From positions 41 through 64,040 of the forward strand of contig JAPLBF010000006.1 of assembly GCA_026392825.1 (NCBI GenBank): a stretch of 64,000 nucleotides of DNA. The letters are read 5' to 3'. The translations under genes were made by a program, and so were the position numbers. Under the pieces are notes generated by a model, which made no database searches, had not been told where the DNA came from, and worked only from the letters and a program-made list of their open reading frames with translations. This stretch comes from Actinomycetota bacterium (lineage in GTDB: Bacteria > Actinomycetota > Actinomycetes > Nanopelagicales > Nanopelagicaceae). Within the stretch, counting starts at the first letter, position 1, and each line of letters begins with the position of its first letter. This document shows, piece by piece, positions 1-64,000 of the stretch.

Positions 1-987
1 CGCTAAACCGTACGGAATTCCAGATTGTTGGGCGTAACCAATAGCTGCAGGTGTTCCAGATTCTGGAACTGGAATCACTAAATCTGCCTCAACTGGTGCC
101 TCAATTGCTAAACGTTTTCCGATGCGCACTCGTGTTGCGTGAACGCCTTGACCGGCAATTGTTGTATCTGGACGAGCCAAGTAAACATATTCAAAGAGAC
201 AACCTTTTGGATCAGGTTTTGCCCACATTTCGGAGCGAATCCCATCTTCGTTGATCGCCAAGAATTCGCCAGGTTCTACTTCGCGCACAAAGGCGGCGCC
301 CACGATATCCAGGGCTGCAGTTTCAGAAGCAACAACCCAACCGCGTTCTAATTTTCCAATTACGAGCGGGCGAACGCCGTGTCGATCGCGCGCTGCATAT
401 AAAGTTTTCTCATCCATAAATACCAACGAGAATGCGCCTTCTAGTTTTGGTAATACAGCTATTGCGCTAGCTTCTACATTCTTCTCATCTTGCAGGCCAA
501 TTAGCGCCGTCATAATTTCAGTATCTGTTGTGGCGCCTCGTCCATTTTTCGCTGAGTCGCCTTCGAGTTTCTGAACCATCTCAGCCAGATCGCCGGTATT
601 CGTTAAATTCCCATTGTGGGCTAGCGCCAAAGTGCCGTATTTAGTTGGCCTTAGCGTTGGTTGGGCGTTAACCCAAGTGCTTGATCCTGTTGTGCTGTAA
701 CGACAATGGCCAATTGCTAAATCACCAGTTAAAGATGCTAAATCAGTTTCGGTAAATACTTGCGAAACTAGCCCCATATCTTTGTAAATTAAGATTCGCT
801 CGCCATCACTTGCTGCGATACCTGCAGATTCTTGTCCGCGATGTTGCAGGGCGTACAAGCCATAGAAAGTGAGCTTTGCGACTTCTTCTTTCGGAGCCCA
901 CACACCAAATACTCCACAAGCATCTTGCGGCGCTTTATCGTCATCTAAGACGTTATGGTTTAAGAGACCATCCGGGCGGCGCGTCAT
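1..987 (-). CDS. purF: Amidophosphoribosyltransferase (5' part; runs off the left edge)
   Basis: Not in ORF track. Manual translation from ATG 987: MTRRPDGLLNHNVLDDDKAPQDA-CGVFGVWAP...LYALQHRGQESAG (propeptide + Ntn Cys); ends ...QQSGIPYGLA at base 1; ATGA overlap with upstream gene. Confidence 0.96.
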   Translation of the reverse strand, partial: MTRRPDGLLNHNVLDDDKAPQDACGVFGVWAPKEEVAKLTFYGLYALQHRGQESAGIAASDGERILIYKDMGLVSQVFTETDLASLTGDLAIGHCRYSTTGSSTWVNAQPTLRPTKYGTLALAHNGNLTNTGDLAEMVQKLEGDSAKNGRGATTDTEIMTALIGLQDEKNVEASAIAVLPKLEGAFSLVFMDEKTLYAARDRHGVRPLVIGKLERGWVVASETAALDIVGAAFVREVEPGEFLAINEDGIRSEMWAKPDPKGCLFEYVYLARPDTTIAGQGVHATRVRIGKRLAIEAPVEADLVIPVPESGTPAAIGYAQQSGIPYGLA

Positions 988-1280
988 GGCTTAATCCTAA
1001 TTGGCAAATATTCGGTTAAATCTGCACGCGCACCAGATGCATTTATATCCCCTGCTGACATTGCATCGGCCCAGGTGCGCTCACCCTTAGCCAAGGCCAA
1101 CCAGGTGTCTGCGCTCATCTCAATTAAATTTGCGGGAGTGCCGCGGGTATGGGTTGGTCCATCGCCACATTGCACCGCTGCATAAGGTGGAATCCTAACT
1201 TCAATCGCGCGGCCAGGTGAGCGTTCAACGAGCGCTGCCAGCGTCTGCTTCACCTCTTCTAGAATTATTGGATCGCGCAT
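984..1280 (-). CDS. Bacterial sterol-carrier (SCP-like) family protein
   Basis: 98 aa; PGRAIEVRIPPYAAVQC..GPTHTRGTP.N.IEM motif; usual actinobacterial position between purL and purF. Confidence 0.8.
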   Translation of the reverse strand: MRDPIILEEVKQTLAALVERSPGRAIEVRIPPYAAVQCGDGPTHTRGTPANLIEMSADTWLALAKGERTWADAMSAGDINASGARADLTEYLPIRIKP

Positions 1281-1282
1281 CT

Positions 1283-3514
1283 TTATCCAAACAACTTTGG
1301 GAAAGTTTCGGTATGAGCCTTGCGAAGTTCTGTTAATGAAATGTCCGCACCATTAATTATCAAACTAGATCCACCGGTGGTTCCAATTTTGGTAATTGCT
1401 ATGTTTTCTTTTGCAGCCAAAGCTAGGAGTGCTGCGCTCTTTGTAGGATCAACAGCGACGACAACGCGCCCCGGTGATTCCGAAATCAGAGTTGTTCCAG
1501 GTTTTTCAATATCAATAATTGCACCGACGTTATGACGTAGAACCATCTCAGTCAGAGTCGCACTAAGTCCACCTTGGCTTAAGTCATGTGCTGCGGTAAA
1601 TATTTGTGAAGTTCGTCCAGCAACAAGTAAGTTAATTAGGCGCATTTCTCGCTGTAAATCAGCGATTGGAGCTTTACCGCCGCGCTGTCCGTGCATGTAA
1701 GCCCACTCGCTGCCTGCGATGTCATCGTTGGTATCACCGAGTAAAAAGAGTTGTAATTCTGCGCGATCAAAACTCATTGGTGTTCGTGTGCGAACATCAT
1801 CAATAACGCCAAGTACGCCGATCACAGGAGTTGGCAAGATCGCGACTGCGCCAGTTTGGTTGTAGAAAGAAACGTTGCCGCCAGTTACTGGCAGACCCAT
1901 CTCTAAACATCCATCAGCAAGTCCACGAACTGATTCGGCGAATTGCCACATCACGCCAGGATCTTCTGGAGATCCAAAGTTAAGGCAATTAGTCACAGCA
2001 AGTGGCTTGGCACCCGCTGTTGCAATATTGCGTGCAGCTTCGGCAAGTGCCAATTTTGCACCCTCGTAAGGATTTAAGTATGACCAATTGGCATTTGCAT
2101 CGGTTGCAATTGCCACACCAAGATTTGTCTTCTCATCAATGCGAACCATTCCGGAATCATCTGGTTGAGATTGGATGGTATTTCCCTGAACATAACGATC
2201 GTATTGCGCGGTTACCCAAGATTTATCCGCCAGATTTGGAGTGGCAGCTAATTTCAGAACGGTTTCTTTTATCTGCTCGGCAGTTTCAGGCCGCGGAACG
2301 TTTATCACTTCGGCATTAACGCGATCTATATATTCCGGCTTAGCAAGCGGACGGTTATATACGGGACCTTCGTGAGCGACGGTGCGCGGTGGAACATCGA
2401 CGATTAATTCGCCGTGCCAGGTTATTTCCAAACGTTCGCCATCGGTTACTTCACCTATTACCGTGACCGTCACATCCCATTTTTTGCAGATTTCTAAGAA
2501 GCGAGCAATATGTTTTGGTTCCACAATCGCGCACATGCGCTCTTGTGATTCAGACATCAAGATTTCTTCTGGAGATAAAGTGGCATCGCGCAACAGAACT
2601 CGATCAAGTTCAACTTTCATGCCGCCGCTGCCGCCAGATGCTAATTCGCTGGTGGCGCAAGATAAGCCTGCCCCGCCAAGGTCTTGGATACCTACGACAA
2701 GGTCTTCTGCGAAAATTTCCAGCGAACATTCAATTAAGACTTTTTCAACGAATGGATCTCCGACTTGTACCGCTGGGCGCTTTGCGGGACCAGTGGCATC
2801 AAAAGTTTCTGAGGCCAAGACGGAAACTCCGCCGATGCCATCGCCACCGGTTTTTGCACCATAAAGCACAACTAGATTTCCAGCGCCGGCTGCTTTCGCT
2901 AGTTTGATATCGCTATGTTTCATAACTCCAACACATAAAGCATTTACAAGCGGGTTGCCTATATAAGTCTCATCGAATACAACTTCTCCACCAATGTTGG
3001 GCAAGCCTAGACAATTTCCATATCCACCAACGCCCGCGATAATTCCGGGCAGAACACGACGTGTGTCGGCGGCATCAGCTGGACCAAAACGAAGTGGATC
3101 CATCACTGCAATCGGGCGGGCACCCATTGTTAAAATATCGCGAACGATTCCACCAACTCCAGTTGCTGCTCCTTGATACGGCTCAATGAATGAAGGGTGG
3201 TTATGTGATTCAATTTTAAAAGTAACTGCATATCCCTGACCAACGTCAACTACTCCAGCATTTTCACCAATACCGACCAAGAGCGCATCAGTCTTTACAA
3301 CCTTATCTCCAAATTGTTTTAAGTGAACCTTCGAAGATTTGTAAGAACAGTGTTCTGACCACATCACCGAATACATCGCGAGCTCTGAAGATGTTGGGCG
3401 GCGCCCTAAAATTTCTTTGATGCGGGTGTATTCATCGCCTTTAAGTCCGAGTTCTGCATATGGCTGATTTGTGTCCGGGTTTGCTTTGGCAATTGCAACA
3501 GTGTCTAGCGCCAT
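1283..3514 (-). CDS. purL: Phosphoribosylformylglycinamidine synthase subunit PurL
   Basis: 743 aa; [33 protein letters not shown] motifs. Confidence 0.98.
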
Positions 3515-4182
3515 TACTTCACCATCGCATTTAAGACCGATGTAAAGAAGCCCAAGCCATCTGCTGTTGGTCCAGTTAAAGGATCAATCGCGTGCTCTGG
3601 GTGAGGCATCAAACCAACCACATTGCCGCGCTCATTGGTAATTCCGGCAATTTTATTCCGTGAACCATTTGGATTTTCGCCTACATAACGCGCAATTATG
3701 CGACCTTCACCTTCTAAAGCCGCCAGTGTTGCATCATCACATTGAAAAGATCCTTCGCCATTTTTGAGCGGAATAACAATCTCTTGACCTACTTTGTAGG
3801 AAGTGGTCCAAGCTGTTTGGTTATTTGTTATCTCTAATTTTTGATCGCGGCAGAGAAAGTGCAGTTCGTGATTGCGGGTGAGTGCACCTGGTAGTAAGTG
3901 TGCTTCGCAAAGCACTTGGAAGCCATTGCATATTCCCAACAGCGGCATCCCGCCATTTGCGGCATCAATAATTTTTTCCATAACTGGAGCAAAACGTGAA
4001 ATCGCACCACAGCGCAGATAATCTCCATAAGAAAAACCGCCAGGCAAGATAACTGCATCCACGCCTTTTAGGTCAGCATCGTTATGCCAAAGCGAAACCG
4101 CAGTGGTTCCGGCATGTGTTGCCGCACGCGCTGCATCGCGATCATCTAGCGTGCCTGGAAAAGTTACTACGCCAACTTTCAT
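3514..4182 (-). CDS. purQ: FGAM synthase glutaminase subunit PurQ
   Basis: [29 protein letters not shown] motifs. Confidence 0.98.
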
Positions 4183-4428
4183 TTACTTCTCAACTCGCAC
4201 TGTGAATGTTTCGATAACTGGATTGGCAAGTAGTTTTTCGGCCGCTTTTTCTACTTCAGCGAGTTGCGCAGGAGTTGGCTCACCATCTACCTCAATTTCA
4301 AAACGTTTTCCTTGACGCACACTCTTGGCGAAGGTGAAGCCCAGGCGAGGTAGCGCGGCAGAAACAGCAACACCTTGTGGGTCGAGAATTTCTGGCTTTA
4401 ACATCACATCGACCACGATCTTTGCCAT
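4183..4428 (-). CDS. purS: FGAM synthase subunit PurS
   Basis: Start moved to ATG 4428 (AAGGAG RBS): MAKIVVDVMLKPEILDPQG...LLANPVIE; 81 aa. Confidence 0.95.
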   Translation of the reverse strand: MAKIVVDVMLKPEILDPQGVAVSAALPRLGFTFAKSVRQGKRFEIEVDGEPTPAQLAEVEKAAEKLLANPVIETFTVRVEK

Positions 4429-4447
4429 TTTCTGCTCCTTTAGTTTT

Positions 4448-5329
4448 TTAAAACTTATTGCCGGTAATTCGAAAAAAGGCTTCTTCATATCGCGCTGCAG
4501 TCTTTTCGATTATTTCTGCAGGCAATTCTGGTGGTGGGCTCTTCTTATCCCAACCGCTGGAGGTAAGAAAATCTCTTACAAATTGTTTATCAAATGAGGC
4601 TGGTGCGCTACCTGGGTTCCAGCTGGTGGCCTCCCAAAAACGTGAAGAATCAGGCGTGAGCGCCTCATCTCCGAGTGTAATTACTCCTTTGGCATCGCGG
4701 CCAAATTCAAATTTCGTGTCAGCCAAGATGATCCCGCGGCTGTTGGCAAACTCTGATGCAGTGTCGTAAAGCTTGACTGTCAGATCGCGCAGTTGCTCAG
4801 CATCTGCGTTGCCAACAATCTTGGCCGCGGTTGCATAGTCAATATTTATATCGTGATCACCAATTTCAGCTTTTGTCGCTGGCGTAAAAATGGTTTCAGG
4901 TAATTGTGATCCATCAACCAAGCCTGCTGGAAGTAAATTGCCACAGACCGCTTGGCTACTTTTATATTCAGTAAGCCCACTGCCGGTTAAGTAGCCGCGC
5001 GCCACACACTCAATGGCAAACATTTCTAGCGGTTTAACGATCACTGCACGATCACTGAATTCGGCTGGGACTTCATCGCTAATTATGTGGTTAGGGACTA
5101 GATCTTCTAATAACTCAAACCAGAAAAGTGAGAGTTGGGTAAGTATCGCCCCTTTATTTGGAATCTCTGATGGAAGAACCCAGTCAAATGCTGAAATGCG
5201 ATCTGAAGTAACCAATAAAATCTCTTCTTTGTTGTTTGTATAGAGATCGCGAACTTTTCCGGTGCGCAAGTGTTGCCAACCATGTATGGATGGTGCTGGC
5301 GGTGCGCCAGCCAAACCGAAGCCGCTCAC
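4448..5329 (-). CDS. purC: SAICAR synthase
   Basis: GKVRDLY, SDRISAFD, ECVARGYLTGS, ILADTKFEFG, DSSRFW, DKQFVRD. Confidence 0.97.
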   Translation of the reverse strand: MSGFGLAGAPPAPSIHGWQHLRTGKVRDLYTNNKEEILLVTSDRISAFDWVLPSEIPNKGAILTQLSLFWFELLEDLVPNHIISDEVPAEFSDRAVIVKPLEMFAIECVARGYLTGSGLTEYKSSQAVCGNLLPAGLVDGSQLPETIFTPATKAEIGDHDINIDYATAAKIVGNADAEQLRDLTVKLYDTASEFANSRGIILADTKFEFGRDAKGVITLGDEALTPDSSRFWEATSWNPGSAPASFDKQFVRDFLTSSGWDKKSPPPELPAEIIEKTAARYEEAFFRITGNKF

Positions 5330-6747
5330 CTGATGGAGTGTGGTTTGTACTGCGCTGCGGCAGGGTGCGCGGAAGTAATCGCGTCAATGCGATCTACAAC
5401 TCGAGCAATTTGTTGGCGAGCATCGCCAGTAAATTCAATAGGTTGGCTAATTAGCGCATCAAGTGCTTTGCGATCTAGCGGGATTCGCGCATCTGCAGCA
5501 AGTGCATCGAGTAATGAGTTTGCCTTTCCTTCGCGCATAGCAAGGGCAGCCTTAACTGCGTGCTCTTTAATAGCTTCGTGGGCAACTTCGCGGCCCACGC
5601 CAGCTTTCACCGAAGCCATCAAGATTTTTGTTGTGGCAAGGAAGGGAAGATAGCGATCTAATTCAGCCTGAATTACCGCGGGAAATGCTCCAAATTCATT
5701 TAATACCGTCAAGGTCGTTTCGAGTAAGCCATCAATTGCATAGAAAGCATCAGGCAGAGCAACTCGGCGCACAACGCTGCAAGAAACATCGCCTTCGTTC
5801 CATTGATCGCCGGCAAGCTCAGAGACCATAGAGGCATATCCGCGCAAAATAACGCTTAGCCCATTGATTCGCTCACAAGAACGAGTATTCATCTTGTGTG
5901 GCATCGCAGATGAACCAACTTGTCCATCTTTAAATCCTTCGGTGACGAGTTCTGCACCGGCCATCAAGCGAATTGATGTGGCAAGTGAAGATGGACTGGC
6001 CGCTAATTGCACCAAAGTGGTTACGACGTCGTAATCAAGTGAGCGTGGATAAATCTGACCAGTTGAATCAGGAACTCGGTTAAAACCTAGATCGTTTGCA
6101 ATTTCTAATTCTAAGGATTGATGCGACTTAGATGAACCGAGAAGATCAATTGAATCTTGTGCAGTGCCAACTGGGCCCTTTATTCCACGCATCGGGTAAC
6201 GATCTTGTAGCGAAGCTAGTCGTTCGTATGCAAACAGCAGCTCTTCGGCAGCAGATGCAAAGCGTTTTCCTAAAGTTGTTATTTGCGCCGGCACATTATG
6301 TGATCTACCAGCAATTGGTTGTGCAGAATATTGCGCAGCTTTCTCGCCAAGTTGGGCCAACACTGCAACAACTTTTCCATGCACAATTTCTAAACCATTC
6401 TTAATTTGAAGGGCTTCAATATTTTCCGTCACATCGCGGCTAGTCATTCCCGCGTGAATCGCCTCGTGTCCGGCCAAAGCATTGAACTCTTCGATCCGCG
6501 CTTTTACATCGTGGCGAGTGATTTTTTCGCGCGCATCAATCGATGCTAGGTCTACCTTGTTTAAAACTTTTTCGTAATCTGTAATGACAGAATCAGCAAT
6601 TATGTGACCTAGCTTGTTTTGTGCACGAGCAACCGCCAGCCATAACCGGCGTTCTGCAATGATTTTCTCTTCTGGTGCAAAGATGGCGCGCATTGCCTTT
6701 GATGCATAACGATCTGCAAGGACGCTCACTGACTTATTCTCCCCCAT
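5326..6747 (-). CDS. purB: Adenylosuccinate lyase
   Basis: GSSAMPHKMN fumarase-family signature; TRHDVKA, HAGMTSRD. Confidence 0.96.
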   Translation of the reverse strand: MGENKSVSVLADRYASKAMRAIFAPEEKIIAERRLWLAVARAQNKLGHIIADSVITDYEKVLNKVDLASIDAREKITRHDVKARIEEFNALAGHEAIHAGMTSRDVTENIEALQIKNGLEIVHGKVVAVLAQLGEKAAQYSAQPIAGRSHNVPAQITTLGKRFASAAEELLFAYERLASLQDRYPMRGIKGPVGTAQDSIDLLGSSKSHQSLELEIANDLGFNRVPDSTGQIYPRSLDYDVVTTLVQLAASPSSLATSIRLMAGAELVTEGFKDGQVGSSAMPHKMNTRSCERINGLSVILRGYASMVSELAGDQWNEGDVSCSVVRRVALPDAFYAIDGLLETTLTVLNEFGAFPAVIQAELDRYLPFLATTKILMASVKAGVGREVAHEAIKEHAVKAALAMREGKANSLLDALAADARIPLDRKALDALISQPIEFTGDARQQIARVVDRIDAITSAHPAAAQYKPHSIR

Positions 6748-7992
6748 TTAATTGCCCTTCTCAGCGACCGACGCATTTAGCGCAATATCGCTGCGATAGA
6801 AAGATCCGGAAAGTTCGATCTGTGAGATCGCGCGATATGCGCGATCGCGGGCCTGCGTTAAATCTTCACCGAGACCAGTAATCGTCATGACGCGTCCTCC
6901 GGCTGAGACCAAGGCGTCGCCGCTTTGTGTTGTGCCGGCATGAAAGATTTGCGTATCTGCGATCACCGGAATCTTAGTTATTGCGCCATTTACTTGCGGC
7001 GCATCCGGATAACCCGGTGCTGCCAATACAACTGTCACAGCGCTTTCATCTCGCCATTCGAGTGCCACATCATCTAGCGAATCTGTTGCCGCTTTATATA
7101 AAAGCGTTGCTAGCGGAGTTTTCAATCGCGGAATTAACACTTGAGTCTCAGGATCACCAAAGCGCGCGTTAAATTCAATAACTCGTAATCCGTGATCAGT
7201 AAGTGCAAGTCCGGCATATAGAAGTCCGACAAATGGTGTTCCGCGCGCTGACATTTCTGCAATCATCGGAGCTAAGACTTTTTCGTATGTCTCATCAACG
7301 ATGTCATCAGGTGCCCACGGAAGTGGTGAGTAAGCACCCATGCCGCCAGTGTTCGGACCCTCATCAAAATCGTAGGCACGTTTGAAATCTTGCGCAGGTT
7401 GCATTGGCAATATGTTGCGTCCATCGGAAATTCCAAAGAGCGAAATTTCTGGACCATTTAAATACTCTTCAATTACTACACGTTTGCAAGAGAGTGCATG
7501 TGCTAACGCAATTGCGCGATCATCAGTAACGACAACGCCCTTACCTGCAGCTAGACCATCATCTTTGACAACATATGGAGCGCCAAAAGCATCGAGAGCG
7601 CTTTCGATCTCTTCCTGGTTTTCACAGGTGAAACTGCGCGAAGTTGGTACTCCTGCATCGCGCATTACCCCTTTAGCAAAGTGTTTTGAGCCCTCTAACT
7701 GCGCTGCCGCTTTAGATGGACCAAAGGTTGTGATGCCAGCGGCGCGAAGTAAGTCGGCAACGCCATTTACCAAAGGGACTTCCGGGCCGATTACTACTAA
7801 ATCAACGCTTAAATTTTTTGCGAGTTCAACGATTGCAGTGTTATCTGTGACTGCAACGAGATGGTTGGTAGCGATCTGCGAAGTACCGGGATTACCTGGC
7901 GCGCAATGCAATTCGGTGCAAGCTGAATCTGCTTGTAGTCCTAGTGCAAGTGCGTGTTCTCGACCGCCACTTCCGACTAGGAGGATTTTCAT
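6748..7992 (-). CDS. purD: Phosphoribosylamine-glycine ligase
   Basis: GSGGREHA, LEGSKHFAK, GPNTGGMGAY, EFNARFGDPE. Confidence 0.98.
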   Translation of the reverse strand: MKILLVGSGGREHALALGLQADSACTELHCAPGNPGTSQIATNHLVAVTDNTAIVELAKNLSVDLVVIGPEVPLVNGVADLLRAAGITTFGPSKAAAQLEGSKHFAKGVMRDAGVPTSRSFTCENQEEIESALDAFGAPYVVKDDGLAAGKGVVVTDDRAIALAHALSCKRVVIEEYLNGPEISLFGISDGRNILPMQPAQDFKRAYDFDEGPNTGGMGAYSPLPWAPDDIVDETYEKVLAPMIAEMSARGTPFVGLLYAGLALTDHGLRVIEFNARFGDPETQVLIPRLKTPLATLLYKAATDSLDDVALEWRDESAVTVVLAAPGYPDAPQVNGAITKIPVIADTQIFHAGTTQSGDALVSAGGRVMTITGLGEDLTQARDRAYRAISQIELSGSFYRSDIALNASVAEKGN

Positions 7993-7995
7993 GGT

Positions 7996-9315
<1,320 letters not shown>

Positions 9316-10350
9316 TTACTTTTTTAGTGATGTACCGGTGGAACGCAGATCAGCGCAAGCGTGAACAACGCGTGCCGCCATTCCCGCTTCAGCAGCTTTA
9401 CCCCATGCACGTGGATCGTACATCTTTTTATTTCCAACTTCGCTGTCAATCTTTAACACGCCGTCATAGTTCTTGAGCATGTGGTCCACTACTGGACGAG
9501 TAAATGCATATTGCGTATCAGTATCGATATTCATCTTAATTACGCCGTAATCAAGTGAATCGCGGATTTCTGAAAGAAGAGAACCTGAACCACCGTGGAA
9601 AACCAAGTCCATCGGCTTACTTCCTGCGGCAAGGCCCTTCTTTGCAACAACCGCATCCTGCAGCGTCTGCAAAATCTTTGGCTGCAAGACAACGTTGCCT
9701 GGCTTATAAACACCGTGGACGTTACCGAATGTTGCTGCGACCATGTAACGACCGCGCTCTCCGAGTCCAAGAGTTTCGATTGTCATCAAGGCATCTTCGG
9801 GAGTTGAGTACAACTTCGCATCGTGCTTTGCTTCAACGCCATCTTCTTCGCCACCGACAACGCCGATTTCGATTTCTAGAATTGTGCGAGCAGCAACAGA
9901 TTTGGTGAGAAGCTCATCTGCAATCTTCATATTTTCATTCATATCAACTGCTGAGCCATCCCACATATGTGAGTTAAAGAGTGGGGCCTGTCCATTTTTG
10001 ATGCGCTGTGCACCGATTTCCAAAAGTGGACGCATATAGCCATCGAGCTTTTCTGCCGGGCAGTGATCAGTGTGGATTGCGATATTTACATTGTAATTTT
10101 TAGCGACAACGTGTGCGAACTCGGCGAGCGCAACTGCGCCATCGACCATGTTCTTAACTGTTGAACCGGATGCGTATTCTGCCCCGCCCCAAGAAAATTG
10201 AATGATTCCATCTGATTCAGCTTCGGCGAAACCACGAAGTGCTGCGATCAGTGTTTGTGATGATGAAACGTTTATTGCGGGATATGCAAATGCGCCAGCT
10301 TTCGCGCGATCCAACATCTCGGCGTAAATTTCAGGGGTTGCTATGGCCAT
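9316..10350 (-). CDS. fbaA: Class II fructose-bisphosphate aldolase
   Basis: Start moved to ATG 10350 (GGAG RBS): MAIATPE; HTDHC, FGNVHGVYK, FHGGSG, KMNIDTD motifs. Confidence 0.96.
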   Translation of the reverse strand: MAIATPEIYAEMLDRAKAGAFAYPAINVSSSQTLIAALRGFAEAESDGIIQFSWGGAEYASGSTVKNMVDGAVALAEFAHVVAKNYNVNIAIHTDHCPAEKLDGYMRPLLEIGAQRIKNGQAPLFNSHMWDGSAVDMNENMKIADELLTKSVAARTILEIEIGVVGGEEDGVEAKHDAKLYSTPEDALMTIETLGLGERGRYMVAATFGNVHGVYKPGNVVLQPKILQTLQDAVVAKKGLAAGSKPMDLVFHGGSGSLLSEIRDSLDYGVIKMNIDTDTQYAFTRPVVDHMLKNYDGVLKIDSEVGNKKMYDPRAWGKAAEAGMAARVVHACADLRSTGTSLKK

Positions 10351-10448
10351 AATGACTCCAAAATATCTCGGGGCGTAATCCCTGACCGAGCGCGTCATTG
10401 GGCCGAATTCAGGCTTACGCCTAATCCAACCACCTTCGCAGGCGGATG

Positions 10449-10485
10449 AAAAATCGCCATTCCCATCACGCGTAGGAAATGGCGA
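10449..10485 (-). terminator. Intrinsic terminator-like hairpin
   Basis: Plus strand TCGCCATTCCC(10454-64)...GGAAATGGCGA(10475-85), preceded by A5 (= U-tract on the minus strand); downstream of the small ORF at 10529-10627. Confidence 0.6.
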
Positions 10486-10528
10486 CTTTCCGTCCGATTG
10501 GCACCTGTCTTTAGATGGTTATGGATCT

Positions 10529-10627
10529 TTACGGATGGAGCAATTTCTGCAGGAAGGCGATCAAGCCAGCCAGGAGAGCTGGGCTGCTGATTATCTTCAG
10601 AAGCATCACAAGAAATGATGTGTACAT
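10529..10627 (-). CDS. Putative 32-aa hydrophobic peptide MYTSFLVMLLKIISSPALLAGLIAFLQKLLHP
   Basis: Manual translation; GGAAAGGG RBS-like tract 5 nt upstream of ATG; single hydrophobic segment; terminator-like hairpin downstream; below ORF-track cutoff. Confidence 0.5.
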   Translation of the reverse strand: MYTSFLVMLLKIISSPALLAGLIAFLQKLLHP

Positions 10628-10761
10628 ATTTTCCCTTTCCATTCTTCTTCTCTAGCTCGCACCTCGTTCGAGGTTAGAAGGCTGGGATCTTGCCCCATAT
10701 CTCCCATGCCACACCCAGAAAGCCTTCCGCCTGTTGATATTGACGAGTAATCTGCAGAGTT

Positions 10762-12732
10762 ATGAGTTCAGAAAAAATCGGCGATTCAATCGAAAATCTT
10801 TCGCAGGAGAACCGGCTCTTTCCACCGAGCCCGGAATTTGCCGCGCAAGCGAATGCAAAACCTGATTTGTATGCACACGCAGATAAAGACCGTTTAGCTT
10901 TTTGGGAAGAACAAGCGCGTGAGCTGACTTGGGATAAGACTTGGGATCAAGTTTTGGAATGGAATCCTCCATACGCCAAATGGTTTATTGGCGGCAAGAT
11001 AAATGCTTCGGTAAACGCGCTTGATCGTCACATCGCAGCTGGCCGTGGAGAACGAATCGCTTTTCACTTTGAAGGTGAACCCGGTGATACTCGCACAATT
11101 ACTTATTCGCAGATGCTCGAAGATGTATCGCAAGCAGCACACGCTTTAACTGAACTCGGAATCACCGCGGGCGATCGTGTCGCTATTTATATGCCGATGA
11201 TTCCAGAGGCCGCGGTTGCAATGTTAGCTTGTGCGCGAATCGGCGCAGTTCATTCAGTTGTCTTTGGTGGATTTTCTGCAGATGCGCTTCTATCTCGCAT
11301 CCAAGATGCCGATGCTAAGTTGGTAATTACTGCAGATGGTGGCTTCCGCAAGGGTTCAGCATTTGCGCTAAAGCCCGCGGTTGATGAAGCGTTAAAGGGT
11401 AAGCACAATGTGGAAAAAGTTCTGGTTGTAAAGCGCACGAAACAAGAAACAGTGTGGAACTCAGATCGTGATATTTGGTGGCATGAAATTGTTAACCGCC
11501 AAAGCAAGTCACACACACCTGAATTCTTTGACAGTGAGCACCCGCTCTTTATTCTTTACACTTCTGGAACAACTGCCAAGCCAAAGGGAATTTTCCACAC
11601 AACAGGCGGATATTTAACCCAAGCGGCATACACACATCGCGTGGTCTTTGATATCAAGCCTGAAACAGATATTTACTGGTGTACCGCCGATGTTGGTTGG
11701 ATTACCGGCCATTCTTACGTTGTTTATGGACCACTAATAAATGGCGCAACACAAGTTATTTATGAAGGAACTCCTGATACACCACATAAAGGCCGCCTCT
11801 TTGAAATTATCGCAAAGTACGGTGTAACTATTTTGTACACCGCGCCGACTTTGATTCGTACTTGGATGAAATGGGGAGATGAATTCCCACAGGCTCACAA
11901 TTTATCTTCGTTGCGTTTACTTGGGTCAGTTGGTGAACCAATTAATCCAGAAGCGTGGATGTGGTATCGCGAAGTAATTGGTGCAAACAATTGTCCAATC
12001 GTCGACACTTGGTGGCAGACCGAAACCGGCGCGATAATGATTTCACCACTACCTGGCGTTACCGCAACCAAACCAGGATCTGCGATGAAAGCACTTCCAG
12101 GTATCAGCGCAAAAGTTGTTGATGATCAAGGCGTTCCAGTTCCTAATGGACACGGTGGATTCTTAATTTTGGATCAACCATGGCCTTCAATGTTGCGTGG
12201 TGTTTGGGGCGAAGACGAGCGTTACAAAGAAACTTACTGGTCACGTTTTAAAGGAATTTACTTTGCTGGCGATGGCGCAAAGTTAGATGGCGATGGCGCG
12301 ACTTGGCTAATGGGACGCGTTGATGATGTTATGAACGTTTCCGGTCACCGCATTTCAACTACTGAAGTTGAGTCTGCTTTGGTTTCACACGAAGCGGTCG
12401 CTGAAGCAGCAGTTGTTGGTGCAGCAGATGAAATGACCGGCCAAGGCATTGTCGCCTTCGTTATTTTGCGCGGCGGAATACCAAATGTCGGCGGCGAAGA
12501 GTTGGTCAAAGAGCTGCGCGCTCACGTAACCAAGGAGATCGGCGCAATCGCTCGCCCGCGTCAGATTATGGTTGTGGCAGAACTTCCGAAGACGCGAAGT
12601 GGAAAAATTATGCGCCGCTTACTAAAGGATGTTGCTGAAAATCGCGCAGTCGGAGATGCGACAACACTGGCTGATCCAAATGTAATGAAGCTGATTTCAG
12701 AAGGGTTAAATTCTTCTAAAGACGAAGATTAA
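10762..12732 (+). CDS. acs: Acetyl-CoA synthetase
   Basis: 656 aa; YTSGTTAKPKG, DTWWQTETG, PKTRSGKIMRR; TAATCT -10 lies 8 nt before ATG. Confidence 0.98.
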   Translation: MSSEKIGDSIENLSQENRLFPPSPEFAAQANAKPDLYAHADKDRLAFWEEQARELTWDKTWDQVLEWNPPYAKWFIGGKINASVNALDRHIAAGRGERIAFHFEGEPGDTRTITYSQMLEDVSQAAHALTELGITAGDRVAIYMPMIPEAAVAMLACARIGAVHSVVFGGFSADALLSRIQDADAKLVITADGGFRKGSAFALKPAVDEALKGKHNVEKVLVVKRTKQETVWNSDRDIWWHEIVNRQSKSHTPEFFDSEHPLFILYTSGTTAKPKGIFHTTGGYLTQAAYTHRVVFDIKPETDIYWCTADVGWITGHSYVVYGPLINGATQVIYEGTPDTPHKGRLFEIIAKYGVTILYTAPTLIRTWMKWGDEFPQAHNLSSLRLLGSVGEPINPEAWMWYREVIGANNCPIVDTWWQTETGAIMISPLPGVTATKPGSAMKALPGISAKVVDDQGVPVPNGHGGFLILDQPWPSMLRGVWGEDERYKETYWSRFKGIYFAGDGAKLDGDGATWLMGRVDDVMNVSGHRISTTEVESALVSHEAVAEAAVVGAADEMTGQGIVAFVILRGGIPNVGGEELVKELRAHVTKEIGAIARPRQIMVVAELPKTRSGKIMRRLLKDVAENRAVGDATTLADPNVMKLISEGLNSSKDED

Positions 12733-13210
12733 GGAACTCTTCCTTTACCCAGTCGTTTGCTTGGGTAATTAATCCAGGAATGTAAGGTTGAACTTTCATC
12801 AATATCTGGCTTTTTGCGATTTGGTTCTGTACTGATTCCCACGGTGACCAAAGCAAGACGGTCGCGATTAAATAAGTCACGAGAATTACTCGGATAATTT
12901 CTAAGGCAGAACCTGCCAGTGAATCTAGAAACGCCAGTGGCCCACGAAATACCGTTGCCCGTAAACCTTTGGCGAGTGCTCCACCAGCCATTGATCCAAA
13001 ACTTCCACTGGCAACAATTGCAATGATCACAAAACCAACGCGCTTAAAATCTAACGCCCAATCGTTGGAGATCTTCAGAGAAAAATAGATTCCAAGAACG
13101 CCACCGGCGATGTAGCCCACAAATTTGAAGATCGTTCTAATAAATCCGTTTTTATAACCGATCACTCCTGAAATGAGAACGGCTGCGGCAATCACAAGGT
13201 CTAAAAGCAT
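12716..13210 (-). CDS. CvpA/colicin V production-family membrane protein (MarP N-terminal-like, no protease domain)
   Basis: 4 hydrophobic segments, GYKNGFI...LDSLAGS pattern; same position as marP in the acs-nth block. Confidence 0.7.
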   Translation of the reverse strand: MLLDLVIAAAVLISGVIGYKNGFIRTIFKFVGYIAGGVLGIYFSLKISNDWALDFKRVGFVIIAIVASGSFGSMAGGALAKGLRATVFRGPLAFLDSLAGSALEIIRVILVTYLIATVLLWSPWESVQNQIAKSQILMKVQPYIPGLITQANDWVKEEFLNLRL

Positions 13211-13740
13211 TAAATCTGCACCCCTAAATATTTCTCTGTTAGCGCGATTAATTCAGATTCTGATTCTATAACACCAATTTTTTTAAATACCGTCTTGCCG
13301 GATGCATCTATAAATAAAGTCACCGGAACGCCCATTCCAAAGTACGCTCTTGTCTCATTCTCGCGATCATAATAATTTGGCCAAGTCATGCCATTTTCCT
13401 CAATGAATCTTTGCGAATTAGTTGGGGATGCCTCTTCAACCGCAATTCCGACTAGCTGCACTTTTCCCTTTGCTTTGCTGTAAAAACTGACAAATTCTGG
13501 CATTTCATCTAAGCAGGTTGTGCACCAAGATCCCCAAACATTTAAAACCATTGGTCCCCGCAGTGATTCAATGATCGCGCCAGGTGAGCCATCTACGCAT
13601 TCGAGAGCAATACCTTCTACTACCTCTGTATCTGTGGTGACAGACTCGCAAGAAATAACTTCTCCGGTCTGTGCAACTGGATCTGAGTTAGAACAACCAG
13701 ATAAGAGAAGCGCGCAAATTATAAAAAATATTACCTTCAT
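13210..13740 (-). CDS. TlpA-family thioredoxin-like lipoprotein
   Basis: Lipobox LLLSGC; NVWGSWCTTC.DEMP (CxxC); GVPVTLFID. Confidence 0.88.
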   Translation of the reverse strand: MKVIFFIICALLLSGCSNSDPVAQTGEVISCESVTTDTEVVEGIALECVDGSPGAIIESLRGPMVLNVWGSWCTTCLDEMPEFVSFYSKAKGKVQLVGIAVEEASPTNSQRFIEENGMTWPNYYDRENETRAYFGMGVPVTLFIDASGKTVFKKIGVIESESELIALTEKYLGVQI

Positions 13741-14435
13741 CGGAAATCCGCATCGCTTTTAACTAAAAGAAGAGCTTTCGCTTTATCCATCTCACCAATT
13801 CCAAACGATGGACAAATCTTTGCAACAGGACAAGCGCCACACGCCGGTTTGCGCGAATGACAAATTCTTCTACCGTGCCAGATCATCCGTTGTGACAAGT
13901 TGGTCCATTCCTTTTCAGGTATCAACTCTCCCACTTCAAATTCTACTTTTACGGGATCTTGCGATGCGCTCCACCCAAATCTGCGCGAAAGTCTTCCAAA
14001 ATGTGTATCCACTGTGATTCCAGGAATATCAAAGGCGTGCCCCAAAACGACGTTGGCAGTCTTGCGACCAACCCCTGGCAATGTAATTAACTCTTCTAAG
14101 GTCTGCGGAACTGCGCCATCAAAATCTTCGATGATTTTTATCGCAAGTCCCTTAATGTGGCGCGCTTTTGCTCTAAAGAATCCAGTTGTGTAAATCAGAT
14201 CTTCGATATCTACCAATGAGGCTTTGGCATATGCCCGAACGTTTTTATATTTCTTAAACAACGCAGGCGTAACTTGATTGACTCGTTTGTCGGTGCATTG
14301 CGCAGAAAGTACTGTTGCAATGGTTAATTCGAGAGGGTTGGAGAAATCCAATTCACAGCGCACATCTGGATATCGCTTGCTTAAAATCCGATAGATAGCC
14401 CGTGCGCTCTTTCGGGTTTCGCGATCAGGGGCCAT
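13737..14435 (-). CDS. nth: Endonuclease III
   Basis: LSAQCTD, HhH LPGVGRKTAN, VDTH, CHSRKPACGAC Fe-S motif. Confidence 0.97.
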   Translation of the reverse strand: MAPDRETRKSARAIYRILSKRYPDVRCELDFSNPLELTIATVLSAQCTDKRVNQVTPALFKKYKNVRAYAKASLVDIEDLIYTTGFFRAKARHIKGLAIKIIEDFDGAVPQTLEELITLPGVGRKTANVVLGHAFDIPGITVDTHFGRLSRRFGWSASQDPVKVEFEVGELIPEKEWTNLSQRMIWHGRRICHSRKPACGACPVAKICPSFGIGEMDKAKALLLVKSDADFR

Positions 14436-14440
14436 GCGAG

Positions 14441-14447
14441 TAAACTA
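14441..14447. promoter_or_regulatory. Overlapping bidirectional -10 element for nth and crp
   Basis: TAAACTA reads TAAACT on + (6 nt to crp GTG 14453) and TAGTTT on - (6 nt to nth ATG 14435). Confidence 0.65.
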
Positions 14448-14452
14448 CCGAT

Positions 14453-15136
14453 GTGCCACACGAAGAAGAAGTCGTACGCAGAGCCCCGCTCTTTACCGCC
14501 CTTGATGAAGCAGCCGCGGTTTCGCTGCGCGCCTCCATGGATTCAGTAAAGATCGCCAAAGGATCAATCCTTTTTAAAGAGGGCGATGAAGGCGAGCACT
14601 TGTATGTAATTATCGACGGCAAGTTAAAGCTTGGAACCTCAAGCGGCGACGGTCGCGAAAACCTGCTTTCTATTCTTGGACCTGGTGAAATGTTTGGTGA
14701 ACTCTCACTCTTTGATCCCGGCCCACGTACCTCGACTGCAACTGCTGTTACCGATGCAAAATTACTTTCCCTTAGCCATGAAAAAGTTATTCCGTGGCTT
14801 AAGCAGAACCCAGAAGTTTCGTTGCAATTGCTCACTAGATTGTCACAACGCCTGCGCCGTACCAATGAAGCGGTCGGCGATTTAGTTTTCTCTGATGTTC
14901 CAGGACGTGTTGCAAAAGCTCTAATTGACCTGGGAGATCGTTTCGGTAAGACAACCCCTGAAGGGTTGCTCGTTAACCACGATCTAACTCAAGAAGAACT
15001 GGCCCAATTAGTTGGAGCATCTCGCGAAACAGTTAATAAAGCTTTAGCTGATTTCGCCGGACGCGGTTGGCTTAAGCTGGACGGTCGTTCAGTATTGATT
15101 GTTGATGTTGACCGCCTAAGTAAGCGTTCGCGCTAG
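14453..15136 (+). CDS. crp: CRP/FNR-family regulator (Crp/GlxR orthologue)
   Basis: cNMP domain GEMFGELSLFDPGPR; HTH LTQEELAQLVGASRETVNKAL. Confidence 0.96.
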   Translation: MPHEEEVVRRAPLFTALDEAAAVSLRASMDSVKIAKGSILFKEGDEGEHLYVIIDGKLKLGTSSGDGRENLLSILGPGEMFGELSLFDPGPRTSTATAVTDAKLLSLSHEKVIPWLKQNPEVSLQLLTRLSQRLRRTNEAVGDLVFSDVPGRVAKALIDLGDRFGKTTPEGLLVNHDLTQEELAQLVGASRETVNKALADFAGRGWLKLDGRSVLIVDVDRLSKRSR

Positions 15137-15608
15137 ATCCCTTTAATTCAGCAATTTCAACGGTGAGTTCAATCTCCACCGGTGAATTTAAAGGAAGCTC
15201 TGCAACTCCGATTGCACTTCGCGCAGCAATTCCAGCATCGCCCCAGATATGCATGAAGAGCTCAGATGCTCCATTTGCAATAAATGGTTGATTAAGAAAA
15301 CCAGGCGCGCCGTTTACATAACAAACTACGCGAACAACTTTTACAATCATATCTACCGGAGCGACGAGTTCGACAGCTGCAAGACAGTTGAGGGCGCAAA
15401 TTTCTGCAAGTTCTTTCGCTCGCTCTTGAGTTATTTCAGCTCCAACTTTGCCGGTATCGGCCATTGCGCCATCTACTAATGGAAGTTGTCCTGCAGTAAA
15501 AACTATTTGTCCAGTGCGGACTGCTGGCAAATAAGCAGCAACAGGTTTAGCGGCTATCGGAAGCGTTAAACCTTTTTCAGCAAGCTTTGCGCGGACATCG
15601 ATCGCCAT
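15072..15608 (-). CDS. RidA/YjgF family protein with C-terminal extension
   Basis: AAYLPAVRTG..VFTAGQLP, ANGASEL, ARSAIGVAELPLNSPVEIE. Confidence 0.9.
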   Translation of the reverse strand: MAIDVRAKLAEKGLTLPIAAKPVAAYLPAVRTGQIVFTAGQLPLVDGAMADTGKVGAEITQERAKELAEICALNCLAAVELVAPVDMIVKVVRVVCYVNGAPGFLNQPFIANGASELFMHIWGDAGIAARSAIGVAELPLNSPVEIELTVEIAELKGSSANAYLGGQHQQSILNDRPA

Positions 15609-15610
15609 AG

Positions 15611-15763
15611 TTATTTAATCTCTCGCTTCATGTAAGCAACTAATTGTTCGCCGCCTGGCGCAGGAATAACAGTTACGAGTTCCCAACCATCTGAACCCCA
15701 AGTATCAAGAATCTGCTTTGTGGCGTGTGAAAGTAGTGGGACGGTTGCATATTCGAATTTCAT
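15611..15763 (-). CDS. DUF4177-type small protein (50 aa)
   Basis: Not in track: MKFEYATVPLLSHATKQILDTWGSDGWELVTVIPAPGGEQLVAYMKREIK; TAATG overlap with yqeY stop; usual actinobacterial neighbour of the ridA gene. Confidence 0.9.
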   Translation of the reverse strand: MKFEYATVPLLSHATKQILDTWGSDGWELVTVIPAPGGEQLVAYMKREIK

Positions 15764-16221
15764 TAATTTCCTCCGGCTAGCGCTGCTTTTACAAGTGATG
15801 AAACTAAAGAACCATCTGCTTTGCCAGCGATCTGGCCCTTGATGGCTCCCATAACTTTGCCCATATCGCCAGGTCCAGCAGCACCAGTTGATGCAACTGC
15901 GGCGGCAATCATTTTCTTTATGTCATCTTCAGAAAGTTGTGCTGGTAAATATTTAGCAATTACTTCGCCCTCAGCTTTTTCTTCTGCGGACTTATCGGGG
16001 CGATTGGCTTTGGCAAATTCTTCGGCCGCTTCACGGCGCTTCTTGGCTTCACGCGATAAGACGGTGATGATTTCGTCTTCAGTAAGTACGCGGGCTTCTT
16101 TTCCGGACACTTCTTCGTTAGTAATTGCAGTTAAGACCATACGGATTGTTCCTGATACGACCTTGTCGCTACTGCGAATTGCCTCTGTTAAGTCGCTCTT
16201 AAGTGTCTCTTTGAGTCCCAC
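15763..16221 (-). CDS. GatB/YqeY domain protein
   Basis: LSREAKKRREAAE, YLPAQLS, DMGKVMG, ADGSLVS. Confidence 0.93.
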   Translation of the reverse strand: MGLKETLKSDLTEAIRSSDKVVSGTIRMVLTAITNEEVSGKEARVLTEDEIITVLSREAKKRREAAEEFAKANRPDKSAEEKAEGEVIAKYLPAQLSEDDIKKMIAAAVASTGAAGPGDMGKVMGAIKGQIAGKADGSLVSSLVKAALAGGN

Positions 16222-16270
16222 GAGTTTGATGCTCCAATTCTTGAACTGTTCGGGTGTATCTTCTCATGTA

Positions 16271-17086
16271 ATGAGTTATCAACTTCGCCAGGCTGAGATC
16301 CCGATTCTGCCCGCTGGCCATGCGCCGATTCGAGTGCTTCACTTTTCTGATCTGCACCTGACCCCAGCCCGCAAAACCGAGATTGCAGATATCAAATCAT
16401 TTATTGATCTCGCCCCTGACTTAGTCATCTCAACCGGAGACTTTCTGGCTCATATGCAGGCTGTACCTGTTGCCCTTGATGCGTTAGATGCATTGTTAGA
16501 TATTCCTGGCTTATTTGTTTTCGGATCAAATGATTACTACGCGCCTAAGCCAAAGAATCCTCTTAAGTATTTACTGCCCGGACACGGCAAACGAATTCAC
16601 GGAGATGATTTGCCTTGGCCAGAATTAGATTTAGGGCTGCAAGCACGCGGTTGGAAAAATCTAAATCACTCGCGAGCAACAATTAAAATTAAAGATACGA
16701 CGATCGAAACGCGTGGCACAGATGATGCGCATCTGGAATTTGATAATTACTCATTGGTTGCTGGTAAACCTGAAGAATGCGACATCGCAATTGGAGTGAC
16801 TCACGCACCGTATTTAAGAATTCTCGAAGGAATGGCGAAGGATGGATTGGATGCCATCTTCGCGGGACACACCCACGGTGGACAAGTTCGATTACCTTTG
16901 CCGGGCAGATCACGTGCACTTACAACAAATTGCGATTTACCAACTTGGCGCGCAAGAGGTTTAACTAAATTTGGCGATGAACCTTATTTACACGTTTCAG
17001 CGGGAATGGGAACCAGTCCTTTTGCGAGAATAAGAGTTGCTAGTCCACCAGAAGTTAGCTTGGTAACGCTTACTGCAAAGCTTTAG
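16271..17086 (+). CDS. Calcineurin-like metallophosphoesterase
   Basis: Start moved to ATG 16271 (MSYQLRQ); [24 protein letters not shown] motifs. Confidence 0.9.
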
Positions 17087-18177
17087 CGAGTGAATTCAGC
17101 GGCAACGAGTTCTGCTATTTGTGCAGTATTCAGCGCTGCGCCTTTTCGCAAATTATCTCCGCAGACAAATAAATCGATTGATTTCGGGTCATCTAACGAT
17201 TGGCGTACGCGGCCGACCCAAGTTGGGTCCGTGCCTACGACATCAGCAGGAGTTGGAAATTCCTTCTTCTCGGGATTGTCATAAAGCATGACGCCTTCTG
17301 CCTTCGAGAGCGCAGATTGCGCAGCTTTACGCGTAACAACTTTTGAGAATGTGGCATGCACGGTGAGCGAGTGTGTTGTTATTACTGGAACTCGAACGCA
17401 CGTAGCCGCTACCTTTAGTTTTGGCATACCAAGAATCTTTCGTGATTCGTTGCGCACCTTTAGTTCTTCAGATGAATAGCCAGCTTCTTTTAGAGAACCA
17501 GCCCAAGGGACAACGTTCATTGCAAGAGGTGCCGGGAATGGACCTAAATCTTTAATTACCCCACGAAGATCTTTTGCAACTGAACCTAAGTTCTTTCCAG
17601 CAACTTTAGAAATCTGTTCATGCAACGCATCGATTCCGGGTTGTCCTGCACCGGATGCTGCTTGGTAAGAAGAGACAACTAACTCTTTCAGACCAAATTT
17701 CTTATTAAGTGCACCTATTGCAACAATCATTGAAAGTGTTGTGCAATTTGGATTAGAGATAATTCCCTTTGGACGATTCTTAATTTCCTTTGGATTAACT
17801 TCTGGGACAACTAGCGGAACTTTCTTATCCATACGGAATGCACCTGAGTTGTCGACGACAACGGCGCCGCGCTTTGCGGCTATTGGTGCCCACTCGGCGG
17901 AAATTTCATCTGGCACATCGAACATTGCGATATCAATGCCATCGAATGCTTCTGGGGAAAGTGCAACAACAGTTAGCTCTTCACCGCGGCAAGTCAGCTT
18001 CTTTCCGGCACTGCGTGCAGATGCGATTAAGCGAATCTCGCCGTAAACATTTTTACGCTTGCTCAAGATGTCGAGCATCACGGTGCCGACTGCGCCGGTT
18101 GCTCCGACGACTGCTAGGGAAGGAAGTTTCTTCGCGGACTTCTCTTTCTTAACGCTCTTTACTTTTTTCTTTGTCAT
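17083..18177 (-). CDS. asd: Aspartate-semialdehyde dehydrogenase
   Basis: [33 protein letters not shown]. Confidence 0.97.
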
Positions 18178-19445
18178 CGTCCGGTTCCTCCATATACAAC
18201 CGCTTCAACTTGATCAGCATCTAAACCAAATGCGGTGTGCGCTGCACGAACGCCCTTTTCTAGGTCGCTTTCGCGGCAAATAATGGATATTCGGATCTCG
18301 GAAGTCGAAATCATTTCAATGTTAAGACCGGCTTCTGCCATTGCTGCGAAGAAGGTTGCGGTCACGCCAGGATGGGAACGCATTCCCGCACCAACAAGTG
18401 AGAGCTTGCCGATTGAATCATCGTATTGAATTGAAGCGAAGCCAACTTCACCTTGTATGCGCTTCAAAATAGCAGTTGCATTCGCGCCTTCTGCCTTAGG
18501 AACAGTAAATGAAATATCTGTAAGCCCAGTTGCTGCTGCAGAAACATTTTGCACAATCATGTCGATATTGATGTCGGCATCAGCGATTGCTTGGAAGATG
18601 CGAGCTGCAACACCGGTGCGATCCGGAACGCCAACTATTGTGACCTTTGCTTCGGATTTATCGTGTGCGATACCCGAGATGATTGCTTGCTCCATGTTTC
18701 CTCCTTCAGGATGGTTTTCAACCACCCAGGTTCCTTCGTTTGGTGAAAATGATGAACGGACGTGAATTGGTAAGTTGTAACGACGCGCATATTCAACGCA
18801 ACGCAAGTGCAGAACTTTGGCACCTGCAGCCGCAAGTTCTAACATTTCTTCATAAGTAACTGTCTTTAATTTGCGCGCAGATGGGACAACGCGTGGATCT
18901 GCGCTAAAGACTCCATCAACATCTGTATAGATTTCGCAAACATCAGCATCGAGTGCTGCAGCAAGCGCGACTGCTGTTGTATCTGATCCACCGCGACCAA
19001 GAGTTGTGATGTCTTTTGTATCTTGCGAAATTCCCTGGAAGCCCGCAACAATTGCAATCGCACCATCGTTAAGCGCTTCTTGAATTCGTCCCGGCGTAAC
19101 ATCAATAATGCGCGCGCGACCGTGTGCAGAATCTGTAATCACTCCGGCCTGTGAACCGGTAAATGAACGAGCTTCGTGTCCTAAATTTGAAATTGCCATT
19201 GCAAGCAGCGCCATCGAAATTCGCTCACCGGCGGTCAGCAACATATCTAGTTCGCGTCCGCCCGGGATAGGGGTAACGGCATTTGCTAAATCGATCAATT
19301 CATCAGTGGTATCGCCCATTGCGCTGACTACGACAACGACCTGGTTGCCATCCTTTTTCGCGGCCACAATGCGGGCAGCCACGCGCTTCATGCCCTCGGC
19401 ATCGGCAACGGAGGATCCGCCGTACTTCTGAACGATAAGTCCCAT
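18174..19445 (-). CDS. ask: Aspartate kinase
   Basis: [20 protein letters not shown], two ACT domains. Confidence 0.98.
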
Positions 19446-19537
19446 AGGTCAATAGTGAACTAATTTTTAAGTTCGAGCCACCCAATTATAGGAAATCTCA
19501 ATTATTGAGACAAAGGTACGTTCAAATAGTGAGACGT

Positions 19538-20149
19538 TTAGCCTTCTACGTTTCGGCGCCCCTCAAAGGCGCGGCCCAGAGTTACTTCATCTGCATATTC
19601 GAGGTCGCCACCAACTGGCAGACCGCTCGCTAAACGAGAAGTTTTAATACCAAGCGGCTTAATCAAGCGAGCAAGATAAGTTGCAGTTGCTTCGCCTTCC
19701 AAGTTTGGATCTGTCGCAAGAATTACCTCGGTGATATTTGAATCAGATAAACGCACCATCAACTCGCGGATACGTAATTGATCTGGACCAATTCCATCGA
19801 TCGGACTGATTGCGCCACCGAGCACGTGATACTTCCCGCGGAATTCACGTGTGCGTTCAATTGCGATTACATCTTTACTTTCTTCAACTACGCAAATTTG
19901 TGACGGGTCGCGTCGTGGATCGCGACAGATGCGGCATTCGGTTTCTTCAGAGACATTTCCACATTGATCGCAAAATCGAACTCGTTCTTTAACGGTACGG
20001 ATTGCATCTACGAGATTAAGCGCTGCATCACCATCGCTCTGCAAAATATGAAATGCAATTCTTTGCGCACTCTTTGGACCAATTCCGGGTAAGCGTCCAA
20101 GCGCATCGATGAGATCTTGGATCGCACCTTCATACATGCCAGTGCTCAT
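19538..20149 (-). CDS. recR: Recombination mediator RecR
   Basis: [15 protein letters not shown]...CRIC Zn finger, [22 protein letters not shown]. Confidence 0.97.
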
Positions 20150-21858
20150 TAGCTCTTTTTCTTTTCAGGGATAACGGTCGCACCGAGTTCAGCAGCCAAG
20201 AGCGCTGCACCTGACAATAAGTTTTTATCCGATGGCGCTTCATCTTTGCGCACCGCACGTGCTTCAGGAGTTGAAGTTATATCAATTGATGCATCAACAA
20301 CTACTTCTATCTTACGATCAATCCCAACGATCTCAATAAAGGCCTGGCGCAGAATTTCATCTGATTCAGAGCGTACAAATGAATCACGGGCGCCCGCGTT
20401 AACAATTCCGATGGTTATTAAATTTTCATCTACTGCAACTATTTGGGCGGAGGCCGAGAGGAGGGACCAGGTTAGGCGGCGGCGCTTCTTAACGTTCTCG
20501 ATCACATCTGGCCAAAGGCGGCGTAAACCTGCGATGTCGATTGGCTGATTGGAAGCAACCTTCGGAGATTCGGGAACAGCTTCTTTAGAATCTCCTTCTG
20601 TTGCTTCCTTTTCAGCGACTACTTTTGCAGCAGGTTTTTCTGCAGGTTTTGGCGCAGCTGCAATCTTCGGGGCAGGTGCAGGGGTTGTTGTCGTAATGTT
20701 TTCGACGCGTTCTAAGCGTTCGATGCGTGAAAGCATTCCGGCTTCAGAGTTATCTCCGCCAGGTAACAACATGCGTCCGCAGATAAGTTCAAGAATTAAA
20801 CGTGGTGCTGTTGCACCACGCATCTGGGTTAAGCCTTCTGCAGCAATATCTGCAGAGCGCGAAAGATTTGCCGCGCCGATATTTGTAGCTTGGGTGCGCA
20901 TGCGTTCTAGTTGATCATCAGGTAACTCGCGCAAAATTGAATTGGCATTCGTTGCAGCAAGTGCATCGACGATCATTAAATCGCGCAGACGTTCTAGGAA
21001 ATCACTGGCAAAGCGACGCGGGTCGTGGCCTGATTCGATAACGCGATCAACGGTTTTAAAGAGCGTTGCGCCATCACGGGCAGCAAGTGCATCGACTGCA
21101 TCATCAAGAAGTGCACCATCGGTAAAGCCCAGCAATTGAATCGCAATTTCGTAGCTGACTCCATCGGGGCCAGCGCCAGCAAGCAGTTGGCCTAGTACAG
21201 AAAGCGCGTCACGAACTGAGCCGCCGCTAGCGCGCACCACAAGTGGAATCACGCCTTTTGCAACAGTTGCACCCTCTTCTTTACAAATCTTTTCCATGTG
21301 CTCGGCCAATATTCCTGGTGGAACAAGGCGGAATGGATAATGATGAGTACGAGAGCGAATAGTTGAAATCAACTTTTCGGGTTCGGTTGTTGCAAAGATA
21401 AAAATTACGTGAGGAGGTGGTTCTTCAACAACTTTCAAAAGCGCATTTGCCGCGCCGGGCCCGAGCTGATGTGCTTCGTCAATAATGTAAATCTTGTATC
21501 GGCTTTGTACTGGCGCAAAGAATGCTTTATCGCGCAGGTCGCGCGCGTCATCTACTAAACCGTGGGTCGCCGCATCGAGTTCAATTACATCGAGTGATCC
21601 TGGCCCATTCGCCACCAAATCTTTACAAGATTGGCAGAGGCCGCAAGGAGTCGGAGTTGGGCCTTGTTCGCAGTTAAGTGAGCGCGCCATAATGCGAGCG
21701 CTAGAAGTTTTTCCGCAACCACGTGGTCCGCTAAATAAATAAGCGTGATGTGTTTTGCCAGATGTCAGCGCATTAGAAAGCGGAATAGTGACATGTTCTT
21801 GACCGATGACATCTGCAAATACAGATGGTCGATACTTGCGATACAACGCGAGTGACAT
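20149..21858 (-). CDS. dnaX: DNA polymerase III subunit gamma/tau
   Basis: ATG 21858 with GAGGAG RBS; [27 protein letters not shown]. Confidence 0.97.
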
Positions 21859-21926
21859 ATTCACTCCTCTCTTCTGCGCGACAATATTTACAACCTATTA
21901 CAAAGTACCGACTGGCACTATATAAA

Positions 21927-22016
21927 GGACCCCCCACGCACCCATTAGAGCGCGCCTACCCTTGCTGTATTCCTACCCTGGGGGAGTTCAGCGCGGTAAT
22001 GCCGCGTGAGGGATCT
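21927..22016 (-). ncRNA. ffs: Signal recognition particle RNA (4.5S)
   Basis: Minus strand ...GAACTCCCCCAGGGTA-GGAA-TACAGCAAGGG... (helix 8 GGAA loop with CAGG/AGCA); terminal GATCCCTCACGC/GCGTGGGGGGTC pairing; TATGAT -10 six nt upstream; upstream of dnaX. Confidence 0.93.
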
Positions 22017-22072
22017 GGCGTAATCATAGTTATTACCCCGTTACCCTTAGCCAGTCGGGAGTGATCCCGCCA

Positions 22073-22157
22073 GGAGGATTCGCATAGCGGCCGAGTGCGC
22101 ACGCTTGGAAAGCGTGTAAAGGGCAACCTTTCGAGGGTTCAAATCCCTCATCCTCCG
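22073..22157 (+). tRNA. tRNA-Ser(GGA)
   Basis: GGAGGAT/ATCCTCC acceptor, CACGC-TTGGAAA-GCGTG anticodon arm, long variable arm, GGTTCAAATCC T-loop. Confidence 0.97.
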
Positions 22158-22167
22158 CACTAAAAAG

Positions 22168-23586
22168 TTAAATCTCAACGCCGATGTATTTGGTTTCCAG
22201 GAATTCGTGGATTCCATCGAAGCCACCTTCGCGACCTAAGCCTGATTGCTTTACGCCACCGAATGGTGCAGCTGGATCTGAAATTAAGCCGCGGTTGATT
22301 GCGACCATTCCAGATTCGATCGCTTCCGAGATCTGAATCGCGCGCTTTAAGTTTTCGGAATAGACATAACTAATTAATCCAAAGTCAGTGCTGTTGGCTA
22401 ATTCAATCGCTTCAGCATCGGTATCAAAGATGACTACTGGGGCAACTGGGCCAAAGACTTCATGGTTAAGAATTTCAGCCTTCTTATCTACTTCTAGAAC
22501 TGTTGCGGGATAGAAAGCGCCAGGACCATCTGGGGTTTTGCCGCCGGTTAAAACCTTTGCGCCAGCCTTGATGGAGTTATCAACTAATTCTGCAATCTTG
22601 TTGCGCTCTTTAATGGAGACGCTGGCACCTAGTTGAATTCCAGCATCACGGCCGCGACCCATAACAAATGCGCCCATTGCTGATGCAAATTTTTCCATAA
22701 ACTCTTTTGCGACTGGGCGTTGTACATAAATTCGATTTGCAGCAGTGCAAGCGGCGCCGCCATTGCGCATCTTGGCGAGCATTAAGCCTTTAACTGCTTC
22801 ATCGATATTGGCATCATCCATTACAACAAAAGGTGCGTTTCCGCCGAGTTCCATTGAGCAGCGAATTACATTGTCGGCAGCTTCTTTAAGAATTATGCGG
22901 CCAACTTCAGTTGATCCGGTGAATGAAAGATTCTTGACGCGCTTATCGTGCAACATTTTTGCAATCGCTGGACCTGTTGGCGTTGGCAAAATTAAATTAA
23001 CAACACCTTTTGGAACTCCGGCGCGATCTAAAATATCAACGATGGCGAGCGCAGTAAGTGGAGTTTCACCTGCTGGTTTCAAAATCATTGTGCAGCCCGC
23101 TGCGATGGCTGGACCAATTTTGCGAGTTGCCATTCCGGCTGGGAAGTTCCACGGTGTAATCAGAATTGAAAGACCAACTGGTTGATGTGTAACGAGGATT
23201 CGCTTGTCTCCACTTGGTGACATTCGGAAATCACCAGCGATGCGAACGGCTTCTTCAGAGAACCAACGGAAAAATTCGGCGGCATAGGCAACTTCACCTT
23301 TTGCATCAGGTAGCGCTTTGCCATTTTCTTTAGAAATTAATTCGGCTAAGTAATCTGCCTCTTGCGTCATAAGTTCAAATGCTTTGCGCAGAATTTCACC
23401 GCGTACGCGGGGTGCAGTCTTGGCCCAGGCGGGTGCAGCGCGATCGGCGGCGGCTAGCGCGGCTTCAATTTCGGCATCTCCGGCGGTGGCAACTTTGGCG
23501 ATAACCGAGCCGTCACTCGGATCAATTACATCCAAAGTGCCGTTTCCATCGACCCATTGACCATCTATATATAACTGAGTGCGCAT
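22168..23586 (-). CDS. gabD: NAD(P)-dependent succinate-semialdehyde dehydrogenase (GabD-like ALDH)
   Basis: Start moved to ATG 23586 (TATGCT -10 six nt upstream); ITPWNFP, FTGST, MELGGNAP, GGAAC, EVFGP, PFGGVKQSGLGREG. Confidence 0.85.
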   Translation of the reverse strand: MRTQLYIDGQWVDGNGTLDVIDPSDGSVIAKVATAGDAEIEAALAAADRAAPAWAKTAPRVRGEILRKAFELMTQEADYLAELISKENGKALPDAKGEVAYAAEFFRWFSEEAVRIAGDFRMSPSGDKRILVTHQPVGLSILITPWNFPAGMATRKIGPAIAAGCTMILKPAGETPLTALAIVDILDRAGVPKGVVNLILPTPTGPAIAKMLHDKRVKNLSFTGSTEVGRIILKEAADNVIRCSMELGGNAPFVVMDDANIDEAVKGLMLAKMRNGGAACTAANRIYVQRPVAKEFMEKFASAMGAFVMGRGRDAGIQLGASVSIKERNKIAELVDNSIKAGAKVLTGGKTPDGPGAFYPATVLEVDKKAEILNHEVFGPVAPVVIFDTDAEAIELANSTDFGLISYVYSENLKRAIQISEAIESGMVAINRGLISDPAAPFGGVKQSGLGREGGFDGIHEFLETKYIGVEI

Positions 23587-23646
23587 AAGATGAGCATACT
23601 GAAAAGGCAATTAGACGCGCTAGCCGCGGTAACTGAAGGAGTTCGT

Positions 23647-25989
23647 GTGCCAAAGTCTTGGACAGATGGTGCGCCGCAGCCTGTTGCACTTCAGGATCAT
23701 GCTCATCTAAAGGATCCGCTTCGCTACAAGATTAAGCGTCGCCTGCTCGGTAATGCGCTCAATCGACATTCTTTAGGACATCAGCGTTTATCAAAACGGT
23801 ATGCCTTGGGAATTCTTTCATCTGACTGTATTTCATCTTCTGCATACGGCAGCGAGCAGATTCTCATCGCTTTGTTGCCAGCGTTTGGTTTGGCGGCATT
23901 TGCAATCTTGATGCCGATGACAGCAGTTGTATTAGTGATTCTCTTAATCATTACCCTTTCTTATCGAAATGTAATTGATGTTTACACAAAAACCGGCGGC
24001 GCATACATAGTCTCGCGCGATAACTTCGGTCCCGTGGTGGCGCAAATTGCGGCTGTCGCGCTCATTCTTGATTATGTTGTTACGGTAGCAATTCAATCTG
24101 CGGCAGGAGTTGCGGCGATTATTTCAACTTTTCCATCGCTAGCTCCTTGGAAAATTCCGATGATCTTGCTTGTGATCGTTTTGCTAACTTATGGAAATCT
24201 TCGCGGCGTTAAAGAAGCAGGTAAAGCGTTTGCTTTCCCAACTTATTTCTTCGTAGGTTGCATGTTGATCGTCTTCGGAATGGGTTTTTGGCGACTCTTT
24301 AATGGCACTCTTCCAGTTCTTGCAACAGACCTACCTGGTGCGGTTGAAGTAGGACAAGAGCAAGGACTCTTAACAGCCGCAGCGATCTTTATCTTGCTAC
24401 GTGCTTTTGCAAATGGTGGTTCTTCACTAACTGGCTTAGAAGCAATATCCGATGGTGTTGCACTCTTTAAAGCACCAGAACACGTAAACGCCAAGCGAAC
24501 GCTCGTTACTATGAGTTGCATCCTTGGCACACTCGTACTTGGCGTTTCTTACTTTGCCCATCACATCCAAGCGATGCCGTATGAATCAGGAACTCCAACA
24601 GTTATTTCACAAATTGCTAAAGCTGCGATGGGCGATGGTGCCTTCGGAAGCTTTATGTTCATTATGGTTCAGCTAGCGACAATGCTTATTCTCTTCGCTG
24701 GCGCAAACACAACTTATAGCGCTTTCCCATTGCTCTGTAACTTCGTCGCAAGTGATGGCTATTTGCCACGTCAATTAACAAAGCGCGGCCACCGTCTTGC
24801 TTTCTCAAATGGAATTTTGCTACTCGCCGGCGGTGGAATTGTTCTCGTCTTGATTACCGCTGGTTCTGTTGAACATCTAGTCGCCTTCTATGCCCTTGGT
24901 GTATTTACTGGCTTTACACTGGCCGGTTTTGGTATGACAAAACATTCAATTCGAGTAAAGCCAGATGGATGGAAGGTTCGAGTCGTTATCAACTCACTTG
25001 CTGGTTCTGTTTCGCTGGTAATTGTAATTATTTTCTCAATTGTTAAATTCACTCAAGGTGCTTGGTTGGTGTTGTTAGTTGCTCCAATTTTGGTCGTATC
25101 CTTCCTGCGCTTGCGCCGTCAATACACCCGCGAACAAGAAGCGTTATTGGTAAGACAAGAACAAGAGAGAGCTACAACTATTGTTCGCCACAATGTAACA
25201 GTCTTAGTTGATAACGTTGATATTGCAACAGTCGGTGCAATTAGATATGCACGAAGTCTTAAGCCACGTAATTTAAGTGCAGTTCACTTTGTAATTGATG
25301 ATCGTCGCGCAGAGGAGATTAAGAGCGCTTGGGCAGCATCAGATGCCCTGGATGATGTGACTCTTGAACTGATTGATTGTCCAGATCGCCGTCTAGCAAA
25401 TTCTGCAGTTGATTACGCAATCCGGATGACGGAGAAGAATGATATTGAGTTAACCTTGCTTCTTCCACGCCGCTCATATTCTGGATTCTTGGGCCGACTA
25501 CTGCACGATCAGACTGCTGAAGAAATTGCTGCACCAATTTCGCAGTTACAACGAGTTGTTGCAACGATTGTTCCGTTTGACGTTGATCGCATTACATCTG
25601 GATCTAATTTAATTGTTCAAACTAAACCGGTCGAGAAGACTGCACCGGTGAAGATTGAGAATCAATTTAAAGCAGTTAAAGATATTGTTAAACCGGTCGA
25701 ACCAATTAGCCACTATGCTGAAAACTTGACGCCAATTGGCAATATTTTATGGAGGCAAAGAGCCCAAGTTCAGGGACGGGTTACTGCGATAAAGAGCGCC
25801 GCAAAAGGATCCGCGCCACTGCTCCAAGTCGAAGTTTGGGATGAATCAGGGGGCGTAACACTTCACTTCTTGGGCCGCCGCGAGATCGCGGGCTTAGAAG
25901 TTGGAACTCAAATTCGTGCAGAGGGTATGGTCGGTGAAGAAGATGGTGCGCTAACTATCTTGAATCCTTCTTACCAATTGCTAGTTTAA
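23647..25989 (+). CDS. APC-superfamily permease (YdaO/KimA-like) fused to C-terminal OB-fold domain
   Basis: Likely start GTG 23647 (AAGGAG 5 nt upstream); LSSDCISSSAYGSE, GGAYIVS..N, SSLTGLEAISDGV; C-terminal QVQGRV...VWDESGGVTLHFLGRREIAGLEVG..I..EG....ILNPSYQL. Confidence 0.82.
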   Translation: MPKSWTDGAPQPVALQDHAHLKDPLRYKIKRRLLGNALNRHSLGHQRLSKRYALGILSSDCISSSAYGSEQILIALLPAFGLAAFAILMPMTAVVLVILLIITLSYRNVIDVYTKTGGAYIVSRDNFGPVVAQIAAVALILDYVVTVAIQSAAGVAAIISTFPSLAPWKIPMILLVIVLLTYGNLRGVKEAGKAFAFPTYFFVGCMLIVFGMGFWRLFNGTLPVLATDLPGAVEVGQEQGLLTAAAIFILLRAFANGGSSLTGLEAISDGVALFKAPEHVNAKRTLVTMSCILGTLVLGVSYFAHHIQAMPYESGTPTVISQIAKAAMGDGAFGSFMFIMVQLATMLILFAGANTTYSAFPLLCNFVASDGYLPRQLTKRGHRLAFSNGILLLAGGGIVLVLITAGSVEHLVAFYALGVFTGFTLAGFGMTKHSIRVKPDGWKVRVVINSLAGSVSLVIVIIFSIVKFTQGAWLVLLVAPILVVSFLRLRRQYTREQEALLVRQEQERATTIVRHNVTVLVDNVDIATVGAIRYARSLKPRNLSAVHFVIDDRRAEEIKSAWAASDALDDVTLELIDCPDRRLANSAVDYAIRMTEKNDIELTLLLPRRSYSGFLGRLLHDQTAEEIAAPISQLQRVVATIVPFDVDRITSGSNLIVQTKPVEKTAPVKIENQFKAVKDIVKPVEPISHYAENLTPIGNILWRQRAQVQGRVTAIKSAAKGSAPLLQVEVWDESGGVTLHFLGRREIAGLEVGTQIRAEGMVGEEDGALTILNPSYQLLV

Positions 25990-25990
25990 T

Positions 25991-26422
25991 TCAGCGCTGA
26001 CCTTCAAAGAAATCGCTCAATAACTTCGCACATTCTGCTTCACGAATTCCGGCGGTTACATTCATTTTATAAAGCGCACGCGGATCTCTAATTACATCCC
26101 AAACTGAGCCCACTGCTCCTGCTTTTTCATCCCAAGCACCAAAAATTAGATGAGAGATGCGCGCTTGAGCGATTGCGCCGGCACACATTGCACAAGGTTC
26201 TAAGGTAACTATCAAAGTGCATCCATCAAGGCGAGAATTTTGTAGGCGATTAGCGGCGCTTCGCAGTGCAACTATTTCGGCGTGTGCCGTTGGATCGTTA
26301 TTGGCTTCGCGTTCATTTGATCCGCTTCCGATCACCACACCATCTTTATTGATAACAATGGCCCCAACTGGAACATCACCAGTTGATGTAGCTTTCCTTG
26401 CAATCGCTATGGCATCGTCCAT
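25991..26422 (-). CDS. tadA: tRNA adenosine(34) deaminase
   Basis: DVPVGA, DPTAHAEI, TLEPCAMCAGAI. Confidence 0.92.
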   Translation of the reverse strand: MDDAIAIARKATSTGDVPVGAIVINKDGVVIGSGSNEREANNDPTAHAEIVALRSAANRLQNSRLDGCTLIVTLEPCAMCAGAIAQARISHLIFGAWDEKAGAVGSVWDVIRDPRALYKMNVTAGIREAECAKLLSDFFEGQR

Positions 26423-26451
26423 TAACGATTCCGGAGTTTTCTGAGAAATTC

Positions 26452-26946
26452 TTATAGCTCCAATAACTCGGCAAATTGATCAGCAAATCCTAAACGGCTT
26501 GCAATCGCTTCTAATTGTTCATCAGGAAATAGTTCAGTGTCATCACACAATGCAGAAAGCTCCATTTGATTGACGCCAAGATCAGCCAAAATATCTAGAT
26601 GACCAACCGGTAAAGGTTCATCATCTTCTTCTGGTGAATCTAAATCACAAAGTTCCAGAAAATCCGCTGCGACTTCGTAATCAATTGCGCAAGTAACATC
26701 ACTTAGAAACATACTTATGTGAGAACCCAATACTCGGATCACCATAAAGAATTCTTCGTCAATTGCCAACAAGGCAATTGCTCCGCCATTGGTTTGTTGA
26801 GACTTTAGGCGATCAATAATGTGCGGTAAGTCATGTGCGTCAGGTAACAGCGCTAAATTCCAGCGCCCGTCCTCGTGCCACGCAGCAACTGCGATATCTA
26901 CCTCGTTCACCATTGCATCCGTCACATCCACCATATTCTCACTCAT
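26452..26946 (-). CDS. tRNA adenosine deaminase-associated protein (acidic, actinobacterial)
   Basis: Start at ATG 26946; [34 protein letters not shown]; between upp and tadA. Confidence 0.8.
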
Positions 26947-26980
26947 TTGGCGAGATGGAAACCCCTGTAAGGTAGGAGCC

Positions 26981-27619
26981 ATGAAAGTTCACGTCGCCAA
27001 CCACCCGCTAATTACTCACAAATTGACCGTTCTGCGCGATGAAAAAACCGATTCCCCAACATTTCGCCATCTAGTTGAGGAACTTGTGACCCTGCTCGCC
27101 TATGAAGCAACTCGCGACGTGCGCACTGAAAAAGTTTCGATTAAGACTCCGGTGACTACGACAACTGGCTTGAAACTATCTGACCCAAGGCCTGTGGTTG
27201 TTCCTATTTTGCGTGCCGGACTCGGAATGTTAGAAGGAATGACCCGCTTAATCCCAACAGCAGAAGTTGGATTTCTCGGAATGGTGCGCGATGAAAAAAC
27301 TCTAAAGGCTAGCACCTACGCAAATCGCTTACCTGAGAATTTATCTGGGCGCCAATGTTTTGTATTAGATCCGATGTTAGCAACAGGCGGAACTTTGGTT
27401 GCAGCAATTAATTTCTTGATCGAACGTGGTGCAGATGACATAACTGCAATTTGTATTCTCTCTGCTCCTGAAGGAATAAAAGTTCTTGAGGACGCCTTCG
27501 CTAATTCGGGCGTTCCGATCACACTTGTCACGGGTGCACTTGATGAAAAATTAAACGAACATGGCTACATCGTCCCCGGTCTGGGCGATGCAGGTGATCG
27601 TCTTTACGGTGTTGTCTAA
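26981..27619 (+). CDS. upp: Uracil phosphoribosyltransferase
   Basis: Start at ATG 26981 ([10 protein letters not shown]); [30 protein letters not shown]. Confidence 0.97.
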
Positions 27620-28939
27620 ATGGCATCCACTTCTCCCGGCTACGGAATAACAATTCGCGTTGAAGGCGCTCCTGAACTTCAACCGGTTGCACTTATTACC
27701 GCGGCAATCACCGGAGCTGGTGCAACAATTACCGCTCTCGATGTTGTTGAATCTCTATTAGAAAAAGTTGTTATTGACGTAACTTGCGACACGATAGATG
27801 TTGATCATGCAGAGGAAATAACCAACGCTCTGACTGCGCACGCAGGTATAACTGTGCGCAAAGTTAGTGATCGCACATTCTTGTTACACCTTGGCGGCAA
27901 GTTAGAAGTTCAATCAAAAGTCCCATTGAAAACGCGCGATGATCTCTCTCGCGCTTACACACCAGGTGTGGCCCGCATTTGTCAGGCAATTGTCGAAGAT
28001 CCTTCTAACGCTCGAAGCCTCACCATGAAGCGCAATACCGTTGCAGTTGTTACAGATGGTTCTGCAGTGCTTGGTTTAGGAAATATTGGACCAGCGGCCG
28101 CTCTTCCTGTGATGGAAGGTAAAGCAGCGCTTTTCAAAAGATTTGCTGATGTAGATGCTTGGCCAGTTTGTTTAGATACCCAAGATGTAGATGAAATTGT
28201 TCGAACCGTTCAATTAATTGCCCCTGTTTACGGTGGAATTAACTTAGAAGATATTTCAGCCCCGCGCTGTTTTGAAATAGAAGAACGCTTGCGTGACTTG
28301 TTGGATATTCCGGTATTCCATGACGATCAACATGGCACCGCAATTGTTGTTTTGGCCGCTCTAACTAATTCGCTTAAATTGGTAAAGAAGAACCTGGGCG
28401 ATATAACGATCGTGATGAGCGGTGCTGGTGCTGCCGGCACAGCGATTGCGCGTCTGCTGACTAAGAGCGGTGCCAAAAAGATAATTGCATTTGATATCAA
28501 TGGTTGCGTTACTCCAGGATTTACTGGAAATATTTCAGAGGCAATGAAGGGAGCCGATGTATTCATCGGAGTAAGCGCTCCAAATGTTTTGACTGAAAGT
28601 GATGTTGCATCAATGGCTGCCGGCTCGATAGTTTTTGCGCTTGCAAACCCAGATCCTGAGATCGATCCAGTCATTGCCCGTAAATACGCAACAGTTGTCG
28701 CCACTGGTCGTAGCGATCAACCAAATCAAATCAATAATGTTTTAGCTTTCCCAGGAATTTTCCGAGGACTCCTCGATGCAAATGCTCATAAAATTACTGA
28801 TGAGCTTTTAATTGCAGCCGCTGAGGCAATCGCTTCTTGCGTCTCTGCTTCTCAACTAAATGCATCGTTTATCGTGCCGAGTGTGTTTGACGCGCAAGTA
28901 GTGCAAAAAGTTGCAGCGGCAGTAAAAAAGAGCGTTTAA
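27620..28939 (+). CDS. NAD(P)-dependent malic enzyme with N-terminal ACT domain
   Basis: [54 protein letters not shown]. Confidence 0.93.
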
Positions 28940-29542
28940 ATGGAGTTAGCCGCATCTTTTGATGCTCAATTGTCTTCACTTGCCCCATTTATTTTCTACA
29001 TTGTGGTCGCTGGCATTGTATTTATCGAAACTGGACTTCTAATTGGTTTCTTCTTGCCAGGCGATTCCATCCTTTTTAGCGCAGGCTTGGTGGCTGCCGC
29101 CCACGGAAATATAAATATTGTCATTTTAATCACCGCCATTTTTCTAGCAGCATTCTTTGGCGATCAAGTTGGCTTTGTGATCGGCAGAGTGGTTGGTCGT
29201 CCATACTTGGATAAGCGAGAATCTCCAAGAATGAAACGGATGATTGCAAAATCTGAAGTGTTCTATGAAAAATACGGGTGGTGGGCTGTTGTAATTGCTC
29301 GCTACTTCCCTTGGATTCGCACATTCGTTCCGCCAATTGCGGGTGCGGCCAAGATGAATTACTACAAGTTCTTATCCGCTAACGCATTGGGAGCGCTTCT
29401 TTGGGGGGTCGGAATTACACTAGCTGGTTACTACGCTGCAACCGTTCCCTGGGTGAAAAGTTCTTCATACGCAATTGCAGCTTTCTTTATCACTGCTTCT
29501 TTAATTTCAGCTTTGGTAAATTTCCGACGCCGCCAACGATAA
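28940..29542 (+). CDS. DedA family membrane protein
   Basis: FIETGLLIGFFLPGDSILF, GDQVGF, ARYFPWIRTFVPPIAG. Confidence 0.94.
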   Translation: MELAASFDAQLSSLAPFIFYIVVAGIVFIETGLLIGFFLPGDSILFSAGLVAAAHGNINIVILITAIFLAAFFGDQVGFVIGRVVGRPYLDKRESPRMKRMIAKSEVFYEKYGWWAVVIARYFPWIRTFVPPIAGAAKMNYYKFLSANALGALLWGVGITLAGYYAATVPWVKSSSYAIAAFFITASLISALVNFRRRQR

Positions 29543-30446
29543 CCCCGAGATAGGTCATAACAATCCCTGTTACGAGGTAGGTGCTGATCTGAACGCCTTG
29601 TGTCGGTGAGTAAAGATCAATAAGCAATGATCCAACCAACTGTCCACCAACGCTAATCAAGGTAAATGTCAGTACGCCTAAGTGTTGAACAATTGTTGAT
29701 GTAAAGGCGATATAGATAACACCGATAGTTCCGCCCATATACATCCACCAAGGACCTGAAGGTAGGGCAACTATTTCGGCGCGGTTAATTGCAACGCCTA
29801 TAGATAAAAGAATAAATAGAAATGTAGTTCCCATAATGAAGTTAAGCCAAGATGTAGCAAAGCTCTGATGTGTACTTTCATTTATCTGACCATTTAGTGC
29901 TCGTTGCACTCCGACTATTGCGCCGGCAAAACAACCGAAAATCACCGCAAATAGCGATAAATTCTCTGCTTCTATCCGGTCTAACACGGAAACGAGTACC
30001 GCTAGAACGGTTACTCCAGCGGCGGCAACTCTTCTTACCGTTATCTGTTTTTTGCCACCACCTGTTAAACCGATTCGATCAACAATCAGAGATGCGGCAG
30101 TCTGTCCCGCAATCGAAGCAACTGAATAGATTGCAACTCCGATTATCGGAACGATCTGTGTTTGAACCGCGACAAAACTTCCACCGAGCATTCCTGCAAA
30201 GAGCGTCCAAACCGGAATTTCTTTGCGGCTAACTGCACCCTTTAAATTCTTCATCCCATTTCGTATTGCAGGAGTAAAAAGTGAAATTAACGAAATAATT
30301 AAGAGCCCTGATCCAAAGGAAACGAGGGCAGCTTCAATTGGATTTCCCATTCGATGCGAGAGCTCACCATTTGCGCGCGCTTGCATCGCAATCAGCAGCC
30401 CAGAAAGTGCGGCTAAAAGATTTAGCTTGGAATTACTTTTGCTCAC
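29490..30446 (-). CDS. DMT-superfamily transporter (YdcZ/DUF606 type, two repeats)
   Basis: AMQARANGEL and GVQRALNGQI repeats, ~10 TM, GQ..ASL..D motifs. Confidence 0.85.
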   Translation of the reverse strand: MSKSNSKLNLLAALSGLLIAMQARANGELSHRMGNPIEAALVSFGSGLLIISLISLFTPAIRNGMKNLKGAVSRKEIPVWTLFAGMLGGSFVAVQTQIVPIIGVAIYSVASIAGQTAASLIVDRIGLTGGGKKQITVRRVAAAGVTVLAVLVSVLDRIEAENLSLFAVIFGCFAGAIVGVQRALNGQINESTHQSFATSWLNFIMGTTFLFILLSIGVAINRAEIVALPSGPWWMYMGGTIGVIYIAFTSTIVQHLGVLTFTLISVGGQLVGSLLIDLYSPTQGVQISTYLVTGIVMTYLGVIVGGVGNLPKLKLKKQ

Positions 30447-30976
30447 TATGGATGAGTGCCGGTGAACTCTCGCTTATCGGCGATCCAATCCATCAGCGCA
30501 AATAACACACCAGAGATTACAAATGTTAGGTGGATGGCAATTCTCCAAATGGTGCCTTCTCCAACTTCGGCTTCTCCGGCCAATTCGATGAAATCTTTCA
30601 AGAGTTCGATTACAGAAATAGCAACTAGCGATCCAATTAATTTAATCTTTAACCCGCTGAAATCTATAGTTCCCATCCAATGTGGACGATCTTTGGACTC
30701 GAGAGCAATGTCTATGCGTGAAACAAAGTTTTCATATCCAGCGAAGATAACCATAAGAATAAGATTTGCTAGCAAAGTTAAATCAAGTAAAGCAAGTAAA
30801 GAGAGCGTGAACTCGCTCGCGCTCATATCAGCAGTCTTTTCTGCCAGATGCCAAAATTCAATGACGAAGCGATATGCCAGGAGAACTAGCGCTCCAACGA
30901 GTCCGAGATATAACGGAGCAAGTAAGAAACGACTGCGAAAGAGAATTACTTCAACAACGTGCGAAATTTGGCTCAT
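30446..30976 (-). CDS. UPF0114 (YqhA/TIGR00645-type) membrane protein
   Basis: SRFLLAPLYLGL, MVIFAGYENFVSRID, W.G.IDFSGLKIKL. Confidence 0.9.
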   Translation of the reverse strand: MSQISHVVEVILFRSRFLLAPLYLGLVGALVLLAYRFVIEFWHLAEKTADMSASEFTLSLLALLDLTLLANLILMVIFAGYENFVSRIDIALESKDRPHWMGTIDFSGLKIKLIGSLVAISVIELLKDFIELAGEAEVGEGTIWRIAIHLTFVISGVLFALMDWIADKREFTGTHP

Positions 30977-30990
30977 GGCCAGATTTTAAC

Positions 30991-32760
30991 TCAATCGCCT
31001 AGTTGATCAGTGATTTCTAGCCATTCTTCTTCTCGAGTGTTTAATTCTGTGCGCAGATTTTCAAGTTCCTCGCTGATTCGTAATAACTCAGCGGGATCAA
31101 ACGCCGCATTTTCTTGTGCGACTTCTAGCTCTGCGATTTTCTCCTTAGATTTCTGAATCTGTCTCTCGACGCGAACTAAATCCTTTTTTAGTTGGCGCTG
31201 TTCTGCGGCCGAGGAAGCGTTCTTTGGTTTTGTCTCAGAACTAGGCTGTAGGACAGATGCCTCTCGTTGTTCTAAATACTGATCAACTCCCCGAGGTAAA
31301 TCCCTTAATGATTTATCTCCAAGTAATCCAACAAATCGATCGCAGACTCGTTCGAGAAAATATCTATCGTGTGAGATGACAACCAGGGTTCCGCCGTAGC
31401 TATCAAGTAAATCTTCAAGTTCAGTTAACGTCTCAATATCAAAATCATTCGTTGGCTCATCTAATAACAAAACATTTGGTGAATCCATTAACAATCGAGT
31501 TAATTGCAACCTGCGCTTCTCGCCACCGGATAGATCACCCACTGGCGTCCATTGTGAATCTTTATCAAAGCCTAAGCGTTCGCAGAGTTGCGAAGCCGAA
31601 AGCGACTTACCGTTCCCGAGTTCGATATGTGCAGCAACCTTTTCAACCGCTTCCAGAACACGCCATTCCGGATTCAACTCATCCAAATGCTGCGTTAGAA
31701 AGGCAGCCTTCACAGTTATTCCGGTGGTGAGCTTTCCAGCGAAAGGCTGTAATTCACCAGCCAGCGTGCGCATAAGCGTTGTCTTTCCAGATCCATTGAT
31801 TCCAACAATTCCAATGCGATCTCCGGGACCTATATTCCAGTAAAGATCATCAATCAACTCTTTTTCACCCGCACGTATCTGTAAATGATTTGCTTCATAA
31901 ACAGTATTTCCCAAACGATTGCGGGCAAATTTCAATAACTCGCCTTGGTCTCGGGGCGCTGGTTCTTCAGCAATCAATACATTTGCAGCATCCACGCGAA
32001 ATTTAGGCTTTGTAGTTCTAGCTGGTGCACCTCTGCGCAACCACGCAAGCTCTTTGCGGATTAGATTATTTCGTCTCGCATCCATTGCACTTGCTTGGCG
32101 TGCGCGTTCTGCTTTAGCTAAAACAAATGCGGAATAACCTCCGTCATATTCTTCAACCTTGCCACCGACAACTTCCCAGGTGCGATCAGTGACGGCATCT
32201 AGAAACCATCTATCGTGTGTAATAACTAAAACAGCCAGAGATTTGCGGCTATTTAAATGGGAGGCAAGCCATGCCACGCCTTCCACATCTAAGTGGTTGG
32301 TTGGTTCATCCAATAAAATCAAATCAAGTTCGTCGATCAATAATTTAGCTAGACCGACTCTTCGTTTTTCACCGCCAGATAAAGTTGAGAACTTTCTTTC
32401 AAATAGGTGGTCATCGAATCCACCAAATAGACCTGTAAAAACTTCTCTAATTCCGGAATCGCTCGCCCACTCGTGTTTTGCTCTATCTCCAATTACGACA
32501 TCACCTACTGTTGAATTTGGATCAGCTTTATCAACTTGTGAAAGTAAACCAATCTTCACTGAATTTGCTTTAGTTACTCTGCCTTGATCTGGACTTTCAA
32601 CCGCAGCAATTACTTTCATTAGCGTGCTTTTTCCAGAACCGTTGCGTCCGACTATTCCAATTCGATCACCTTCTGAAACACCGAGTGAAACTCTTTCAAG
32701 CAGCGCTCTAATATCAAAGGCCTTACTGACCTCTTCTATATTGACAAGATTGCGCGCCAC
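30991..32760 (-). CDS. ABC-F family ATPase (Uup-like)
   Basis: Two ABC cassettes (GRNGSGKST/LSGGE/DEPTNH; GINGSGKT/LSGGE/DEPTND), LRRGAPAR linker, C-terminal coiled coil, no TM. Confidence 0.93.
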   Translation of the reverse strand: MARNLVNIEEVSKAFDIRALLERVSLGVSEGDRIGIVGRNGSGKSTLMKVIAAVESPDQGRVTKANSVKIGLLSQVDKADPNSTVGDVVIGDRAKHEWASDSGIREVFTGLFGGFDDHLFERKFSTLSGGEKRRVGLAKLLIDELDLILLDEPTNHLDVEGVAWLASHLNSRKSLAVLVITHDRWFLDAVTDRTWEVVGGKVEEYDGGYSAFVLAKAERARQASAMDARRNNLIRKELAWLRRGAPARTTKPKFRVDAANVLIAEEPAPRDQGELLKFARNRLGNTVYEANHLQIRAGEKELIDDLYWNIGPGDRIGIVGINGSGKTTLMRTLAGELQPFAGKLTTGITVKAAFLTQHLDELNPEWRVLEAVEKVAAHIELGNGKSLSASQLCERLGFDKDSQWTPVGDLSGGEKRRLQLTRLLMDSPNVLLLDEPTNDFDIETLTELEDLLDSYGGTLVVISHDRYFLERVCDRFVGLLGDKSLRDLPRGVDQYLEQREASVLQPSSETKPKNASSAAEQRQLKKDLVRVERQIQKSKEKIAELEVAQENAAFDPAELLRISEELENLRTELNTREEEWLEITDQLGD

Positions 32761-32784
32761 GATGGGAGAGCGTACCTTTCAACT

Positions 32785-34059
32785 ATGAAAGCCACCGACC
32801 GCCAATTTGCACTAGATCTAGATGCTCGCGATCCTTTGGCCCGTTTCCGCTCTAAATTTGTTATCAGCGATCCCAATATTTGCTATCTAGATGGAAATTC
32901 TTTAGGACGACTCCCCCTTTCTACAATCGAGGCTGTTAATTCATTTATGAAAGATGAGTGGGGCCCCGAGGTAGTAACCGGATGGGGGCACTGGGTAGAT
33001 GAGGCGCAACCAACCGGGGATTTAATTGGACGCGCCACTCTTGGCGCTGCGGCGGGCCAAGTTTTGGCGTGCGACACAACATCAGTAAATTTTTATCAAT
33101 TAGCGCTAGCAGCTATTAGCGCACGCCCTGGGCGCAAGACGATAATCACGGATGCGGCCAATTTTCCAACAGATCGTTACATCTTGGACGGAATTGCAAA
33201 ACAGTTAGGTCTAAAGCTAGTAATAATCGATAACGAATCTCCCGGCTCAGCAGAACATGAGCGAATAACACCTGAAATCCTTGCGCCTTACTTAACTGAA
33301 GATGTCGCGCTAGTTACCTTGGAAGTTATTCAATATCGATCTGGTGCTCGCAACGACATTAAATCTCTCACTGACTTGGTTCGCAAACACGGCGCCTTTA
33401 TGTTGTGGGATGCCAGCCACGCGGTCGGCGCTATCGAAATGGACTTCGATAAAAATGGTGTTGATATAGCAGTGGGATGCACATATAAATATGGAAATTC
33501 TGGCCCTGGCGCACCCGCTTGGCTCTATGTGAATAAAAAAGTACAGGCCGAGTTGCAGGTTCCAATTCAGGGTTGGTTTTCACAAGGCGATCAATTTGCA
33601 ATGGGTCCGGATTTTGAAAGAGCAGAAGGTATTCGTGGTTTTCAAATTGCTAGCCCTTCATTAATCGGATTGCGTTGCATTAAGAGCGCATTTTCAATGA
33701 TTGAAGAGGCGGGAATTGGTGCGATATCTGAAAAGGCAGCGATTGGAACTGAAATGATGATTCAGTTATACGATGCTTGGCTCGCAGAACTTGGATTCAC
33801 TTTGTTAACATCACGAAATCCCCAAGAGCGCGGCGGTCATATTTCTCTAGGCCATCCTGATGCGGCACGCATCTGCGTTGCGCTACGAGAATATGCCGAC
33901 GTTATTCCAGATTATCGAACACCAAATTCAATAAGACTAGCGATTGCACCGCTTCCTACTTCTTATGTTGAAGTTTGGGATGGTTTTGCGCGCATCCGCG
34001 ACCTTGTTACTTCTCGGCAATACGAGAAGATTGAGAAAACAGATTCGAGGGTCACATGA
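32785..34059 (+). CDS. kynU: Kynureninase
   Basis: YLDGNSLG, NFPTDRY, WDASHAVG, GCTYKYGNSGPG. Confidence 0.93.
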   Translation: MKATDRQFALDLDARDPLARFRSKFVISDPNICYLDGNSLGRLPLSTIEAVNSFMKDEWGPEVVTGWGHWVDEAQPTGDLIGRATLGAAAGQVLACDTTSVNFYQLALAAISARPGRKTIITDAANFPTDRYILDGIAKQLGLKLVIIDNESPGSAEHERITPEILAPYLTEDVALVTLEVIQYRSGARNDIKSLTDLVRKHGAFMLWDASHAVGAIEMDFDKNGVDIAVGCTYKYGNSGPGAPAWLYVNKKVQAELQVPIQGWFSQGDQFAMGPDFERAEGIRGFQIASPSLIGLRCIKSAFSMIEEAGIGAISEKAAIGTEMMIQLYDAWLAELGFTLLTSRNPQERGGHISLGHPDAARICVALREYADVIPDYRTPNSIRLAIAPLPTSYVEVWDGFARIRDLVTSRQYEKIEKTDSRVT

Positions 34060-34853
34060 GCGAAAACGATTTTGATTCCGCACTTACTTACACCTCTTAT
34101 TTGGCAATAGATAAGTTACTTGAATTACAGAACCCTTTATCCGATGGCCCAGAACACGATGAAATGCTCTTTATTATCATCCACCAGAGTTACGAACTCT
34201 GGTTTAAACAATTAATCCACGAATTTAACGAAGCAGGTAAGGCTCTTGAATCGGGCGACACCCACAGATCGCTGGCCATTCTCGGACGGATTCGCACAAT
34301 ACTTAAAGTTTGTGTGACCCAGGTAGATATTTTAGAGACGATGACTCCATTGCAATTTAACGCTTTCCGCGGGTATCTCTCCTCTTCAAGTGGTTTCCAA
34401 TCCGCCCAATTTAGAAAGGTTGAAGCGCTGCTGGGACGCAGAGATTCAAAGATGGCCGCGCATCTTCCTTTAGATGTTCAGGCAGAAATTAATGAGATCG
34501 CCTCACGTAATTCGATCTGGGATTCAACACTGGCTTATCTTTCAAAGCGTGGCCATAAGATCCCCGTTGAAATTTTAAATCGTGACAAATCAACTCATTA
34601 CCAATCAGATCCAAGGGTTATAGAAGCTTTACTAGAAGTTCATCGCAGCGATCCTGAGTCAGCAATGGTCTGTGAAAGGCTGATGGATATCGATGAAGGT
34701 TTGCAAGAGTGGCGCTACCGTCATGTAAAAATGGTGGAGCGCACGATCGGGCAGAAAACTGGCACTGGTGGTTCTGATGGAGTTAAGTACTTAGCGAGTA
34801 CTTTATTTAATCCAGTTTTTAAAGATCTTTGGGATATCCGTTCGCAGTTTTAG
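34056..34853 (+). CDS. kynA: Tryptophan 2,3-dioxygenase
   Basis: HDEMLFIIIHQSYELWFK, FRGYL..SSGFQS.QFR, WRYRH..MVERTIG.KTGTGGS. Confidence 0.96.
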   Translation: MSENDFDSALTYTSYLAIDKLLELQNPLSDGPEHDEMLFIIIHQSYELWFKQLIHEFNEAGKALESGDTHRSLAILGRIRTILKVCVTQVDILETMTPLQFNAFRGYLSSSSGFQSAQFRKVEALLGRRDSKMAAHLPLDVQAEINEIASRNSIWDSTLAYLSKRGHKIPVEILNRDKSTHYQSDPRVIEALLEVHRSDPESAMVCERLMDIDEGLQEWRYRHVKMVERTIGQKTGTGGSDGVKYLASTLFNPVFKDLWDIRSQF

Positions 34854-35179
34854 ATTTTCCCTGTGTAGTGTAAATAGATAATTACAACTATTGAAATAAC
34901 TGCTGCACCGGCAATCAGTGCGAACTGAACCCACTTAGGTATTCCAGCTTTATCGGCAGCTTTTTGCGCATAAGTTCTTGTAGTGACCATAACTCTAGAG
35001 GCCCACGCAAATTCAGTTGCCAAAATACCAAGTCCTGCAATCACAATTAAAACTCCTGGGCCAGGAGCAACTAAAGCGATTGCACCTAAAACAGTTACTG
35101 TCCCGCCCACAATTCCGATGACTACGCGCCAGAGTAAACGTCCGGCTTTTGTCTTTTTAATCCAAGTTCTAATTCTCAT
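34850..35179 (-). CDS. PGPGW-domain (TIGR02611-like) membrane protein
   Basis: LVAPGPG.LIVIAGLGILATEF.WA. Confidence 0.85.
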   Translation of the reverse strand: MRIRTWIKKTKAGRLLWRVVIGIVGGTVTVLGAIALVAPGPGVLIVIAGLGILATEFAWASRVMVTTRTYAQKAADKAGIPKWVQFALIAGAAVISIVVIIYLHYTGKI

Positions 35180-35259
35180 TTTTTCTTTTCTATAAGTTTC
35201 ATATTTAGGGTAAGTTTATTCGGACACGCCCGAACTTCTCGCATAAAAAGGGGTGGGGG

Positions 35260-35363
35260 TTGCAACTTTTTTTGACTTCAGAGATACTTACAGGGCATTC
35301 GAAAGAATGAAAAGGATCGGGAGAGTACTTCTCAAACGAGTTTCTAAATCAGAAACCTTTGCC
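35260..35363 (+). promoter_or_regulatory. Putative sigma-A promoter plus structured 5' leader of the aminotransferase gene
   Basis: TTGCAA(35260)-17 nt-GATACT(35283); the following ~70 nt contain nested complementary segments (see findings). Confidence 0.4.
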
Positions 35364-35376
35364 GTACAGCATTAAA

Positions 35377-36771
35377 ATGATTACACAATCGCATCACGCG
35401 GAAACTTTTAGATCAGTACCAGTAACATCCACGCCGATATCGCCTGAGAAAGTAGCCTCTTTACTGGCCTCAGAATGGCAACTATTTACTAAGAACACCA
35501 AGGGTTCAGCCACTGAGAGCGCGCGCTCAATGAAGTCGCTCCCCCTCGGCGTTACCTCAAGCTTCCAGCACTGGGATCCATATCCAATCTCAATCGTCTC
35601 CGCTAAAGGCGCGTGGATGACAGATGTGGATGGCCGCGAACTGCTCGACCTTTCCATGGGCTTCGGCGCAATGCTCGCCGGACACTTAAACCCAGTTGTT
35701 GTAGCAGAAGCCAAAGCAGCCCTTGATACCGGAATGCTCTTTGTAACCCCATCTCCTATTTCAACTGATGCCGCAGAACGAATCTGCCGTCGCTTCGGAA
35801 TTGACCAAGTTCGATTTACAAATTCAGGTACTGAATCAACTATGTACACTGTGCGAACTGCACGATCTGCGAGTGGTAAGAACGACATTGTTAAAATTGA
35901 AGGTGGTTATCACGGTAGCTACGATCCTTTCGTTGTATCGGCAAAACCTAAAGTTGAATATGCCGGTGATGCAGATTTCCCAACTCCAGTGGCAGATTCA
36001 AACCTGGTAGCGGGAAATGTTTTTGTGGTTCCTTATAACAATGCAGATTCTTTAGAAGCAATTTTCGAAAAGCATTCTTCAACAATTGCTTGCTTCATTG
36101 TTGAGCCTGTTCTTGAAAATATTGGAATCGTTCTTCCTGATGCAGGCTATCTAGAACGCGTTCGCGAACTATGCGATCAATACGGAATCATTTTAATATT
36201 TGATGAAGTAAAAACTGGCCTTACTGCTGGACATCAAGGTGCGGCACAAAGACTTGGCGTGCAACCAGATTTAATCACTCTTGCTAAATCAATCGGTGGT
36301 GGACTTACACTTGCTGCATTCGGTGGCAAGCAGAAGTACATGGATTATGTAAGTAACGGAAAAATGGCCCACTTCGGTACATTTAACGGAAATCCACTAG
36401 CAATGGCCGGTATTCGTGCAGTAGATAAAATCTGTACCGCAGAAACTTTAGCTGCTGCAGAAGCGCTAAACCAACAAGCGCTAGAGCGAATCTCTGCAAT
36501 CATTGATGAATACCAACTTCCAGCGCACACTGTTGGATTTGGCGTTAAGGGCTGTATTACTTGGTCAACTCAACCGGTTCGCAACTATCGTGATTACAAA
36601 GCAACTGATTTTGCAGTAGCTGAACTCTCTTGGCTCTGGTCACTAAACCGCGGCATTATTACGCCTCCCGGCTTAGATGAGCAGTGGTTAATCAGTTTGG
36701 CTCACGGACAGAGAGAAATCGACATTCTTGTCGAAGACTTCCGTTCACTTGCTGCAGCGCTGCGTAGTTAA
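35377..36771 (+). CDS. Class III PLP aminotransferase, GSA-aminomutase-like but probably not HemL
   Basis: RFTNSGTESTM, EGGYHG, LIFDEVKTG, PDLITLAKSIGGG, GTFNGNP; start ATG 35377 or TTG 35359 uncertain. Confidence 0.85.
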   Translation: MITQSHHAETFRSVPVTSTPISPEKVASLLASEWQLFTKNTKGSATESARSMKSLPLGVTSSFQHWDPYPISIVSAKGAWMTDVDGRELLDLSMGFGAMLAGHLNPVVVAEAKAALDTGMLFVTPSPISTDAAERICRRFGIDQVRFTNSGTESTMYTVRTARSASGKNDIVKIEGGYHGSYDPFVVSAKPKVEYAGDADFPTPVADSNLVAGNVFVVPYNNADSLEAIFEKHSSTIACFIVEPVLENIGIVLPDAGYLERVRELCDQYGIILIFDEVKTGLTAGHQGAAQRLGVQPDLITLAKSIGGGLTLAAFGGKQKYMDYVSNGKMAHFGTFNGNPLAMAGIRAVDKICTAETLAAAEALNQQALERISAIIDEYQLPAHTVGFGVKGCITWSTQPVRNYRDYKATDFAVAELSWLWSLNRGIITPPGLDEQWLISLAHGQREIDILVEDFRSLAAALRS

Positions 36772-37403
36772 TCAATAGCAACAACGAAATCGGCGCGGTT
36801 ACGTCCGCGTTCGATTAACTTTGCATTTACTTCATCGGTTCCCTTAGCCCACGCTTTTGCCGCCTCCGGATCTTTTCCGTAAGCAATATGGCGCGAAATC
36901 AGCCTAGAAATTCGTTTGTCATCATCTACGTCAACCATCCAACTTTCATCAAGTAAATCATTGCAAACTTCCCAGCCGCCATCATCGTGCAATAAATAAT
37001 TGCCTTCAATAATTACTACTTTCGTGGCAGAAGTAACGACTCCCTGGGCAGCTATAGATTCTTCGATTGCACGATCAAATATTGGATAGTAAATATTCTG
37101 GGTCTGTTCCGTTCGAATGCGTTTGACGAGTGAAATGAATCCTGCGACATCAAAAGTGTCGGGCGCACCTTTGCGATCAGCACGCTTTAAATCCTTCAAA
37201 ACTTTATTACTCAGATGGTAGCCATCCATTGGAACTACCGTTACGAACTCTTTCGGAAGTTTTGCCATTAAGAATTTAGATAGCGTGGACTTGCCCGCAC
37301 CGGGCTTACCGATAATTCCAATCAAGACGCGCTCAGAGGAATTCTCAAGGTGGTTCTGAATTCGGGCAAGTGCAGCCTCTTGGCTAGCTAACTGTTCGGG
37401 CAT
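36768..37403 (-). CDS. P-loop kinase of the FrcK/YggC (pantothenate/uridine kinase-like) family
   Basis: GIIGKPGAGKST, VPMDGYHL, KGAPDTFD, EGNYLL. Confidence 0.85.
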   Translation of the reverse strand: MPEQLASQEAALARIQNHLENSSERVLIGIIGKPGAGKSTLSKFLMAKLPKEFVTVVPMDGYHLSNKVLKDLKRADRKGAPDTFDVAGFISLVKRIRTEQTQNIYYPIFDRAIEESIAAQGVVTSATKVVIIEGNYLLHDDGGWEVCNDLLDESWMVDVDDDKRISRLISRHIAYGKDPEAAKAWAKGTDEVNAKLIERGRNRADFVVAID

Positions 37404-37454
37404 TTTTCAAGTTTAGCGCTTGTGCGAAGGCGATTACTAGGGGATTATAAATTC

Positions 37455-37844
37455 ATGATTAAAAATGGAATTATAAACGGTGACCTTGCATCCCTATTGG
37501 CGAGGTTTCGCCACGTGAATACGATCGCAATTGTCGATGGGCCTTTTCCAACTTATCCCAATGTAGAAACTATTGATTTGGCACTTGTGATGGGAACTCC
37601 AACAGTTGGCCAAGTGCTCGATGCTATTTTGCCGCACCTTGATTTAACTGGAATGTATCTAGCCGCCGAATTTGAAGCAAAAGTTGATGCCAAAACAGTT
37701 GCTGAGTACAAGAAGCATCACGGCGGGCTAAACACCACGGTAATTCCGCATGAGGATTTCAAAGTAAAAGTGGGACAGACTCTTGGGATTATTCATACCG
37801 GCGATGCTGTTCCGTACAGCAGCGTTATTTTACGATCAGGCTGA
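37455..37844 (+). CDS. rbsD: RbsD/FucU-family pyranase/mutarotase
   Basis: Start ATG 37455; GIIN..L..LLA.FRH.NTIAIVDGPFP, IDLAL..GTP, IHTGD..PYSSVIL.SG. Confidence 0.75.
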   Translation: MIKNGIINGDLASLLARFRHVNTIAIVDGPFPTYPNVETIDLALVMGTPTVGQVLDAILPHLDLTGMYLAAEFEAKVDAKTVAEYKKHHGGLNTTVIPHEDFKVKVGQTLGIIHTGDAVPYSSVILRSG

Positions 37845-38745
37845 AATCAATCTCTTCAATTTTTGGATAAGAAGATTGCGCGCCTTTACGCGTAACGCTC
37901 TTAGTGGCACAATCAATCCCAAATTGAACTGCGCTTTCTTCATTCGCACCTGCCGCGATCGCTGCAGCAAATGCGCCAATGAAGCAATCTCCGGCACCAG
38001 TTGTGTCGGTTGCGCTTACTTTTTTAGCGCTAAATCTTTTAACTTTTCCGTCAGAAGTAACTAAAGCAGCGCCTTCACTTCCTAAGGTCACGATCGTGCG
38101 ACCTTTATCGCGTAGTGAGGCGATGATCTCATCTGTATCTGGTGCGCGGTGAGCTTTATCTAATTCCGCAAATTCAATTTCGTTGGGAATCAACCAATCA
38201 GTTAATTCCAATAAATCATCGGTAAGCGGTTGGTATGGCGCGGGATTTAAAATTGTCGTTATACCTAGCTCTTGTGCAGTGCGGAAAGCGGCGAGAGTAA
38301 CTTCCTGTGGGATTTCGCATTGCGCGATTAAAACGCTGACGTTCTTTAATTTGCTCACTTCATCAATTGCATCCTGCGGTGTTAATTTAAAATTTGCTCC
38401 AGGGACAATTGAAATTCGATTCTGTCCTTGACCATCGACCCAGATATGCGCAACACCCGTATGTGTATCTAGGCGCAAGACTGAGGACGTATCCATCTGA
38501 CTATTCTTAAAATTTTGCAAACTTTCATCGCCGAAACCATCGTTTCCAATGCCGGTAATCATTGTTACAGTCGCACCAGTTCGAGCAGCCATAACCGCTT
38601 GATTGGCGCCTTTTCCACCAAATCCCGTTGTAAAACTCTCACCAAATCTGGTTTCTCCCGCAGCCGGCAAAATATCGGCATACACAGTTAAATCCATCAT
38701 TGTGCTACCGATAACGGCAATCTTTGTATCTGCAAAACTTTTCAT
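37825..38745 (-). CDS. rbsK: Ribokinase (PfkB family)
   Basis: GGKGANQAV.AAR, ILNPAP, LIPNEIE, DTTGAGDCF. Confidence 0.9.
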   Translation of the reverse strand: MKSFADTKIAVIGSTMMDLTVYADILPAAGETRFGESFTTGFGGKGANQAVMAARTGATVTMITGIGNDGFGDESLQNFKNSQMDTSSVLRLDTHTGVAHIWVDGQGQNRISIVPGANFKLTPQDAIDEVSKLKNVSVLIAQCEIPQEVTLAAFRTAQELGITTILNPAPYQPLTDDLLELTDWLIPNEIEFAELDKAHRAPDTDEIIASLRDKGRTIVTLGSEGAALVTSDGKVKRFSAKKVSATDTTGAGDCFIGAFAAAIAAGANEESAVQFGIDCATKSVTRKGAQSSYPKIEEIDFSLIVK

Positions 38746-38747
38746 AA

Positions 38748-39884
38748 TTAGAGCGCGATCTCTGAATGAGTCTCGTGAGATTTCATAGCGGCAGCAAATG
38801 CTTTATGCGAATTAATGACTTCCTCAACAGATGCGCAAGCAAACCGATCGCCCAGTTTGCCTTCTCTTTCGGCGAAGTACGCCGCCCACATTTGCAGAAG
38901 TGCATCTGGGAAACCAAATTCAAAGATATGTCCGGTAATGACTGGCCAATTTGTAACGTGGCCCGGCTGTATTTCAGACCAAATTTGCTCGCCATTTCTC
39001 AAAGCGAATGTATGGTAAACCGCAGGGTTCTTGGTGCTAAAGCGAACACCGCCATCCATTCCTAAAGCACTAAAGAAAAATGTATTGCTCTCTCCCGGTG
39101 CAATTCGCTTCATCTCCCAGAACATCGGAAATTCACGATCATTTCCAGGATTATTAGCGCGCATCGCAAGAATGGCGTTATCGAAAGTATCGCAGGCAAC
39201 TTGTTCCCCGCTCGCGCTTTCACGGTGTGTGACTATGTCATCTAAAATTGCAAATACTTTTGTGGGCTTATATCCCAAGCGCAATGGAATGTGAGCCGCA
39301 TGCATTCCGAGATCACCAAGGACGCCGATATCACCACAGAACTTACGTTGACGTTTCCAGTTGATTTTCTTTTTGCGATCTATATCTGATGAGTGCAAGA
39401 GACCAGATCGGACTTCGACAATTTCTCCAAGATTTCCCGATTGAACTTCTCGGACCGCAGCTTGTGCTCCAGGATAGAAAGGAAGTTCGCTAGAAACTCG
39501 CACAAAATTCGATTTACCCACAAGAGCGGCGGCAATCTTTTCGGCGGCATTTAGATCTATTCCAAAAGGCTTTTCGCCTAAGAAATCTTTACCGGAATTA
39601 ATAGTTGCGATATAAATCTCTTCGTGAAGATTGTGTGGCACCGCTATATAAACAACATCAACGTTTGAACTAGCCAATAATTCTTTGTAATCGCTATATG
39701 ACTCAGGTACACCGGCGTTAGTGAAGAATTCTCTAACCGAATCTGATGTATCGGCAATTGCGGTGATAACTGGACGAATCGGATGGTCTAAAAGTGCATC
39801 CCAACGCCCAACCAGTGCCAGTAACTCGCGGCCCATCAGGCCGCCGCCGATGATGCCGACTTTTACAACTTTTTGCTTTGACAT
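38748..39884 (-). CDS. Gfo/Idh/MocA-family NAD(P) oxidoreductase
   Basis: Start ATG 39884, 1 nt after aldolase stop; GIIGGGLMG, IAVPHNLH, GEKPFG, GDLGMH. Confidence 0.9.
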   Translation of the reverse strand: MSKQKVVKVGIIGGGLMGRELLALVGRWDALLDHPIRPVITAIADTSDSVREFFTNAGVPESYSDYKELLASSNVDVVYIAVPHNLHEEIYIATINSGKDFLGEKPFGIDLNAAEKIAAALVGKSNFVRVSSELPFYPGAQAAVREVQSGNLGEIVEVRSGLLHSSDIDRKKKINWKRQRKFCGDIGVLGDLGMHAAHIPLRLGYKPTKVFAILDDIVTHRESASGEQVACDTFDNAILAMRANNPGNDREFPMFWEMKRIAPGESNTFFFSALGMDGGVRFSTKNPAVYHTFALRNGEQIWSEIQPGHVTNWPVITGHIFEFGFPDALLQMWAAYFAEREGKLGDRFACASVEEVINSHKAFAAAMKSHETHSEIAL

Positions 39885-39885
39885 T

Positions 39886-40716
39886 TCAAGCGTTAACAAT
39901 CTTTAGCGCATCGGCAGCAGAAGTTCCTTTATGCAACATTGCCATAAGCGCTTGCGTCATCTTTGCTGGCTTTGGATGAGCAATGATGTTTCGACCATAA
40001 ACAATTCCGGCTGCACCTTGTTTCAATACTTCTGCGGTTCGGTTTAACAATTCTTCGTCCGAAACACGGCCGCCACCACGAACCAAAACTGGAACTGAAC
40101 CAGCAGTCTGAATCACGTGATGATAATCAGCTGCGATATCAGTCGGATCTGCCTTGATTACATCTGCACCAAGTTCAATTGCTTGGCGAACCAATGGCAC
40201 TACTTTTTCAAGTTCACCATCTGAGGTGTAGCCACCGGTTGATGCATCCTTCATAACAAGTGGTTCAACCATTAGCGGCATCCCGTAATGTTCACACTGT
40301 GCCTTAAGGGTCATGATGTTGCGTATGCAAGCATCGCGAAGTTCAGGGCGACCAGGCAGATCGAGCAGGTTTACGACAACGATCGCTGCATCAAGACGGA
40401 CCGCCTGCAGGACTGGCTCTTCGAGCAAAATACTAAATAGGTGATCCGGAATTACTTTTCCATAAACATTTGCGACATCAGTGCGCATTACGAGTGCCGG
40501 TTTATTTGGATTTGGATTGTTCTGCAACAACTTAGCTTGCCCGACGGTTAACTGAATCGCATCTGGGGCTGCTGTGATTAGCGTGTTAACTGCCGCCTGC
40601 ATATCTTCAATTCCTGCAAGGAATGTTCCCTCGCCAAAGAAGCCGTGATCTACTGCAATATCGAAGCAGCGACCGTTATTGAATAAGCGCTTTAGGCGAA
40701 TTGATACGTCAGACAT
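39886..40716 (-). CDS. Class I (DhnA/FbaB/LsrF-type) aldolase
   Basis: IAVDHG, PLMVEP, ELGADVIKAD (Schiff-base Lys), VLVRGGG, GIVYGRNI. Confidence 0.87.
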   Translation of the reverse strand: MSDVSIRLKRLFNNGRCFDIAVDHGFFGEGTFLAGIEDMQAAVNTLITAAPDAIQLTVGQAKLLQNNPNPNKPALVMRTDVANVYGKVIPDHLFSILLEEPVLQAVRLDAAIVVVNLLDLPGRPELRDACIRNIMTLKAQCEHYGMPLMVEPLVMKDASTGGYTSDGELEKVVPLVRQAIELGADVIKADPTDIAADYHHVIQTAGSVPVLVRGGGRVSDEELLNRTAEVLKQGAAGIVYGRNIIAHPKPAKMTQALMAMLHKGTSAADALKIVNA

Positions 40717-40760
40717 TTAAGTAACTCCATTTTCACTGGTCAATTTGTTAACCCTACAAG

Positions 40761-40767
40761 TAGTCTA
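40761..40767. promoter_or_regulatory. Overlapping bidirectional -10 element (aldolase operon / cupin operon)
   Basis: TAGTCTA reads TAGTCT on + (6 nt to ATG 40773) and TAGACT on -. Confidence 0.55.
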
Positions 40768-40772
40768 GAACC

Positions 40773-41807
40773 ATGTCACAGAGTTCAACTACCCCCGCCA
40801 AACTTCCATCTAATCAATTTGATCACTTTTATCGCGGCGGAAATCGCATTGGTGCGCTGCGACATGGTCCGGGCGGTCCGATGCGCCCCGAAGAGTGGAT
40901 TGGTTCGATTACCACTCGCTTTGGCGAAGCCGAACAAGGTCTTTCACATTTGGCTGACGGAACTCTTTTACGCGAAGCGATTAAGGCTGATCCAGATGGC
41001 TGGCTTGGCGCAGACCACGTAAAGAATTTCGGTTTATCTACTGAGATATTAGTTAAGTTACTTGATCCTGATCAACGACTTCCTGTTCATTATCATCCAA
41101 ATAAAGCGTTTGCGAAAACACATTTAGGTTTGGATCACGGAAAAACTGAAGCCTGGATTATTTTAGAAGCACCCGCTGGCTCTGGAGTCGGTTTGGGGTT
41201 TGCTGCTAAGCAGAATAAAGAGGATCTTCTCAAATTAGTCCGTGCCCAAGATTCTGCAGCACTACTTGCATCTTTGCGCCGCACTGAGGTCAAGGTTGGC
41301 GATGCTGTACTCGTTCCGGCCGGTGTTGCACATGCAATTGATGCCGGAATTTTTGTACTCGAATTGCAAGAGCCAACAGATCTATCAGCGCTTTTAGAGT
41401 GGGAAGGTTTTGCCGTCGATGGAATTAAAGACGGTCACCTCGGTCTCGGTTTTGAAACTGTTACTGATGCTTTAAAGCTTGACCCGCTAACGGATGCAGA
41501 ATTTGACTCGCTAATAACTCACACCGCTTTTTCTGGTGGAAACATGCGAACAGTTCTTCCTCTGAAATCAGATGGTTATTTCCGCGCCCATTTAGCGCCA
41601 GGAAGCGGTGATCTACCTGCAGGTTTTGCCATTATTTTGGTCTTAGACGGAAGCGGAGAAATCACTTTCGCAAATGCGCCAACTATGGCGATTACTAAAG
41701 GTGATGCTGTTGTTATTCCATTCGCAGCTGGTGCATATTCCCTGACTGGAGCAAATGCGATTATCTGCCGACCACCACTTGCGGAGTTGGCGCGAGTCGC
41801 TGAATAA
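40773..41807 (+). CDS. Class I phosphomannose-isomerase-like cupin
   Basis: LVKLLD..QRLPVHYHP, GKTEAW, VPAGVAHAI, LELQEP. Confidence 0.8.
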   Translation: MSQSSTTPAKLPSNQFDHFYRGGNRIGALRHGPGGPMRPEEWIGSITTRFGEAEQGLSHLADGTLLREAIKADPDGWLGADHVKNFGLSTEILVKLLDPDQRLPVHYHPNKAFAKTHLGLDHGKTEAWIILEAPAGSGVGLGFAAKQNKEDLLKLVRAQDSAALLASLRRTEVKVGDAVLVPAGVAHAIDAGIFVLELQEPTDLSALLEWEGFAVDGIKDGHLGLGFETVTDALKLDPLTDAEFDSLITHTAFSGGNMRTVLPLKSDGYFRAHLAPGSGDLPAGFAIILVLDGSGEITFANAPTMAITKGDAVVIPFAAGAYSLTGANAIICRPPLAELARVAE

Positions 41808-41810
41808 ATT

Positions 41811-43124
41811 ATGCAAGAGATTCTAATTGGCGTTGACATTGGTACATCTCGCCTTAAAGCGGTTGCAACGGATCTTGATCTAAAAGTTTTATCTGAGTAC
41901 GCAGAGCCAACGCCTTGGAAACACATAAAGAATTGCAGCGAGATAGATATGTTGCTGCTGGCCAACACAGTGATATCAGTTGCATCTAAAGCAGCGGAAT
42001 TAGCTGGCGGAAAAGTGATTGCTATTGGTTTTACTGGATTTAGTGAAACTGGCGTTTTGATGGACGAAGCAGGTACTCCACTTTCTCCTGGCTTAGCCTG
42101 GCACGATCCCCGTGGAATAACGGAACCAATAATTAAAGAGCTAGGTGACTTTGAATTTCGTGCTCGCGCAGGAGCGCTGCTAAACGAAATTGTTACGATT
42201 TCAAAGGCGCTCTGGTTTAATCAAAATTATCCTGAATCAAAGAGAGCGAAACGCTTTCTTTCAGCACCTGAATGGGTGGCTTACTGCCTCGGTGCCGAAC
42301 CAGTTAATGAACTCTCTTTAGTCAGCCGAACTGGTTTCTTTGATGTGGAAGCGCGCAAACCTTGGGAAGAAGCAATTGCTCTGGTTGGCGGCGGAAAAGA
42401 TTTCTTAGGAAGGTTGGTCGTTGCAGGAGAGCCAATTGGAATTGTAAATAACCAAGCGCCAGAGAATTTACGTGGTGCGGTAATAACGATTGCCGGACAT
42501 GACCATTTCACCGCTGCTTATCACAGTGGTGCGATCAATGAGGGCTCACTCTTTGATTCAATGGGAACCGCTGAAGCGCTATTGCGCACCTTTAAAGCCC
42601 CACTTAAGCGAGAAGCAATTGCAGAATTAGCTGCGGCAAATGTTGGGCTTAGTTGCTCAGTTATTGCCGATCACTACACCTTACTCGGAGCGTTACCAAC
42701 GGGACTGACTTTAGAACGTGCCTGCTCTTTACTTGGCGTAACTTCACTTGATGGGAAAGTTGAACTCGGAACAGCAGCGCTATCAATTGATCCGGCCGCA
42801 AGTGCGATGCGCGTAGTAAATGATTACCACGGTCTTTCAATCACAAATTTAGATGATGCCGTGTCACCCGCTGCTCTCTTTCGCGCAACCGTTGAACACC
42901 TAGTTGAAGATTCGGCCGAAATGATTTCACTGATTGAAAAATTCACTGGAAAAGCGCAGAACGTAGTCATTGCAGGGGGATGGATAAAGAATCCAATTAT
43001 TGCCTTTGCAAAAGAAAAACAATTTGGAAAGTACCGGGTTTCAGATGCGACCGAAGCAGGTGCGACGGGAGCAGCGGAGTTTGCAGGTATTGCTGCAGGT
43101 AAATTTAAGTTAAGGGTTAATTAA
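41811..43124 (+). CDS. FGGY-family carbohydrate kinase (divergent)
   Basis: IGVDIGTSRLKA, AWHDPR, AGHDH, DSMGTAE, AGG, GAA. Confidence 0.85.
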   Translation: MQEILIGVDIGTSRLKAVATDLDLKVLSEYAEPTPWKHIKNCSEIDMLLLANTVISVASKAAELAGGKVIAIGFTGFSETGVLMDEAGTPLSPGLAWHDPRGITEPIIKELGDFEFRARAGALLNEIVTISKALWFNQNYPESKRAKRFLSAPEWVAYCLGAEPVNELSLVSRTGFFDVEARKPWEEAIALVGGGKDFLGRLVVAGEPIGIVNNQAPENLRGAVITIAGHDHFTAAYHSGAINEGSLFDSMGTAEALLRTFKAPLKREAIAELAAANVGLSCSVIADHYTLLGALPTGLTLERACSLLGVTSLDGKVELGTAALSIDPAASAMRVVNDYHGLSITNLDDAVSPAALFRATVEHLVEDSAEMISLIEKFTGKAQNVVIAGGWIKNPIIAFAKEKQFGKYRVSDATEAGATGAAEFAGIAAGKFKLRVN

Positions 43125-43892
43125 TTACTTATATTGTTCTAAAGTCCAGGCGCGCACTCCGCCAGCAACTCCAGCTGCATTTGGAACGATAACAATTTCA
43201 TCGCCCATTCGATCTAAATCTGCCTGACGAATACAACGCGCGTTTCCGCCGCCAATATAAAGGCGGTCCCACATAAACACTGGGCGAAGTTCATCAACCA
43301 TTGCGCGAATTCGGCGCGACCAGAACGCATTACCCAAACGACGACGTTCGTGTTCGCCAATCCAAGTGTCGTAAGTTGTGGCGCGACGAACCGGCGCGTG
43401 TGAAAACTCAATATGTGGTGAGAGTGATCCACCATAAAAAATTGCAAAACCAAGTCCGGTTCCCAGGGTAATTACTACTTCATACCCGGATCCAGAAATG
43501 ATTCCTGCACCATGAACTTCAGCGTCATTTAATACGCGAGTCGGCTTCTCTAATTTTTTTGTGAGAACGCTCTGCATATCAAAACCACTCCACTGCTCTT
43601 GGAGTTCTGGATCAATGCGCGTGCGTGGTCCACTCTTAGTCATGTAATGCGGGGTTGAAATAACTACACCGTGGCGAATCATTCCGGGCATTCCAATAGT
43701 CGCGCGATAAGTCGGCGGAAGTGAATCAGAGATTTCTTTCATCGTATCTATAAATCGCTGTGGTGAAAGTGGATAAGGAGTTTCGATGCGACCCGGCTTT
43801 GAATGCATTGTTCCTGACTCATCGAGGACGCAACTCTTTAGAAAGAGTCCGCCACAATCAACAGAGAGGGTTAAGCGCTCATCGTTTGCCAT
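43125..43892 (-). CDS. ROK-family sugar kinase (no HTH; polyphosphate-glucokinase-like)
   Basis: Start ATG 43892; VDCGG, GMPGMI, VLNDAEVHG, TLGTGLG, YIGGGN. Confidence 0.82.
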   Translation of the reverse strand: MANDERLTLSVDCGGLFLKSCVLDESGTMHSKPGRIETPYPLSPQRFIDTMKEISDSLPPTYRATIGMPGMIRHGVVISTPHYMTKSGPRTRIDPELQEQWSGFDMQSVLTKKLEKPTRVLNDAEVHGAGIISGSGYEVVITLGTGLGFAIFYGGSLSPHIEFSHAPVRRATTYDTWIGEHERRRLGNAFWSRRIRAMVDELRPVFMWDRLYIGGGNARCIRQADLDRMGDEIVIVPNAAGVAGGVRAWTLEQYK

Positions 43893-43945
43893 TGGCCAAT
43901 CTTCCCACAATCACTACTGCAATAGAAATTCAGAGATAAATGGGC

Positions 43946-44608
43946 TTATTTGCCGCGTTGACCATAGATATTTTGATATCTGTCATACAACTTATCAACG
44001 CTTTCCTGATCTATTAATTGCAAGGGTCCGAGTGTCTTTGCAATCCAAGTTGTCTTGGCAACGTCTTCGCACATCACAGCGGATTTGACTGCTGCGGTGG
44101 CATCTTTACCAATAGCAAAAACGCCGTGGTTCTTCATAATTACCGCAGATGATCGGTGTCCCGAAAGTGTTTCAACAACTCCTTTGCCGATTGCATCGTT
44201 GCCAATAAGTGCAAATGGACCTAAAGGAATTTCGCCACCAAATTCATCTGCCATTGCTGTTAGTGCGCAAGGAATAGCGCTGTGAATTGCGCTCCAGGCT
44301 GCTGCGTAATTTGAATGGGTGTGAACGACGCCGCCAACTTCTGGCATTTCTCGGTAGATATATGCGTGTGTAAAGGTATCGCTGGATGGAGAGAGGTCAC
44401 CTTCAATAACCTTTCCATCCAAATCACAAATAATCATTTGGGAAGGTTTCAAGTCTTCGTAACTTACGCCGCTCGGTTTGATCATAAAACTTTTTCCATC
44501 AGCCATGCGTTCAGAAACGTTACCGGCAGTCCAGGCAACAAGACCGTATCGCTGTAGATCGATGTTCAATTTACAAACTTTATTTTGTAAATCCTCTTTA
44601 CTCGCCAT
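43946..44608 (-). CDS. araD: L-ribulose-5-phosphate 4-epimerase
   Basis: LVAWTAGNVS, IKPSGVSY, PSSDT.TH, VHTHS.YA, HGVF. Confidence 0.88.
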   Translation of the reverse strand: MASKEDLQNKVCKLNIDLQRYGLVAWTAGNVSERMADGKSFMIKPSGVSYEDLKPSQMIICDLDGKVIEGDLSPSSDTFTHAYIYREMPEVGGVVHTHSNYAAAWSAIHSAIPCALTAMADEFGGEIPLGPFALIGNDAIGKGVVETLSGHRSSAVIMKNHGVFAIGKDATAAVKSAVMCEDVAKTTWIAKTLGPLQLIDQESVDKLYDRYQNIYGQRGK

Positions 44609-46294
44609 TTATTTCACCGATCCAGTCAGGGCGCGATCTCGTATCGCACGCAGTGAATGCATTGCACCATTGTGGCCGAAACTTTCGTAAAGTTGGTTGT
44701 AGAGCTCATAAAGTTCGTTGTAAACCTGGGCGTTCGCTGGATTTGGTTGGTAGCGCTCTTGCGCAACGCCACCCATTGCAGCGGCAGCGGTTTGTACATT
44801 CTTATAGGCACCCGCAGCAACTGCGGCGTGAATTGCTGAACCCAGCGCTGGACCTTGTGCAGATTTAATAATCGTTATCGGCATATTCAACACATCTGCA
44901 TAAATCTGCATTACAAAACTATTTTTTATTAATCCGCCGGCTGCAATGAACTCTTTCACTGGAACACCGGATTCATTAAAGGTTTGCACAATCTTGCGCG
45001 CACCATAAGCAGTTGATTCAACGATCGCGCGATATATCTCTTCTGGTTTTGTTGAAAGCGTCAGACCCATAATTAAGCCAGAGAGTTGATGATCCACCAG
45101 AGTTGAGCGATTGCCACTCTGCCAATCAAGGGCAACCAAGCCGTGTGCGCCAACTGGTTGTGCACTAGCTAATTCTGATAAATAAGTATGTATATCTAGA
45201 CCTTTGGCTGCTGCGGCATTTGTGTATTCGGCCGGTGCATAGTTATTTGCAAACCAACCGAAAATATCTCCGACTCCGGATTGTCCTGCTTCATAACCAA
45301 GTGAGCCAGCAATAATTCCGCCGTCGACTACTCCACACATTCCTGGCACTTCTGCGAATTTTTCAGAGACCATCACATGACAAGTTGATGTACCCATTAT
45401 CGCAACCATCTGTCCGGGATTAACTGCGTTCGCTGCGGCTGCGGTGACATGAGCATCGACATTGCCAACTGCAACTGCAATTCCTTTTTTGAGTCCGGTC
45501 CATTTGGCAGCTTCAGCCGTTAGCGTTCCCGCAATTGCACCAAGTTGGCCAATCTCGTGTTCAAGTTTTTCGGATATGAAATTTTCAAACTTTGGATTTA
45601 GCGCTGCTAAATATTCTTTACTTGGATATTTACTATCTTGATAAATTCCTTTATATCCCGCAGTGCAAATATTGCGCACATACTTTCCGCAGAGTTGCCA
45701 GATAATCCAATCGGCTGCTTCAACCCATTTATCCATAGCCTCATAAACTTCTGGGGCTTCTTCCAGAACTTGCAAAGCTTTAGCAAACTCCCATTCAGAT
45801 GAGATCTTCCCGCCATAACGCGAAATCCAAGGCTCTTTCCGCGCGTGAGCTGCTTCGTTGATCCGGTCAGCATGTGGTTGTGCGGAATGGTGTTTCCATA
45901 ATTTCACAAAAGCGTGCGGGTTTTTAGAGAATTCAGAAATTTCACATAAAGGTGTGCCATCTGATTTAACAGGCAGAGCAGTGCAGGCAGTGAAATCTGT
46001 TGTAATCCCAATGACATCATCAGGGGATATCCCAGACTCTTTTAAGACGGCTGGCACAGTATTTTTCAAAACATCGACATAGTCTGCCGGCACTTGCAAA
46101 GCCCAATCAGGGGGAAGTTTGGCACCTGAAGTAGGAAGAAATTCTTCTATCACTGCATGCGGATATTCATAGACCGAAGTAGCAATTTCTGCGCCATCTG
46201 AGATTCGCACCAGTAGCGCGCGGCCAGAGAGGGTTCCGTAATCAACGCCAATTACATATTTATTAGCAATGTTTTCTGCAAATGAATCTGGCAC
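44609..46294 (-). CDS. araB: Ribulokinase
   Basis: GVDYGTLSGRA, DFTACT, VKLWKHH.AQ, GTSTCH, YEAGQSGVGD, LDWQSGNRS. Confidence 0.92.
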   Translation of the reverse strand: MPDSFAENIANKYVIGVDYGTLSGRALLVRISDGAEIATSVYEYPHAVIEEFLPTSGAKLPPDWALQVPADYVDVLKNTVPAVLKESGISPDDVIGITTDFTACTALPVKSDGTPLCEISEFSKNPHAFVKLWKHHSAQPHADRINEAAHARKEPWISRYGGKISSEWEFAKALQVLEEAPEVYEAMDKWVEAADWIIWQLCGKYVRNICTAGYKGIYQDSKYPSKEYLAALNPKFENFISEKLEHEIGQLGAIAGTLTAEAAKWTGLKKGIAVAVGNVDAHVTAAAANAVNPGQMVAIMGTSTCHVMVSEKFAEVPGMCGVVDGGIIAGSLGYEAGQSGVGDIFGWFANNYAPAEYTNAAAAKGLDIHTYLSELASAQPVGAHGLVALDWQSGNRSTLVDHQLSGLIMGLTLSTKPEEIYRAIVESTAYGARKIVQTFNESGVPVKEFIAAGGLIKNSFVMQIYADVLNMPITIIKSAQGPALGSAIHAAVAAGAYKNVQTAAAAMGGVAQERYQPNPANAQVYNELYELYNQLYESFGHNGAMHSLRAIRDRALTGSVK

Positions 46295-46370
46295 CCGAAG
46301 AGCCTACCGCAGTGCTTATTCCTGCTGCTAGAGTTTAAAAACTTAAAACATTTAGAAAATTGGAGTTCTG

Positions 46371-47216
46371 ATGACTGTTGTAACGATCCTTGGTGCTGGC
46401 GGCAAGATGGGTAATCGAATTACCAAACCTCTTCTTGAAACAAAGAAGTACCAGCTTCGCTTTGTCGAAAAGTCTGAAGCCGGACAAGCGCGCATTCGCG
46501 AGGCCGGGTTACAAGTTATGGATTTAGATGATGCGCTTAAAGGTACCGACGTCGTAATTTTCACAACTCCAGATGCGTTAGTACGACAGATTTCAGATGA
46601 AGTGGTTCCAAAGTTAGATCCTGGAACCAAAATTCTATTTTTAGATCCAGCCGCAATTGCCGCCAGCCGAGTAAAAATGCGTGAAGACATTAGTTGTTTT
46701 GTCTGTCACCCAACACACCCGCCAGTATTTAGTTTGCTCGGTGAGACAGATGCAGCTGCGCGCCGAGATTATTGGGGTGGAGGCCTCGCTACTCAAGCGC
46801 TGGTATTTGCAATTGCGTGGGGTACTGAAGAAGAAGCGGACTTAGTCGAAACAATTGCCACCGAAATGTTCGCTCCGATTAGCGCTAGCCACCGTATAAC
46901 TGTGCAGCAAATGGCTTTGCTCGAGCCTGCGCTTAGTGAAACCTTAATTAATGGTTGCGTTGAAGTAATCACACAAGGTCTGCAAAAAGTTATTGACCTC
47001 GGAGTTCCAGAAGCTGCAGCGAAAGATTTCTGCATGGGCCACTTACAGATAAGTATCGCGCTCTTGTTTGAAGAGTTAAATTGGAAGTTATCTGATGGAG
47101 CACTGATGGCGTTAAAGCACGCGCAAGGTTCGCTCTTTCGTGATGATTGGGCAGCAATCTTCGAACCTGAAAATGTTCTTGCCAGCGTTAAGCAAATCAC
47201 CGGTGGGGATAAGTAA
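46371..47216 (+). CDS. apnO: D-apionate oxidoisomerase-family protein (PGDH_C domain)
   Basis: GAGGKMG.R, HPTHPPVF, DYWGG.LA.Q, HRITVQQMALLEPALSET, AAKDF.MGH, DDW..IFEPE match the ApnO family as I recall it; GGAG RBS. Confidence 0.8.
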   Translation: MTVVTILGAGGKMGNRITKPLLETKKYQLRFVEKSEAGQARIREAGLQVMDLDDALKGTDVVIFTTPDALVRQISDEVVPKLDPGTKILFLDPAAIAASRVKMREDISCFVCHPTHPPVFSLLGETDAAARRDYWGGGLATQALVFAIAWGTEEEADLVETIATEMFAPISASHRITVQQMALLEPALSETLINGCVEVITQGLQKVIDLGVPEAAAKDFCMGHLQISIALLFEELNWKLSDGALMALKHAQGSLFRDDWAAIFEPENVLASVKQITGGDK

Positions 47217-47224
47217 CTTTAAAG

Positions 47225-48043
47225 ATGAAACTTGGCGTTTCTAGCTTTACCTTTCCTTGGGCGATTGGCGGCATCGAAGCCGATCACCCGGTGGCGATGG
47301 ATGCCTTTAAGTTACTAGAAAAAGCGCACGAGCTGGGTGCTGATGTTTTGCAAATCGCAGATAACTTGCCGATTGGGCACTTAAGCGATGCAGAACTTAT
47401 GAAGTTAAGAACCACTGCCGACGGCTTTGGGATTGCTTTAGAAGTTGGCACGCGCGGTATCAGACCAGAAAATATTGAGCGCTTCTTGGCAATCGCTCAA
47501 ATTCTTGGATCACCGATATTGCGCGTAGTAATTGATAGCAAAGGACACGAACCCGATATTGCAGAAATCTGTGAATTACTACAACCATTTGCTTCGAAGT
47601 TTAAATCTGTAAACGTTAAATTAGCAATTGAAAATCACGATCGCCTAACTTGTGCAGAATTTAACGAGATCATTGATCGCCTTGGTTCTGATTGGGTAGG
47701 TATCTGTTTAGACACTGTAAATTCGCTAGGTGCAGTGGAAGCTCCAAATACAGTTGTGCCAGCGCTATCGCCTCGCGCAATAAATGTTCATATGAAAGAT
47801 TTTGAAATCGTTCGCACCAACGGCCAAATGGGGTTTACCGTTCAAGGAACGGCGCTAGGTAAGGGACGATTAGATGTTGCTGCAGTAATCGCCGCCGTTG
47901 GAGGTACTTCTCGTGAAATTACTTCAGTAATTGAATTATGGACTCCCCGCCAAAGTAGTTACTCAGCGACAGTTGAATTGGAAGAAAGTTGGGCAAATGA
48001 AAGCGTGGCATTTTTACGTAAGTCGATAGGATTAAAAGTATGA
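47225..48043 (+). CDS. Xylose-isomerase-like TIM barrel (candidate 3-oxo-isoapionate decarboxylase)
   Basis: Metal-site motifs AIENHD, CLDTVNS, NVHMKD, VIELW; directly after apnO. Confidence 0.75.
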   Translation: MKLGVSSFTFPWAIGGIEADHPVAMDAFKLLEKAHELGADVLQIADNLPIGHLSDAELMKLRTTADGFGIALEVGTRGIRPENIERFLAIAQILGSPILRVVIDSKGHEPDIAEICELLQPFASKFKSVNVKLAIENHDRLTCAEFNEIIDRLGSDWVGICLDTVNSLGAVEAPNTVVPALSPRAINVHMKDFEIVRTNGQMGFTVQGTALGKGRLDVAAVIAAVGGTSREITSVIELWTPRQSSYSATVELEESWANESVAFLRKSIGLKV

Positions 48044-48756
48044 AGCTATCCGGATATAACGTCGCCATCACAGGTGGTTCTGGTGGGATTGGATCTGCTT
48101 TAGCCACTGGCTTACTTGAGGATGGCGCAAAAGTATTCAATTTAGATTCTGTAAAACCGGGCGATCAAGCGGCTAATTTCATCTCCGTCGATTTAGTCGA
48201 TGAAAAATCTGTCCAAAAAGCTTTTGAACAGATTGAAAAGCTCGATGCAATAATCGTTTCGGCAGGCGTGCAGTTGGTTGGAAGTGATTCCAAGATCGCC
48301 GATGTAACTTTAGAAACTTGGCAACGCACTATTGATGTAAATATGACTGGCGCTTTTCTCGCTGTTAAATATGCGATGCCACTCTTAATCGATTCTGATC
48401 GTGGCTCAGTTGTACTAATCGGTTCTCCAACTGGAATGACTATGGAAGGCGCTGGCTACACCGCTTATGGCGCATCAAAGGCGGGAATGATGGGCTTATC
48501 TCGCATCATCGCGGTGGATTACAAAGAAGTTGGCGTGCGATCAAATGTCGTTGTACCCGGCACGATGTCTACACCGCTAATTAAAAAGATTTGGGATGAT
48601 CCCGAAAAAGGGCCAGATTTAATTCGGCGAACACCACTTGGGCGGATGGGCGACCCACGTGATTTAGTAGGAATTGTTAACTGGTTGGTTTCTGCCGACT
48701 CTTCATTTGCAACAGGTGCATCGTATGCAGTTGATGGCGGAATGACTGCGCGATGA
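48040..48756 (+). CDS. Classical SDR dehydrogenase
   Basis: TGGSGGIG, YGASK, VVPG; ATGA-coupled on both sides. Confidence 0.92.
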   Translation: MKLSGYNVAITGGSGGIGSALATGLLEDGAKVFNLDSVKPGDQAANFISVDLVDEKSVQKAFEQIEKLDAIIVSAGVQLVGSDSKIADVTLETWQRTIDVNMTGAFLAVKYAMPLLIDSDRGSVVLIGSPTGMTMEGAGYTAYGASKAGMMGLSRIIAVDYKEVGVRSNVVVPGTMSTPLIKKIWDDPEKGPDLIRRTPLGRMGDPRDLVGIVNWLVSADSSFATGASYAVDGGMTAR

Positions 48757-50534
48757 GTATTAATCACTGGCCCGACACAACGCGGGTAACTCACGGCGGC
48801 TTCACTTTAGATTTAGCTCGAGAGGCTATTCGAAATATCAGATTCGAAGGTGTGCAATTAATTGATCTGCTTTACACCGCAATACGCCCTTTGGATTGGT
48901 CAACTTTAAAAGCCGACGAGTATTCAGCAGATGTGCAAATTATTGGTAATGATTGTGTAATTACAGTCAATGAAGTATTTGCAGGTGCACTATCCGCACA
49001 AGCAAAAATTACGCTTTCTTCAAGCAATACTTTTTCAGTTGGGTATGAATTGAAAGGCTTAACTGAATATCAAGTTAGTCGCTGGGGTGTGTGTTTCTGT
49101 CTTAATACCGCAGATTGGATGAGATCTAGCGTGGTCTCATCAGGAAATACTTACTCACTTGCGCAAGATATTTCTCCGCAGCGAGTTGTCGACGGGGTTA
49201 TACAAGGCCTCTTTCCTGCCTCAGATGAAATGCACTTCCTCGCACCAGATAAGCGGAGTTTAAAGGTGGTTTCTACCGGCAAAGTTATGGAAGCTGAAGA
49301 TCAGCGCAATTGGACAGATAACACTTACAAAATTTATAGCGGGTCTCTAAGTGAGCCCTTTCCATTCTTGACTAGCGCTGGAAGCATCTGGAAGCAGAGC
49401 GTTAACTTTGAAGTTGGCGTTCCTGAATCCGTCACTACTGATGCAACGAAAATCTTGGTGAAGGAGATTGAGGCTCTTCCAAGCATTGGTCTGCAGTTTA
49501 ATCACGATTCTCTCTTAACTCCTGATGATTTGGAAAAGGCTTTTATTCTGCTAGAAATTGATCATCTTCGAATAAATGAAGAAACGTTGACTTCTCAAAA
49601 AATTGCGACCACTGCCGCAAGTGGTCTTATTTTGGAGGCCGCGCTGCTCTCTTCTAGTAAAGGTGATTATTTAAAGGAGGAGGTGCTGCGACTTAGTGAA
49701 AGAGTTCCGGCTGGCTCGCGCCTACTTGTTCAAATAGAAGGTCGCCAAGTTGTAGACGCGGCAGATCTACCAAAAAATAGCTCTCTTAATTCATATATTC
49801 CTGGATCGGATGCGTTCTTAGTTGATCTACAGAACGATCAATACAACTTTGGAAATTCAGTTTCTTATTCAATGGCACCAACTGTGCACTCTTTTGATAC
49901 CGAAACCATTTTTAAAACTCTATTTACACAGCAAGAGTCCATTAACTTCGCACAAAAATACATTGCGCCACAAGTTTTCATTTCCCCCATCACTTTTTCA
50001 ATGCGCGGCAATCCTCATTCTGGACATTCCAGAGATCAGCGACTTGTTTATGCGGAACCAGAAATGGCTCTGCATATTCGCACTATTGAAGGTGCGGCGT
50101 GGACCCTTGGATCAATTCATTCACTTGCAAGCGCAGGCGCATTCTCCGGAAGTTGGCACGATTTATTTGGCGAGTTTGGAATTATTTATTCGCAATCCGA
50201 TTCCGTAAAATTCTCCCCAACTTTTCACGCCATTACCGCGCTCGGTGCACACCGTGCACATCAAATTACAATTGCAACATCTTCTGATAATTCTTGGGTT
50301 GCTTTTGAAAATCGAGAAACGAAAACAATTCTTGTCGCATCCCTTCGCCCCTGGAGCCTTGAAATCACGGCAAAGGTCTTAGTCGGATACAAGTCGATGC
50401 AAAGTCTGCGAGGCGAAGATTGCGATAAAGCCAGCCAGATTATGGATTGGTGGTCATTTGCTGAGGCGACCCCAATTTCAGCTGATTTTCCCCTCACCCT
50501 GACCCCCTTCGAAATAGCCCTGATTCGGGGTTAG
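48753..50534 (+). CDS. apnL: D-apionate lactonase-family protein
   Basis: IRNIRFEGV, IRP.DW.T, EAEDQRNWTDNTYKIY resembles the ApnL-family E(M)EDQRNWTDASYKTY signature (from memory); ~590 aa. Confidence 0.72.
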   Translation: MSINHWPDTTRVTHGGFTLDLAREAIRNIRFEGVQLIDLLYTAIRPLDWSTLKADEYSADVQIIGNDCVITVNEVFAGALSAQAKITLSSSNTFSVGYELKGLTEYQVSRWGVCFCLNTADWMRSSVVSSGNTYSLAQDISPQRVVDGVIQGLFPASDEMHFLAPDKRSLKVVSTGKVMEAEDQRNWTDNTYKIYSGSLSEPFPFLTSAGSIWKQSVNFEVGVPESVTTDATKILVKEIEALPSIGLQFNHDSLLTPDDLEKAFILLEIDHLRINEETLTSQKIATTAASGLILEAALLSSSKGDYLKEEVLRLSERVPAGSRLLVQIEGRQVVDAADLPKNSSLNSYIPGSDAFLVDLQNDQYNFGNSVSYSMAPTVHSFDTETIFKTLFTQQESINFAQKYIAPQVFISPITFSMRGNPHSGHSRDQRLVYAEPEMALHIRTIEGAAWTLGSIHSLASAGAFSGSWHDLFGEFGIIYSQSDSVKFSPTFHAITALGAHRAHQITIATSSDNSWVAFENRETKTILVASLRPWSLEITAKVLVGYKSMQSLRGEDCDKASQIMDWWSFAEATPISADFPLTLTPFEIALIRG

Positions 50535-50667
50535 GGGCGGTACCTAAATCACGCGTGCGCGGGTAACAGTTCTGTAACGATCTCAAATTCGCCTTAAAAC
50601 CCTTTAAATAGGCGTAGATCCTATGTACTATCGGTTGCGATTGACCCACCTATAGGAGGAAATATAT

Positions 50668-51732
50668 ATGGCAAAGCTTTTCTCACGCCGCACTGCAGCA
50701 ATTGTTGCTGTAGCCGCAGCGTCAATGCTTGTGCTCTCAGCATGTTCAAACAGCGATAGCGGCAGCGACAAAGTTGCAGTTTCGCTAATTACTAAAGATC
50801 AGTCAAACCCATTCTTCGTTGCAATGATCAAGGGTGCTACTGCTAAGGCAGAGTCACTTGGCGTAGAACTAACTGTTACATCTGGAGTAGATGAATCAGA
50901 CTACGCAGGTCAGATCGCAGCGATTGAAAACGCAATTTCTGCAAAGCACGCTGGTATCTTGATCGTTCCAGTGTCAACAGAAGTCAACGCAGCAATCACT
51001 AAGGCCCGCGAAGCTGGTCTATACGTAATTGCTCTCGACACAGCACCAGATCCTGCTGACATCGTAGACATCACTTTCGCAACAGATAACCGCGAAGCTG
51101 GTCTTCTAATCGGTCAGTGGACAGCTGCAAAGCTTGCTGGCAAGAAGGCAACAATTGCACTTCTCGACATCTTCGATGACCGCATTGTGTCTGTTGACTA
51201 CATGCGCGATAACGGATTCCTTGCAGGTATGGGAATTGACGTTAAGGATCCAAACAAGATGGGTGACGAAGACAAGAAGGGTAAGTACTCAGGCGGAGAT
51301 TACGAGATCGTTGGAAACGTAGCGACAGGCGCTAACGAAGAAGGCGGCCGTACAGGTCTAGAACAACTTCTTGCTAAGAACAAGAAGATCAACGTTGTTT
51401 ACACAATCAACGAGCCAACAGCAATCGGTGCATGTGCTGCAGCAGCTGCTGCTGGTATCAAGCTCGATGTAATGGTCTCTGTTGACGGTGGCGGCGCTGG
51501 TATCGGTGCTGTTAAGTCAGGTTGCATCAACGCAACTTCACAGCAGTACCCATTGTTGATGGCTGACCTTGGTGTTCAAGCTATCTACGACATCGTGAAG
51601 AACGGTACAAAGCCATCTAAGTCAGAAGGCTTGGACTTCTTCAACACCGGCGTTAAGTTGATTACTGATGACCCACAAGATGGCGTTCCATCAGAGACAA
51701 CTGAATACGGTCTAGCAAACGCTTGGGGTTAA
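50668..51732 (+). CDS. frcB: Sugar ABC transporter solute-binding lipoprotein (FrcB-like)
   Basis: Lipobox VLSAC; LITKDQSNPFF, ALDT, FATDN, INEPTA, SVDGG, ATSQQYP, ends WG; AGGAGG RBS. Confidence 0.85.
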   Translation: MAKLFSRRTAAIVAVAAASMLVLSACSNSDSGSDKVAVSLITKDQSNPFFVAMIKGATAKAESLGVELTVTSGVDESDYAGQIAAIENAISAKHAGILIVPVSTEVNAAITKAREAGLYVIALDTAPDPADIVDITFATDNREAGLLIGQWTAAKLAGKKATIALLDIFDDRIVSVDYMRDNGFLAGMGIDVKDPNKMGDEDKKGKYSGGDYEIVGNVATGANEEGGRTGLEQLLAKNKKINVVYTINEPTAIGACAAAAAAGIKLDVMVSVDGGGAGIGAVKSGCINATSQQYPLLMADLGVQAIYDIVKNGTKPSKSEGLDFFNTGVKLITDDPQDGVPSETTEYGLANAWG

Positions 51733-51767
51733 TCCCAGCTCTTTAGTGAATAACTAAAGAAGAGTGT

Positions 51768-51805
51768 TTAAAGAGGGCGGCTGCTTCGGCAGTCGCCCTC
51801 TTTAA
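51768..51805 (+). terminator. Strong intercistronic hairpin after the SBP gene
   Basis: TTAAAGAGGGCGGCTGC-TTCG-GCAGTCGCCCTCTTTAA, 17-bp stem with UUCG loop. Confidence 0.85.
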
Positions 51806-51906
51806 CTAAAACGGCAATATGTTATAAGGTTTTAGGCAGTAAGGTTTAGTTACCAAGGAAAAACAATTTAATTGCAATTTAAATTTCGACTTTGAAAGGA
51901 TCTCAA

Positions 51907-52950
51907 GTGAGCCAAGATACGGCCGTCTACGACGCAGCGTCAGAGTTTCAAGATCGCGCCTCGATTAGCCAAAGAATGCAAGCTCTGCTCCATAAGTATC
52001 CGTGGCTGAGCTCAACAATGGTGCTAGTTGTAGCATCGATAATTTTTAGCTTCTTCAATGAAAACTTTTTAACACCATCTAACATCTCACTAATCCTTCA
52101 GCAAGTAGCGATCGTCGGTGCAGTAGCCGCCGGACAGACGCTAATTATTTTGACTGCCGGTATCGACCTTTCTTGTGGTGCGATCGCAGTCTTTTCATCA
52201 ATGACGATGGCTAAGTTAGTTCAAGGAACGCCTGGCGAAGGAGTACCGGCTGGCTGGTCGATCTGGTTGGCATTCCCAATCGGTTTGCTCGTCGGCATGC
52301 TCGGAGGCGCAATCAACGGTTTCTTGGTTACAAAAGTTAAGTTGCCGCCGTTTATCGTTACCTTGGGTACATTCAACGTATTCCTTGCACTGACTCTTAC
52401 TCTTACTAAGGGAACAGTTCCTTCAATTGAGATGGATCCATTCCTATTAACACTTGGTCATTATGTAAATCTCGGACCATTCCGAGTCACCACGGGTGTT
52501 CTCTTTATGTTCGCGATGTATATGGTCTTGGCCTTCGTCTTGCGCTACACATCTTGGGGACGCCACGTATACGCAGTTGGCGATGACATTGATGCAGCGC
52601 GCTTGGCAGGTATTTCAGTTAACCGCGTACTAATGAGCGTTTATGTTGTTGCCGGTCTTACCTTCGCACTCGCAGCCTGGATCGTTATTGGCCGCGTTAC
52701 CGTTGCTAGCCCAAATACTGGTGGCGATCTAAACCTTGATGCGATCACTGCGGTGGTCATTGGTGGAACCTCACTATTCGGTGGTCGAGGAACAATCTTC
52801 GGCTCGCTAATTGGCGCGATCATCGTGGGTGTTTTCCGTAATGGTCTAACACTTGCTGGCGTTGACTTGTACTACCAGCTCTTAGCTATCGGACTTCTTA
52901 TTATCTTCGCTGTTTCAGTTGACCAGTGGATCAGAAAGGCACGCAAATGA
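51907..52950 (+). CDS. frcC: Sugar ABC transporter permease (FrcC/RbsC-like)
   Basis: Start GTG 51907 (AAGGA RBS); ILTAGIDLS, LPPFIVTLGT, GRHVYAVG, AVVIGGTSLFGGRG. Confidence 0.88.
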   Translation: MSQDTAVYDAASEFQDRASISQRMQALLHKYPWLSSTMVLVVASIIFSFFNENFLTPSNISLILQQVAIVGAVAAGQTLIILTAGIDLSCGAIAVFSSMTMAKLVQGTPGEGVPAGWSIWLAFPIGLLVGMLGGAINGFLVTKVKLPPFIVTLGTFNVFLALTLTLTKGTVPSIEMDPFLLTLGHYVNLGPFRVTTGVLFMFAMYMVLAFVLRYTSWGRHVYAVGDDIDAARLAGISVNRVLMSVYVVAGLTFALAAWIVIGRVTVASPNTGGDLNLDAITAVVIGGTSLFGGRGTIFGSLIGAIIVGVFRNGLTLAGVDLYYQLLAIGLLIIFAVSVDQWIRKARK

Positions 52951-53741
52951 GTAAGAAACCAATTCTTCAAGCAGTTGGGCTTGCTAAGTCATATGGTCGC
53001 GTTGTTGCGCTAGATGGCTCCGACTTAGAACTGTTCCCAGGTGAAGTTCTCGCAGTAGTCGGTGATAACGGAGCTGGTAAATCAACCATGATCAAATGTT
53101 TATCTGGTGCTGAAGTACCTGATGAGGGGCAGATCATTCTTGATGGGCAAGAAGTTTCATTTAAGCGACCACAAGATGGGCGCCATGCCGGAATCGAAAC
53201 TGTGTACCAGACACTTGCTGTTGCACCGGCTCTCGATATCGCATCTAATCTCTTTCTCGGTCGTGAAATGCGTAAGAAGGGTCCACTTGGTTCCGTATTT
53301 CGCATGATTGATAGCTCTGGAATGCGCAAGGCTGCTAAAGAACATATTGCAGCCCTCGGCATCGGAACAATCCAGAACATCACACAAGCTGTTGAAACAC
53401 TCTCTGGTGGTCAGCGTCAGGCAGTTGCAGTAGCTCGCGCTGCTGCATTCGGCCAGAAGGTGATCATCCTTGATGAGCCAACTGCAGCACTTGGTGTTCG
53501 TGAATCACGTCAGGTTCTCAAGCTAATCGAATCACTTCGTGATCGCGGTATGCCGGTTATCTTGATTTCACACAACATGCCTCAGGTCTTTGAAGTTGCA
53601 GATCGCATCCAGGTACAACGCCTCGGAAAGCGCGCTGCAGTTGTCACTCCAAAGAGCCATTCAATGAACGATGTTGTTGCGATTATGACTGGTGCTATGA
53701 CAGTTGATAAGAAAGACCAAGCACTCAGTTCAGTTCGTTAA
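52947..53741 (+). CDS. frcA: Sugar ABC transporter ATPase, single NBD (FrcA-like)
   Basis: ATGA overlap at 52947; GDNGAGKST, LSGGQRQ, LDEPTAALG. Confidence 0.9.
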   Translation: MSKKPILQAVGLAKSYGRVVALDGSDLELFPGEVLAVVGDNGAGKSTMIKCLSGAEVPDEGQIILDGQEVSFKRPQDGRHAGIETVYQTLAVAPALDIASNLFLGREMRKKGPLGSVFRMIDSSGMRKAAKEHIAALGIGTIQNITQAVETLSGGQRQAVAVARAAAFGQKVIILDEPTAALGVRESRQVLKLIESLRDRGMPVILISHNMPQVFEVADRIQVQRLGKRAAVVTPKSHSMNDVVAIMTGAMTVDKKDQALSSVR

Positions 53742-53768
53742 TCTCTAAGTAAAAGTAGACTTAAAACA

Positions 53769-55262
53769 ATGGCCACTCCGGTTCGTATTGAATCGGATGT
53801 GGTCATTGTTGGTTCTGGGATGGGCGGAGCAACAACTGCCTATGCCTTGGCAAATAAAGGCGTAAAGACCCTAGTTTTGGAACGCGGCGAACGCATGCCG
53901 CGCGAGCCAGAGAACTGGTCACCTTCAGAAATCTTTATGAAGACTCGGTACAAGCCCAATGAAAAGTGGGTGGATGAGAAAGAGAAAGAGTTTGTTCCTG
54001 GCGTTCATTACTTCGTCGGCGGAAATAGCAAAGTTTATGGCGCATCCCTTCCCCGTTTTAGCCGATTCGATTTCGGAGTAATAAAGCACCAAGAAGGAAT
54101 ATCGCCGGCTTGGCCTTTTACATACGATGATTTAGAGCCGTATTACTACGGCGCAGAAGAGTTATATCGCGTTCACGGTGATGCCCAGAATATTTATGGC
54201 AACACGCGCAGTACGCCATTTCCTTATCCTGCAATGAAACATGAGCCTTACGTTGAAGAACTCGGTAAGCGATTAACCAAGGCGGGTGTGCGACCACATT
54301 CGAATTCAATGGGCATTGACTTGGGGCCAGGTGGAAAGTGCATCCGCTGTAAAACTTGTGATGGTTTTGTTTGTAAGTTAGATGCCAAAAGTGATGCTGA
54401 AGTAAATGCTTTGAATCCTGCGATCGCAACCGGCCACGTAACTTTGATGACCTTGGTGCAAGTAAATCGAATTGTTTTAGCGGATGATGGGAAATCGGTA
54501 AGCCATCTGGAAGCAACTCGCAATGGGGAGCAGTTAGAAATTTACGGCAAGAAATATGTAATCTCTGCAGGATCAGTAAATACCGCAGCGCTCTTGCTCC
54601 GCTCTGGCGTTGCCAATTCATCTGATCAAGTCGGGCGCAACTTTATGATGCATAACAACAGCCACATTGCCGCTGTAGACATGCGCCGCAAGAACGATGT
54701 CACCTTTCAGAAAACACTCTCTTTCACGGACTGGTACTTAGATGGTGGCAAGGGTTATCCACTCGGTGCTGTTCAGTTGATCGGAAAAGTGCAAGGCATA
54801 ATGATGAAATCTTTCGCCAAGCACGTTCCGCTTCCACTGCTTAATTTGATTTCAGATCACAGCGTTGAATTTGTGGTGATGAGCGAGGATCTACCGCATC
54901 CTGATAACCGCGTAACTATCGCTAAAAACGGAGCGATTAAGATCGCCCGCAAATCTGTGGGCATGAAGACGCATATGGAACTTCTGCGCCGCGCCAAGAA
55001 AGTATTGCGCAAGGCGGGCTATCAAGGGATCTTTAGACAGCCCTTCGATATTTCAATGAACTCGCATCAGTGCGGAACAACTGTGGCCGGCAAGGATCCG
55101 CGCACCAGTGTCGTGGACGGCTACTGCCGCAGCCACGATCATCACAATCTTTACCTAATTGATGGTGGATTCTTCCCGTCATCTGCGGCGATGAATCCGG
55201 CGCTGACTATTGCAGCACAGGCGCTGCGTGTTGTTGCCGAATCCGATCTTGCGAAAGTTTAA
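53769..55262 (+). CDS. GMC-family FAD oxidoreductase
   Basis: IVGSGMGG, VGGNSKVYG, CIRCKTCDG, SHQCGT, DGGFFPSSAAMNPALTI; no obvious signal peptide. Confidence 0.9.
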   Translation: MATPVRIESDVVIVGSGMGGATTAYALANKGVKTLVLERGERMPREPENWSPSEIFMKTRYKPNEKWVDEKEKEFVPGVHYFVGGNSKVYGASLPRFSRFDFGVIKHQEGISPAWPFTYDDLEPYYYGAEELYRVHGDAQNIYGNTRSTPFPYPAMKHEPYVEELGKRLTKAGVRPHSNSMGIDLGPGGKCIRCKTCDGFVCKLDAKSDAEVNALNPAIATGHVTLMTLVQVNRIVLADDGKSVSHLEATRNGEQLEIYGKKYVISAGSVNTAALLLRSGVANSSDQVGRNFMMHNNSHIAAVDMRRKNDVTFQKTLSFTDWYLDGGKGYPLGAVQLIGKVQGIMMKSFAKHVPLPLLNLISDHSVEFVVMSEDLPHPDNRVTIAKNGAIKIARKSVGMKTHMELLRRAKKVLRKAGYQGIFRQPFDISMNSHQCGTTVAGKDPRTSVVDGYCRSHDHHNLYLIDGGFFPSSAAMNPALTIAAQALRVVAESDLAKV

Positions 55263-56122
55263 GAAAGCCCCAAGACGCGCGTAAGTTCGTTATGTAAATC
55301 TTTCGGATCTACATCAACTCCGGTCCAATACTCGATTGCGATTACCGCTTGATTAACCACCATACCTAAACCTTGCAGTGTGGTTGCTCCGCGCTTACCA
55401 GCTTCGGTTAAGAAGTATGTTTGTGGAGGATTAACGATTACATCAGCCGCCAACATTCCGGGGCGTATTGAATCGAAGTTGATATCTTGTTCTCCTTCGG
55501 TATTAACCATTCCCATTGAAGTCGAATTAATTACTACTTCGGCATCGAGTGGAATTTCATATGTCTTATTCCACTCTACAAATTCAGCGCTGGCTTTAGT
55601 TTTATCGTTTAATAAAGCAGTCAACTCTTCCCCGCGAGCGCGTGAGCGATTTACAACATAGAACTTACTCGCACCCGCTAAAGCGAGTTCAACCGCGATT
55701 GCCCGCGCAGCGCCGCCTGCGCCGAGCAGAACAATATTTTTCCCAGTCGCAGGAGTTATCTCTAAAAATGATTTAAGAAAACCTTTTCCGTCGGTATTTT
55801 CACCAACAAATTTGCCATCGCGATTTACCGCGCAATTGACTGCGCCAATTAAGGAAGCGGATTCCCCCAGGCTATCTAAATACTTGATCACTTCGACTTT
55901 GTGCGGGATGGAGCAGTTAAAACCCTTCCAATTCATCGCCTTAGCCCCTGCTACAGCCGCTGCCAGCTGGTCGGGGTTCACTTCACAGTTGACGTAGCGA
56001 AAGTGGAGGTTATTGGCCCTGTAAGAGGCTTCCACCATTGCAACCGTTGGATTTGAGTCAGAACCTTGCGAGAAGCTGCCAGTTAATTCGTGGCGGAAAG
56101 ATCCGCCTATATCCATAGTCAT
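55259..56122 (-). CDS. Shikimate dehydrogenase-family paralog (atypical substrate motif)
   Basis: GFNCSIPHK, GAVN, NTDGKG, LGAGGAARA, GLGMVVNQA; lacks the HS.SP motif. Confidence 0.87.
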   Translation of the reverse strand: MTMDIGGSFRHELTGSFSQGSDSNPTVAMVEASYRANNLHFRYVNCEVNPDQLAAAVAGAKAMNWKGFNCSIPHKVEVIKYLDSLGESASLIGAVNCAVNRDGKFVGENTDGKGFLKSFLEITPATGKNIVLLGAGGAARAIAVELALAGASKFYVVNRSRARGEELTALLNDKTKASAEFVEWNKTYEIPLDAEVVINSTSMGMVNTEGEQDINFDSIRPGMLAADVIVNPPQTYFLTEAGKRGATTLQGLGMVVNQAVIAIEYWTGVDVDPKDLHNELTRVLGLS

Positions 56123-56156
56123 GTTCAGACCTTACCGCGCAAGTTATGATCAGCCA

Positions 56157-57071
56157 ATGACCGCGACATTTTTACAACGAATCGCATCCGCGCCAATTTC
56201 TTGGGGAATCTGTGAAGTCCCAGGTTGGGGAGCGATGTTGCCAACAAAAAGAGTTTTATCTGAGATGACCAGTCTTGGTTTACCCGCAACAGAACTTGGT
56301 GCACCAGGTTTTTTCTCAGATGATTCAGCAGAACTTAAAGATCAATTAGCGGAATTTGAAATGTCGATGATCGGTGGATTCACTCCAGTTGTCTTGCACG
56401 ATAAGTCACAGGAAAAAGCCACAATCGATGCGGTGCTAAAGACTAGTAAGAAATTTCAAGAGATCGGCGCAACGCATTTAGTTTCATCTCCAGTGCAAAG
56501 TTGGGATTGGGCTAACCCAGAAGAGCTAAGTAGTGATGAAGTAACGCAATTCTTTAAAGTTCTTGCCGAAGTAGATCAAATTTGTAAAGATCACGGACTT
56601 GTTCAAGTAGTCCACCCCCATTTACAGACTGTGGTTGAAACCAAACGAGATATTGACCGAGTAGTCGAAAACTCAGATGTGATGTGGTGTTTGGATACTG
56701 GGCATATGACCATCGGTGGCCAAGACACTGTTGAGTTCGCTAAGAAATATGCCAGTCGAGTCGGCCACGTGCACTTGAAAGATGTAAATATGAAATCTGT
56801 TCCACCTGTACTTGCTCGCCAACAGAGCATTATGGAAGGTGTCCAGAAAGGTTTATTTACTCCACTGGGTCAAGGCGATGTACCAATTCTTGAAACTATT
56901 CTGGCGCTAGAAAGCGCTGGATACCAAGGCTGGTATGTAATTGAACAAGATGTTGCCATAACTGGAGAATTGCCAGGTATTGGCGAAGGTCCAATCACGG
57001 GTATGAAACAATCAGTCGATTATTTGCACAAAGTTGTTGCCCCCGCTGTAGCAAATTTAAAAACCAAGTAA
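56157..57071 (+). CDS. iolE: Myo-inosose-2 dehydratase-like TIM barrel (IolE/MocC-like)
   Basis: Start ATG 56157 (TATGAT six nt upstream); APISWGICEVPGWG, HPH, CLDTGH, HVHLKD, VIEQD. Confidence 0.75.
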   Translation: MTATFLQRIASAPISWGICEVPGWGAMLPTKRVLSEMTSLGLPATELGAPGFFSDDSAELKDQLAEFEMSMIGGFTPVVLHDKSQEKATIDAVLKTSKKFQEIGATHLVSSPVQSWDWANPEELSSDEVTQFFKVLAEVDQICKDHGLVQVVHPHLQTVVETKRDIDRVVENSDVMWCLDTGHMTIGGQDTVEFAKKYASRVGHVHLKDVNMKSVPPVLARQQSIMEGVQKGLFTPLGQGDVPILETILALESAGYQGWYVIEQDVAITGELPGIGEGPITGMKQSVDYLHKVVAPAVANLKTK

Positions 57072-57093
57072 GAAAACGAACTAGGAGCAAACA

Positions 57094-58077
57094 GTGTCAG
57101 ATCTACGGGTAGGAATCGTCGGTGTTGGAATCATGGGCGCAGGACATGCGCGTTATCTAACTAATGATGTTGATGGAGCAATCGTTACCGCATTCTTCGA
57201 TCTTGATGCAGCGCGCATGGATGCCCTAGCAAATGAGTTATCTGCTAAATCAGGTGCCACAATTAATAAGCACTCTTCAGTCGCTGATCTAATTAACGAT
57301 CCAACTGTCGATGCAGTAATCATCTGCTCCCCCGATGGCCTACATCCAGAACACTTGGAACTCTGCGTTAAAGCAGGCAAGCCAACGCTCTGCGAAAAGC
57401 CACTTGCTCCACGATTAGAAGATGCCAAGAAGATCGCTGAAATCGTTAAAGCCTCTGGCGTTCCTGTCGCCCTCGGATTTATGCGCCGTTTCGATCCAGG
57501 CTACATTCAACTGAAGAAAGAGATTCAATCTGGCAAATATGGCGAAGTAATCCAGATTCGCGCAGTGACCCGAAATGTTTCATCACCTGGAGCAACCACT
57601 GCCGGAATGATTTTTAATTCTGCCGTGCACGAATTCGATATCGCCCGTTGGTTGCTCGAAGAAGAATTCACCACGGTATCTGTGGCATATGCCAAAAAAA
57701 CTGGCCACGCGGTTCCAGATATTCAAGATGCGGTTAGCATTATTTCCCACACTGAATCTGGCGTCTTGATGACTGTCGATAACTGTGCAAATAGCACTTA
57801 TGGATATGACGTTCGGGTTGAAGTGCTGATGCAAAATGGTTCGCTAGAACTAAATAACCTCGGTGATTTAACTATCAGCTTTGGTTTTGAACTTCCTGGT
57901 CGCAAAGCCGGACGTCTTCACGACAACTGGATTGGGCGCTTCACTGATGCATATATCGGTGAACTGCGTGCTTGGGTTGCCTCAATTACAGATGGCGTTG
58001 CAAATCCAAACTTAGCCACCGTCGATGACGGAATTGCCGCAAGTATCGCTTGCGAAAAAGGGATTGCTTCGCTTTAA
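57094..58077 (+). CDS. iolG: Inositol 2-dehydrogenase-like Gfo/Idh/MocA protein
   Basis: VGVGIMGAGH, LCEKPL, GFMRRFDPGY, NSAVHEFD, YGYDVRVEV. Confidence 0.78.
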   Translation: MSDLRVGIVGVGIMGAGHARYLTNDVDGAIVTAFFDLDAARMDALANELSAKSGATINKHSSVADLINDPTVDAVIICSPDGLHPEHLELCVKAGKPTLCEKPLAPRLEDAKKIAEIVKASGVPVALGFMRRFDPGYIQLKKEIQSGKYGEVIQIRAVTRNVSSPGATTAGMIFNSAVHEFDIARWLLEEEFTTVSVAYAKKTGHAVPDIQDAVSIISHTESGVLMTVDNCANSTYGYDVRVEVLMQNGSLELNNLGDLTISFGFELPGRKAGRLHDNWIGRFTDAYIGELRAWVASITDGVANPNLATVDDGIAASIACEKGIASL

Positions 58078-58081
58078 ATAT

Positions 58082-58750
58082 TTACTTTAATATATTTACC
58101 GCACGCGCGATAACTAGACCCACTGTGATCAACGAGGTCATCGATTGCGCCATCATCAATATCTTGGCCCAACGGCTAAGCGGTGCGGTGTCAGTTGGGC
58201 TAAATGCGCTGGCATTTGTAACCGAGATATATAGGTAATCAAAGAACGTTGGGTGCCAACCTTTTTCACGATACTCCGGAGAACTCATCTGCGGAAAGAG
58301 AAAATCAGGCACAGGTTTGCGCGCCTCAGCACGAGCACCAGGGCCACCACGATCTAACTCCCAGAACCAAAGGCTAAAGATCACAATGTTTGCCATCCAA
58401 ATAGATCCACCAGATAACAACAACATGTTGGCATCTTTAATTGAACCTTGGACTAAACCATCGATTAACTTGATAGCTGATGCGGTATTAGAAATTGTCA
58501 TTACACTAGTTAGAACAATACTTAAGTTTCGAGTTGGTGCGTGATGGCTACGTATTCGAAGTGGCGTTAGCGTCACCAATGAAATTAGAAGCAGGGCTTC
58601 GAGCACACATATATATCTCTGAATACCAAGAGAGAGATCCCTAGGAAGCAAAAATTGGAGCGCAATTACCAAAACAACACTTAATGATACGGAGAGACGG
58701 TGCTCCCCTTCGTGAGGCTTATGCCAATGCGTTTCAGGTGTATTAACCAT
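58082..58750 (-). CDS. DUF1345-type membrane protein
   Basis: FSLWFWELDRGGP, PDFLFPQ, P.FFDYLY.S.TNASAFSPTD. Confidence 0.82.
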   Translation of the reverse strand: MVNTPETHWHKPHEGEHRLSVSLSVVLVIALQFLLPRDLSLGIQRYICVLEALLLISLVTLTPLRIRSHHAPTRNLSIVLTSVMTISNTASAIKLIDGLVQGSIKDANMLLLSGGSIWMANIVIFSLWFWELDRGGPGARAEARKPVPDFLFPQMSSPEYREKGWHPTFFDYLYISVTNASAFSPTDTAPLSRWAKILMMAQSMTSLITVGLVIARAVNILK

Positions 58751-58756
58751 CTATTT

Positions 58757-59044
58757 TTACAGCGAATCCAGAACTGTGATCGTTTCACCAAATACATAAT
58801 TTGGTCCAACGGCCTGCCAGGCTTTGCTATTGGCATTGACCATGTGGGCATCCCAAGATGGGCGATCACTCCAAATCTCCCAGACATTTACTACATCTGG
58901 TTTCTGGGTATCACGATAGATATCAATAAATTCGCAACCGGCTTCGGTGCGGATTACTGCGATATGGCTCTTGAGTTTAGAAACGAACTCATCAAATTGG
59001 CCGGGCTTCACGTTTACTTCAACGAATAGAAATACTTTGCTCAT
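58757..59044 (-). CDS. Antibiotic biosynthesis monooxygenase-family (ABM) protein
   Basis: Start ATG 59044 (TACCGT seven nt upstream); VKPG, R.EAGC, E.W...HM pattern; 95 aa. Confidence 0.85.
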   Translation of the reverse strand: MSKVFLFVEVNVKPGQFDEFVSKLKSHIAVIRTEAGCEFIDIYRDTQKPDVVNVWEIWSDRPSWDAHMVNANSKAWQAVGPNYVFGETITVLDSL

Positions 59045-59077
59045 GTGCCAAACGGTATCTCTTTTTGAGGGCAATAA

Positions 59078-59116
59078 AAAGAAAAGCCTTCCGGTGTGAA
59101 AGGCACCGAAAGGCTC
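59078..59116 (-). terminator. Intrinsic terminator downstream of tRNA-Arg
   Basis: AGCCTTCCGGTG-TGAAAGG-CACCGAAAGGCT hairpin followed on the minus strand by TTTCTTTT. Confidence 0.8.
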
Positions 59117-59122
59117 ATCTCG

Positions 59123-59195
59123 TGCGCGCGAAGGGATTCGAACCCCTAACCTTCTGATCCGTAGTCAGATGCTCTATCCGTTGAGCTACGCACGC
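59123..59195 (-). tRNA. tRNA-Arg(ACG)
   Basis: GCGTGCG/CGCGCGC acceptor, TCTGA-CTACGGA-TCAGA anticodon arm, GGTTCGAATCC T arm. Confidence 0.97.
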
Positions 59196-59246
59196 CTATT
59201 TACTTGTATTAAAGGTTAACACCCGTCTGCGAATAGTACAGGCTTT

Positions 59247-60521
59247 TTAAAGGCCTCCCAAACCTAGTAATTCTTCGCGCAAAACCGCCTTTTTTCGTGG
59301 TTTACCAAGCGGCTCACCAGCGGCGACCTCTGCAGCGTTAATCGCTTCCCAATGTGATTGCGAAACAAACTTTTTATCTTTGAGTAAATCACTAACATCG
59401 CCTTTATCTTTCGCTGACTTTAAATCTTCAACTAAAAGTTTCATTACATCTGATGCATCAGATTTATTGGTACCGATTACTCCAGATGGACCGCGCTTGG
59501 CCCAGCCAACAACAAAAAGATTCTCTTTGACGCGGCCATCGGTGTTTACAACTTTGCCGCTTTGGTAAGGAATGCCAGGGATGCTGGCAGCTTCATAACC
59601 GATAGCTGTAATGACAAGACCACATTTAACTGTGAATTTTTCGTCGCTTCCGGTCTTTTGGAAAACAACTTCTTCCACCTTGCCAGCGCCCTTTATTTCA
59701 ACTGGTGTCGCTAAGAACTGAAATTTCATTGTGCGGTCGTGGCTGGTGCGTTCTTTCTCGGAAATCAATAGCATCGCATCAAGATTGTTTTTGGTATCTT
59801 TTTCAATAGCATTGCCAGCGCGAGTAATTGCTGCCTTAATATCAGATTTATTAATTAGTACATTTGTGTGTTCTAGTTTGGGAAGTTCGCGAAGTTCGGG
59901 AGAGGTAAAAGCTGCGTGCTCGGGTCCACGTCGTGCACTAATTACCACTTCACGAATCGCTGATTCTTTTAGCGCATCAATTGCGTGATCTGCGGTATCT
60001 GTTGGATCTAACTCACTTGGCTCAAGAGCCAACATTCGGGCTACATCCATTGCAACATTGCCAGCGCCGATTACAACGGCGGTTTCGCAATTAAGTGGTA
60101 CATCAACACCGTGGAAATCTGGATGAGCGTTATACCAAGGTACAAATTCAGCAGCAGACAGTGAACCAGGTAGATCTTCGCCTGGAATGCCAAGCTTTTT
60201 ACCCACAGCAGAACCAGTTGCAATCACTACAGCGTCATACATATCTTGCAACTGTTCAATTGAGATATCGGTACCGAGTTCGACTCCACCGAATAAACGG
60301 AAATTTCCAGCAGTTGCTACCTTCTCGAAGACCTTAGAAACAGTCTTAATTTTTGGGTGATCTGGCGCAACTCCGCTGCGCACCAAACCCCAAGGAGTGG
60401 GAAGGCGTTCGATCATATCGATCGTAAATTGCAACTCTTCGGTCTGTAAATTCTGAAGGGCTTGCGCCGCAAAGTAGCCGGCTGGGCCTGCGCCAACGAT
60501 CGCTACTTTATAAGAAGTCAT
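59247..60521 (-). CDS. fprA: Ferredoxin-NADP+ reductase (adrenodoxin-reductase-like)
   Basis: VGAGPAG, PWGLVRSGVAPDH, GAGNVAMDVAR, GWAKRGPSGVIGTN. Confidence 0.92.
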   Translation of the reverse strand: MTSYKVAIVGAGPAGYFAAQALQNLQTEELQFTIDMIERLPTPWGLVRSGVAPDHPKIKTVSKVFEKVATAGNFRLFGGVELGTDISIEQLQDMYDAVVIATGSAVGKKLGIPGEDLPGSLSAAEFVPWYNAHPDFHGVDVPLNCETAVVIGAGNVAMDVARMLALEPSELDPTDTADHAIDALKESAIREVVISARRGPEHAAFTSPELRELPKLEHTNVLINKSDIKAAITRAGNAIEKDTKNNLDAMLLISEKERTSHDRTMKFQFLATPVEIKGAGKVEEVVFQKTGSDEKFTVKCGLVITAIGYEAASIPGIPYQSGKVVNTDGRVKENLFVVGWAKRGPSGVIGTNKSDASDVMKLLVEDLKSAKDKGDVSDLLKDKKFVSQSHWEAINAAEVAAGEPLGKPRKKAVLREELLGLGGL

Positions 60522-60550
60522 ATTTAAGTCTATTCGTACGAGATGCCATA

Positions 60551-61315
60551 CTAAAACTTTCCAATAACAAAGTTAGCAAAGTTCTTAAAGCCGCCGAACT
60601 TTCGATAATTCTTTAAGTAGAAACCGGCGCGAATCAGTGGGGCTAACGCACCGAAGACTCGCTGAAACACGCGAGCGCGCACTCGCAAATCCGGCTCTGT
60701 CCCCCAACGGCTCCCCGAACTATCTTCAGAGTGGATAGCAATCGTGATTGGCAAGAAAGTAGCTGATCCGCCGGCCTTGAGCAGATCGGTAACAAATATG
60801 TATTCATCGCCCAGGTAATTCTCCGCACCAGCGCCGAAATTCTCATCGAAGGCAACTCTTTTACTTCTTACGCTATCTACGCGCACGATCATCTCGATAG
60901 TTCCCGCTTTGGCAGAGTTAAATCGGGTTAATTTCTCTTCCTTCTTTGAATAAGCCTTACGCAGTTTCCCATCAGCATCACTCACTTGGGCAAGAACTAA
61001 ATCACAGTTCGGATTGGCCTCTAAATACGAAACCGCGGACTCTATCCCTTTTCCGATAAATTCAATGTCGTCGTCAGCAAATAATAGATACTTGGTTTTT
61101 GTACTCCCTAACACTGCATTCCGGCTCTTTGTCACACCTTTTTCACCAGTTGTTACTGAGTTAAACTCGAAATTGGTGGGTAGTTCAAATTCAATATTGC
61201 TTGGATTTTGAATAGATATAAAGATATCGTGCGGTAAATCCACTTTTGATGGCGCTATGTTTTTCACTCGATCGGCAAGAGTCGAGTAACCGATCGTAAG
61301 TAGTTTTTCTGCCAT
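60551..61315 (-). CDS. GT-A fold glycosyltransferase (GT2-like)
   Basis: GVTKSRN, LFADDD, FDENFGAG....GDEY. Confidence 0.85.
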   Translation of the reverse strand: MAEKLLTIGYSTLADRVKNIAPSKVDLPHDIFISIQNPSNIEFELPTNFEFNSVTTGEKGVTKSRNAVLGSTKTKYLLFADDDIEFIGKGIESAVSYLEANPNCDLVLAQVSDADGKLRKAYSKKEEKLTRFNSAKAGTIEMIVRVDSVRSKRVAFDENFGAGAENYLGDEYIFVTDLLKAGGSATFLPITIAIHSEDSSGSRWGTEPDLRVRARVFQRVFGALAPLIRAGFYLKNYRKFGGFKNFANFVIGKF

Positions 61316-61327
61316 TAGATTCTAGGC

Positions 61328-62098
61328 TTACTCGCTGTTTGTGCGCGCTCTTGCAAATCTCATCAAGGCAGTTGAGATATTGGAGAAATTAGAATTTTGC
61401 ATTTTTAGGCCGAAGAAAAGCACGATTGTGTTCGAGGTGCTGATTCCGCCAATATAGCTGAGATAAATCAAAACTCCCAAAAGAATCAATAGCGCAATGC
61501 CAGAAATAAGGATTCCTATTTCTCCGGATTTGATTCGTGTACCGATACGCACGGCATTGGTAATCTGCTCCTTGTTCTTTCTTGCGATTACAAAGCCGCG
61601 TTGTGCGTGGAGCTGGTTACTGAATAACTTTCCGTAGACTTGAAAAATTGCAAGCACTACTATGATATTGATAATTGCAAAATGCCAACTTAAATATGCG
61701 AAAAAAAGTATCACGACACTGAGCTGGGTGATGGTGCTAAGAATGTTTGTTAATTCAAAGGCCAGAGACCAGCGCCAATTTTCCTTTGCGGTGGGAACTT
61801 CAGCGTTTGAAGCCTTAAACGCATTATCAAAGAATCTAACCTTATAAACACGCTGGAGAAAATGCCCCGCTTTGGTGATTCCAAAAAATAGGAAAAACAC
61901 AATCACTAAAATAATTAATTGTGTGCTACTCATAGTTTTTTCAAAGCCAATTATCTTCGTGAATAACTTTGCAACTGCGAGTTCGGAGACAGAAATCATG
62001 GCGGCAATGAGAACTAACCCTAAAAGAATGAATCGATGTCTAGTTGTTGTGAATAAAGCCTTGACGGCATATATCAACTCTTTGGCCACTATCAGCAT
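61328..62098 (-). CDS. Multi-pass membrane protein resembling an isolated ABC exporter transmembrane domain
   Basis: 5-6 TM helices separated by long cytoplasmic helices; no nucleotide-binding domain. Confidence 0.55.
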   Translation of the reverse strand: MLIVAKELIYAVKALFTTTRHRFILLGLVLIAAMISVSELAVAKLFTKIIGFEKTMSSTQLIILVIVFFLFFGITKAGHFLQRVYKVRFFDNAFKASNAEVPTAKENWRWSLAFELTNILSTITQLSVVILFFAYLSWHFAIINIIVVLAIFQVYGKLFSNQLHAQRGFVIARKNKEQITNAVRIGTRIKSGEIGILISGIALLILLGVLIYLSYIGGISTSNTIVLFFGLKMQNSNFSNISTALMRFARARTNSE

Positions 62099-62266
62099 TA
62101 CTTAATTATTCCTCAATTTGTAAGAGGATACAATTTCAGCTTTACGTCCCGTAGTTATAGAAACCACAATATCTATAGGCGTTTGCGGAACGATATTTAC
62201 CTTCATAAGAGGTAATCTATCGTGCTGAAGCATCACTTAAGCGGCAGTTAGGTCGAGAAGGTAGAT

Positions 62267-64000
62267 ATGGCGAACCAAGTCGTAACAAACGCAATCGTTT
62301 GCTCCTTTTATACAGGCGATGAATATTACAAGGGCCACGCCGCCAGACTTAAGGCTAATCTCGAATCACTTGGTATTCCTTATGAATTACGTGAGATCGC
62401 AAAGCAACCGGGTGATGATTGGGCAGATATTTGCCGTAAGAAAGTTGGATTTATCGCGGAAGTTTGTGCCACTAATCCCGATAAGAAAGTTTTCTGGATA
62501 GATGTTGACTGCGAAATTTTCTCTCTGCCAGATTTCGTTCTCAACTCAACCGCAGATGTAATTGGATTCCAACGCGGATTTAGCACTCCCTCAAGTATCG
62601 GCTATGAAAACCGAAGCCGTTTTTGGGAACCCTGCTTCTGGGGGATTAATACAACTGCGCCGGCAAGGCAGATGGTTGCCGCGGCCGCAGAATTTGAAGC
62701 GGTAGCAACAGTTAAGGCGACAGATGACTTCTTCTTTGAGGCCGCTTGGCGAGCTGTTTCGCCACTTATGACCTTCCAAATTATCCCTTCAAATTGCGCC
62801 GTTGATAAAGGTAAGGGTTCTCTTGAAGGCCATGAAGCGTTCTTTAGATTTGGATCTAGCGGACAAGTAGATAACTTCAAGAAAAAGGTTCAGCAACATA
62901 AAGGAAAAAGAAAAAGGAAGCTTGGGCCAAAGCGCCGAATTCTAGAATTCGCCAAGATGGTAGAAGAAAAACTGCCGGAAGACTTAACGGCTAAAACGCG
63001 CTCACTAGTAGATGCGTCAGGAATAACAGGATTTTTGACTAGTAAGAAACACAATGATTTAAGCAGTAAGCTTGTTGCACATATTCTTGCCGCCGGAAAA
63101 TCTGGGAATGCAGAAAAATTTAATAAATCGATCACACTCTTGCAGAGCACTTCATTGCCGAATAAAAATGAAAGTGCTGCTATTAAGGCGGCTTCGACCT
63201 TCTTGAGTTATTCATCCAAACCGGACACTAAGAAGATTTATCTCTCATGGTGGGAAAATCCATACCCAGGTAACTATGGTGACTGGCTCACACCCTACAT
63301 TTTTAGCCATTACACGAGCAGCAGAATCTTCTTCCACAATTTAACGAGCCGCTCGACTAAAAAACATATCGTTAGTCTCGGATCTGTAGGTCGATTTATA
63401 AAAGGTAACTCTGTTGTGGTTGGCACTGGAGTGAGCTCATTCAAACACGCTCTCAATCCAAAGGCGGATTACATCTCGGTGCGAGGTCCACATACCGCTG
63501 ATTTGCTTGTTCAATCAGGCGGACCAAAAGTCGAAAACTTTGGCGATCCAGGAGTAGTGCTCTCTAGAATTTTGCCACTAACCCGAGGTGCAACGAACGG
63601 AAGAGTCGCTCTTGTGCGCCACTACACGCATCTGCAAGCGCCTGTAATCCTGCCAAATAACTTTGACGAGTTGTCCGTCCAACTTTCGCATCCCGATGAC
63701 ATCGTCGCCTTCATTAAGAAACTTAATGAATATGACAGTGTTGTAACGAGTGCCATGCACGTACTAATCACTTGTCAGAGTTACGGAATTCCTTGTGCGC
63801 TCGTAGTATTTAAAGGATTTGAAGAATATGTGCACGGAGATGGCATTAAATACATTGATTACGCTTTAGGTGCAGGCGTAAAGGCAATTAGCCCAACACC
63901 TATAGATCCAAAGTTGGATTGGAATGAGATAAAACCGCTAATTGAAACAATCCAAGTATCAGATTCGAAAATTGCAGAAGTCGAAGCAGCAATCAAAGAA
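62267..64000 (+). CDS. Fusion: N-terminal DxD glycosyltransferase-like domain + C-terminal polysaccharide pyruvyltransferase-like domain (runs off right edge)
   Basis: Not in track; manual translation is open from ATG 62267 to the window end (578 codons): CSFYT...KKVGFI...FWIDVD; then GNYGDWL, LGSV, GTG, SVRGPHT, GDPG, VVTSAMH..ITCQSYGIP. Confidence 0.85.
   Translation, partial: MANQVVTNAIVCSFYTGDEYYKGHAARLKANLESLGIPYELREIAKQPGDDWADICRKKVGFIAEVCATNPDKKVFWIDVDCEIFSLPDFVLNSTADVIGFQRGFSTPSSIGYENRSRFWEPCFWGINTTAPARQMVAAAAEFEAVATVKATDDFFFEAAWRAVSPLMTFQIIPSNCAVDKGKGSLEGHEAFFRFGSSGQVDNFKKKVQQHKGKRKRKLGPKRRILEFAKMVEEKLPEDLTAKTRSLVDASGITGFLTSKKHNDLSSKLVAHILAAGKSGNAEKFNKSITLLQSTSLPNKNESAAIKAASTFLSYSSKPDTKKIYLSWWENPYPGNYGDWLTPYIFSHYTSSRIFFHNLTSRSTKKHIVSLGSVGRFIKGNSVVVGTGVSSFKHALNPKADYISVRGPHTADLLVQSGGPKVENFGDPGVVLSRILPLTRGATNGRVALVRHYTHLQAPVILPNNFDELSVQLSHPDDIVAFIKKLNEYDSVVTSAMHVLITCQSYGIPCALVVFKGFEEYVHGDGIKYIDYALGAGVKAISPTPIDPKLDWNEIKPLIETIQVSDSKIAEVEAAIKE

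Follow-up and report, generated by a model that had tools for sequence, protein, structure and literature searches.

Within the window, as we call the whole stretch of 64,000 nucleotides analysed here, the gene for class II fructose-bisphosphate aldolase (fbaA) and the acs gene are separated by a spacer that holds a small protein gene with its own Shine-Dalgarno (SD) site, an intrinsic terminator and a conserved sequence block upstream of fbaA (Table 1). The window has a G+C content of about 46%, and its FbaA is 98% identical to FbaA of a 'Candidatus Planktophila' MAG, which assigns the window to the freshwater Nanopelagicales (acI). Counted from the fbaA ATG at 10350 to the acs ATG at 10762, the spacer amounts to 411 nt and ranks fifth among the 59 gaps of the window, the median gap being 1 nt. 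A previous sequence-only reading of this DNA had described the gap as unusually long, which it is, but its length of 360 nt had to be corrected once the fbaA start was placed at the conserved ATG. The longest open reading frame (ORF) for fbaA (9316-10398, 360 aa, start at 10398) was rejected as over-extended by 16 codons, because all fbaA orthologues begin with M[AP]IATPE[IV]YA and a GGAG lies upstream of ATG 10350. Rfam returned nothing in the acs-fbaA gap, either for the whole window at gathering thresholds or for positions 10300-10850 at E <= 10. Elsewhere in the window, Rfam identified a bacterial small SRP RNA and two tRNAs (21922-22018, minus strand; 22073-22157, plus strand; 59123-59195, minus strand), which explain two other long gaps. 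Four other gaps of 396-684 nt between ORFs of at least 90 aa (15137-15820, 62099-62601, 575-983 and 26423-26818) had no Rfam match at gathering thresholds and may contain further small genes or regulatory RNAs.

Table 1. Positions of genes and sequence features in and around the acs-fbaA spacer (window coordinates)
Feature	Position	Strand	Remarks
fbaA, class II fructose-bisphosphate aldolase	9316-10350	-	start ATG 10350 (MAIATPEIY), GGAG 8 nt upstream
Conserved fbaA upstream block	10371-10437	-	GGTGGTTGGATTAGGCGTAAGCC ... CCCAATG ... GATTAC; alignment of 80 loci
Intrinsic terminator	10448-10491	-	17-bp hairpin, core GUCGCCAUUUCC / GGGAAUGGCGA; U-run 10453-10449
Small protein gene	10529-10627	-	32 codons + TAA: MYTSFLVMLLKIISSPALLAGLIAFLQKLLHP
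Shine-Dalgarno site of the small gene	10632-10640	-	GGAAAGGGA, 4 nt upstream of ATG 10627
Inverted repeat GAAGGCT..AGCCTTC ('leader' stem)	10674-10728		present; functional RNA structure unsupported
acs -10 hexamer	10748-10753	+	TAATCT, 8 nt before ATG 10762; apparently leaderless mRNA
acs	start ATG 10762	+	divergent from the small ORF

Organization of the acs-fbaA spacer

Leaderless genes are numerous in actinobacteria, and acs appears to be one of them, since, of 56 distinct acs start contexts, 51 contain a TANNNT hexamer (G-TAAYCT) that ends 6-8 nt ahead of the start codon and no more than 7 show an SD-like site. The acs promoter overlaps the right arm of the inverted repeat GAAGGCT..AGCCTTC and therefore leaves only about 90 nt for the promoter and the 5' untranslated region of the small gene together, so that the leader of about 100 nt originally assigned to the small ORF had to be abandoned. 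The spacer between acs and the small gene also carries a DnaA-box-like motif, TATCAACAG, at 10731-10739 on the minus strand. It is kept about 25 nt from the acs ATG, as TATCCACAG in loci L003, L004 and L120 and as TTATCCCCAC in L009, and could be a site for a promoter or regulator; the DnaA-box consensus is TTATCCACA.

The minus-strand ORF of 32 codons on which the sequence-only reading was built is present, intact in orthologues and under purifying selection, and it is not annotated in the gene calls for this genome. The family alignment backs the 32-aa start at 10627 and not the 37-aa start at 10642, because in-frame upstream extensions are not conserved. The purine-rich ribosome-binding site assigned to the ORF was likewise borne out, with an SD-like site found in 62 of 67 distinct orthologous coding sequences. 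The spacer offered no convincing candidate for a sigma-70-type promoter of the small gene. In one short-form clade (L011 and its relatives L091, L101, L103, L104, L124 and L165), no SD precedes the small ORF; the sequence of L011 is CCAATATCCGCCCCATG there, with a hexamer resembling a -10 element about 8 nt ahead of the small-ORF ATG, and the small gene may be leaderless in this clade.

In the window, the terminator hairpin starts 43 nt after the stop codon of the small ORF. It has a folding energy of -25.4 kcal/mol and a z-score of -6.2, none of 200 shuffled sequences folding as well, and a hairpin with a T-run was found in 47 of 65 distinct orthologous segments, so that the terminator-like hairpin noticed previously stands. 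With a loop of 10 nt it was missed by a consensus terminator scan and recovered by folding. The T-run usually lies 26-29 nt (40-41 nt in a few loci) before the conserved GGATTAGSCGTAAG (GGATTAG) block, and the T-rich tail of the terminator probably doubles as the -10 region of an fbaA promoter. Across 80 loci the consensus of the block reads (A/G)GTG(G/A)NNGGATT(A/G)G(C/G)CGTAAG, CCCAAYG and (A/T)TTAC, followed by the SD of fbaA. We consider it likely that the block represents the 5' end of the fbaA 5' untranslated region or an operator and lies outside the small gene. Within the block GTAAG is complementary to xTTAC, and the inner arms look complementary within clades. RNAalifold yielded no consensus structure in the block, Rfam gave no match, and the thermodynamic mean z was -0.7. 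A hand-derived P1/P2 helix was discarded, as the 78% of cells that were paired equalled the value for shuffles and covariation was 0.085 versus 0.081.

Conservation of the small gene and its two sequence classes

The loci compared were fbaA loci from GTDB genomes together with 80 metagenome loci found via the conserved upstream DNA block. In about 85 of the 92 distinct Nanopelagicales loci, a positional orthologue of the small ORF occupies the spacer between acs and fbaA; the family HMM matched in 77 of the 92 distinct upstream regions at equal position and orientation, and nine further loci carry GTG-start or divergent long forms. Between the window and its closest relative, L001, the small ORF shows 7 synonymous and 2 non-synonymous differences, corresponding to a dN/dS of 0.08. 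The same dN/dS was obtained for the long forms of L009 and L010, and the median pN/pS over 128 pairs of orthologues was 0.27. None of the antisense frames of the small ORF stays open across orthologues. The synteny of fbaA-acs gaps in related genomes and dN/dS, both put forward beforehand as checks on the ORF, thus came out in its favor. That the ORF is short, that the exact peptide of the window is absent from a collection of 15 billion proteins and that it has no family annotation are what one would expect from a chance ORF in a regulatory spacer. However, about 85 divergent loci, in which synonymous sites are saturated, keep the frame open, dN/dS is 0.08, and SD and terminator are conserved. 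The comparative data effectively refute this explanation, which has hardly any probability left. The comparison across loci shows that the small ORF is a real gene, with purifying selection on its protein product and vertical inheritance at a fixed slot; we infer its translation from the SD and from selection at the codon level.

The gene order is constant (crp-nth-redoxin-acs(<-)-smORF(->)-fbaA-purA-purD-purB), and each locus carries one copy of the small gene in the fetched stretches, with fixed synteny. In the 64-kb window the gene is single-copy, with neither a paralogue nor tandem copies. On the FbaA tree the peptide class, short or long, follows the phylogeny, and actinobacteria outside the Nanopelagicales, which served as outgroups, do not have the gene. 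In one clade (L090, L110, L123 and L154) the acs-fbaA spacer measures only 134-148 nt and contains no small ORF. As this clade is nested among short-form, ORF-bearing clades on the FbaA tree, the absence points to secondary loss, and because of this loss the gene is dispensable there. The T-run and the fbaA upstream block are retained. In this clade a hairpin overlaps the acs start codon, with the same CGCCGATTTTTCA tail and the conserved block behind it.

An hmmscan of seven family members against Pfam-A gave no match at E <= 10, and NCBIfam returned nothing meaningful for the seven. A profile search of 5.8 billion clusters produced 71 matches, each of them a small protein encoded in a freshwater metagenome or a Nanopelagicaceae genome, and an exhaustive HMMER scan of 1.84 billion representative proteins produced 21 matches, all to the same freshwater family. 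The few database matches with a source name are called 'hypothetical protein'. By these searches, the small-protein family is confined to the Nanopelagicales (acI freshwater Actinobacteria). Its members fall into two classes. Proteins of the short class have 32-35 aa, with K11 and L22 alone invariant. Those of the long class have 48-52 aa with invariant H13, H31-S-N, G35, G38 and G47, start with GTG in some cases and are found at loci L006, L008-L010, L081-L085, L095, L099, L102, L106, L108, L112, L115, L117, L118, L140, L141, L147 and L155-L157. The paired histidines and the GxxG pattern of the long class might serve metal binding or helix packing. Homology between short and long forms was not demonstrated (hhalign probability 0.7%; p = 0.11 in a column-permutation test), and it is uncertain whether the two classes, as positional orthologues, are of common descent.

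RNA structure and transcription at the locus

The sequence-only reading had favored a toxin-antitoxin locus of type I, in which the peptide would be a membrane-depolarising toxin whose translation is curbed by an antisense or divergent sRNA and by mRNA structure. The RNA features cited for it exist as sequence but do not behave as conserved structures. The GAAGGCT..AGCCTTC stem has a z-score of +0.23, 109 of 200 shuffles folding as well, and is kept in only four of the seven closest relatives; its 5' arm is invariant and its 3' arm is lost in three of the seven without compensatory change. The ACCTC-GAAC-GAGGT hairpin (z = -1.23) was found in the window alone among its closest relatives. An 8-nt complement linking 10733-10726 with 10446-10439 can indeed be drawn, but its 3' partner lies beyond the U-run of the terminator (10453-10449), outside the terminated RNA, and the pairing decays in L105 and L139 without compensation while the 5' partner stays fixed. 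In the minimum free energy fold of the putative transcript, which has a z-score of -1.0 as a whole, the SD of the small ORF is unpaired. With a free SD and hairpins at chance level, there was no sign of the ribosome-binding site sequestration or long-range 5'-3' pairing that characterizes hok/ldr. Between the window and L001, dS of the small ORF (0.37) is similar to that of fbaA (0.45), acs having a value of 0.84; the synonymous rate is thus not reduced, and no constraint from an overlapping antisense RNA is seen. Inspection by eye for a mycobacterial-type LexA box revealed just a TCGAAC half-site in the window, which is absent in relatives.

Metatranscriptomes from samples containing the window's own strain hardly covered the region. 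The RNA evidence comes from the orthologous locus L120 and consists of unstranded metatranscriptome contigs, the depth of which is a crude measure. At this locus the small ORF is covered by one exact RNA-run contig of 151 nt with a depth of 2, obtained together with an exact fbaA contig with a depth of 5.7; the 151-nt contig could be DNA carry-over. In four other metatranscriptomes with fbaA depths of 4-69, contigs end at or before the hairpin and none extends over the small ORF. The upstream ends of fbaA contigs in seven runs lie at 8223-8346 of L120, and in two independent runs they fall at 8296, 5-8 nt after a -10-like TAATTT hexamer that sits within the T-run behind the hairpin. These ends are most simply explained by fbaA transcription beginning mainly at a site of its own right behind the terminator, an explanation that fits both the 26-29 nt spacing of the T-run and the retention of T-run and block in the ORF-less clade. 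In run X28, an RNA-run contig joins position 8346 of L120 back to 7622 via 8 extra letters; this join is probably an assembly artefact and was left out of the evidence on 5' ends.

These data also bear on the idea that the small ORF encodes a cis-acting leader peptide, whose translation would control the hairpin and U-run as an attenuator of fbaA transcription. ORF, hairpin with U-run and fbaA follow each other on the same strand, no more than 2-15 nt separate the stop codon from the hairpin in many clades, and some of the L120 RNA contigs extend from fbaA across the hairpin and reach 8314, 8325 and 8346. Furthermore, the slot is held by two sequence classes without demonstrable homology. However, the amino-acid sequence is under selection over the full length of the peptide, runs of regulatory codons are lacking, and the distance from stop codon to hairpin varies between 2 and 43 nt across loci, with 43 nt in the window. 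A leader would be expected to be at least as abundant as the gene it controls, whereas RNA for fbaA is at least 20 times that of any RNA over the ORF. The ORF-less clade keeps T-run and block and must express fbaA from there, and the contigs of two runs end just after the -10-like hexamer. Leader RNA at or above the level of the gene, judged by contig depth as a crude measure, was not found, nor was an ORF overlapping an alternative terminator or antiterminator. Given transcription of fbaA mainly from its own start, the small ORF is not a leader peptide on this reading, and we regard such a role as decidedly unlikely. The small gene would instead form a separate, weakly transcribed unit with a somewhat leaky terminator, allowing some read-through to fbaA.

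Properties of the peptide and comparison with known small proteins

For the window peptide, AlphaFold (AF2) predicted two helices, residues 2-14 and 16-30, with a break at Ser15-Pro16 (pLDDT 83). Together with a KD19 value of 2.17, this confirmed the hydrophobic helix described earlier; the window clade as such is very hydrophobic (KD19 about 2.2). Lys11 and Pro16 make the insertion energy of the window-clade peptide marginally unfavorable (+1.7 kcal/mol); the invariant Lys11 sits midway in the hydrophobic stretch. The window short form has a muH18 of 0.28. The whole family is cationic, the 32-aa product carrying a charge of +2. One long form was predicted to fold into helices 2-33 and 36-47 (pLDDT 74), and the long forms, with muH values of 0.5-0.7, have the character of cationic amphipathic helices and not that of transmembrane segments. 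The basic tail initially ascribed to the window peptide shrinks to K28 and H31, as its C-terminus (...AFLQKLLHP) contains no Trp and one Lys. An AP(I)LAG-like core is discernible as SPALLAG in the window but is confined to one subclade, others reading NPTLVAAL, GNATLVSAL or SSTANVKLL. Association of the peptide with the membrane would be suggested by its composition, the predicted insertion energy being positive. In its length (<50-60 aa), the purifying selection on it and its hydrophobic helical segment, the ORF agrees with what is expected of a small membrane protein gene, and the 32-aa form likewise has the small size, hydrophobicity and predicted membrane helix that are generic to type I toxins.

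Single-copy occurrence and synteny within a family are also seen in some chromosomal type I toxins, for example tisB, and this can be counted in favor of the toxin reading. In size, single hydrophobic helix, charge and marginal insertion energy the window peptide resembles TisB and Fst, the controls in this physico-chemical comparison, and its RNA abundance is low relative to the neighboring gene. TisB, the SOS-induced type I toxin of E. coli (29 aa), shares with it the length, a hydrophobic helix punctuated by Lys and Gln/Lys, the range of KD and insertion energy, and single-copy, syntenic occurrence within its own family. However, TisB has no sequence homology to the window peptide, and the small gene has neither a LexA box nor a structured, processed 5' untranslated region nor a detectable antisense constraint. 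Toxins of the Ldr/Fst type are similar in their 30-35 aa and their Pro-containing hydrophobic helix, SPALLAG in the window clade standing against AP(I)LAG, but the Pro-x-x-x-x-Gly motif is not conserved across the small-protein family. Pfam-A includes Ldr and Fst toxin models, and the family members did not match at E <= 10. Purifying selection has been reported for type I toxins (PMC2887945). The signature of Ldr/Fst consists of a conserved Trp behind the helix and, after it, a cluster of charged residues at the C-terminus (Fozo et al., 2010; PMC2887945), and the window peptide has neither of the two. Ldr/Fst-type toxins tend to tandem duplication (PMC2887945), whereas the small gene has no tandem repeats. 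A tandem, multicopy or patchy pattern, typical though not obligatory for type I systems, was not observed; the distribution of the small gene follows the FbaA tree, indicating order-wide vertical inheritance in streamlined genomes. A survey in 2010 found no type I toxins outside the Firmicutes and gamma-Proteobacteria (Fozo et al., 2010; PMC2887945). Lacking the Ldr/Fst signature, with unconserved leader stems at chance level and a free SD, and as a single-copy, vertically inherited gene, the locus did not sustain the toxin-antitoxin assignment, and a toxin role of the small protein is unlikely. Quite unlikely, too, is a variant in which the peptide would be a domesticated, single-copy membrane depolariser of the type I toxin kind, held in check by an sRNA and kept as a core gene for entry into dormancy. 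If this were true, Actinomycetota would gain their first type I toxin-antitoxin system.

The amphipathic character of the long-form relatives, cationic helices with muH of 0.5-0.7, recalls SpoVM and the phenol-soluble modulins and raises the question of a released peptide, modulin-like or similar to leaderless bacteriocins, that acts on other cells or surfaces. The absence of a signal peptide, the positive charge and the amphipathic helices, above all in the long forms (muH up to 0.7), would be in line with this. The window short form is, however, less amphipathic than SpoVM and the modulins and far more hydrophobic than these, and its clade likewise far exceeds phenol-soluble modulins and lacticin Q in hydrophobicity. 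A sporulation or secretion context is not apparent at the small gene, its conserved neighborhood has no transporter, immunity or modification gene, and the gene is core-like, single and vertically inherited. We consider release of the peptide very improbable.

We favor, with moderate confidence, the interpretation of the small gene product as a lineage-specific, membrane-associated small protein with an accessory or modulatory function. According to this proposal, a stand-alone Nanopelagicales microprotein gene with its own SD and its own intrinsic terminator, placed between the leaderless acs and fbaA, would encode a cationic and very hydrophobic helix-kink-helix peptide which inserts marginally into the cytoplasmic membrane or lies on it. 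Rather than a toxin, the peptide would most likely be an accessory or modulatory subunit of a membrane protein, comparable to KdpF, AcrZ, CydX and MgtS. The sequence-only reading had kept a small regulatory membrane protein in reserve, and this fallback is still the best description of a gene with a ribosome-binding site, a terminator and purifying selection. Small membrane-protein subunits and modulators of Gram-positive bacteria have been reviewed (PMC10730256). KdpF, AcrZ, CydX and MgtS resemble the small protein in having about 30-50 aa, one hydrophobic helical segment and no signal peptide, and their genes, too, are found on the chromosome in single copy, evolve under purifying selection and are conserved along with the lineage. 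They show no sequence similarity to the window peptide and differ in further respects. Their genes usually lie in or beside the operon of the partner, whereas acs, fbaA and purA encode cytosolic enzymes; the hydrophobic stretch of the window peptide is broken by the invariant Lys and a Ser/Asn-Pro kink; and their insertion energies are negative where that of the window peptide is positive (predicted values). Low expression and the physico-chemical likeness to TisB and Fst would be seen with a toxin as well and count against an accessory role. Because the long-form relatives do not look like transmembrane proteins, the small protein could also bind other proteins in a soluble or peripheral role.

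The result removes a tempting but unsupported toxin-antitoxin annotation, and a small protein of this sort is unsurprising in kind. It also documents a compact spacer layout in which an apparently leaderless acs, a microgene, a terminator that probably shares sequence with the fbaA promoter and a conserved leader block of fbaA follow one another. In lakes, the Nanopelagicales (acI) dominate the bacterioplankton, and their highly streamlined genomes measure less than 1.5 Mb. A protein of 32-52 aa that is kept order-wide at one locus under strong purifying selection in such streamlined genomes is likely to be useful to them. The family has no homologue elsewhere and its annotation goes no further than 'hypothetical protein'; it adds a well-supported member to the short list of actinobacterial microproteins and provides a target for work with Planktophila cultures.

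What the first reader, a model, noticed from the sequence alone, without database searches (positions are those of the whole stretch)
35294..35376. Structured 5' leader, a candidate new riboswitch-like element
Seen: just after a plausible promoter (TTGCAA-17-GATACT) the leader can form GGCA(35294-97)/TGCC(35360-63), a (CA)TTC-GAAA-GAA(TG) GNRA hairpin, and AAGG/CCTT enclosing two hairpins, GAGA-GTACT-TCTC and GTTTCT-AAATC-AGAAAC. CATTC/GAATG competes with the outer helix, suggesting alternative folds. The gene has neither an SD nor a leaderless -10. I cannot match it to glycine, c-di-GMP, yybP, guanidine or SAM consensus. Inference: a cis-regulatory RNA sensing an amine or amino acid substrate.
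Basis: partly seen in the sequence, partly recalled or inferred. Interest (0 to 1): 0.55.

Follow-up and report, generated by a model that had tools for sequence, protein, structure and literature searches.

The report
Conserved hairpin-split ribosome-binding leader
This is a real, strongly conserved structured mRNA leader in front of an aminotransferase gene of abundant freshwater acI Actinobacteria, but it looks like a ribosome-binding site split in two by a hairpin, not a metabolite-sensing riboswitch.

Summary
The flagged stretch is the 5' leader of a GSA-aminomutase-like class-III aminotransferase (35377-36771) in a Candidatus Planktophila (acI, Nanopelagicaceae) genome. No Rfam family matches it, and the whole leader folds no better than shuffles (z 0.09). 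Comparison rescues it. A covariance model finds exactly one copy per genome in 111 of 151 Planktophila genomes, always before this gene. The last 64 nt are 73% identical between clades, against 42% at four-fold sites. Lake metatranscriptome contigs cover it from 35301 on.

The 5' hairpin (35296-35309) and the apical hairpin (35340-35356) covary. The outer GGCA/TGCC, AAGG/CCTT and GAGA/TCTC helices are not kept. What is kept, in 126 of 138 distinct leaders from seven genera, is this layout:
- an invariant GGAG (35320-23);
- 0-3 nt;
- one closed imperfect hairpin (35325-35367);
- 5-11 A/U-rich nt;
- AUG.

Hairpin loops and internal loops vary freely.

Best reading (about 0.45): a split ribosome-binding site bridged by a hairpin, as in phage T4 genes 25 and 38, possibly switchable. 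A small-molecule riboswitch is unlikely (about 0.08). It is a new variant of a known kind, and the function is untested.

The parts
35260..35288 (+). Promoter: -35 TTGCAA (35260-65), 17-nt spacer, -10 GATACT (35283-88). The predicted start of transcription is about 35292-35296.
   Evidence: Both hexamers and their spacing are conserved across orthologous loci. RNA-library contigs begin at 35301 and none covers 35064-35300. A strict consensus scan does not call it.
35296..35309 (+). P1: a 5'-proximal hairpin, CAUUC-GAAA-GAAUG.
   Evidence: -4.5 kcal/mol, z -6.9. A hairpin sits at this place in 81 of 83 distinct leaders with many different stem sequences, mean z -2.8.
35310..35318 (+). A-rich single-stranded linker. 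Adapter-joined RNA fragment ends fall at its 3' edge (35317 and 35319).
   Evidence: The sequence is variable but A-rich in all clades. Loose adapter ends are seen in runs X2 and X3, and a contig of X4 starts at 35319.
35319..35323 (+). GGGAG: a Shine-Dalgarno-like element (GGAG 35320-23), 53 nt upstream of the AUG and 1 nt before the long hairpin.
   Evidence: GGAG is present in all 56 leaders (41 distinct) of alignment A4 and in the leaders of the other genera, most often within AAGGAG. In this genome GGAG peaks 5-8 nt before starts.
35325..35367 (+). P2: a long imperfect hairpin. Helix 1 is GUAC 35325-28 with GUAC 35364-67; helix 2 is CAAA 35333-36 with UUUG 35358-61; the apical helix is 35340-45 with 35351-56, loop AAAUC.
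   Evidence: It is the RNAalifold consensus. 99.1% of cells are paired, with covariation in the apical helix. Other genera show CAAU/AUUG and GUGC/GUAC variants. Alone it has z -2.6. Across 48 distinct hairpins the mean z is -2.8.
35368..35376 (+). A/U-rich unstructured spacer (9 nt) between the hairpin base and the start codon.
   Evidence: The spacer is 5-11 nt in 126 of 138 distinct leaders, most often 9-11.
35377..36771 (+). Gene for a class-III (GSA-aminomutase-like) PLP aminotransferase of 464 aa. The substrate is unknown.
   Evidence: Pfam PF00202, E 6.7e-62. It scores below every NCBIfam cut-off. The closest solved structures are GSA aminomutases, beta-transaminases and D-phenylglycine aminotransferase. 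The AUG start is fixed by the N-termini of orthologues.

Best explanation
The leader is a gene-specific translation-initiation device: a split ribosome-binding site. Transcription starts about 6-8 nt after the -10 GATACT. The mRNA opens with a small hairpin (P1), probably a 5' stabiliser. An A-rich linker follows, and then the Shine-Dalgarno sequence GGAG. Instead of lying 5-8 nt before the AUG, the SD is followed at once by a 43-nt imperfect hairpin (P2). The 3' end of P2 lies 9 nt before the AUG. When P2 is folded, the SD and the AUG are about 10 nt apart along the chain and can be engaged together by one 30S subunit. P2 stability would therefore set the translation rate, and could let temperature or a trans-acting factor modulate it.

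Shown: conservation, covariation, the layout, presence in RNA libraries, and the single copy.

Inferred: that GGAG acts as the SD, that P2 bridges it to the AUG, and any switching.
For: 1. Purifying selection on RNA. The last 64 nt are 73% identical between clades, against 42% at four-fold sites of the adjacent gene. Frame-breaking 1-nt indels exclude a coding explanation.
2. P2 covaries. The apical helix is 100% paired with U-A/C-G, C-G/G-C and U-A/A-U exchanges and G.U pairs. Between genera the apical helix is replaced outright, CAAA/UUUG becomes CAAU/AUUG and GUAC/GUAC becomes GUGC/GUAC.
3. The layout is what is conserved. 126 of 138 distinct orthologue leaders from seven genera have GGAG, 0-3 nt, one closed hairpin of 30-49 nt, 5-11 nt, then AUG. 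Five more fit with a 4-nt gap.
4. GGAG is invariant while the loops vary. No other SD lies near the AUG.
5. This genome does use GGAG as an SD, at 5-8 nt.
6. An orthologue from another family has a canonical GGAGG-4 nt-AUG. This suggests the hairpin was inserted between an ancestral SD and the AUG.
7. Precedent. In T4 genes 38 and 25 a hairpin brings the SD-AUG spacing from 22 to 5 nt and from 27 to 11 nt, and the arrangement is conserved among T-even phages (PMC3014915).
8. The leader is present in four freshwater metatranscriptome runs from 35301 on.
Against: - The effective spacing (1 + 8-11 nt, mode 10) is about 3 nt longer than the genomic optimum of 5-8 nt, and the width of the helix base adds to it.
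- Only about a quarter of ORFs in this genome have an SD near a candidate start (26% against 6.5% in controls). SD-independent initiation on the A/U-rich spacer is therefore plausible.
- Four leaders (L147, L174, L175, L204) have lost both the hairpin and GGAG and presumably still express the gene.
- A purely structural bridge does not explain why the helix base keeps the sequence GUAC/GUAC in most genera.
- In predicted ensembles GGAG is rarely fully unpaired.
- The layout is not enriched genome-wide, so it is not a general habit of the organism.
- No translation experiment exists.
Confidence: 0.45

Rival explanations
1. P2 together with the adjacent GGAG is a translational operator bound by a trans-acting factor: an RNA-binding repressor or activator, possibly the aminotransferase itself, or a small RNA. 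The hairpin is the recognition element, not just a spacer.
For: - The base of the hairpin is conserved in sequence, not only in pairing: GGAG-N-GU(A/G)C ... GUAC-A across genera g1, g18, g21, g22 and g27. A purely structural bridge would not require that.
- The element is gene-specific and single-copy.
- Noncontiguous initiation regions with an operator stem-loop are known for E. coli rpmE and thrS (PMC7297116).
Against: - Loops, bulges and internal loops, the usual protein contacts, vary freely within the genus.
- No partner is identified.
- The complement of the conserved 9-mer occurs twice in the genome, below chance expectation.
- This reading can coexist with the split-RBS reading.
Confidence: 0.2
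2. The leader acts mainly on mRNA stability or processing. P1 protects the 5' end. The A-rich linker is an endonuclease site, which would give the 5' ends seen at 35317-35319. P2 then protects the processed message. GGAG conservation would be incidental to this.
For: - P1 sits within a few nt of the predicted 5' end in 81 of 83 distinct leaders, with free sequence drift.
- Adapter-joined fragment ends occur at 35317 (X3) and 35319 (X2), and a contig starts at 35319 (X4), in different studies.
- Starting from 35319, the MFE fold is exactly P2 with a free GGAG.
Against: - It does not explain the invariant GGAG, its fixed 0-3 nt distance to the hairpin, or the narrow 5-11 nt spacer to the AUG.
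- Contigs cannot prove RNA ends.
Confidence: 0.12
3. The leader is a small-molecule riboswitch. It would bind an amine, an amino acid or a PLP-related ligand and control translation.
For: - It is a conserved structured leader before a metabolic enzyme.
- Two near-isoenergetic folds exist in the window clade, one of which pairs the SD.
- It is not a known Rfam family, so it would be a new class.
Against: - There is no conserved unpaired core. The internal loops (UUCU/CC against AGAA/UA, AACU/UCU and others), the bulges and the apical loop all vary.
- The architecture is a plain hairpin with no junction or detected pseudoknot.
- Only one gene carries it, in one copy per genome.
- A conserved inverted repeat upstream of the -35 already suggests control by a transcription factor.
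Confidence: 0.08
4. It is not an RNA element. It would instead be a DNA operator palindrome, a small upstream reading frame (35307-35375 in the window), or neutral sequence conserved by chance.
For: - GTTTCT-N5-AGAAAC is a perfect DNA palindrome.
- A 22-codon frame ending 1 nt before the AUG exists in the window clade.
- The whole leader has z 0.09.
Against: - G.U pairs occur in 10 of 41 distinct sequences. They would be C.A on the other strand, and they break the DNA symmetry.
- 1-nt indels shift every frame, and clade II has no start codon for the frame.
- Conservation far exceeds that of synonymous sites.
- The stretch is present in RNA libraries.
Confidence: 0.03

Closest known systems
Split (noncontiguous) ribosome-binding sites of phage T4 genes 38 and 25 (Nivinskas et al. 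1999; Malys and Nivinskas 2009; reviewed in PMC3014915)
   Same: The SD lies too far from the AUG in the linear sequence. An intervening hairpin brings the two to a functional distance: 22 to 5 nt and 27 to 11 nt in T4, 53 to about 10 nt here. In both cases the hairpin is kept across relatives.
   Different: - This is a cellular, monocistronic gene of an actinobacterium, not a phage intercistronic junction.
- The hairpin is longer (about 43 nt, three helices).
- It is conserved across a whole bacterial family.
- An SD-pairing alternative fold exists in most Planktophila.
- There is no experimental proof here.
Operator stem-loops inside noncontiguous initiation regions (E. coli rpmE and thrS; PMC7297116)
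   Same: A conserved stem-loop in the 5' UTR interrupts the elements that recruit the ribosome and serves gene-specific translational control.
   Different: [quoted passage not shown] Here it separates the SD from the AUG, and no binding protein is known.
Translational riboswitches and RNA thermometers that sequester the SD (general knowledge of these classes)
   Same: It is a 5' leader with alternative pairings involving the SD, and it acts at translation initiation.
   Different: No conserved ligand pocket is present. The SD lies outside the conserved hairpin and far from the AUG. There is no match to any of the 4227 Rfam models.
5'-terminal stabiliser hairpins such as that of the E. coli ompA leader (own knowledge, not checked here)
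   Same: P1 is a short hairpin within a few nt of the predicted 5' end. Its pairing is conserved but its sequence is not.
   Different: The 5' end is predicted, not mapped. A stabilising effect has not been tested.

Membership tests
Split RBS of the T4 gene 25/38 type | An SD complementary to the anti-SD lies at a non-functional linear distance from the start codon, and no SD lies at the canonical distance. | tested here: met
   GGAG 35320-23 is 53 nt before AUG 35377. No GGAG, GAGG or AGGA lies within 4-16 nt of the AUG. GGAG is used as an SD at 5-8 nt elsewhere in the genome. The 16S 3' end was not found in the assembly.
Split RBS of the T4 gene 25/38 type | The intervening sequence folds into one hairpin that brings the SD and the AUG to a functional spacing (about 5-11 nt). 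| tested here: met
   A closed hairpin at 35325-35367 gives an effective spacing of 1+9 nt. 126 of 138 distinct leaders have an effective spacing of 6-14 nt, mode 10. This is at the long end of the functional range.
Split RBS of the T4 gene 25/38 type | The hairpin is conserved phylogenetically, with compensatory changes. | tested here: met
   double changes in the apical helix and in helix 2, and a G.U change in helix 1.
Split RBS of the T4 gene 25/38 type | Mutations that destabilise the hairpin lower translation, and compensatory ones restore it. | not testable with these tools
   This needs reporter fusions or toeprinting.
Riboswitch (any class) | A match to a described aptamer family. | tested here: not met
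   Rfam 15 gave nothing in 35150-35450 up to E 10 apart from three noise hits, and nothing in 13 variant leaders.
Riboswitch (any class) | Highly conserved unpaired nucleotides (junctions, internal loops) that form a ligand pocket, flanked by covarying stems. | tested here: not met
   Internal loops, bulges and the apical loop vary. The invariant bases are GGAG and the helix-base pairs.
Riboswitch (any class) | Direct, specific ligand binding that changes the fold. | not testable with these tools
   This needs in-line probing, ITC or SHAPE.
Intrinsic terminator or transcription attenuator | A G+C-rich hairpin followed by a run of U. | tested here: not met
   No terminator-like site lies in 35150-35450. 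P2 is followed by AGCAUUAAA.
Leader peptide or upstream ORF | A reading frame with start and stop that is kept among relatives. | tested here: not met
   1-nt indels between clades shift the frame, and clade II has no start codon.
DNA operator palindrome | Two-fold symmetry kept on both strands. | tested here: not met
   G.U pairs in 10 of 41 distinct sequences break the DNA symmetry.
5'-terminal stabiliser hairpin | A hairpin within a few nt of the mapped 5' end that prolongs mRNA half-life. | tested here: inconclusive
   P1 begins 2-4 nt after the predicted start in 81 of 83 leaders. RNA contigs reach 35301. The 5' end is not mapped and half-life is not measured.

The most novel reading that the evidence does not exclude
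A family-wide, gene-specific split ribosome-binding site in a cellular organism, in which the bridging hairpin is a two-state switch. In one state the SD is paired with the pyrimidine tract in the hairpin's 5' strand. In the other the SD is released and placed next to the AUG. The switch would be set by temperature or by an unknown factor or ligand. This would be the first cellular counterpart of the T4 gene 25/38 arrangement. It has been maintained throughout the Nanopelagicaceae, among the most abundant freshwater bacteria.
Probability: 0.3. Interest if true: 0.65.

Novelty: new variant of a known kind. Interest (0 to 1): 0.5.

Why it matters
If the reading holds, it shows that hairpin-bridged Shine-Dalgarno sites are not a phage curiosity. 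They can be kept for a very long time in a streamlined cellular genome. The leader would also be a compact, testable model for how mRNA structure positions the 30S subunit in Actinobacteria. It adds an uncatalogued RNA motif for the acI lineage, where regulation is poorly known and cultures are scarce. It also marks a GSA-aminomutase-like aminotransferase of unknown substrate as a tightly controlled gene in a lineage reported to be heme-auxotrophic (title and abstract of bioRxiv 10.1101/2021.01.11.426183, seen; not read further). For annotation, it warns that a missing SD near the start may be misleading when a conserved hairpin intervenes.

Tried and rejected
- Rfam, at gathering and at permissive thresholds, on the window and on 13 variant leaders: nothing relevant.
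- Whole-leader thermodynamics: z 0.09, uninformative.
- Strict sigma-70 scan: does not call the promoter. The promoter call rests on conservation instead.
- uORF 35307-35375 and an in-frame N-terminal extension (TTG 35359): rejected by frame-shifting indels and by missing starts in other clades.
- DNA palindrome: rejected by G.U pairs.
- A regulon. The covariance model finds no second copy in the own genome (next hit E 7). The layout scan gives 13 of 2415 candidate starts against 36 of 8720 internal controls, so there is no enrichment.
- A pattern match before metF (G000 contig C12) looked like a second case. The metF orthologues show instead a conserved TACCCT -10 six nt before the start, that is a leaderless gene, with the 'hairpin' lying in or next to the divergent neighbour. 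It is a chance match.
- An sRNA partner: the complement of the conserved 9-mer is not enriched.
- The g30 hit of the model (L122) is spurious, with no gene behind it.
- Depth in the metatranscriptome contigs cannot be used for expression level or exact ends.
It was redone from stored loci.
- Loci from the two genomes flagged as unpublished (G030, G038: L023, L027) are distant paralogues.

Full report
WHAT IS THERE

The finding lies in the 197-nt gap between a divergently transcribed PGPGW membrane-protein gene (34850-35179, minus strand) and a 464-aa class-III aminotransferase gene (35377-36771, plus strand).

The enzyme resembles glutamate-1-semialdehyde aminomutases, beta-transaminases and D-phenylglycine aminotransferase about equally, and it scores below every curated NCBIfam cut-off. 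Its substrate is therefore unknown.

The genome is 1.38 Mb. Record titles of near-identical loci name it Candidatus Planktophila / Nanopelagicaceae, the freshwater acI lineage.

CHECK OF THE OBSERVATION

Thermodynamics are mixed:
- The leader as a whole is no better than chance: MFE -14.5 kcal/mol, z 0.09.
- The 5' hairpin alone has z -6.9, and the segment 35325-35367 alone has -7.3 kcal/mol and z -2.6.

Rfam 15 has nothing here, even at E up to 10.

COMPARATIVE EVIDENCE

Orthologous loci from the same genus (75-96% protein identity) keep two things: the promoter hexamers TTGCAA-17-GATACT, and a block of about 60 nt that ends at the AUG.

A covariance model of that block (R1) gives:
- one strong hit in the own genome, with the next hit at E 7;
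- one hit per genome in 111 of 151 genomes of the genus, always just before the aminotransferase start.

Between clades the last 64 nt of the leader are 73% identical on average. Four-fold degenerate sites of the adjacent gene are 42% identical and the protein is about 79% identical. One-nucleotide indels inside the block shift every reading frame, so the conservation is not due to coding.

WHICH STRUCTURE IS CONSERVED

It returns one long imperfect hairpin, P2:
- helix 1: GUAC 35325-28 with GUAC 35364-67;
- helix 2: CAAA 35333-36 with UUUG 35358-61;
- the apical 6-bp helix 35340-45 with 35351-56.

On 41 distinct Planktophila leaders this structure is 99.1% paired. The apical helix shows U-A to C-G (8 sequences), C-G to G-C (1), U-A to A-U (16) and U-A to U.G (10).

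Its departures (UUCUC replaced by AGAAC, AUAAC or CUAUC while GAGA stays) are never compensated. GGCA (35294-97) and AAGG (35312-15) lie in variable sequence and are missing even in close relatives.

The 5' hairpin P1 (35296-35309) is well supported. A hairpin is present 2-4 nt after the predicted start in 81 of 83 distinct sequences, with more than ten different stem sequences and a mean z of -2.8.

BEYOND THE GENUS

The model gives weak full-length hits in two other genera. Fetching the orthologue's upstream region in further genera shows the same layout with largely different sequence: (A)AGGAG, 0-3 nt, a single closed hairpin of 30-49 nt, 5-11 mostly A/U nt, then AUG.

- Of 138 distinct leaders, 126 fit this layout. 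Five more fit with a 4-nt gap.
- In several genera the hairpin base is still GUAC/GUAC, or GUGC/GUAC, which is an A-U to G.U change.
- Helix 2 appears as CAAU/AUUG, CAGU/AUUG or UCAA/UUGA.
- The apical helix is replaced outright (GGUCG/CGACC, GAUCG/CGAUC, GGUUC/GAACC and others).
- The 48 distinct hairpins have a mean z of -2.8. This figure has some selection bias, because the boundaries were chosen to close the hairpin.
- Four leaders have lost both the hairpin and GGAG.
- An orthologue from another family has a canonical GGAGG four nt before its AUG.

TRANSCRIPTION

Four lake and river metatranscriptome runs from three studies hold contigs that cover 35301-35396, 35317-35396 or 35319-35396 and continue into the gene. 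None covers 35064-35300.

Contigs cannot prove a start. Even so, this fits a start just after the -10 element, and it contradicts a start downstream of P2.

Adapter sequence abuts 35317 in run X3 and 35319 in run X2. This hints at a discrete 5' end just before GGGAG, possibly from processing in the A-rich linker.

INTERPRETATION

Three features argue against a ligand-binding aptamer and for a device built around the ribosome-binding site:
- the invariant parts are GGAG, the helix base and the spacer length;
- loops and internal loops drift freely;
- the element is single-copy and tied to one gene.

GGAG is the SD core used in this genome, with a peak 5-8 nt before starts. Here it lies 53 nt from the AUG, but only about 10 nt away if P2 is looped out.

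That is the arrangement shown experimentally for T4 genes 38 (22 to 5 nt) and 25 (27 to 11 nt), where it is also conserved phylogenetically (PMC3014915).

In the window's clade the SD-pairing local hairpin (GAGA/UCUC) and P2 exclude each other and are nearly isoenergetic: -15.1 against -13.9 kcal/mol. A switch is therefore conceivable. That alternative is not kept in all clades.

CAVEATS

- The effective spacing is longer than the genomic optimum.
- Only about 26% of ORFs have an SD near a candidate start, against 6.5% in controls. SD-independent initiation is common in this organism.
- Some lineages have dropped the element.
- The sequence conservation of the helix base hints at a specific binder.

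I therefore put the split-RBS reading at about 0.45, a factor-bound operator at 0.2, a stability or processing element at 0.12, a riboswitch at 0.08, and non-RNA explanations at 0.03.

NEGATIVE CONTROLS AND DEAD ENDS

- The layout is not enriched genome-wide: 13 of 2415 candidate starts against 36 of 8720 internal controls.
- A look-alike before metF proved to be a chance match next to a leaderless promoter.
- No complementary sRNA-like site stands out.

NOVELTY

The motif is absent from Rfam. Of the two library papers that mention both Planktophila and riboswitch, the acI genome paper I read (PMC5301498) searched four Rfam models — by its text the TPP (THI), FMN, cobalamin and AdoCbl riboswitches; it prints RF00059 for both the first two — and does not mention this leader. 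No paper held both 'Nanopelagicales' and 'Shine-Dalgarno'.

It is a new variant of a known kind, a hairpin-bridged SD or structured translational leader. It awaits experiment.

Noticed in passing
window 35224-35247, and upstream of the -35 in orthologous loci (for example L015, L155, L192): A recurrent motif lies 10-30 nt upstream of the -35 of this gene in many genera: an inverted repeat of the type YGCGT-N4-5-ACGCR, or ACACGC plus CGCATAAA. CACGC or its complement occurs in 61 of 128 distinct upstream segments. It is probably a transcription-factor site, so the gene may be controlled at transcription as well.
   Followed up: partly
window 35317-35319: Illumina adapter sequence directly abuts 35317 (run X3) and 35319 (run X2), and a contig of X4 starts at 35319. 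This may be a discrete processed RNA 5' end between P1 and GGGAG. From 35319 on, the MFE fold is P2 with a free GGAG.
   Followed up: partly
L015-L018, L185, L189, L191, L192, L200, L201, L252 (a Planktophila subclade): The same gene carries a different and much more stable leader. GGGAG is paired into a 5' hairpin and followed after 4 nt by a 39-nt hairpin (-19 to -20 kcal/mol) that ends 5-6 A before the AUG. The layout is the same but the sequence is unrelated.
   Followed up: partly
L174, L175, L204, L147: Four orthologue leaders lack both P2 and GGAG. Three keep the promoter and the ...CUUUACAA-AUG tail, with UUGGAC where the hairpin would be. One has only about 10 nt of leader. These are natural deletion variants and could serve as controls.
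   Followed up: no
L233, L234 (genus g33; G182, G197, G210, G222, G235): All five g33 orthologues have an in-frame TGA as the third codon after the apparent AUG (AUG ACC UGA). The true start, or the reading of this codon, is unclear.
   Followed up: no
G000 contig C12, about 8311 on the minus strand (L253, L254): metF is leaderless. A conserved AACGGTACCCT, with TACCCT as the -10, lies 6 nt before the start codon across the family, directly next to a divergent gene.
   Followed up: yes
whole genome G000: Only about 26% of ORFs of 150 aa or more have a GGAG, GAGG or AGGA core 4-10 nt before any candidate start (6.5% in internal controls). No 16S rRNA 3' end was found in the assembly.
   Followed up: partly
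L199:6-122 (minus strand): A SAM-IV riboswitch (88 bits) lies upstream of the aminotransferase orthologue in another genus, on the opposite strand. It belongs to a divergent neighbouring gene and is unrelated to this leader.
   Followed up: no
L131, L191, L144, L180 (record titles): Some public MAG records that carry this acI gene at 75-94% identity are titled Bifidobacterium breve or Streptomycetaceae bacterium. The taxonomic labels are probably wrong.
   Followed up: no

Follow-up and report, generated by a model that had tools for sequence, protein, structure and literature searches.

The four genes at positions 38748-43124 of the window, the whole 64,000-nucleotide stretch of DNA analysed here, may well constitute an autonomous monosaccharide catabolic module that is not specific to the adjoining apionate-type genes, a reading of the sequence in which we place moderate confidence. 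The window belongs to a Ca. Planktophila-like acI actinobacterium, an abundant freshwater type. Its layout and the family searches confirmed the arrangement described in the first-pass annotation, with a class I aldolase and a Gfo dehydrogenase, followed by a ribokinase, facing a PMI-like cupin and an FGGY kinase; the gap between the two pairs measures 56 bp (Table 1). Domain families, intact catalytic motifs, kept gene order and gene fusions form the observed basis of the module. The quartet was found with unchanged order and orientation in at least 10 other species-level genomes, of 60-71% G+C compared with 46% here, and this recurrence places the arrangement beyond chance.

Table 1. Features of the quartet and its surroundings, with positions in the window
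Feature	Position	Strand	Basis
FrcK-like P-loop kinase (PRK09270 family)	36768..37403	-	NF006743 257.8 vs cut-off 227
Ribokinase	37825..38745	-	TIGR02152 308.7 vs cut-off 299.65
Gfo/Idh/MocA NAD(P)-dependent sugar oxidoreductase, 378-383 aa	38748..39899	-	GFO_IDH_MocA Pfam
DhnA/FbaB-type class I (Schiff-base) aldolase, 276 aa	39886..40716	-	DeoC/LacD Pfam 1.2e-30
Divergent intergenic region, 56 bp	40717..40772	.	Presumed control region of both operons
PMI-fold bicupin, 344 aa, putative metal-dependent aldose-ketose isomerase	40773..41807	+	Sequence, fold, residues
Divergent FGGY-family sugar kinase, 437 aa	41811..43124	+	FGGY_N Pfam 8.9e-28
CUT2-type sugar ABC transporter (binding protein, permease, ATPase)	50668..53741	+	Family assignment

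A spacer of 3 nt follows the cupin stop codon before the FGGY kinase gene. The Gfo reading frame as listed has a TTG start and overlaps the aldolase gene by 14 nt; since its relatives are 378 aa long, translation probably begins 5 codons inward, giving a gap of 1-2 nt. The ribokinase gene lies 2 nt beyond Gfo, is probably co-transcribed with it and converges with rbsD (37422-37844). Since it is missing from the 10 other quartet loci listed, we do not count it among the conserved genes of the module. In streamlined genomes, tight gene spacing alone carries little weight. The divergent arrangement was borne out, whereas the shared bidirectional promoter that had been assigned to it follows from the 56-bp gap only. 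A scan for sigma-70 consensus gave zero matches. No Rfam family matched the gap either. Inspection by eye revealed a TCTAGA-centred TAGTCT/TAGACT pair that could represent overlapping actinobacterial -10 boxes, as well as a GGAG 9 nt ahead of the aldolase ATG; the cupin ATG has no Shine-Dalgarno sequence. The gap is kept in Ca. Planktophila lacus-type contigs.

Families were called by comparing the best NCBIfam score with the curated cut-off of each model. All four proteins score under the cut-offs, and the adjoining ribokinase passes, in agreement with the earlier statement that none of the four is a clear textbook ortholog. The cupin carries the Pfam domains Cupin_2 and MPI_cupin and reaches 52 with the manA model (cut-off 116). 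It matches PDB 1qwr at 6e-14 with the single sequence and at 5.5e-35 with a family profile, and a Foldseek search with its AF2 model (pLDDT 96.3) gave class I PMIs as the best matches (TM 0.69-0.73). The VHYHP motif noted before was located at residues 105-109, where the first metal ligand of class I PMIs is Gln. H106, H108, E126 and H187 are the putative metal ligands, K95, K124 and E197 are retained, and L207 stands at the position of the phosphate-binding Arg. The cupin keeps all catalytic residues of class I mannose-6-phosphate isomerases except that arginine. Similar to the Bacillus-type class I enzymes (PDB 1qwr; BaM6PI, PMC4718643), it has the PMI fold (TM 0.71-0.77), three metal-ligand positions and the catalytic Lys and Glu. 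However, the first ligand is Gln or Lys in those enzymes and His in the cupin, their phosphate-binding Arg is replaced by Leu, the manA score is under the cut-off, and the genomic partners of the cupin are kinases, aldolases and transporters. Free sugars, too, are substrates of the Bacillus-type PMIs (PMC4718643).

The FGGY kinase has FGGY_N as its only Pfam domain and scores 107 with the XylB model (cut-off 380), with the motifs DIGTS, AGHDH, GTAEA and AGGW all intact; its nearest solved structures are N-domains of glycerol kinases and xylulokinases. The best NCBIfam score of the aldolase is 118 (cut-off 241), and MJ0400, LsrF and an archaeal class I FBP aldolase are its nearest solved structures. 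K188 (in ADVIKADP), D23, GGG and GRN are invariant in nine of nine aldolase orthologs, and we infer their catalytic roles from the family. A housekeeping class II FBP aldolase is encoded elsewhere in the window, indicating that the class I aldolase is an extra one. The Gfo protein reaches 83 at best (cut-off 650), and its nearest solved structures, LgdA (scyllo-inositol/L-glucose dehydrogenase) and levoglucosan dehydrogenase, are both remote. Taken together, the sequences look like those of functional enzymes, and fragments of all four quartet genes are present in three freshwater or marine metatranscriptomes.

Comparison with the other quartet loci yields identities of 54-57% for the cupin, 65-69% for the aldolase, 53-58% for Gfo and 37-43% for the FGGY kinase. 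Gfo and the aldolase are co-conserved in nine other loci, where their genes overlap by 4 nt, and in at least 17 other loci the gene after the cupin encodes an FGGY ortholog (36-43% identity). Self-contained operons of Micromonosporaceae, Kineosporia and Thermopolyspora combine the cupin and an orthologous FGGY kinase with LacD-like class I aldolases; these loci also hold a CUT2 ABC transporter and a 1-PFK-type kinase, with a LacI in Kineosporia. The evidence as a whole agrees with the fallback suggestion of the first-pass annotation, a role of the quartet in the use of another rare sugar. A third variant combines the cupin with a PfkB kinase and an aldolase-like protein, and one of its two loci contains an FrcK-like kinase. 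Fusion proteins that join the cupin to PfkB or to ADP-PFK/GK-type kinases also occur, and one such fused PfkB domain is 49% identical to an operon-encoded 1-PFK-type kinase. The FrcK-like kinase is a recurrent cupin partner, a 39%-identical homolog being placed after the cupin in an Acidimicrobiales locus. Against the module, the aldolases are non-orthologous between lineages (DhnA-type here, LacD-type elsewhere), and the acI quartet has neither a transporter nor a regulator of its own.

We propose that the module works as the fucose, rhamnose and tagatose routes do, through an isomerase, a kinase and an aldolase; the order of the steps, the form of the sugar taken by the isomerase (free or phosphorylated), the role of Gfo and the substrate are what we infer. 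The cupin would interconvert an aldose, probably manno-, lyxo- or talo-configured at C2/C3, and a ketose via a metal-bound enediol. The FGGY kinase, presumably translationally coupled to the cupin, would phosphorylate the sugar, and a second phosphorylation may precede the next step, in which the class I aldolase would split the ketose phosphate into DHAP and an aldehyde or glyceraldehyde-3-P. Gfo, coupled to the aldolase, might either prepare the sugar at entry or convert the aldehyde product.

L-Fucose and L-rhamnose catabolism (FucI/FucK/FucA and RhaA/RhaB/RhaD, with FucO) likewise runs from an aldose-ketose isomerase through an FGGY kinase to a DHAP-releasing aldolase, with an oxidoreductase for the aldehyde and with adjacent isomerase and kinase genes. 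There, however, the isomerase is FucI or RhaA instead of a PMI-fold bicupin, the aldolase is class II instead of class I (Schiff base, DhnA type), and the oxidoreductase is not a Gfo/Idh/MocA protein; the FGGY kinase here is far under the cut-offs of the fuculokinase and rhamnulokinase models. The Micromonosporaceae and Thermopolyspora operons, with the cupin, a 1-PFK/LacC-type kinase and LacD-family class I aldolases, resemble the tagatose-6-phosphate route and upper glycolysis (LacAB/LacC/LacD; PfkB/FbaB) in having one isomerase, two kinases and one bisphosphate aldolase. In the window, by contrast, the aldolase is DhnA-type, the isomerase is unrelated to LacAB, and instead of a 1-PFK-type kinase only a ribokinase-type PfkB and the FrcK-like kinase are nearby. 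Sulfo-EMP (YihS/YihV/YihT/YihU; PMC9594981) offers four analogous steps with an isomerase, a kinase, an FbaB-related class I aldolase and an oxidoreductase, but sulfoquinovosidase and the sulfonate exporter are not in the window, and the established isomerases of sulfoquinovose, YihS (PF07221) and SqvD (FucI family), do not belong to the cupins.

It is rather unlikely that the cupin serves Nanopelagicales as their functional ManA, a housekeeping mannose-6-phosphate isomerase, perhaps pairing with a hexose kinase in mannose or fructose salvage, with the aldolase-Gfo pair unrelated and the quartet only partly a functional unit. This agrees with the PMI fold and with the retention of the equivalents of Salmonella PMI K86, H99, K132, E134, H255 and E264. 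In about 50 Nanopelagicales genomes, whose genes were read by eye, the cupin lies apart from the other three genes in housekeeping surroundings, beside dacB, tilS, hpt, ftsH and folE, beside thrS and pabB-like genes, or beside cell-wall genes. No assembly among the matches listed has two cupin loci, weakly suggesting a single copy per genome. An 81%-identical copy lacks the aldolase, Gfo and FGGY genes and has a divergent FrcK-like kinase, 29 bp away, as its sole companion. This persistence speaks against the module and indicates that the cupin has some role of its own. On the other hand, the manA score is low, the equivalent of the phosphate-binding Salmonella R274 is Leu family-wide, and the first metal ligand is His. 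Moreover, in large-genome actinomycetes the family belongs to catabolic operons that also encode transporters, aldolases and additional kinases, and the intact quartet spans very different lineages.

The quartet adjoins, at 3.2 kb, a cluster of PGDH_C (ApnO-like), AP_endonuc_2, SDR and ApnL-like genes, and the CUT2 transporter then follows, 133 bp after the ApnL-like gene. D-Apiose catabolism is reportedly described by Carter et al. 2018 as proceeding via an isomerase/FGGY-kinase route, the FGGY kinase being part of the non-oxidative route, and via oxidative routes; none of the quartet families is said to be assigned there. We regard it as improbable that the quartet is a non-oxidative route, parallel and not consecutive to the ApnL-like cluster, for a sugar imported by this transporter and oxidised by that cluster, such as D-apiose or a different wall sugar of plants or algae. 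The transporter is a candidate supplier of the module's substrate, and in two loci devoid of apn-like genes (L008 and L080) its orthologs (binding protein 60-69%, ATPase 71-76% identical) directly adjoin the cupin. Against the parallel route, the binding protein is no nearer the apiose-binding 5ibq/4ry0 (~6e-15) than it is to ribose binders, retro-aldol cleavage of apulose phosphate would by our reasoning yield no ordinary products, and 10 high-G+C quartet loci have no such transporter or apn-like genes nearby.

The first-pass annotation, partly supported overall, had proposed that the quartet adds a new downstream branch to the oxidative D-apionate route. An OiaC-like decarboxylase would supply L-erythrulose, the FGGY kinase would phosphorylate it, and the product would proceed either towards erythrose-4-P, with the cupin as isomerase, or to DHAP and formaldehyde, through cleavage by the aldolase. 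We consider this branch very unlikely; chemically it is possible, but its comparative support is nil. The 593-aa ApnL-like neighbour contains the Apionate_lact_N/M domains (PF25837 and PF25838), and DHAP aldolases interconvert erythrulose-1-P with DHAP and formaldehyde as a side reaction, a chemical precedent for the cleavage (PMC10733421). As had been claimed, LerK/LerI/DerI-type genes are missing from the window (no Dak, RpiB or TIM homolog by tblastn). The annotated ORFs include no RuBisCO-like or DUF1537 protein, and few acI relatives have a Dak-type erythrulose kinase. However, the ApnL-like protein scores 75 with the ApnL equivalog model (cut-off 750), and the PGDH_C protein matches no apionate model. 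Co-occurrence with apnO was not seen: in the 10 other species listed, PGDH_C and ApnL-like genes are absent up to 10 kb from the quartet, and the cupin-FGGY-aldolase operons of seven other actinomycetes likewise have no apn-like gene nearby. Only members of the Planktophila clade show the adjacency, and since synteny there extends across all 20 kb of the region, they amount to one observation. Two close relatives have an intact quartet next to an apparently interrupted ApnO-like gene. Partners elsewhere (1-PFK-type kinase, LacD-like bisphosphate aldolases) suggest hexose-type chemistry, and formaldehyde release would be unusual for catabolism.

An Lsr-like system, in which a diketo signal or damage product would be phosphorylated (FGGY as LsrK), isomerised (cupin replacing LsrG) and thiolytically cleaved (aldolase as LsrF), is highly implausible: LsrF is a detectable relative of the aldolase (1e-13 in PDB; LsrF model 95 bits), the LsrK model gives 51 bits with the FGGY kinase and the triad accompanies CUT2 transporters in other actinomycetes, but these scores are far under the cut-offs of 297 and 528 and below those of other family members, LsrG is missing, and the LacD-like aldolases and 1-PFK-type kinases of the sister operons indicate sugar bisphosphate chemistry.

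The quartet of aldolase, Gfo, cupin and FGGY kinase genes, at 38748-43124, comprises two divergent pairs. Pfam and NCBIfam searches confirmed the families given in the first-pass annotation, and the motif VHYHP was found at cupin residues 105-109. Its statement that none of the genes is a clear ortholog of a textbook enzyme also held, as all four core genes fall below the curated NCBIfam thresholds and all solved structures are distant. It had further proposed a shared bidirectional promoter. The divergent arrangement across 56 bp is present, and the promoter itself is only presumed, because a scan for the sigma-70 consensus gave no match; terminator and Rfam searches of the region also gave none. 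The longest Gfo reading frame begins at a TTG and overlaps the aldolase by 14 nt; since the orthologs have 378 aa, the true start probably lies five codons downstream. Among named relatives, Candidatus Planktophila lacus has the cupin most similar to that of the window (90% identity). Hundreds of near-identical copies were found in lake metagenomes, and every DNA run that contains the window is a metagenome. The host is a freshwater actinobacterium of the acI group (Nanopelagicales). Its genome is streamlined; short gaps are usual in it and close spacing alone carries little weight. The quartet genes are transcribed in nature, as seen in metatranscriptome contigs, which show transcription only and not quantities or transcript ends.

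Positions of the quartet and its neighbouring genes in the window
Feature	Position	Strand	Remark
FrcK-like P-loop kinase (frcK)	36768-37403	-	beyond ribokinase
rbsD	37422-37844	+	convergent, abutting rbsK
Ribokinase (rbsK)	37825-38745	-	NCBIfam 308.7, passes cut-off of 299.65
Gfo/Idh/MocA oxidoreductase	38748-39899	-	PF01408 and PF22725
Class I aldolase	39886-40716	-	DeoC/LacD Pfam
Cupin, 344 aa	40773-41807	+	begins 56 bp from aldolase start
FGGY kinase, 437 aa	41811-43124	+	3 nt after cupin
araB ribulokinase (above cut-off), araD-type epimerase, ROK/polyphosphate-glucokinase-like	43125-46294	-	one operon
PGDH_C protein, AP_endonuc_2 barrel, SDR, 593-aa protein, ABC transporter	46371-53741
GMC flavoprotein oxidoreductase, shikimate-dehydrogenase-like, IolE-like TIM barrel, IolG-like Gfo	53769-58077		after ABC transporter

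A scan with the cupin-family profile, using one genome per species, revealed at least 80 loci. The quartet occurs with the order and orientation found in the window in at least 10 of the loci listed, with identities to the window proteins of 54-57% for the cupin, 65-69% for the aldolase, 53-58% for Gfo and 37-43% for the FGGY kinase. The genomes bearing it have a G+C content of 60-71%, against 46% in the window. The gene rbsK is absent from the 10 other quartet loci, and a PPK2-like gene, read by eye, often follows gfo in them. The four genes are thus kept together over a wide distance in wholly different surroundings, which argues for a functional unit. The quartet is real and intact, and is conserved well beyond chance.

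The cupin also has recurrent partners in other lineages. In Micromonosporaceae, Kineosporia and Thermopolyspora it heads operons that also encode an orthologous FGGY kinase (36-43% identity), a CUT2 ABC transporter, a PfkB kinase of the 1-PFK/LacC type and one or two class I aldolases of the LacD family (PRK12858); the Kineosporia operon additionally carries a LacI regulator. The binding protein of the Phytohabitans operon matches 5dkv (6.7e-56), which we take to be a D-tagatose complex. Loci of Acidimicrobiales and Nanopelagicales combine the cupin with another PfkB kinase and a conserved protein of 329-345 aa that has weak similarity to class I aldolases, and the Acidimicrobiales locus additionally contains an FrcK-like kinase, LacI and a transporter. 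In Halostreptopolyspora an ABC transporter operon under LacI control has the cupin as its first gene. Fusions of the cupin to PfkB and to ADP-PFK/GK-type kinases were found in a library clustered at 50% identity. One cupin-fused PfkB domain shares 49% identity with the 1-PFK-type kinase encoded in the operons; PDB searches with the fused kinase-cupin proteins left the kinase subfamily undefined. The recurrent theme is a cupin with one or more sugar kinases and a class I aldolase, often accompanied by a monosaccharide transporter. As the aldolases are not orthologous across lineages, they look like repeated recruitments to the same chemical step. Off the sugar-kinase theme, the 844-aa protein P0245 fuses a member of the cupin family to an MlrC/M81 metallopeptidase-like region (DUF1485 and MlrC_C).

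Each of the three partner enzymes was placed in its family and fell short of any named function. The FGGY kinase has the N-terminal domain (FGGY_N, 8.9e-28), with the DIGTS and AGHDH motifs conserved in 13 orthologs. Pfam FGGY_C was undetected at its C-terminus, although the alignment to the XylB model covers residues 6-432 and the adenosine motif GGW is kept. None of the specificity groups XylB, FucK, RhaB, GlpK, LsrK, GntK and AraB was reached, the best being XylB with a score of 107 against 380. The aldolase matches PF01791 (1.2e-30) as a TIM barrel with a Schiff-base lysine, and the invariant Lys188 in the ADVIKADP motif would be the equivalent of the catalytic lysine of MJ0400 and LsrF. 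It is not an ortholog of FBP aldolase IA (118 against 241), ADH synthase (105 against 430) or LsrF (95 against 297). Gfo contains both the Rossmann domain (PF01408, 2.5e-17) and the C-terminal alpha/beta domain (PF22725, 1.7e-6) of its family and reaches no equivalog; levoglucosan dehydrogenase gave 83 against 650.

The AF2 model of the cupin (pLDDT 96.3) superposes on class I phosphomannose isomerases (PMIs) only, with 1qwr, 1zx5, Salmonella PMI and Candida PMI as the best Foldseek matches (TM 0.69-0.73). The family profile matches the Bacillus-type class I mannose-6-phosphate isomerase 1qwr (5.5e-35). The manA model (TIGR00218) gave 52.1 bits against a cut-off of 116.2, with the match limited to residues 61-116. 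The metal ligands His108, Glu126 and His187 are kept. The position of the PMI glutamine ligand is occupied by His106 in at least 90% of the family, and by a lysine in 1qwr; as the putative first metal ligand, His106 would give the cupin a classical HxH. Residues tested by mutagenesis in Salmonella PMI are conserved at Lys95 (K86), His108 (H99), Lys124 (K132), Glu126 (E134), His187 (H255) and Glu197 (E264). The residue Arg274 of Salmonella PMI, four positions after a conserved Asp, binds the substrate phosphate. In the cupin its position, placed from the PMI motif plus the list of Salmonella mutants, is presumably Leu207, and it is hydrophobic across the family. The phosphate-binding SDNxxR motif is replaced by D203-L-S-A-L207, with a family consensus of PTDLSILLEW. 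The family-specific Arg30 and Arg102 might be replacements for the lost arginine. In Nanopelagicus/Planktophila-type genomes (loci L003-L017), a single-domain cupin of 113 aa lies divergent to the 344-aa cupin; by eye, this small protein is similar to the cupin at the C-terminus of type II PMI/GMP enzymes.

The best-supported reading, in which we have about even confidence, would make the quartet an autonomous module of isomerase, kinase and aldolase, joined by an accessory dehydrogenase and serving a sugar that we do not assign. The usual substrates of FGGY kinases are ketoses or polyols that carry no phosphate, which favours a free-sugar isomerase: the cupin would isomerise the free sugar, and the FGGY kinase would then phosphorylate the product. 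A sugar-phosphate substrate is also possible for the cupin, from its fusion to a 1-PFK-type kinase. The pathway logic is known, and it is built here from uncharacterised subfamilies. In many lakes no bacteria are more abundant than the acI Actinobacteria, whose strains are distinguished mainly by the carbohydrates that they use. A conserved catabolic module with no assigned substrate leaves a gap in predictions of their diet. A substrate assignment would also annotate the related operons of Micromonospora-type actinomycetes.

The strongest rival, which we nevertheless judge unlikely, is that the cupin is a housekeeping PMI. About 50 Nanopelagicales loci have it in contexts other than the quartet, as read by eye from representative sequences. 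In one context the cupin is flanked by ppa and dacB on one side and by tilS, hpt, ftsH, folE and a zinc protease gene on the opposite side; in another it adjoins thrS, pabB-like genes and a small cupin; in a third it adjoins cell-wall genes. In a neighbour-joining tree without support values, the thrS-context clade is the neighbour of the window clade, and the dacB-context clade that of the other quartet clade. Among the matches listed, no assembly gave two cupin loci, which tentatively suggests one copy per genome. In a relative whose cupin is 81% identical, only the FrcK-like kinase adjoins it, divergently across 29 bp, and the aldolase, Gfo and FGGY genes are absent. In the window, by comparison with 9336-11035 of the Planktophila contig L082, frcK faces rbsD across 18 bp and the block rbsD-rbsK-gfo-aldolase lies between frcK and the cupin. 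The block therefore looks inserted, and variable blocks of sugar genes seem to enter at the cupin locus. The main argument for a housekeeping PMI is thus that the cupin, from its solitary occurrence in these contexts and from the tree, probably has a core role, to which FGGY, aldolase and Gfo attach as accessory genes. At E<=1e-30, the family makes up 318 clusters of the library that was clustered at 50% identity. The source annotations seen, where given, are mannose-6-phosphate isomerase or phosphoheptose isomerase. Because the family lacks the phosphate-binding residue of true PMIs, these names may be systematically wrong.

The autonomous module can be extended to a broader and still more doubtful proposal. 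A large, uncharacterised PMI-fold isomerase family lacking the phosphate-binding arginine, core to Nanopelagicales and widespread in Actinobacteria, would seed an undescribed pathway of isomerase, FGGY kinase, class I aldolase and Gfo for a plant or algal sugar in acI. The sugar may be the one that the neighbouring ABC transporter takes up and the ApnL-like cluster oxidises, for example D-apiose. If true, the most abundant freshwater bacteria would have two parallel routes for one sugar. Taken alone, the reading that the cupin module and the ApnL-like cluster are parallel routes for one imported sugar is improbable. Orthologs of the transporter (binding protein 60-69% and ATPase 71-76% identical) lie directly beside the cupin in two other loci, L008 and L080, without any apn-like genes, and one of the two also has the GMC oxidoreductase. 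This makes the transporter at 50668-53741 a possible supplier of the cupin pathway. The binding protein of the window matches solved ribose, allose and apiose binders at 1e-15 to 1e-21, too weakly to name the ligand.

The first-pass annotation had read the quartet as a candidate new downstream branch of a D-apionate route through L-erythrulose, which we consider very improbable. The cluster beyond the ara operon does look apionate-like at the domain level. Its 593-aa protein has the Pfam domains Apionate_lact_N/M, and some of its homologs are called D-apionolactonase by JGI; the protein scores 75 against the NCBIfam ApnL cut-off of 750, and the PGDH_C protein matches no apionate model. The genes from the quartet to the IolG-like gene are all syntenic in the Planktophila clade, even where the ApnL-like protein is only 75% identical; co-location there is one evolutionary observation and not independent co-occurrence. 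The co-occurrence with apnO/apnL that a branch would predict fails outside this clade, where neither a PGDH_C nor an ApnL-like gene lies within 10 kb in any of the 10 quartet loci or the seven cupin-FGGY-aldolase operons. The absence of Dak, RpiB and TIM genes from the window leaves room for a new branch, as does the rarity of this set, which is present in another Planktophila lineage, and DHAP aldolases can cleave erythrulose-1-P, giving a chemical precedent (PMC10733421). However, two close relatives have a split PGDH_C gene (window 46371-47216) but an intact quartet, each of whose genes is 93-99% identical. The split is a frameshift at L088 2455-3292 and a duplication or insertion at L089 7464-8461; on these metagenome contigs, where the genes around it are intact, the split copies may be true pseudogenes or assembly errors. 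An Lsr-like autoinducer-2 system is dismissed by the scores of LsrK (51 against 528) and LsrF (95 against 297) and by the lack of an adjacent LsrG-like ORF, and the known sulfoquinovose routes were rejected because their isomerases are of YihS or FucI type (PMC9594981), to which the cupin does not belong, and sulfoquinovosidase and exporter are absent.

Several further observations were made in the same region. The Planktophila relative L082 (16322-21035; also L083 and L084) carries a Zn-ADH, an SDR, a Dak1-Dak2 kinase, RpiB and TIM, which together make up the genes of the erythritol/threitol (erythrulose) route of mycobacteria. The set lies 6 kb from the cupin and has a CUT1 transporter and a GH127 beta-L-arabinofuranosidase as neighbours; its Dak protein has few close homologs. 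At 47225-50534 of the window, the AP_endonuc_2, SDR and ApnL-like genes diverge much faster than the flanks (contigs L085 and L087-L089), with identities of 83-88%, 88-90% and 75-78% in close relatives and 79%, 78% and 63% in a P. lacus-type contig, against 91-99% for the flanking genes on both sides; this stretch looks like a hypervariable or recombining cassette in a syntenic region. Beside the araB operon, araA (L-arabinose isomerase) is absent from the 64-kb window, which has no unannotated ORF of fitting size. The genes after the ABC transporter could serve the oxidation of a keto-sugar or of an inositol-type compound; IolD, IolB and IolC were not seen with them, and the GMC protein has weak matches to pyranose and cholesterol oxidases. 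At 32785-34853, adjacent kynureninase-like and tryptophan 2,3-dioxygenase genes, both under the equivalog cut-offs, form a pair conserved in the P. lacus-type contig.

Follow-up and report, generated by a model that had tools for sequence, protein, structure and literature searches.

The window (the whole 64,000-nucleotide stretch of DNA that was analysed) comes from a freshwater acI actinobacterium and contains a gene for a reductase of the shikimate dehydrogenase (SDH) family, P0001, that is part of an accessory sugar island. The features at the locus are as follows.

50668..53741, + strand: ribose/fructose-type (CUT2) ABC importer, assigned by family matches
50668-51732, + strand: binding protein of the CUT2 importer
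51892-52950, + strand: permease of the CUT2 importer
52926-53741, + strand: single-domain ATPase of the CUT2 importer
53769..55262, + strand: GMC-family FAD dehydrogenase, convergent with the reductase; the TTAA at 55259-55262 provides both stop codons
55259..56122, - strand: KFR-class reductase of the SDH family (P0001), 287 aa, with an alternative start, Met3, at 56116
56121..57071, + strand: IolE-like xylose-isomerase-type TIM barrel, divergent from the reductase; likely true start ATG at 56157
57094..58077, + strand: IolG-like Gfo/Idh/MocA dehydrogenase, the second-best IolG match of the genome

P0001 matched all three SDH domains in a Pfam search and fell under the cut-off of every NCBIfam aroE/ydiB model. 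As stated in a preliminary description made from the letters of the window, four residues of the family are kept, namely the catalytic Lys75 (in SIPHK, residues 71-75; codon 55900-55898) and Asp111 (in NTDG, residues 109-112; codon 55792-55790), Asn96 (in AVN, residues 94-96) and the C-terminal Gln258 (in NQ, residues 257-258). The protein also has the motif Asn158-Arg159-Ser160...Arg163, the Asn-Arg-Ser...Arg form of which resembles the NADP(H) motif of AroE. A reading of P0001 as a pseudoenzyme was rejected, as every catalytic and cofactor residue is conserved. The tyrosine that binds the substrate carboxylate, said earlier to be gone from DVIVNP (residues 227-232), is indeed replaced by Val230 (codon 55435-55433), and relatives have Pro, Phe or His there. 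The companion claim, that the N-terminal serines are lost from GSDSNP (residues 20-25; 56065-56048), held for one of the two: in two alignments, with 87 and 103 members of the family, the H-S-x-S-P of AroE fell on S23-N24-P25-T26-V27, such that the first serine has become Asn24 while the second has become Thr26, with its hydroxyl kept. The class signature in P0001 is thus Asn24-Pro25-Thr26, Cys97, and Val230 in place of the tyrosine. A promoter scan of 55000-56500 gave nothing above chance.

P0001 is not a second shikimate dehydrogenase; within the SDH family it falls in the class of the 5-ketofructose reductases (KFR). Its top match in a sequence search of the PDB was 7cok, a '5-ketofructose reductase' (E 8e-89, 300.8 bits, ungapped over 280 residues), whereas AroE 1nvt scored 165.7 bits (best AroE E value 1e-47), YdiB ~122, Ael1 (3pwz) 82.8 and SdhL (1npy) 68.4. 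The structure check that had been proposed gave the same order: the best Foldseek matches of an AF2 model (pLDDT 94) were KFR 7col/7cok, with a TM score of 0.94-0.97 and an rmsd of 1.3-1.4 A, above AroE at TM 0.88. The identity of 51% to this characterised enzyme does not guarantee that P0001 has the same substrate. Like P0001, KFR of Gluconobacter sp. CHM43 (NADPH-dependent; PDB 7cok/7col; EC 1.1.1.124 type) has the Lys/Asp dyad, Asn-Pro-Thr, Cys97 and the NRS...R NADP(H) motif and is without the tyrosine. Among the pocket positions compared, the sole difference from 7cok was at 230 (Val vs Pro). KFR residues 21, 72 and 108 correspond, in the ungapped alignment with an offset of +3, to Asn24, Lys75 and Asp111 of P0001; Asn21 of KFR is reportedly required for binding of 5-ketofructose (5KF) and Lys72 and Asp108 for catalysis (Nguyen et al. 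2021, J Bacteriol). The two enzymes differ in their setting, in that P0001 belongs to a streamlined freshwater actinobacterium without a periplasmic fructose dehydrogenase complex and is encoded beside an ABC importer and a GMC FAD/Fe-S enzyme that is presumably cytoplasmic.

The pocket of P0001 varies hardly at all among 80 relatives, which come from at least seven phyla and whose genes are often built into operons for ribose/fructose-type ABC importers. Across the 81 members of the clade, the catalytic Lys75 and Asp111 are invariant, and N24 (80/81 sequences), P25, T26, N69, N96, T110, D227, P232, M254, Q258 and the N158-R159...R163 motif show little or no variation. The Asn-Pro-Thr is therefore not a matter of chance. 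Position 230 is Val, Pro, Phe or His and never Tyr among the clade sequences shown, and a FastTree phylogeny, from which 7cok and the Tatumella KFR sequences were left out, split the class with Asn-Pro-Thr from the class with HSxS and Tyr with full support.

The reductase gene is accessory in Nanopelagicales (16/121 genomes) and was otherwise found in 2 of 400 genomes of the phylum. Its companions within the order are an FrcB-like importer and a GMC flavoprotein, and the importer also co-occurs with the GMC and reductase genes in other genera without apiose genes. Among 49 loci with long flanks, 29 had ABC importer genes within 3.5 kb of the reductase; such operons can include mutarotase-like genes (RbsD/FucU or DUF4432), a ROK regulator or a GH32 fructan hydrolase (a literature search on DUF4432 gave nothing useful). 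The binding protein in the window is 51% identical to the binding protein of the Sinorhizobium meliloti frc locus (FrcB) over 92% of its length and had only distant, ribose/allose-type matches in the PDB. FrcBCA of S. meliloti shares with the importer in the window a single-domain ATPase of ~260-270 aa. The S. meliloti locus recovered in the search shows the layout that has been published for it (frcS-frcR / frcB-frcC-frcA-frcK ... frk); in contrast, no frcR, frcS or frcK is found at the importer locus in the window.

The GMC protein resembles the fructose dehydrogenase large subunit (7w2j, 1e-28) and the alpha subunit of FAD-glucose dehydrogenase (6a2u, 9e-37) over its full length and shares with them the FAD motif, the catalytic histidine (His433) and the 3Fe-4S cysteines, with which its CxxCxxCxxxxC at residues 190-201 was aligned. 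It differs from them in an additional fourth cysteine and in a Ser for the Asn preceding the catalytic histidine; unlike in those systems, no small (Tat) or cytochrome c subunit gene lies nearby, and the protein has no signal peptide. GMC and reductase genes were adjacent in all 12 Nanopelagicales genomes having both, and on four alphaproteobacterial replicons the GMC-KFR pair forms an AraC-controlled operon, the GMC protein of which is 43% identical to that in the window. Oxidation of D-fructose by the GMC enzyme would make the GMC-KFR pair a futile cycle.

We propose that P0001 is a cytoplasmic NADPH-dependent keto-sugar reductase, the substrate of which is most likely 5-keto-D-fructose or a neutral keto-sugar closely resembling it, and the product a common sugar; we give this reading a probability of roughly 0.55. 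The Lys/Asp dyad would deliver hydride from NADPH, use of which is predicted from the motif, to the ring ketone, and the pocket, with Asn-Pro-Thr in place of Ser-x-Ser and without the tyrosine, would bind a neutral keto-hexose and not the carboxylate of dehydroshikimate; the likeliest reaction would be 5-keto-D-fructose + NADPH to D-fructose. The reductase would work in an island with the FrcBCA-like importer, which may take up the keto-sugar or its precursor, and with the GMC FAD/Fe-S sugar dehydrogenase, which may make the keto-sugar that is then reduced. The function proposed is that of KFR from Tatumella morbirosei and T. citrea, which is likened to P0001 by description: an SDH-related enzyme that reduces only 5KF, only with NADPH, to give D-fructose, although it differs in its larger monomer (36 kDa with tag) and its trimeric state (PMC7954740). 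The preliminary description had argued for a neutral cyclitol or sugar as substrate. This was correct in direction, with a neutral, sugar-like substrate favoured over shikimate or quinate because the carboxylate-binding residues are lost, and characterised KFR members reduce a neutral keto-hexose. Yet it is already explained by the KFR class, which is described and solved (PDB 7cok/7col, released 2021) and which that description did not recognise, and the cyclitol half of the suggestion is left as a minority possibility because iol-like neighbours occur only in acI-type actinobacteria.

Public annotation instead makes P0001 a shikimate dehydrogenase (aroE), which would mean either a redundant copy or a catabolic enzyme for shikimate or quinate. 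P0001 has the SDH fold with its catalytic dyad, and missed TIGR00507 by merely 0.4 bits (199.8 vs a cut-off of 200.2). AroE (1nvt, 1nyt) and the quinate/shikimate dehydrogenase YdiB (1npd) share with it the two-domain fold, the catalytic Lys/Asp, Asn96 and Gln258. However, they are only 27-35% identical to P0001, which has Asn-Pro-Thr-Val for their Ser-x-Ser-Pro and has the tyrosine replaced, and this replacement of carboxylate-binding Ser and Tyr extends through the whole KFR clade. The suggested search for a canonical aroE found one on another contig of the genome, in the order mltG-aroE-aroC; it keeps HSLSP and the tyrosine and is 27% identical to P0001. The P0001 gene itself lies among sugar genes and not in a chorismate context, with no aroD or qui genes near it. 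Given also its accessory distribution and a KFR as its nearest solved relative, we consider a shikimate or quinate dehydrogenase highly improbable.

A more serious alternative keeps the KFR class and chemistry and changes the physiological substrate to another neutral ring ketone, either an inosose for the iolE- and iolG-like genes (as in an NADP(H)-dependent interconversion of scyllo-inosose and scyllo-inositol) or a keto-sugar made by the GMC or Gfo enzyme, such as a 3-keto- or 2-keto-pyranose. The reductase is divergent from iolE-like and iolG-like genes both in the window and at a second locus (L003), abuts iolG-like, IolD-like, iolE-like and iolC genes in a Nanopelagicus genome, and is flanked by IolG-like genes at three further loci (L007, L008 and L067). 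In the genus of the window the island and the IolE-like gene occur together; this gene is the only IolE-like one found in this genome, which carries iolD, iolB and iolC, and inososes were not among the substrates tried on the Tatumella enzyme (PMC7954740). The divergent arrangement with iolE and iolG, from which the preliminary description had argued for its substrate, is real, but as an argument it is weak, since the conserved partners across phyla are a ribose/fructose-type ABC importer and a GMC flavoprotein and not iol genes. In other phyla the reductase has an ABC importer beside it and, at the most, one mutarotase-like gene, as would suit conversion into a common sugar in a single step, and the pocket matches that of the 5KF enzyme at every compared position except one. 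Furthermore, iolD was present in same-genus genomes both with and without the island (in a genome sample of low completeness), and the gene that best matches IolG in this genome is part of a different cluster, beside iolB and iolC on another contig. On balance, we regard a different ring ketone as possible, and as distinctly less probable than reduction of 5KF or a very similar keto-sugar.

More tentatively, the two enzymes of the conserved GMC-KFR pair could together form a cytoplasmic redox route around 5KF that has not been described so far, an idea we consider speculative and rather doubtful. In one version, C5 epimerisation, L-sorbose would be oxidised to 5KF, which would then be reduced with NADPH to D-fructose; in the other, a fructose/5KF cycle would hand electrons from NADPH to the respiratory chain. 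The FrcB-like importer would feed such a route in acI bacteria. The recurrence of the pair offers a concrete lead to an undescribed route of sugar oxidation and reduction.

Public records name the clade 'shikimate dehydrogenase/aroE', even with a chorismate-biosynthesis GO term. With this naming and a TIGR00507 score so close to its cut-off, the enzyme is therefore mis-assigned in metabolic reconstructions of abundant freshwater acI, Planctomycetota and Verrucomicrobiota. 5KF is not known to serve as a substrate in fresh water; the occurrence of a keto-sugar reductase within ABC importer operons of at least seven phyla suggests that 5KF or an oxidised sugar like it does occur as a substrate in the environment.

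A fructokinase was expected beside the module. At two loci of other actinobacteria (L022 and L008) ribokinase genes flank the homologous importer, unlike in S. meliloti frc: the PfkB kinases beside the module there score as ribokinase and not as fructokinase, which counts against the 5KF reading. The PfkB of the window itself, near 37.8-38.8 kb, shares no more than 38-41% identity with them.

The flagged gene encodes P0001, hereafter the reductase, a shikimate dehydrogenase (SDH) paralog that matched three SDH Pfam domains and fell below the curated cut-off of all NCBIfam aroE/ydiB models, the nearest being TIGR00507 (199.8 vs 200.2 bits). The motifs quoted in the preliminary description were all recovered, namely GSDSNP at residues 20–25, SIPHK with Lys75, AVN with Asn96, NTDG with Asp111, DVIVNP with Val230 and NQ with Gln258. 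S23-N24-P25-T26-V27 lay opposite the AroE motif H-S-x-S-P in family alignments, and thus the first substrate-binding serine is replaced by asparagine and the second by threonine; valine occupies the position of the tyrosine that binds the shikimate carboxylate in AroE. The loss of carboxylate-binding residues is a real observation. A canonical aroE was found elsewhere in the source genome (1.38 Mb, 38 contigs, 97% complete): the gene between mltG and aroC on contig C37 encodes another protein of the family, which shares only 27% identity with P0001 and retains HSLSP and the tyrosine. The flagged gene is therefore a paralog. The genes surrounding the reductase gene were as follows.

50668–51732, + strand: binding protein of a ribose-type ABC importer
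51892–52950, + strand: permease of the importer
52926–53741, + strand: single-domain ATPase of the importer
53769–55262, + strand: GMC flavoprotein, convergent with the reductase gene
55259–56122, − strand: reductase P0001, single open reading frame, 287 amino acids
56121 (more likely 56157) to 57071, divergent from the reductase gene: IolE-like TIM barrel
57094–58077, divergent from the reductase gene: IolG-like Gfo/Idh/MocA dehydrogenase

The GMC gene and the reductase gene have their last 4 bases in common, the palindrome TTAA (55259–55262) supplying TAA stops on both strands, so there is no space for an intergenic terminator. At their longest, the reading frames of the reductase gene and the IolE-like gene run into each other at the start codons, 56122 and 56121 respectively (region 56114–56160). 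For the IolE-like gene, the ATG at 56157 is the more likely start, leaving a spacer of ~34 nt that contains TATGAT, and same-genus matches beginning at residue 1 of the long frame contain an in-frame stop. This suggests that both transcripts have very short leaders or none.

A search of PDB sequences with P0001 returned by a wide margin 7cok, annotated as 5-ketofructose reductase (KFR; E 8e-89, ungapped over residues 6–285), with the best AroE at E 1e-47. An AlphaFold model of P0001 (input alignment of 40 sequences, mean pLDDT 94) was closest in Foldseek to 7col/7cok, the KFR of Gluconobacter sp. CHM43 with and without NADPH (TM 0.94–0.97, rmsd 1.3–1.4 Å, 51% identity), followed by AroE and YdiB structures at a TM of about 0.88. 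The Gluconobacter enzyme was reportedly set out as a new SDH class by Nguyen et al. in J Bacteriol in 2021, with Asn21, in place of the SDH serine, said to be required for 5-ketofructose binding and Lys72 and Asp108 said to form the catalytic dyad. In the ungapped alignment the numbering of P0001 runs 3 ahead, so that these residues (21, 72 and 108) correspond to its Asn24, Lys75 and Asp111. An SDH-related KFR from Tatumella morbirosei used 5-ketofructose as its sole substrate among many carbonyl compounds and sugars and NADPH as its sole cofactor, yielding D-fructose, and an ordinary clostridial SDH homolog had no activity on 5-ketofructose (PMC7954740). Membership of P0001 in the KFR class is well supported, at a probability that we place near 0.9. 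The unusual residues are explained by this class, described and solved in 2021, to which P0001 adds an uncharacterised member from a lineage of high ecological abundance.

Homologs were collected from 1.84 billion cluster representatives (E ≤ 1e-30; 957 proteins), and the full-length matches divided cleanly into those with x-N-P-T and no tyrosine and those with H-S-x-S and the tyrosine. FastTree placed the NPT class apart from the HSxS class with full support, although support values are local and 7cok was absent from the tree rows; P0001 fell in an actinobacterial subclade within a 69-row clade that also held P0123, the library representative nearest the query (55% identity). A scan of species-representative genomes yielded at least 80 loci for comparison, encoding proteins 50–91% identical, from Actinomycetota, Planctomycetota, Verrucomicrobiota, Alpha-, Beta- and Gammaproteobacteria, Bacteroidota, Acidobacteriota, Chloroflexota and others. 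Across 81 KFR-class sequences, N24, P25, T26, N69, K75, N96, T110, D111, D227, P232, M254 and Q258 were invariant or nearly so, as was N158-R159...R163, the motif predicted to bind the 2'-phosphate of NADP(H). Residue 230 was variable (Pro in 48, Val in 11, Phe in 10), and pocket variants did not sort by gene context, as Thr97/Ile98/His230 was common to the importer-linked Leeia protein and GMC-linked plasmid proteins.

Among solved structures, the GMC protein was closest to the alpha subunit of FAD-glucose dehydrogenase (9e-37), followed by the large subunit of fructose dehydrogenase from Gluconobacter (1e-28), the enzyme that produces 5-ketofructose. The catalytic histidine is retained in the alignment, and CxxCxxCxxxxC (residues 190–201; 54336–54371) aligns on the 3Fe-4S cysteines of both dehydrogenases but contains one cysteine more. 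No small-subunit or cytochrome c gene was found in the neighbourhood of the GMC gene, and the enzyme is presumably cytoplasmic. Among 121 Nanopelagicales genomes, the reductase was present in 16, the GMC gene in 16 and the binding protein in 14; all three occurred together in 12 genomes, spread over four genera, and were neighbours in every case, whether arranged convergently or divergently. Only 2 of 400 other genomes of the phylum carried the reductase. In a plasmid collection, all four alphaproteobacterial replicons with a KFR-class gene (Agrobacterium, Thioclava, Gemmobacter and Rhizobium gallicum) had a GMC gene as its direct upstream neighbour in the same orientation, with a divergent AraC regulator in all three annotated records. 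The Agrobacterium GMC protein (locus L084, 5425–6999) is 43% identical to that of the window and keeps the four-cysteine motif.

All open reading frames of 80 loci were compared with the window genes, and neighbours were clustered and their representatives annotated. Flanks of 3 kb or more on either side were available at 49 loci, and at 29 of these ABC importer genes lay no further than 3.5 kb from the reductase gene. The reductase gene was often within the importer operon in Planctomycetota and Verrucomicrobiota (binding protein, reductase, DUF4432, ATPase, permease), and the order in Leeia oryzae was binding protein, permease, ATPase, RbsD/FucU-type mutarotase, reductase. A ROK regulator separated reductase and importer at one alphaproteobacterial locus, and a Cyclobacteriaceae locus additionally carried a GH32 fructan hydrolase. 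Genes for DUF4432, which we take to be an aldose-epimerase-like domain, or for an RbsD/FucU mutarotase directly adjoined KFR-class genes in ABC operons at four loci from other phyla (L016 8806–10110, L023 3277–4548, L049 10503–11762; L063 4085–4546), which hints that the ring form of the imported sugar must be converted ahead of reduction.

The window binding protein matched PDB 5ibq weakly (58 bits), presumably an apiose-bound Rhizobium etli binding protein. Apiose-type genes precede the window importer and have no counterparts at four loci from other genera (L008, L012, L022, L032); it is thus the GMC and reductase genes, and not the apiose genes, that the importer accompanies. At L008, from another actinobacterium, the importer-GMC-reductase module has as its neighbour a DeoC/LacD-type aldolase gene (11121–11990; best NCBIfam matches to ADH synthase-like models, under cut-off), after which comes a PfkB-type kinase gene. 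The window binding protein shares 51% identity over 92% of its length with FrcB of Sinorhizobium meliloti. At the S. meliloti locus, RbsD/FucU and ROK genes diverge from genes for the binding protein, permease, a 260-residue ATPase and a P-loop kinase, and a carbohydrate kinase gene follows 2 kb downstream, a layout that fits the published frc fructose-uptake locus (PMC10433430). Ribokinase genes beside the importer at two actinobacterial loci call for caution in assigning its ligand.

We infer that P0001 probably reduces 5-keto-D-fructose to D-fructose, because its pocket is near-identical to that of the Gluconobacter enzyme, operons that pair an importer with this one-step reduction recur in many phyla, the binding protein is FrcB-like and the neighbouring flavoprotein is fructose-dehydrogenase-like. 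The preliminary description had proposed a neutral cyclitol or sugar, and its chemical reasoning was sound; it regarded such a substrate as consistent with the position divergent from iolE-iolG. The enzyme might be an inosose reductase acting on a cyclitol ketone: the source genome has iolD, iolB and an iolC-like kinase elsewhere, its sole IolE-like gene adjoins the reductase, this gene co-occurs with the accessory sugar genes in the window's genus, and the reductase gene of one Nanopelagicus genome directly borders iolG-like, IolD-like, iolE-like and iolC genes. The best IolG match of the source genome is beside iolB/iolC on contig C26, so that the window copy is a second paralog. Because the iol links are restricted to acI-type actinobacteria, and iolD is also found in same-genus genomes that lack the accessory set, this role is less likely than 5-ketofructose reduction. 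If the GMC enzyme oxidised L-sorbose at C5, the pair would turn L-sorbose into D-fructose by way of 5-ketofructose. Alternatively, the GMC enzyme might oxidise D-fructose, in which case the pair would cycle and pass NADPH electrons to the GMC acceptor. To our knowledge, neither the repeated pairing of GMC and reductase genes nor the link to the importer has been published.

The KFR class is systematically mis-annotated as aroE in public records. Three KFR-class genes (L084 6989–7837, L086 5998–6840 and L087 5998–6840) carry the name 'aroE, shikimate dehydrogenase', two of them with a chorismate biosynthesis GO term. A KFR-class match in a complete genome of the same family but another genus (G045, C1:307609–308466) contains two in-frame stops (TAG, TAA); this copy may be decaying, or the stops may fall within the flanks of the match.
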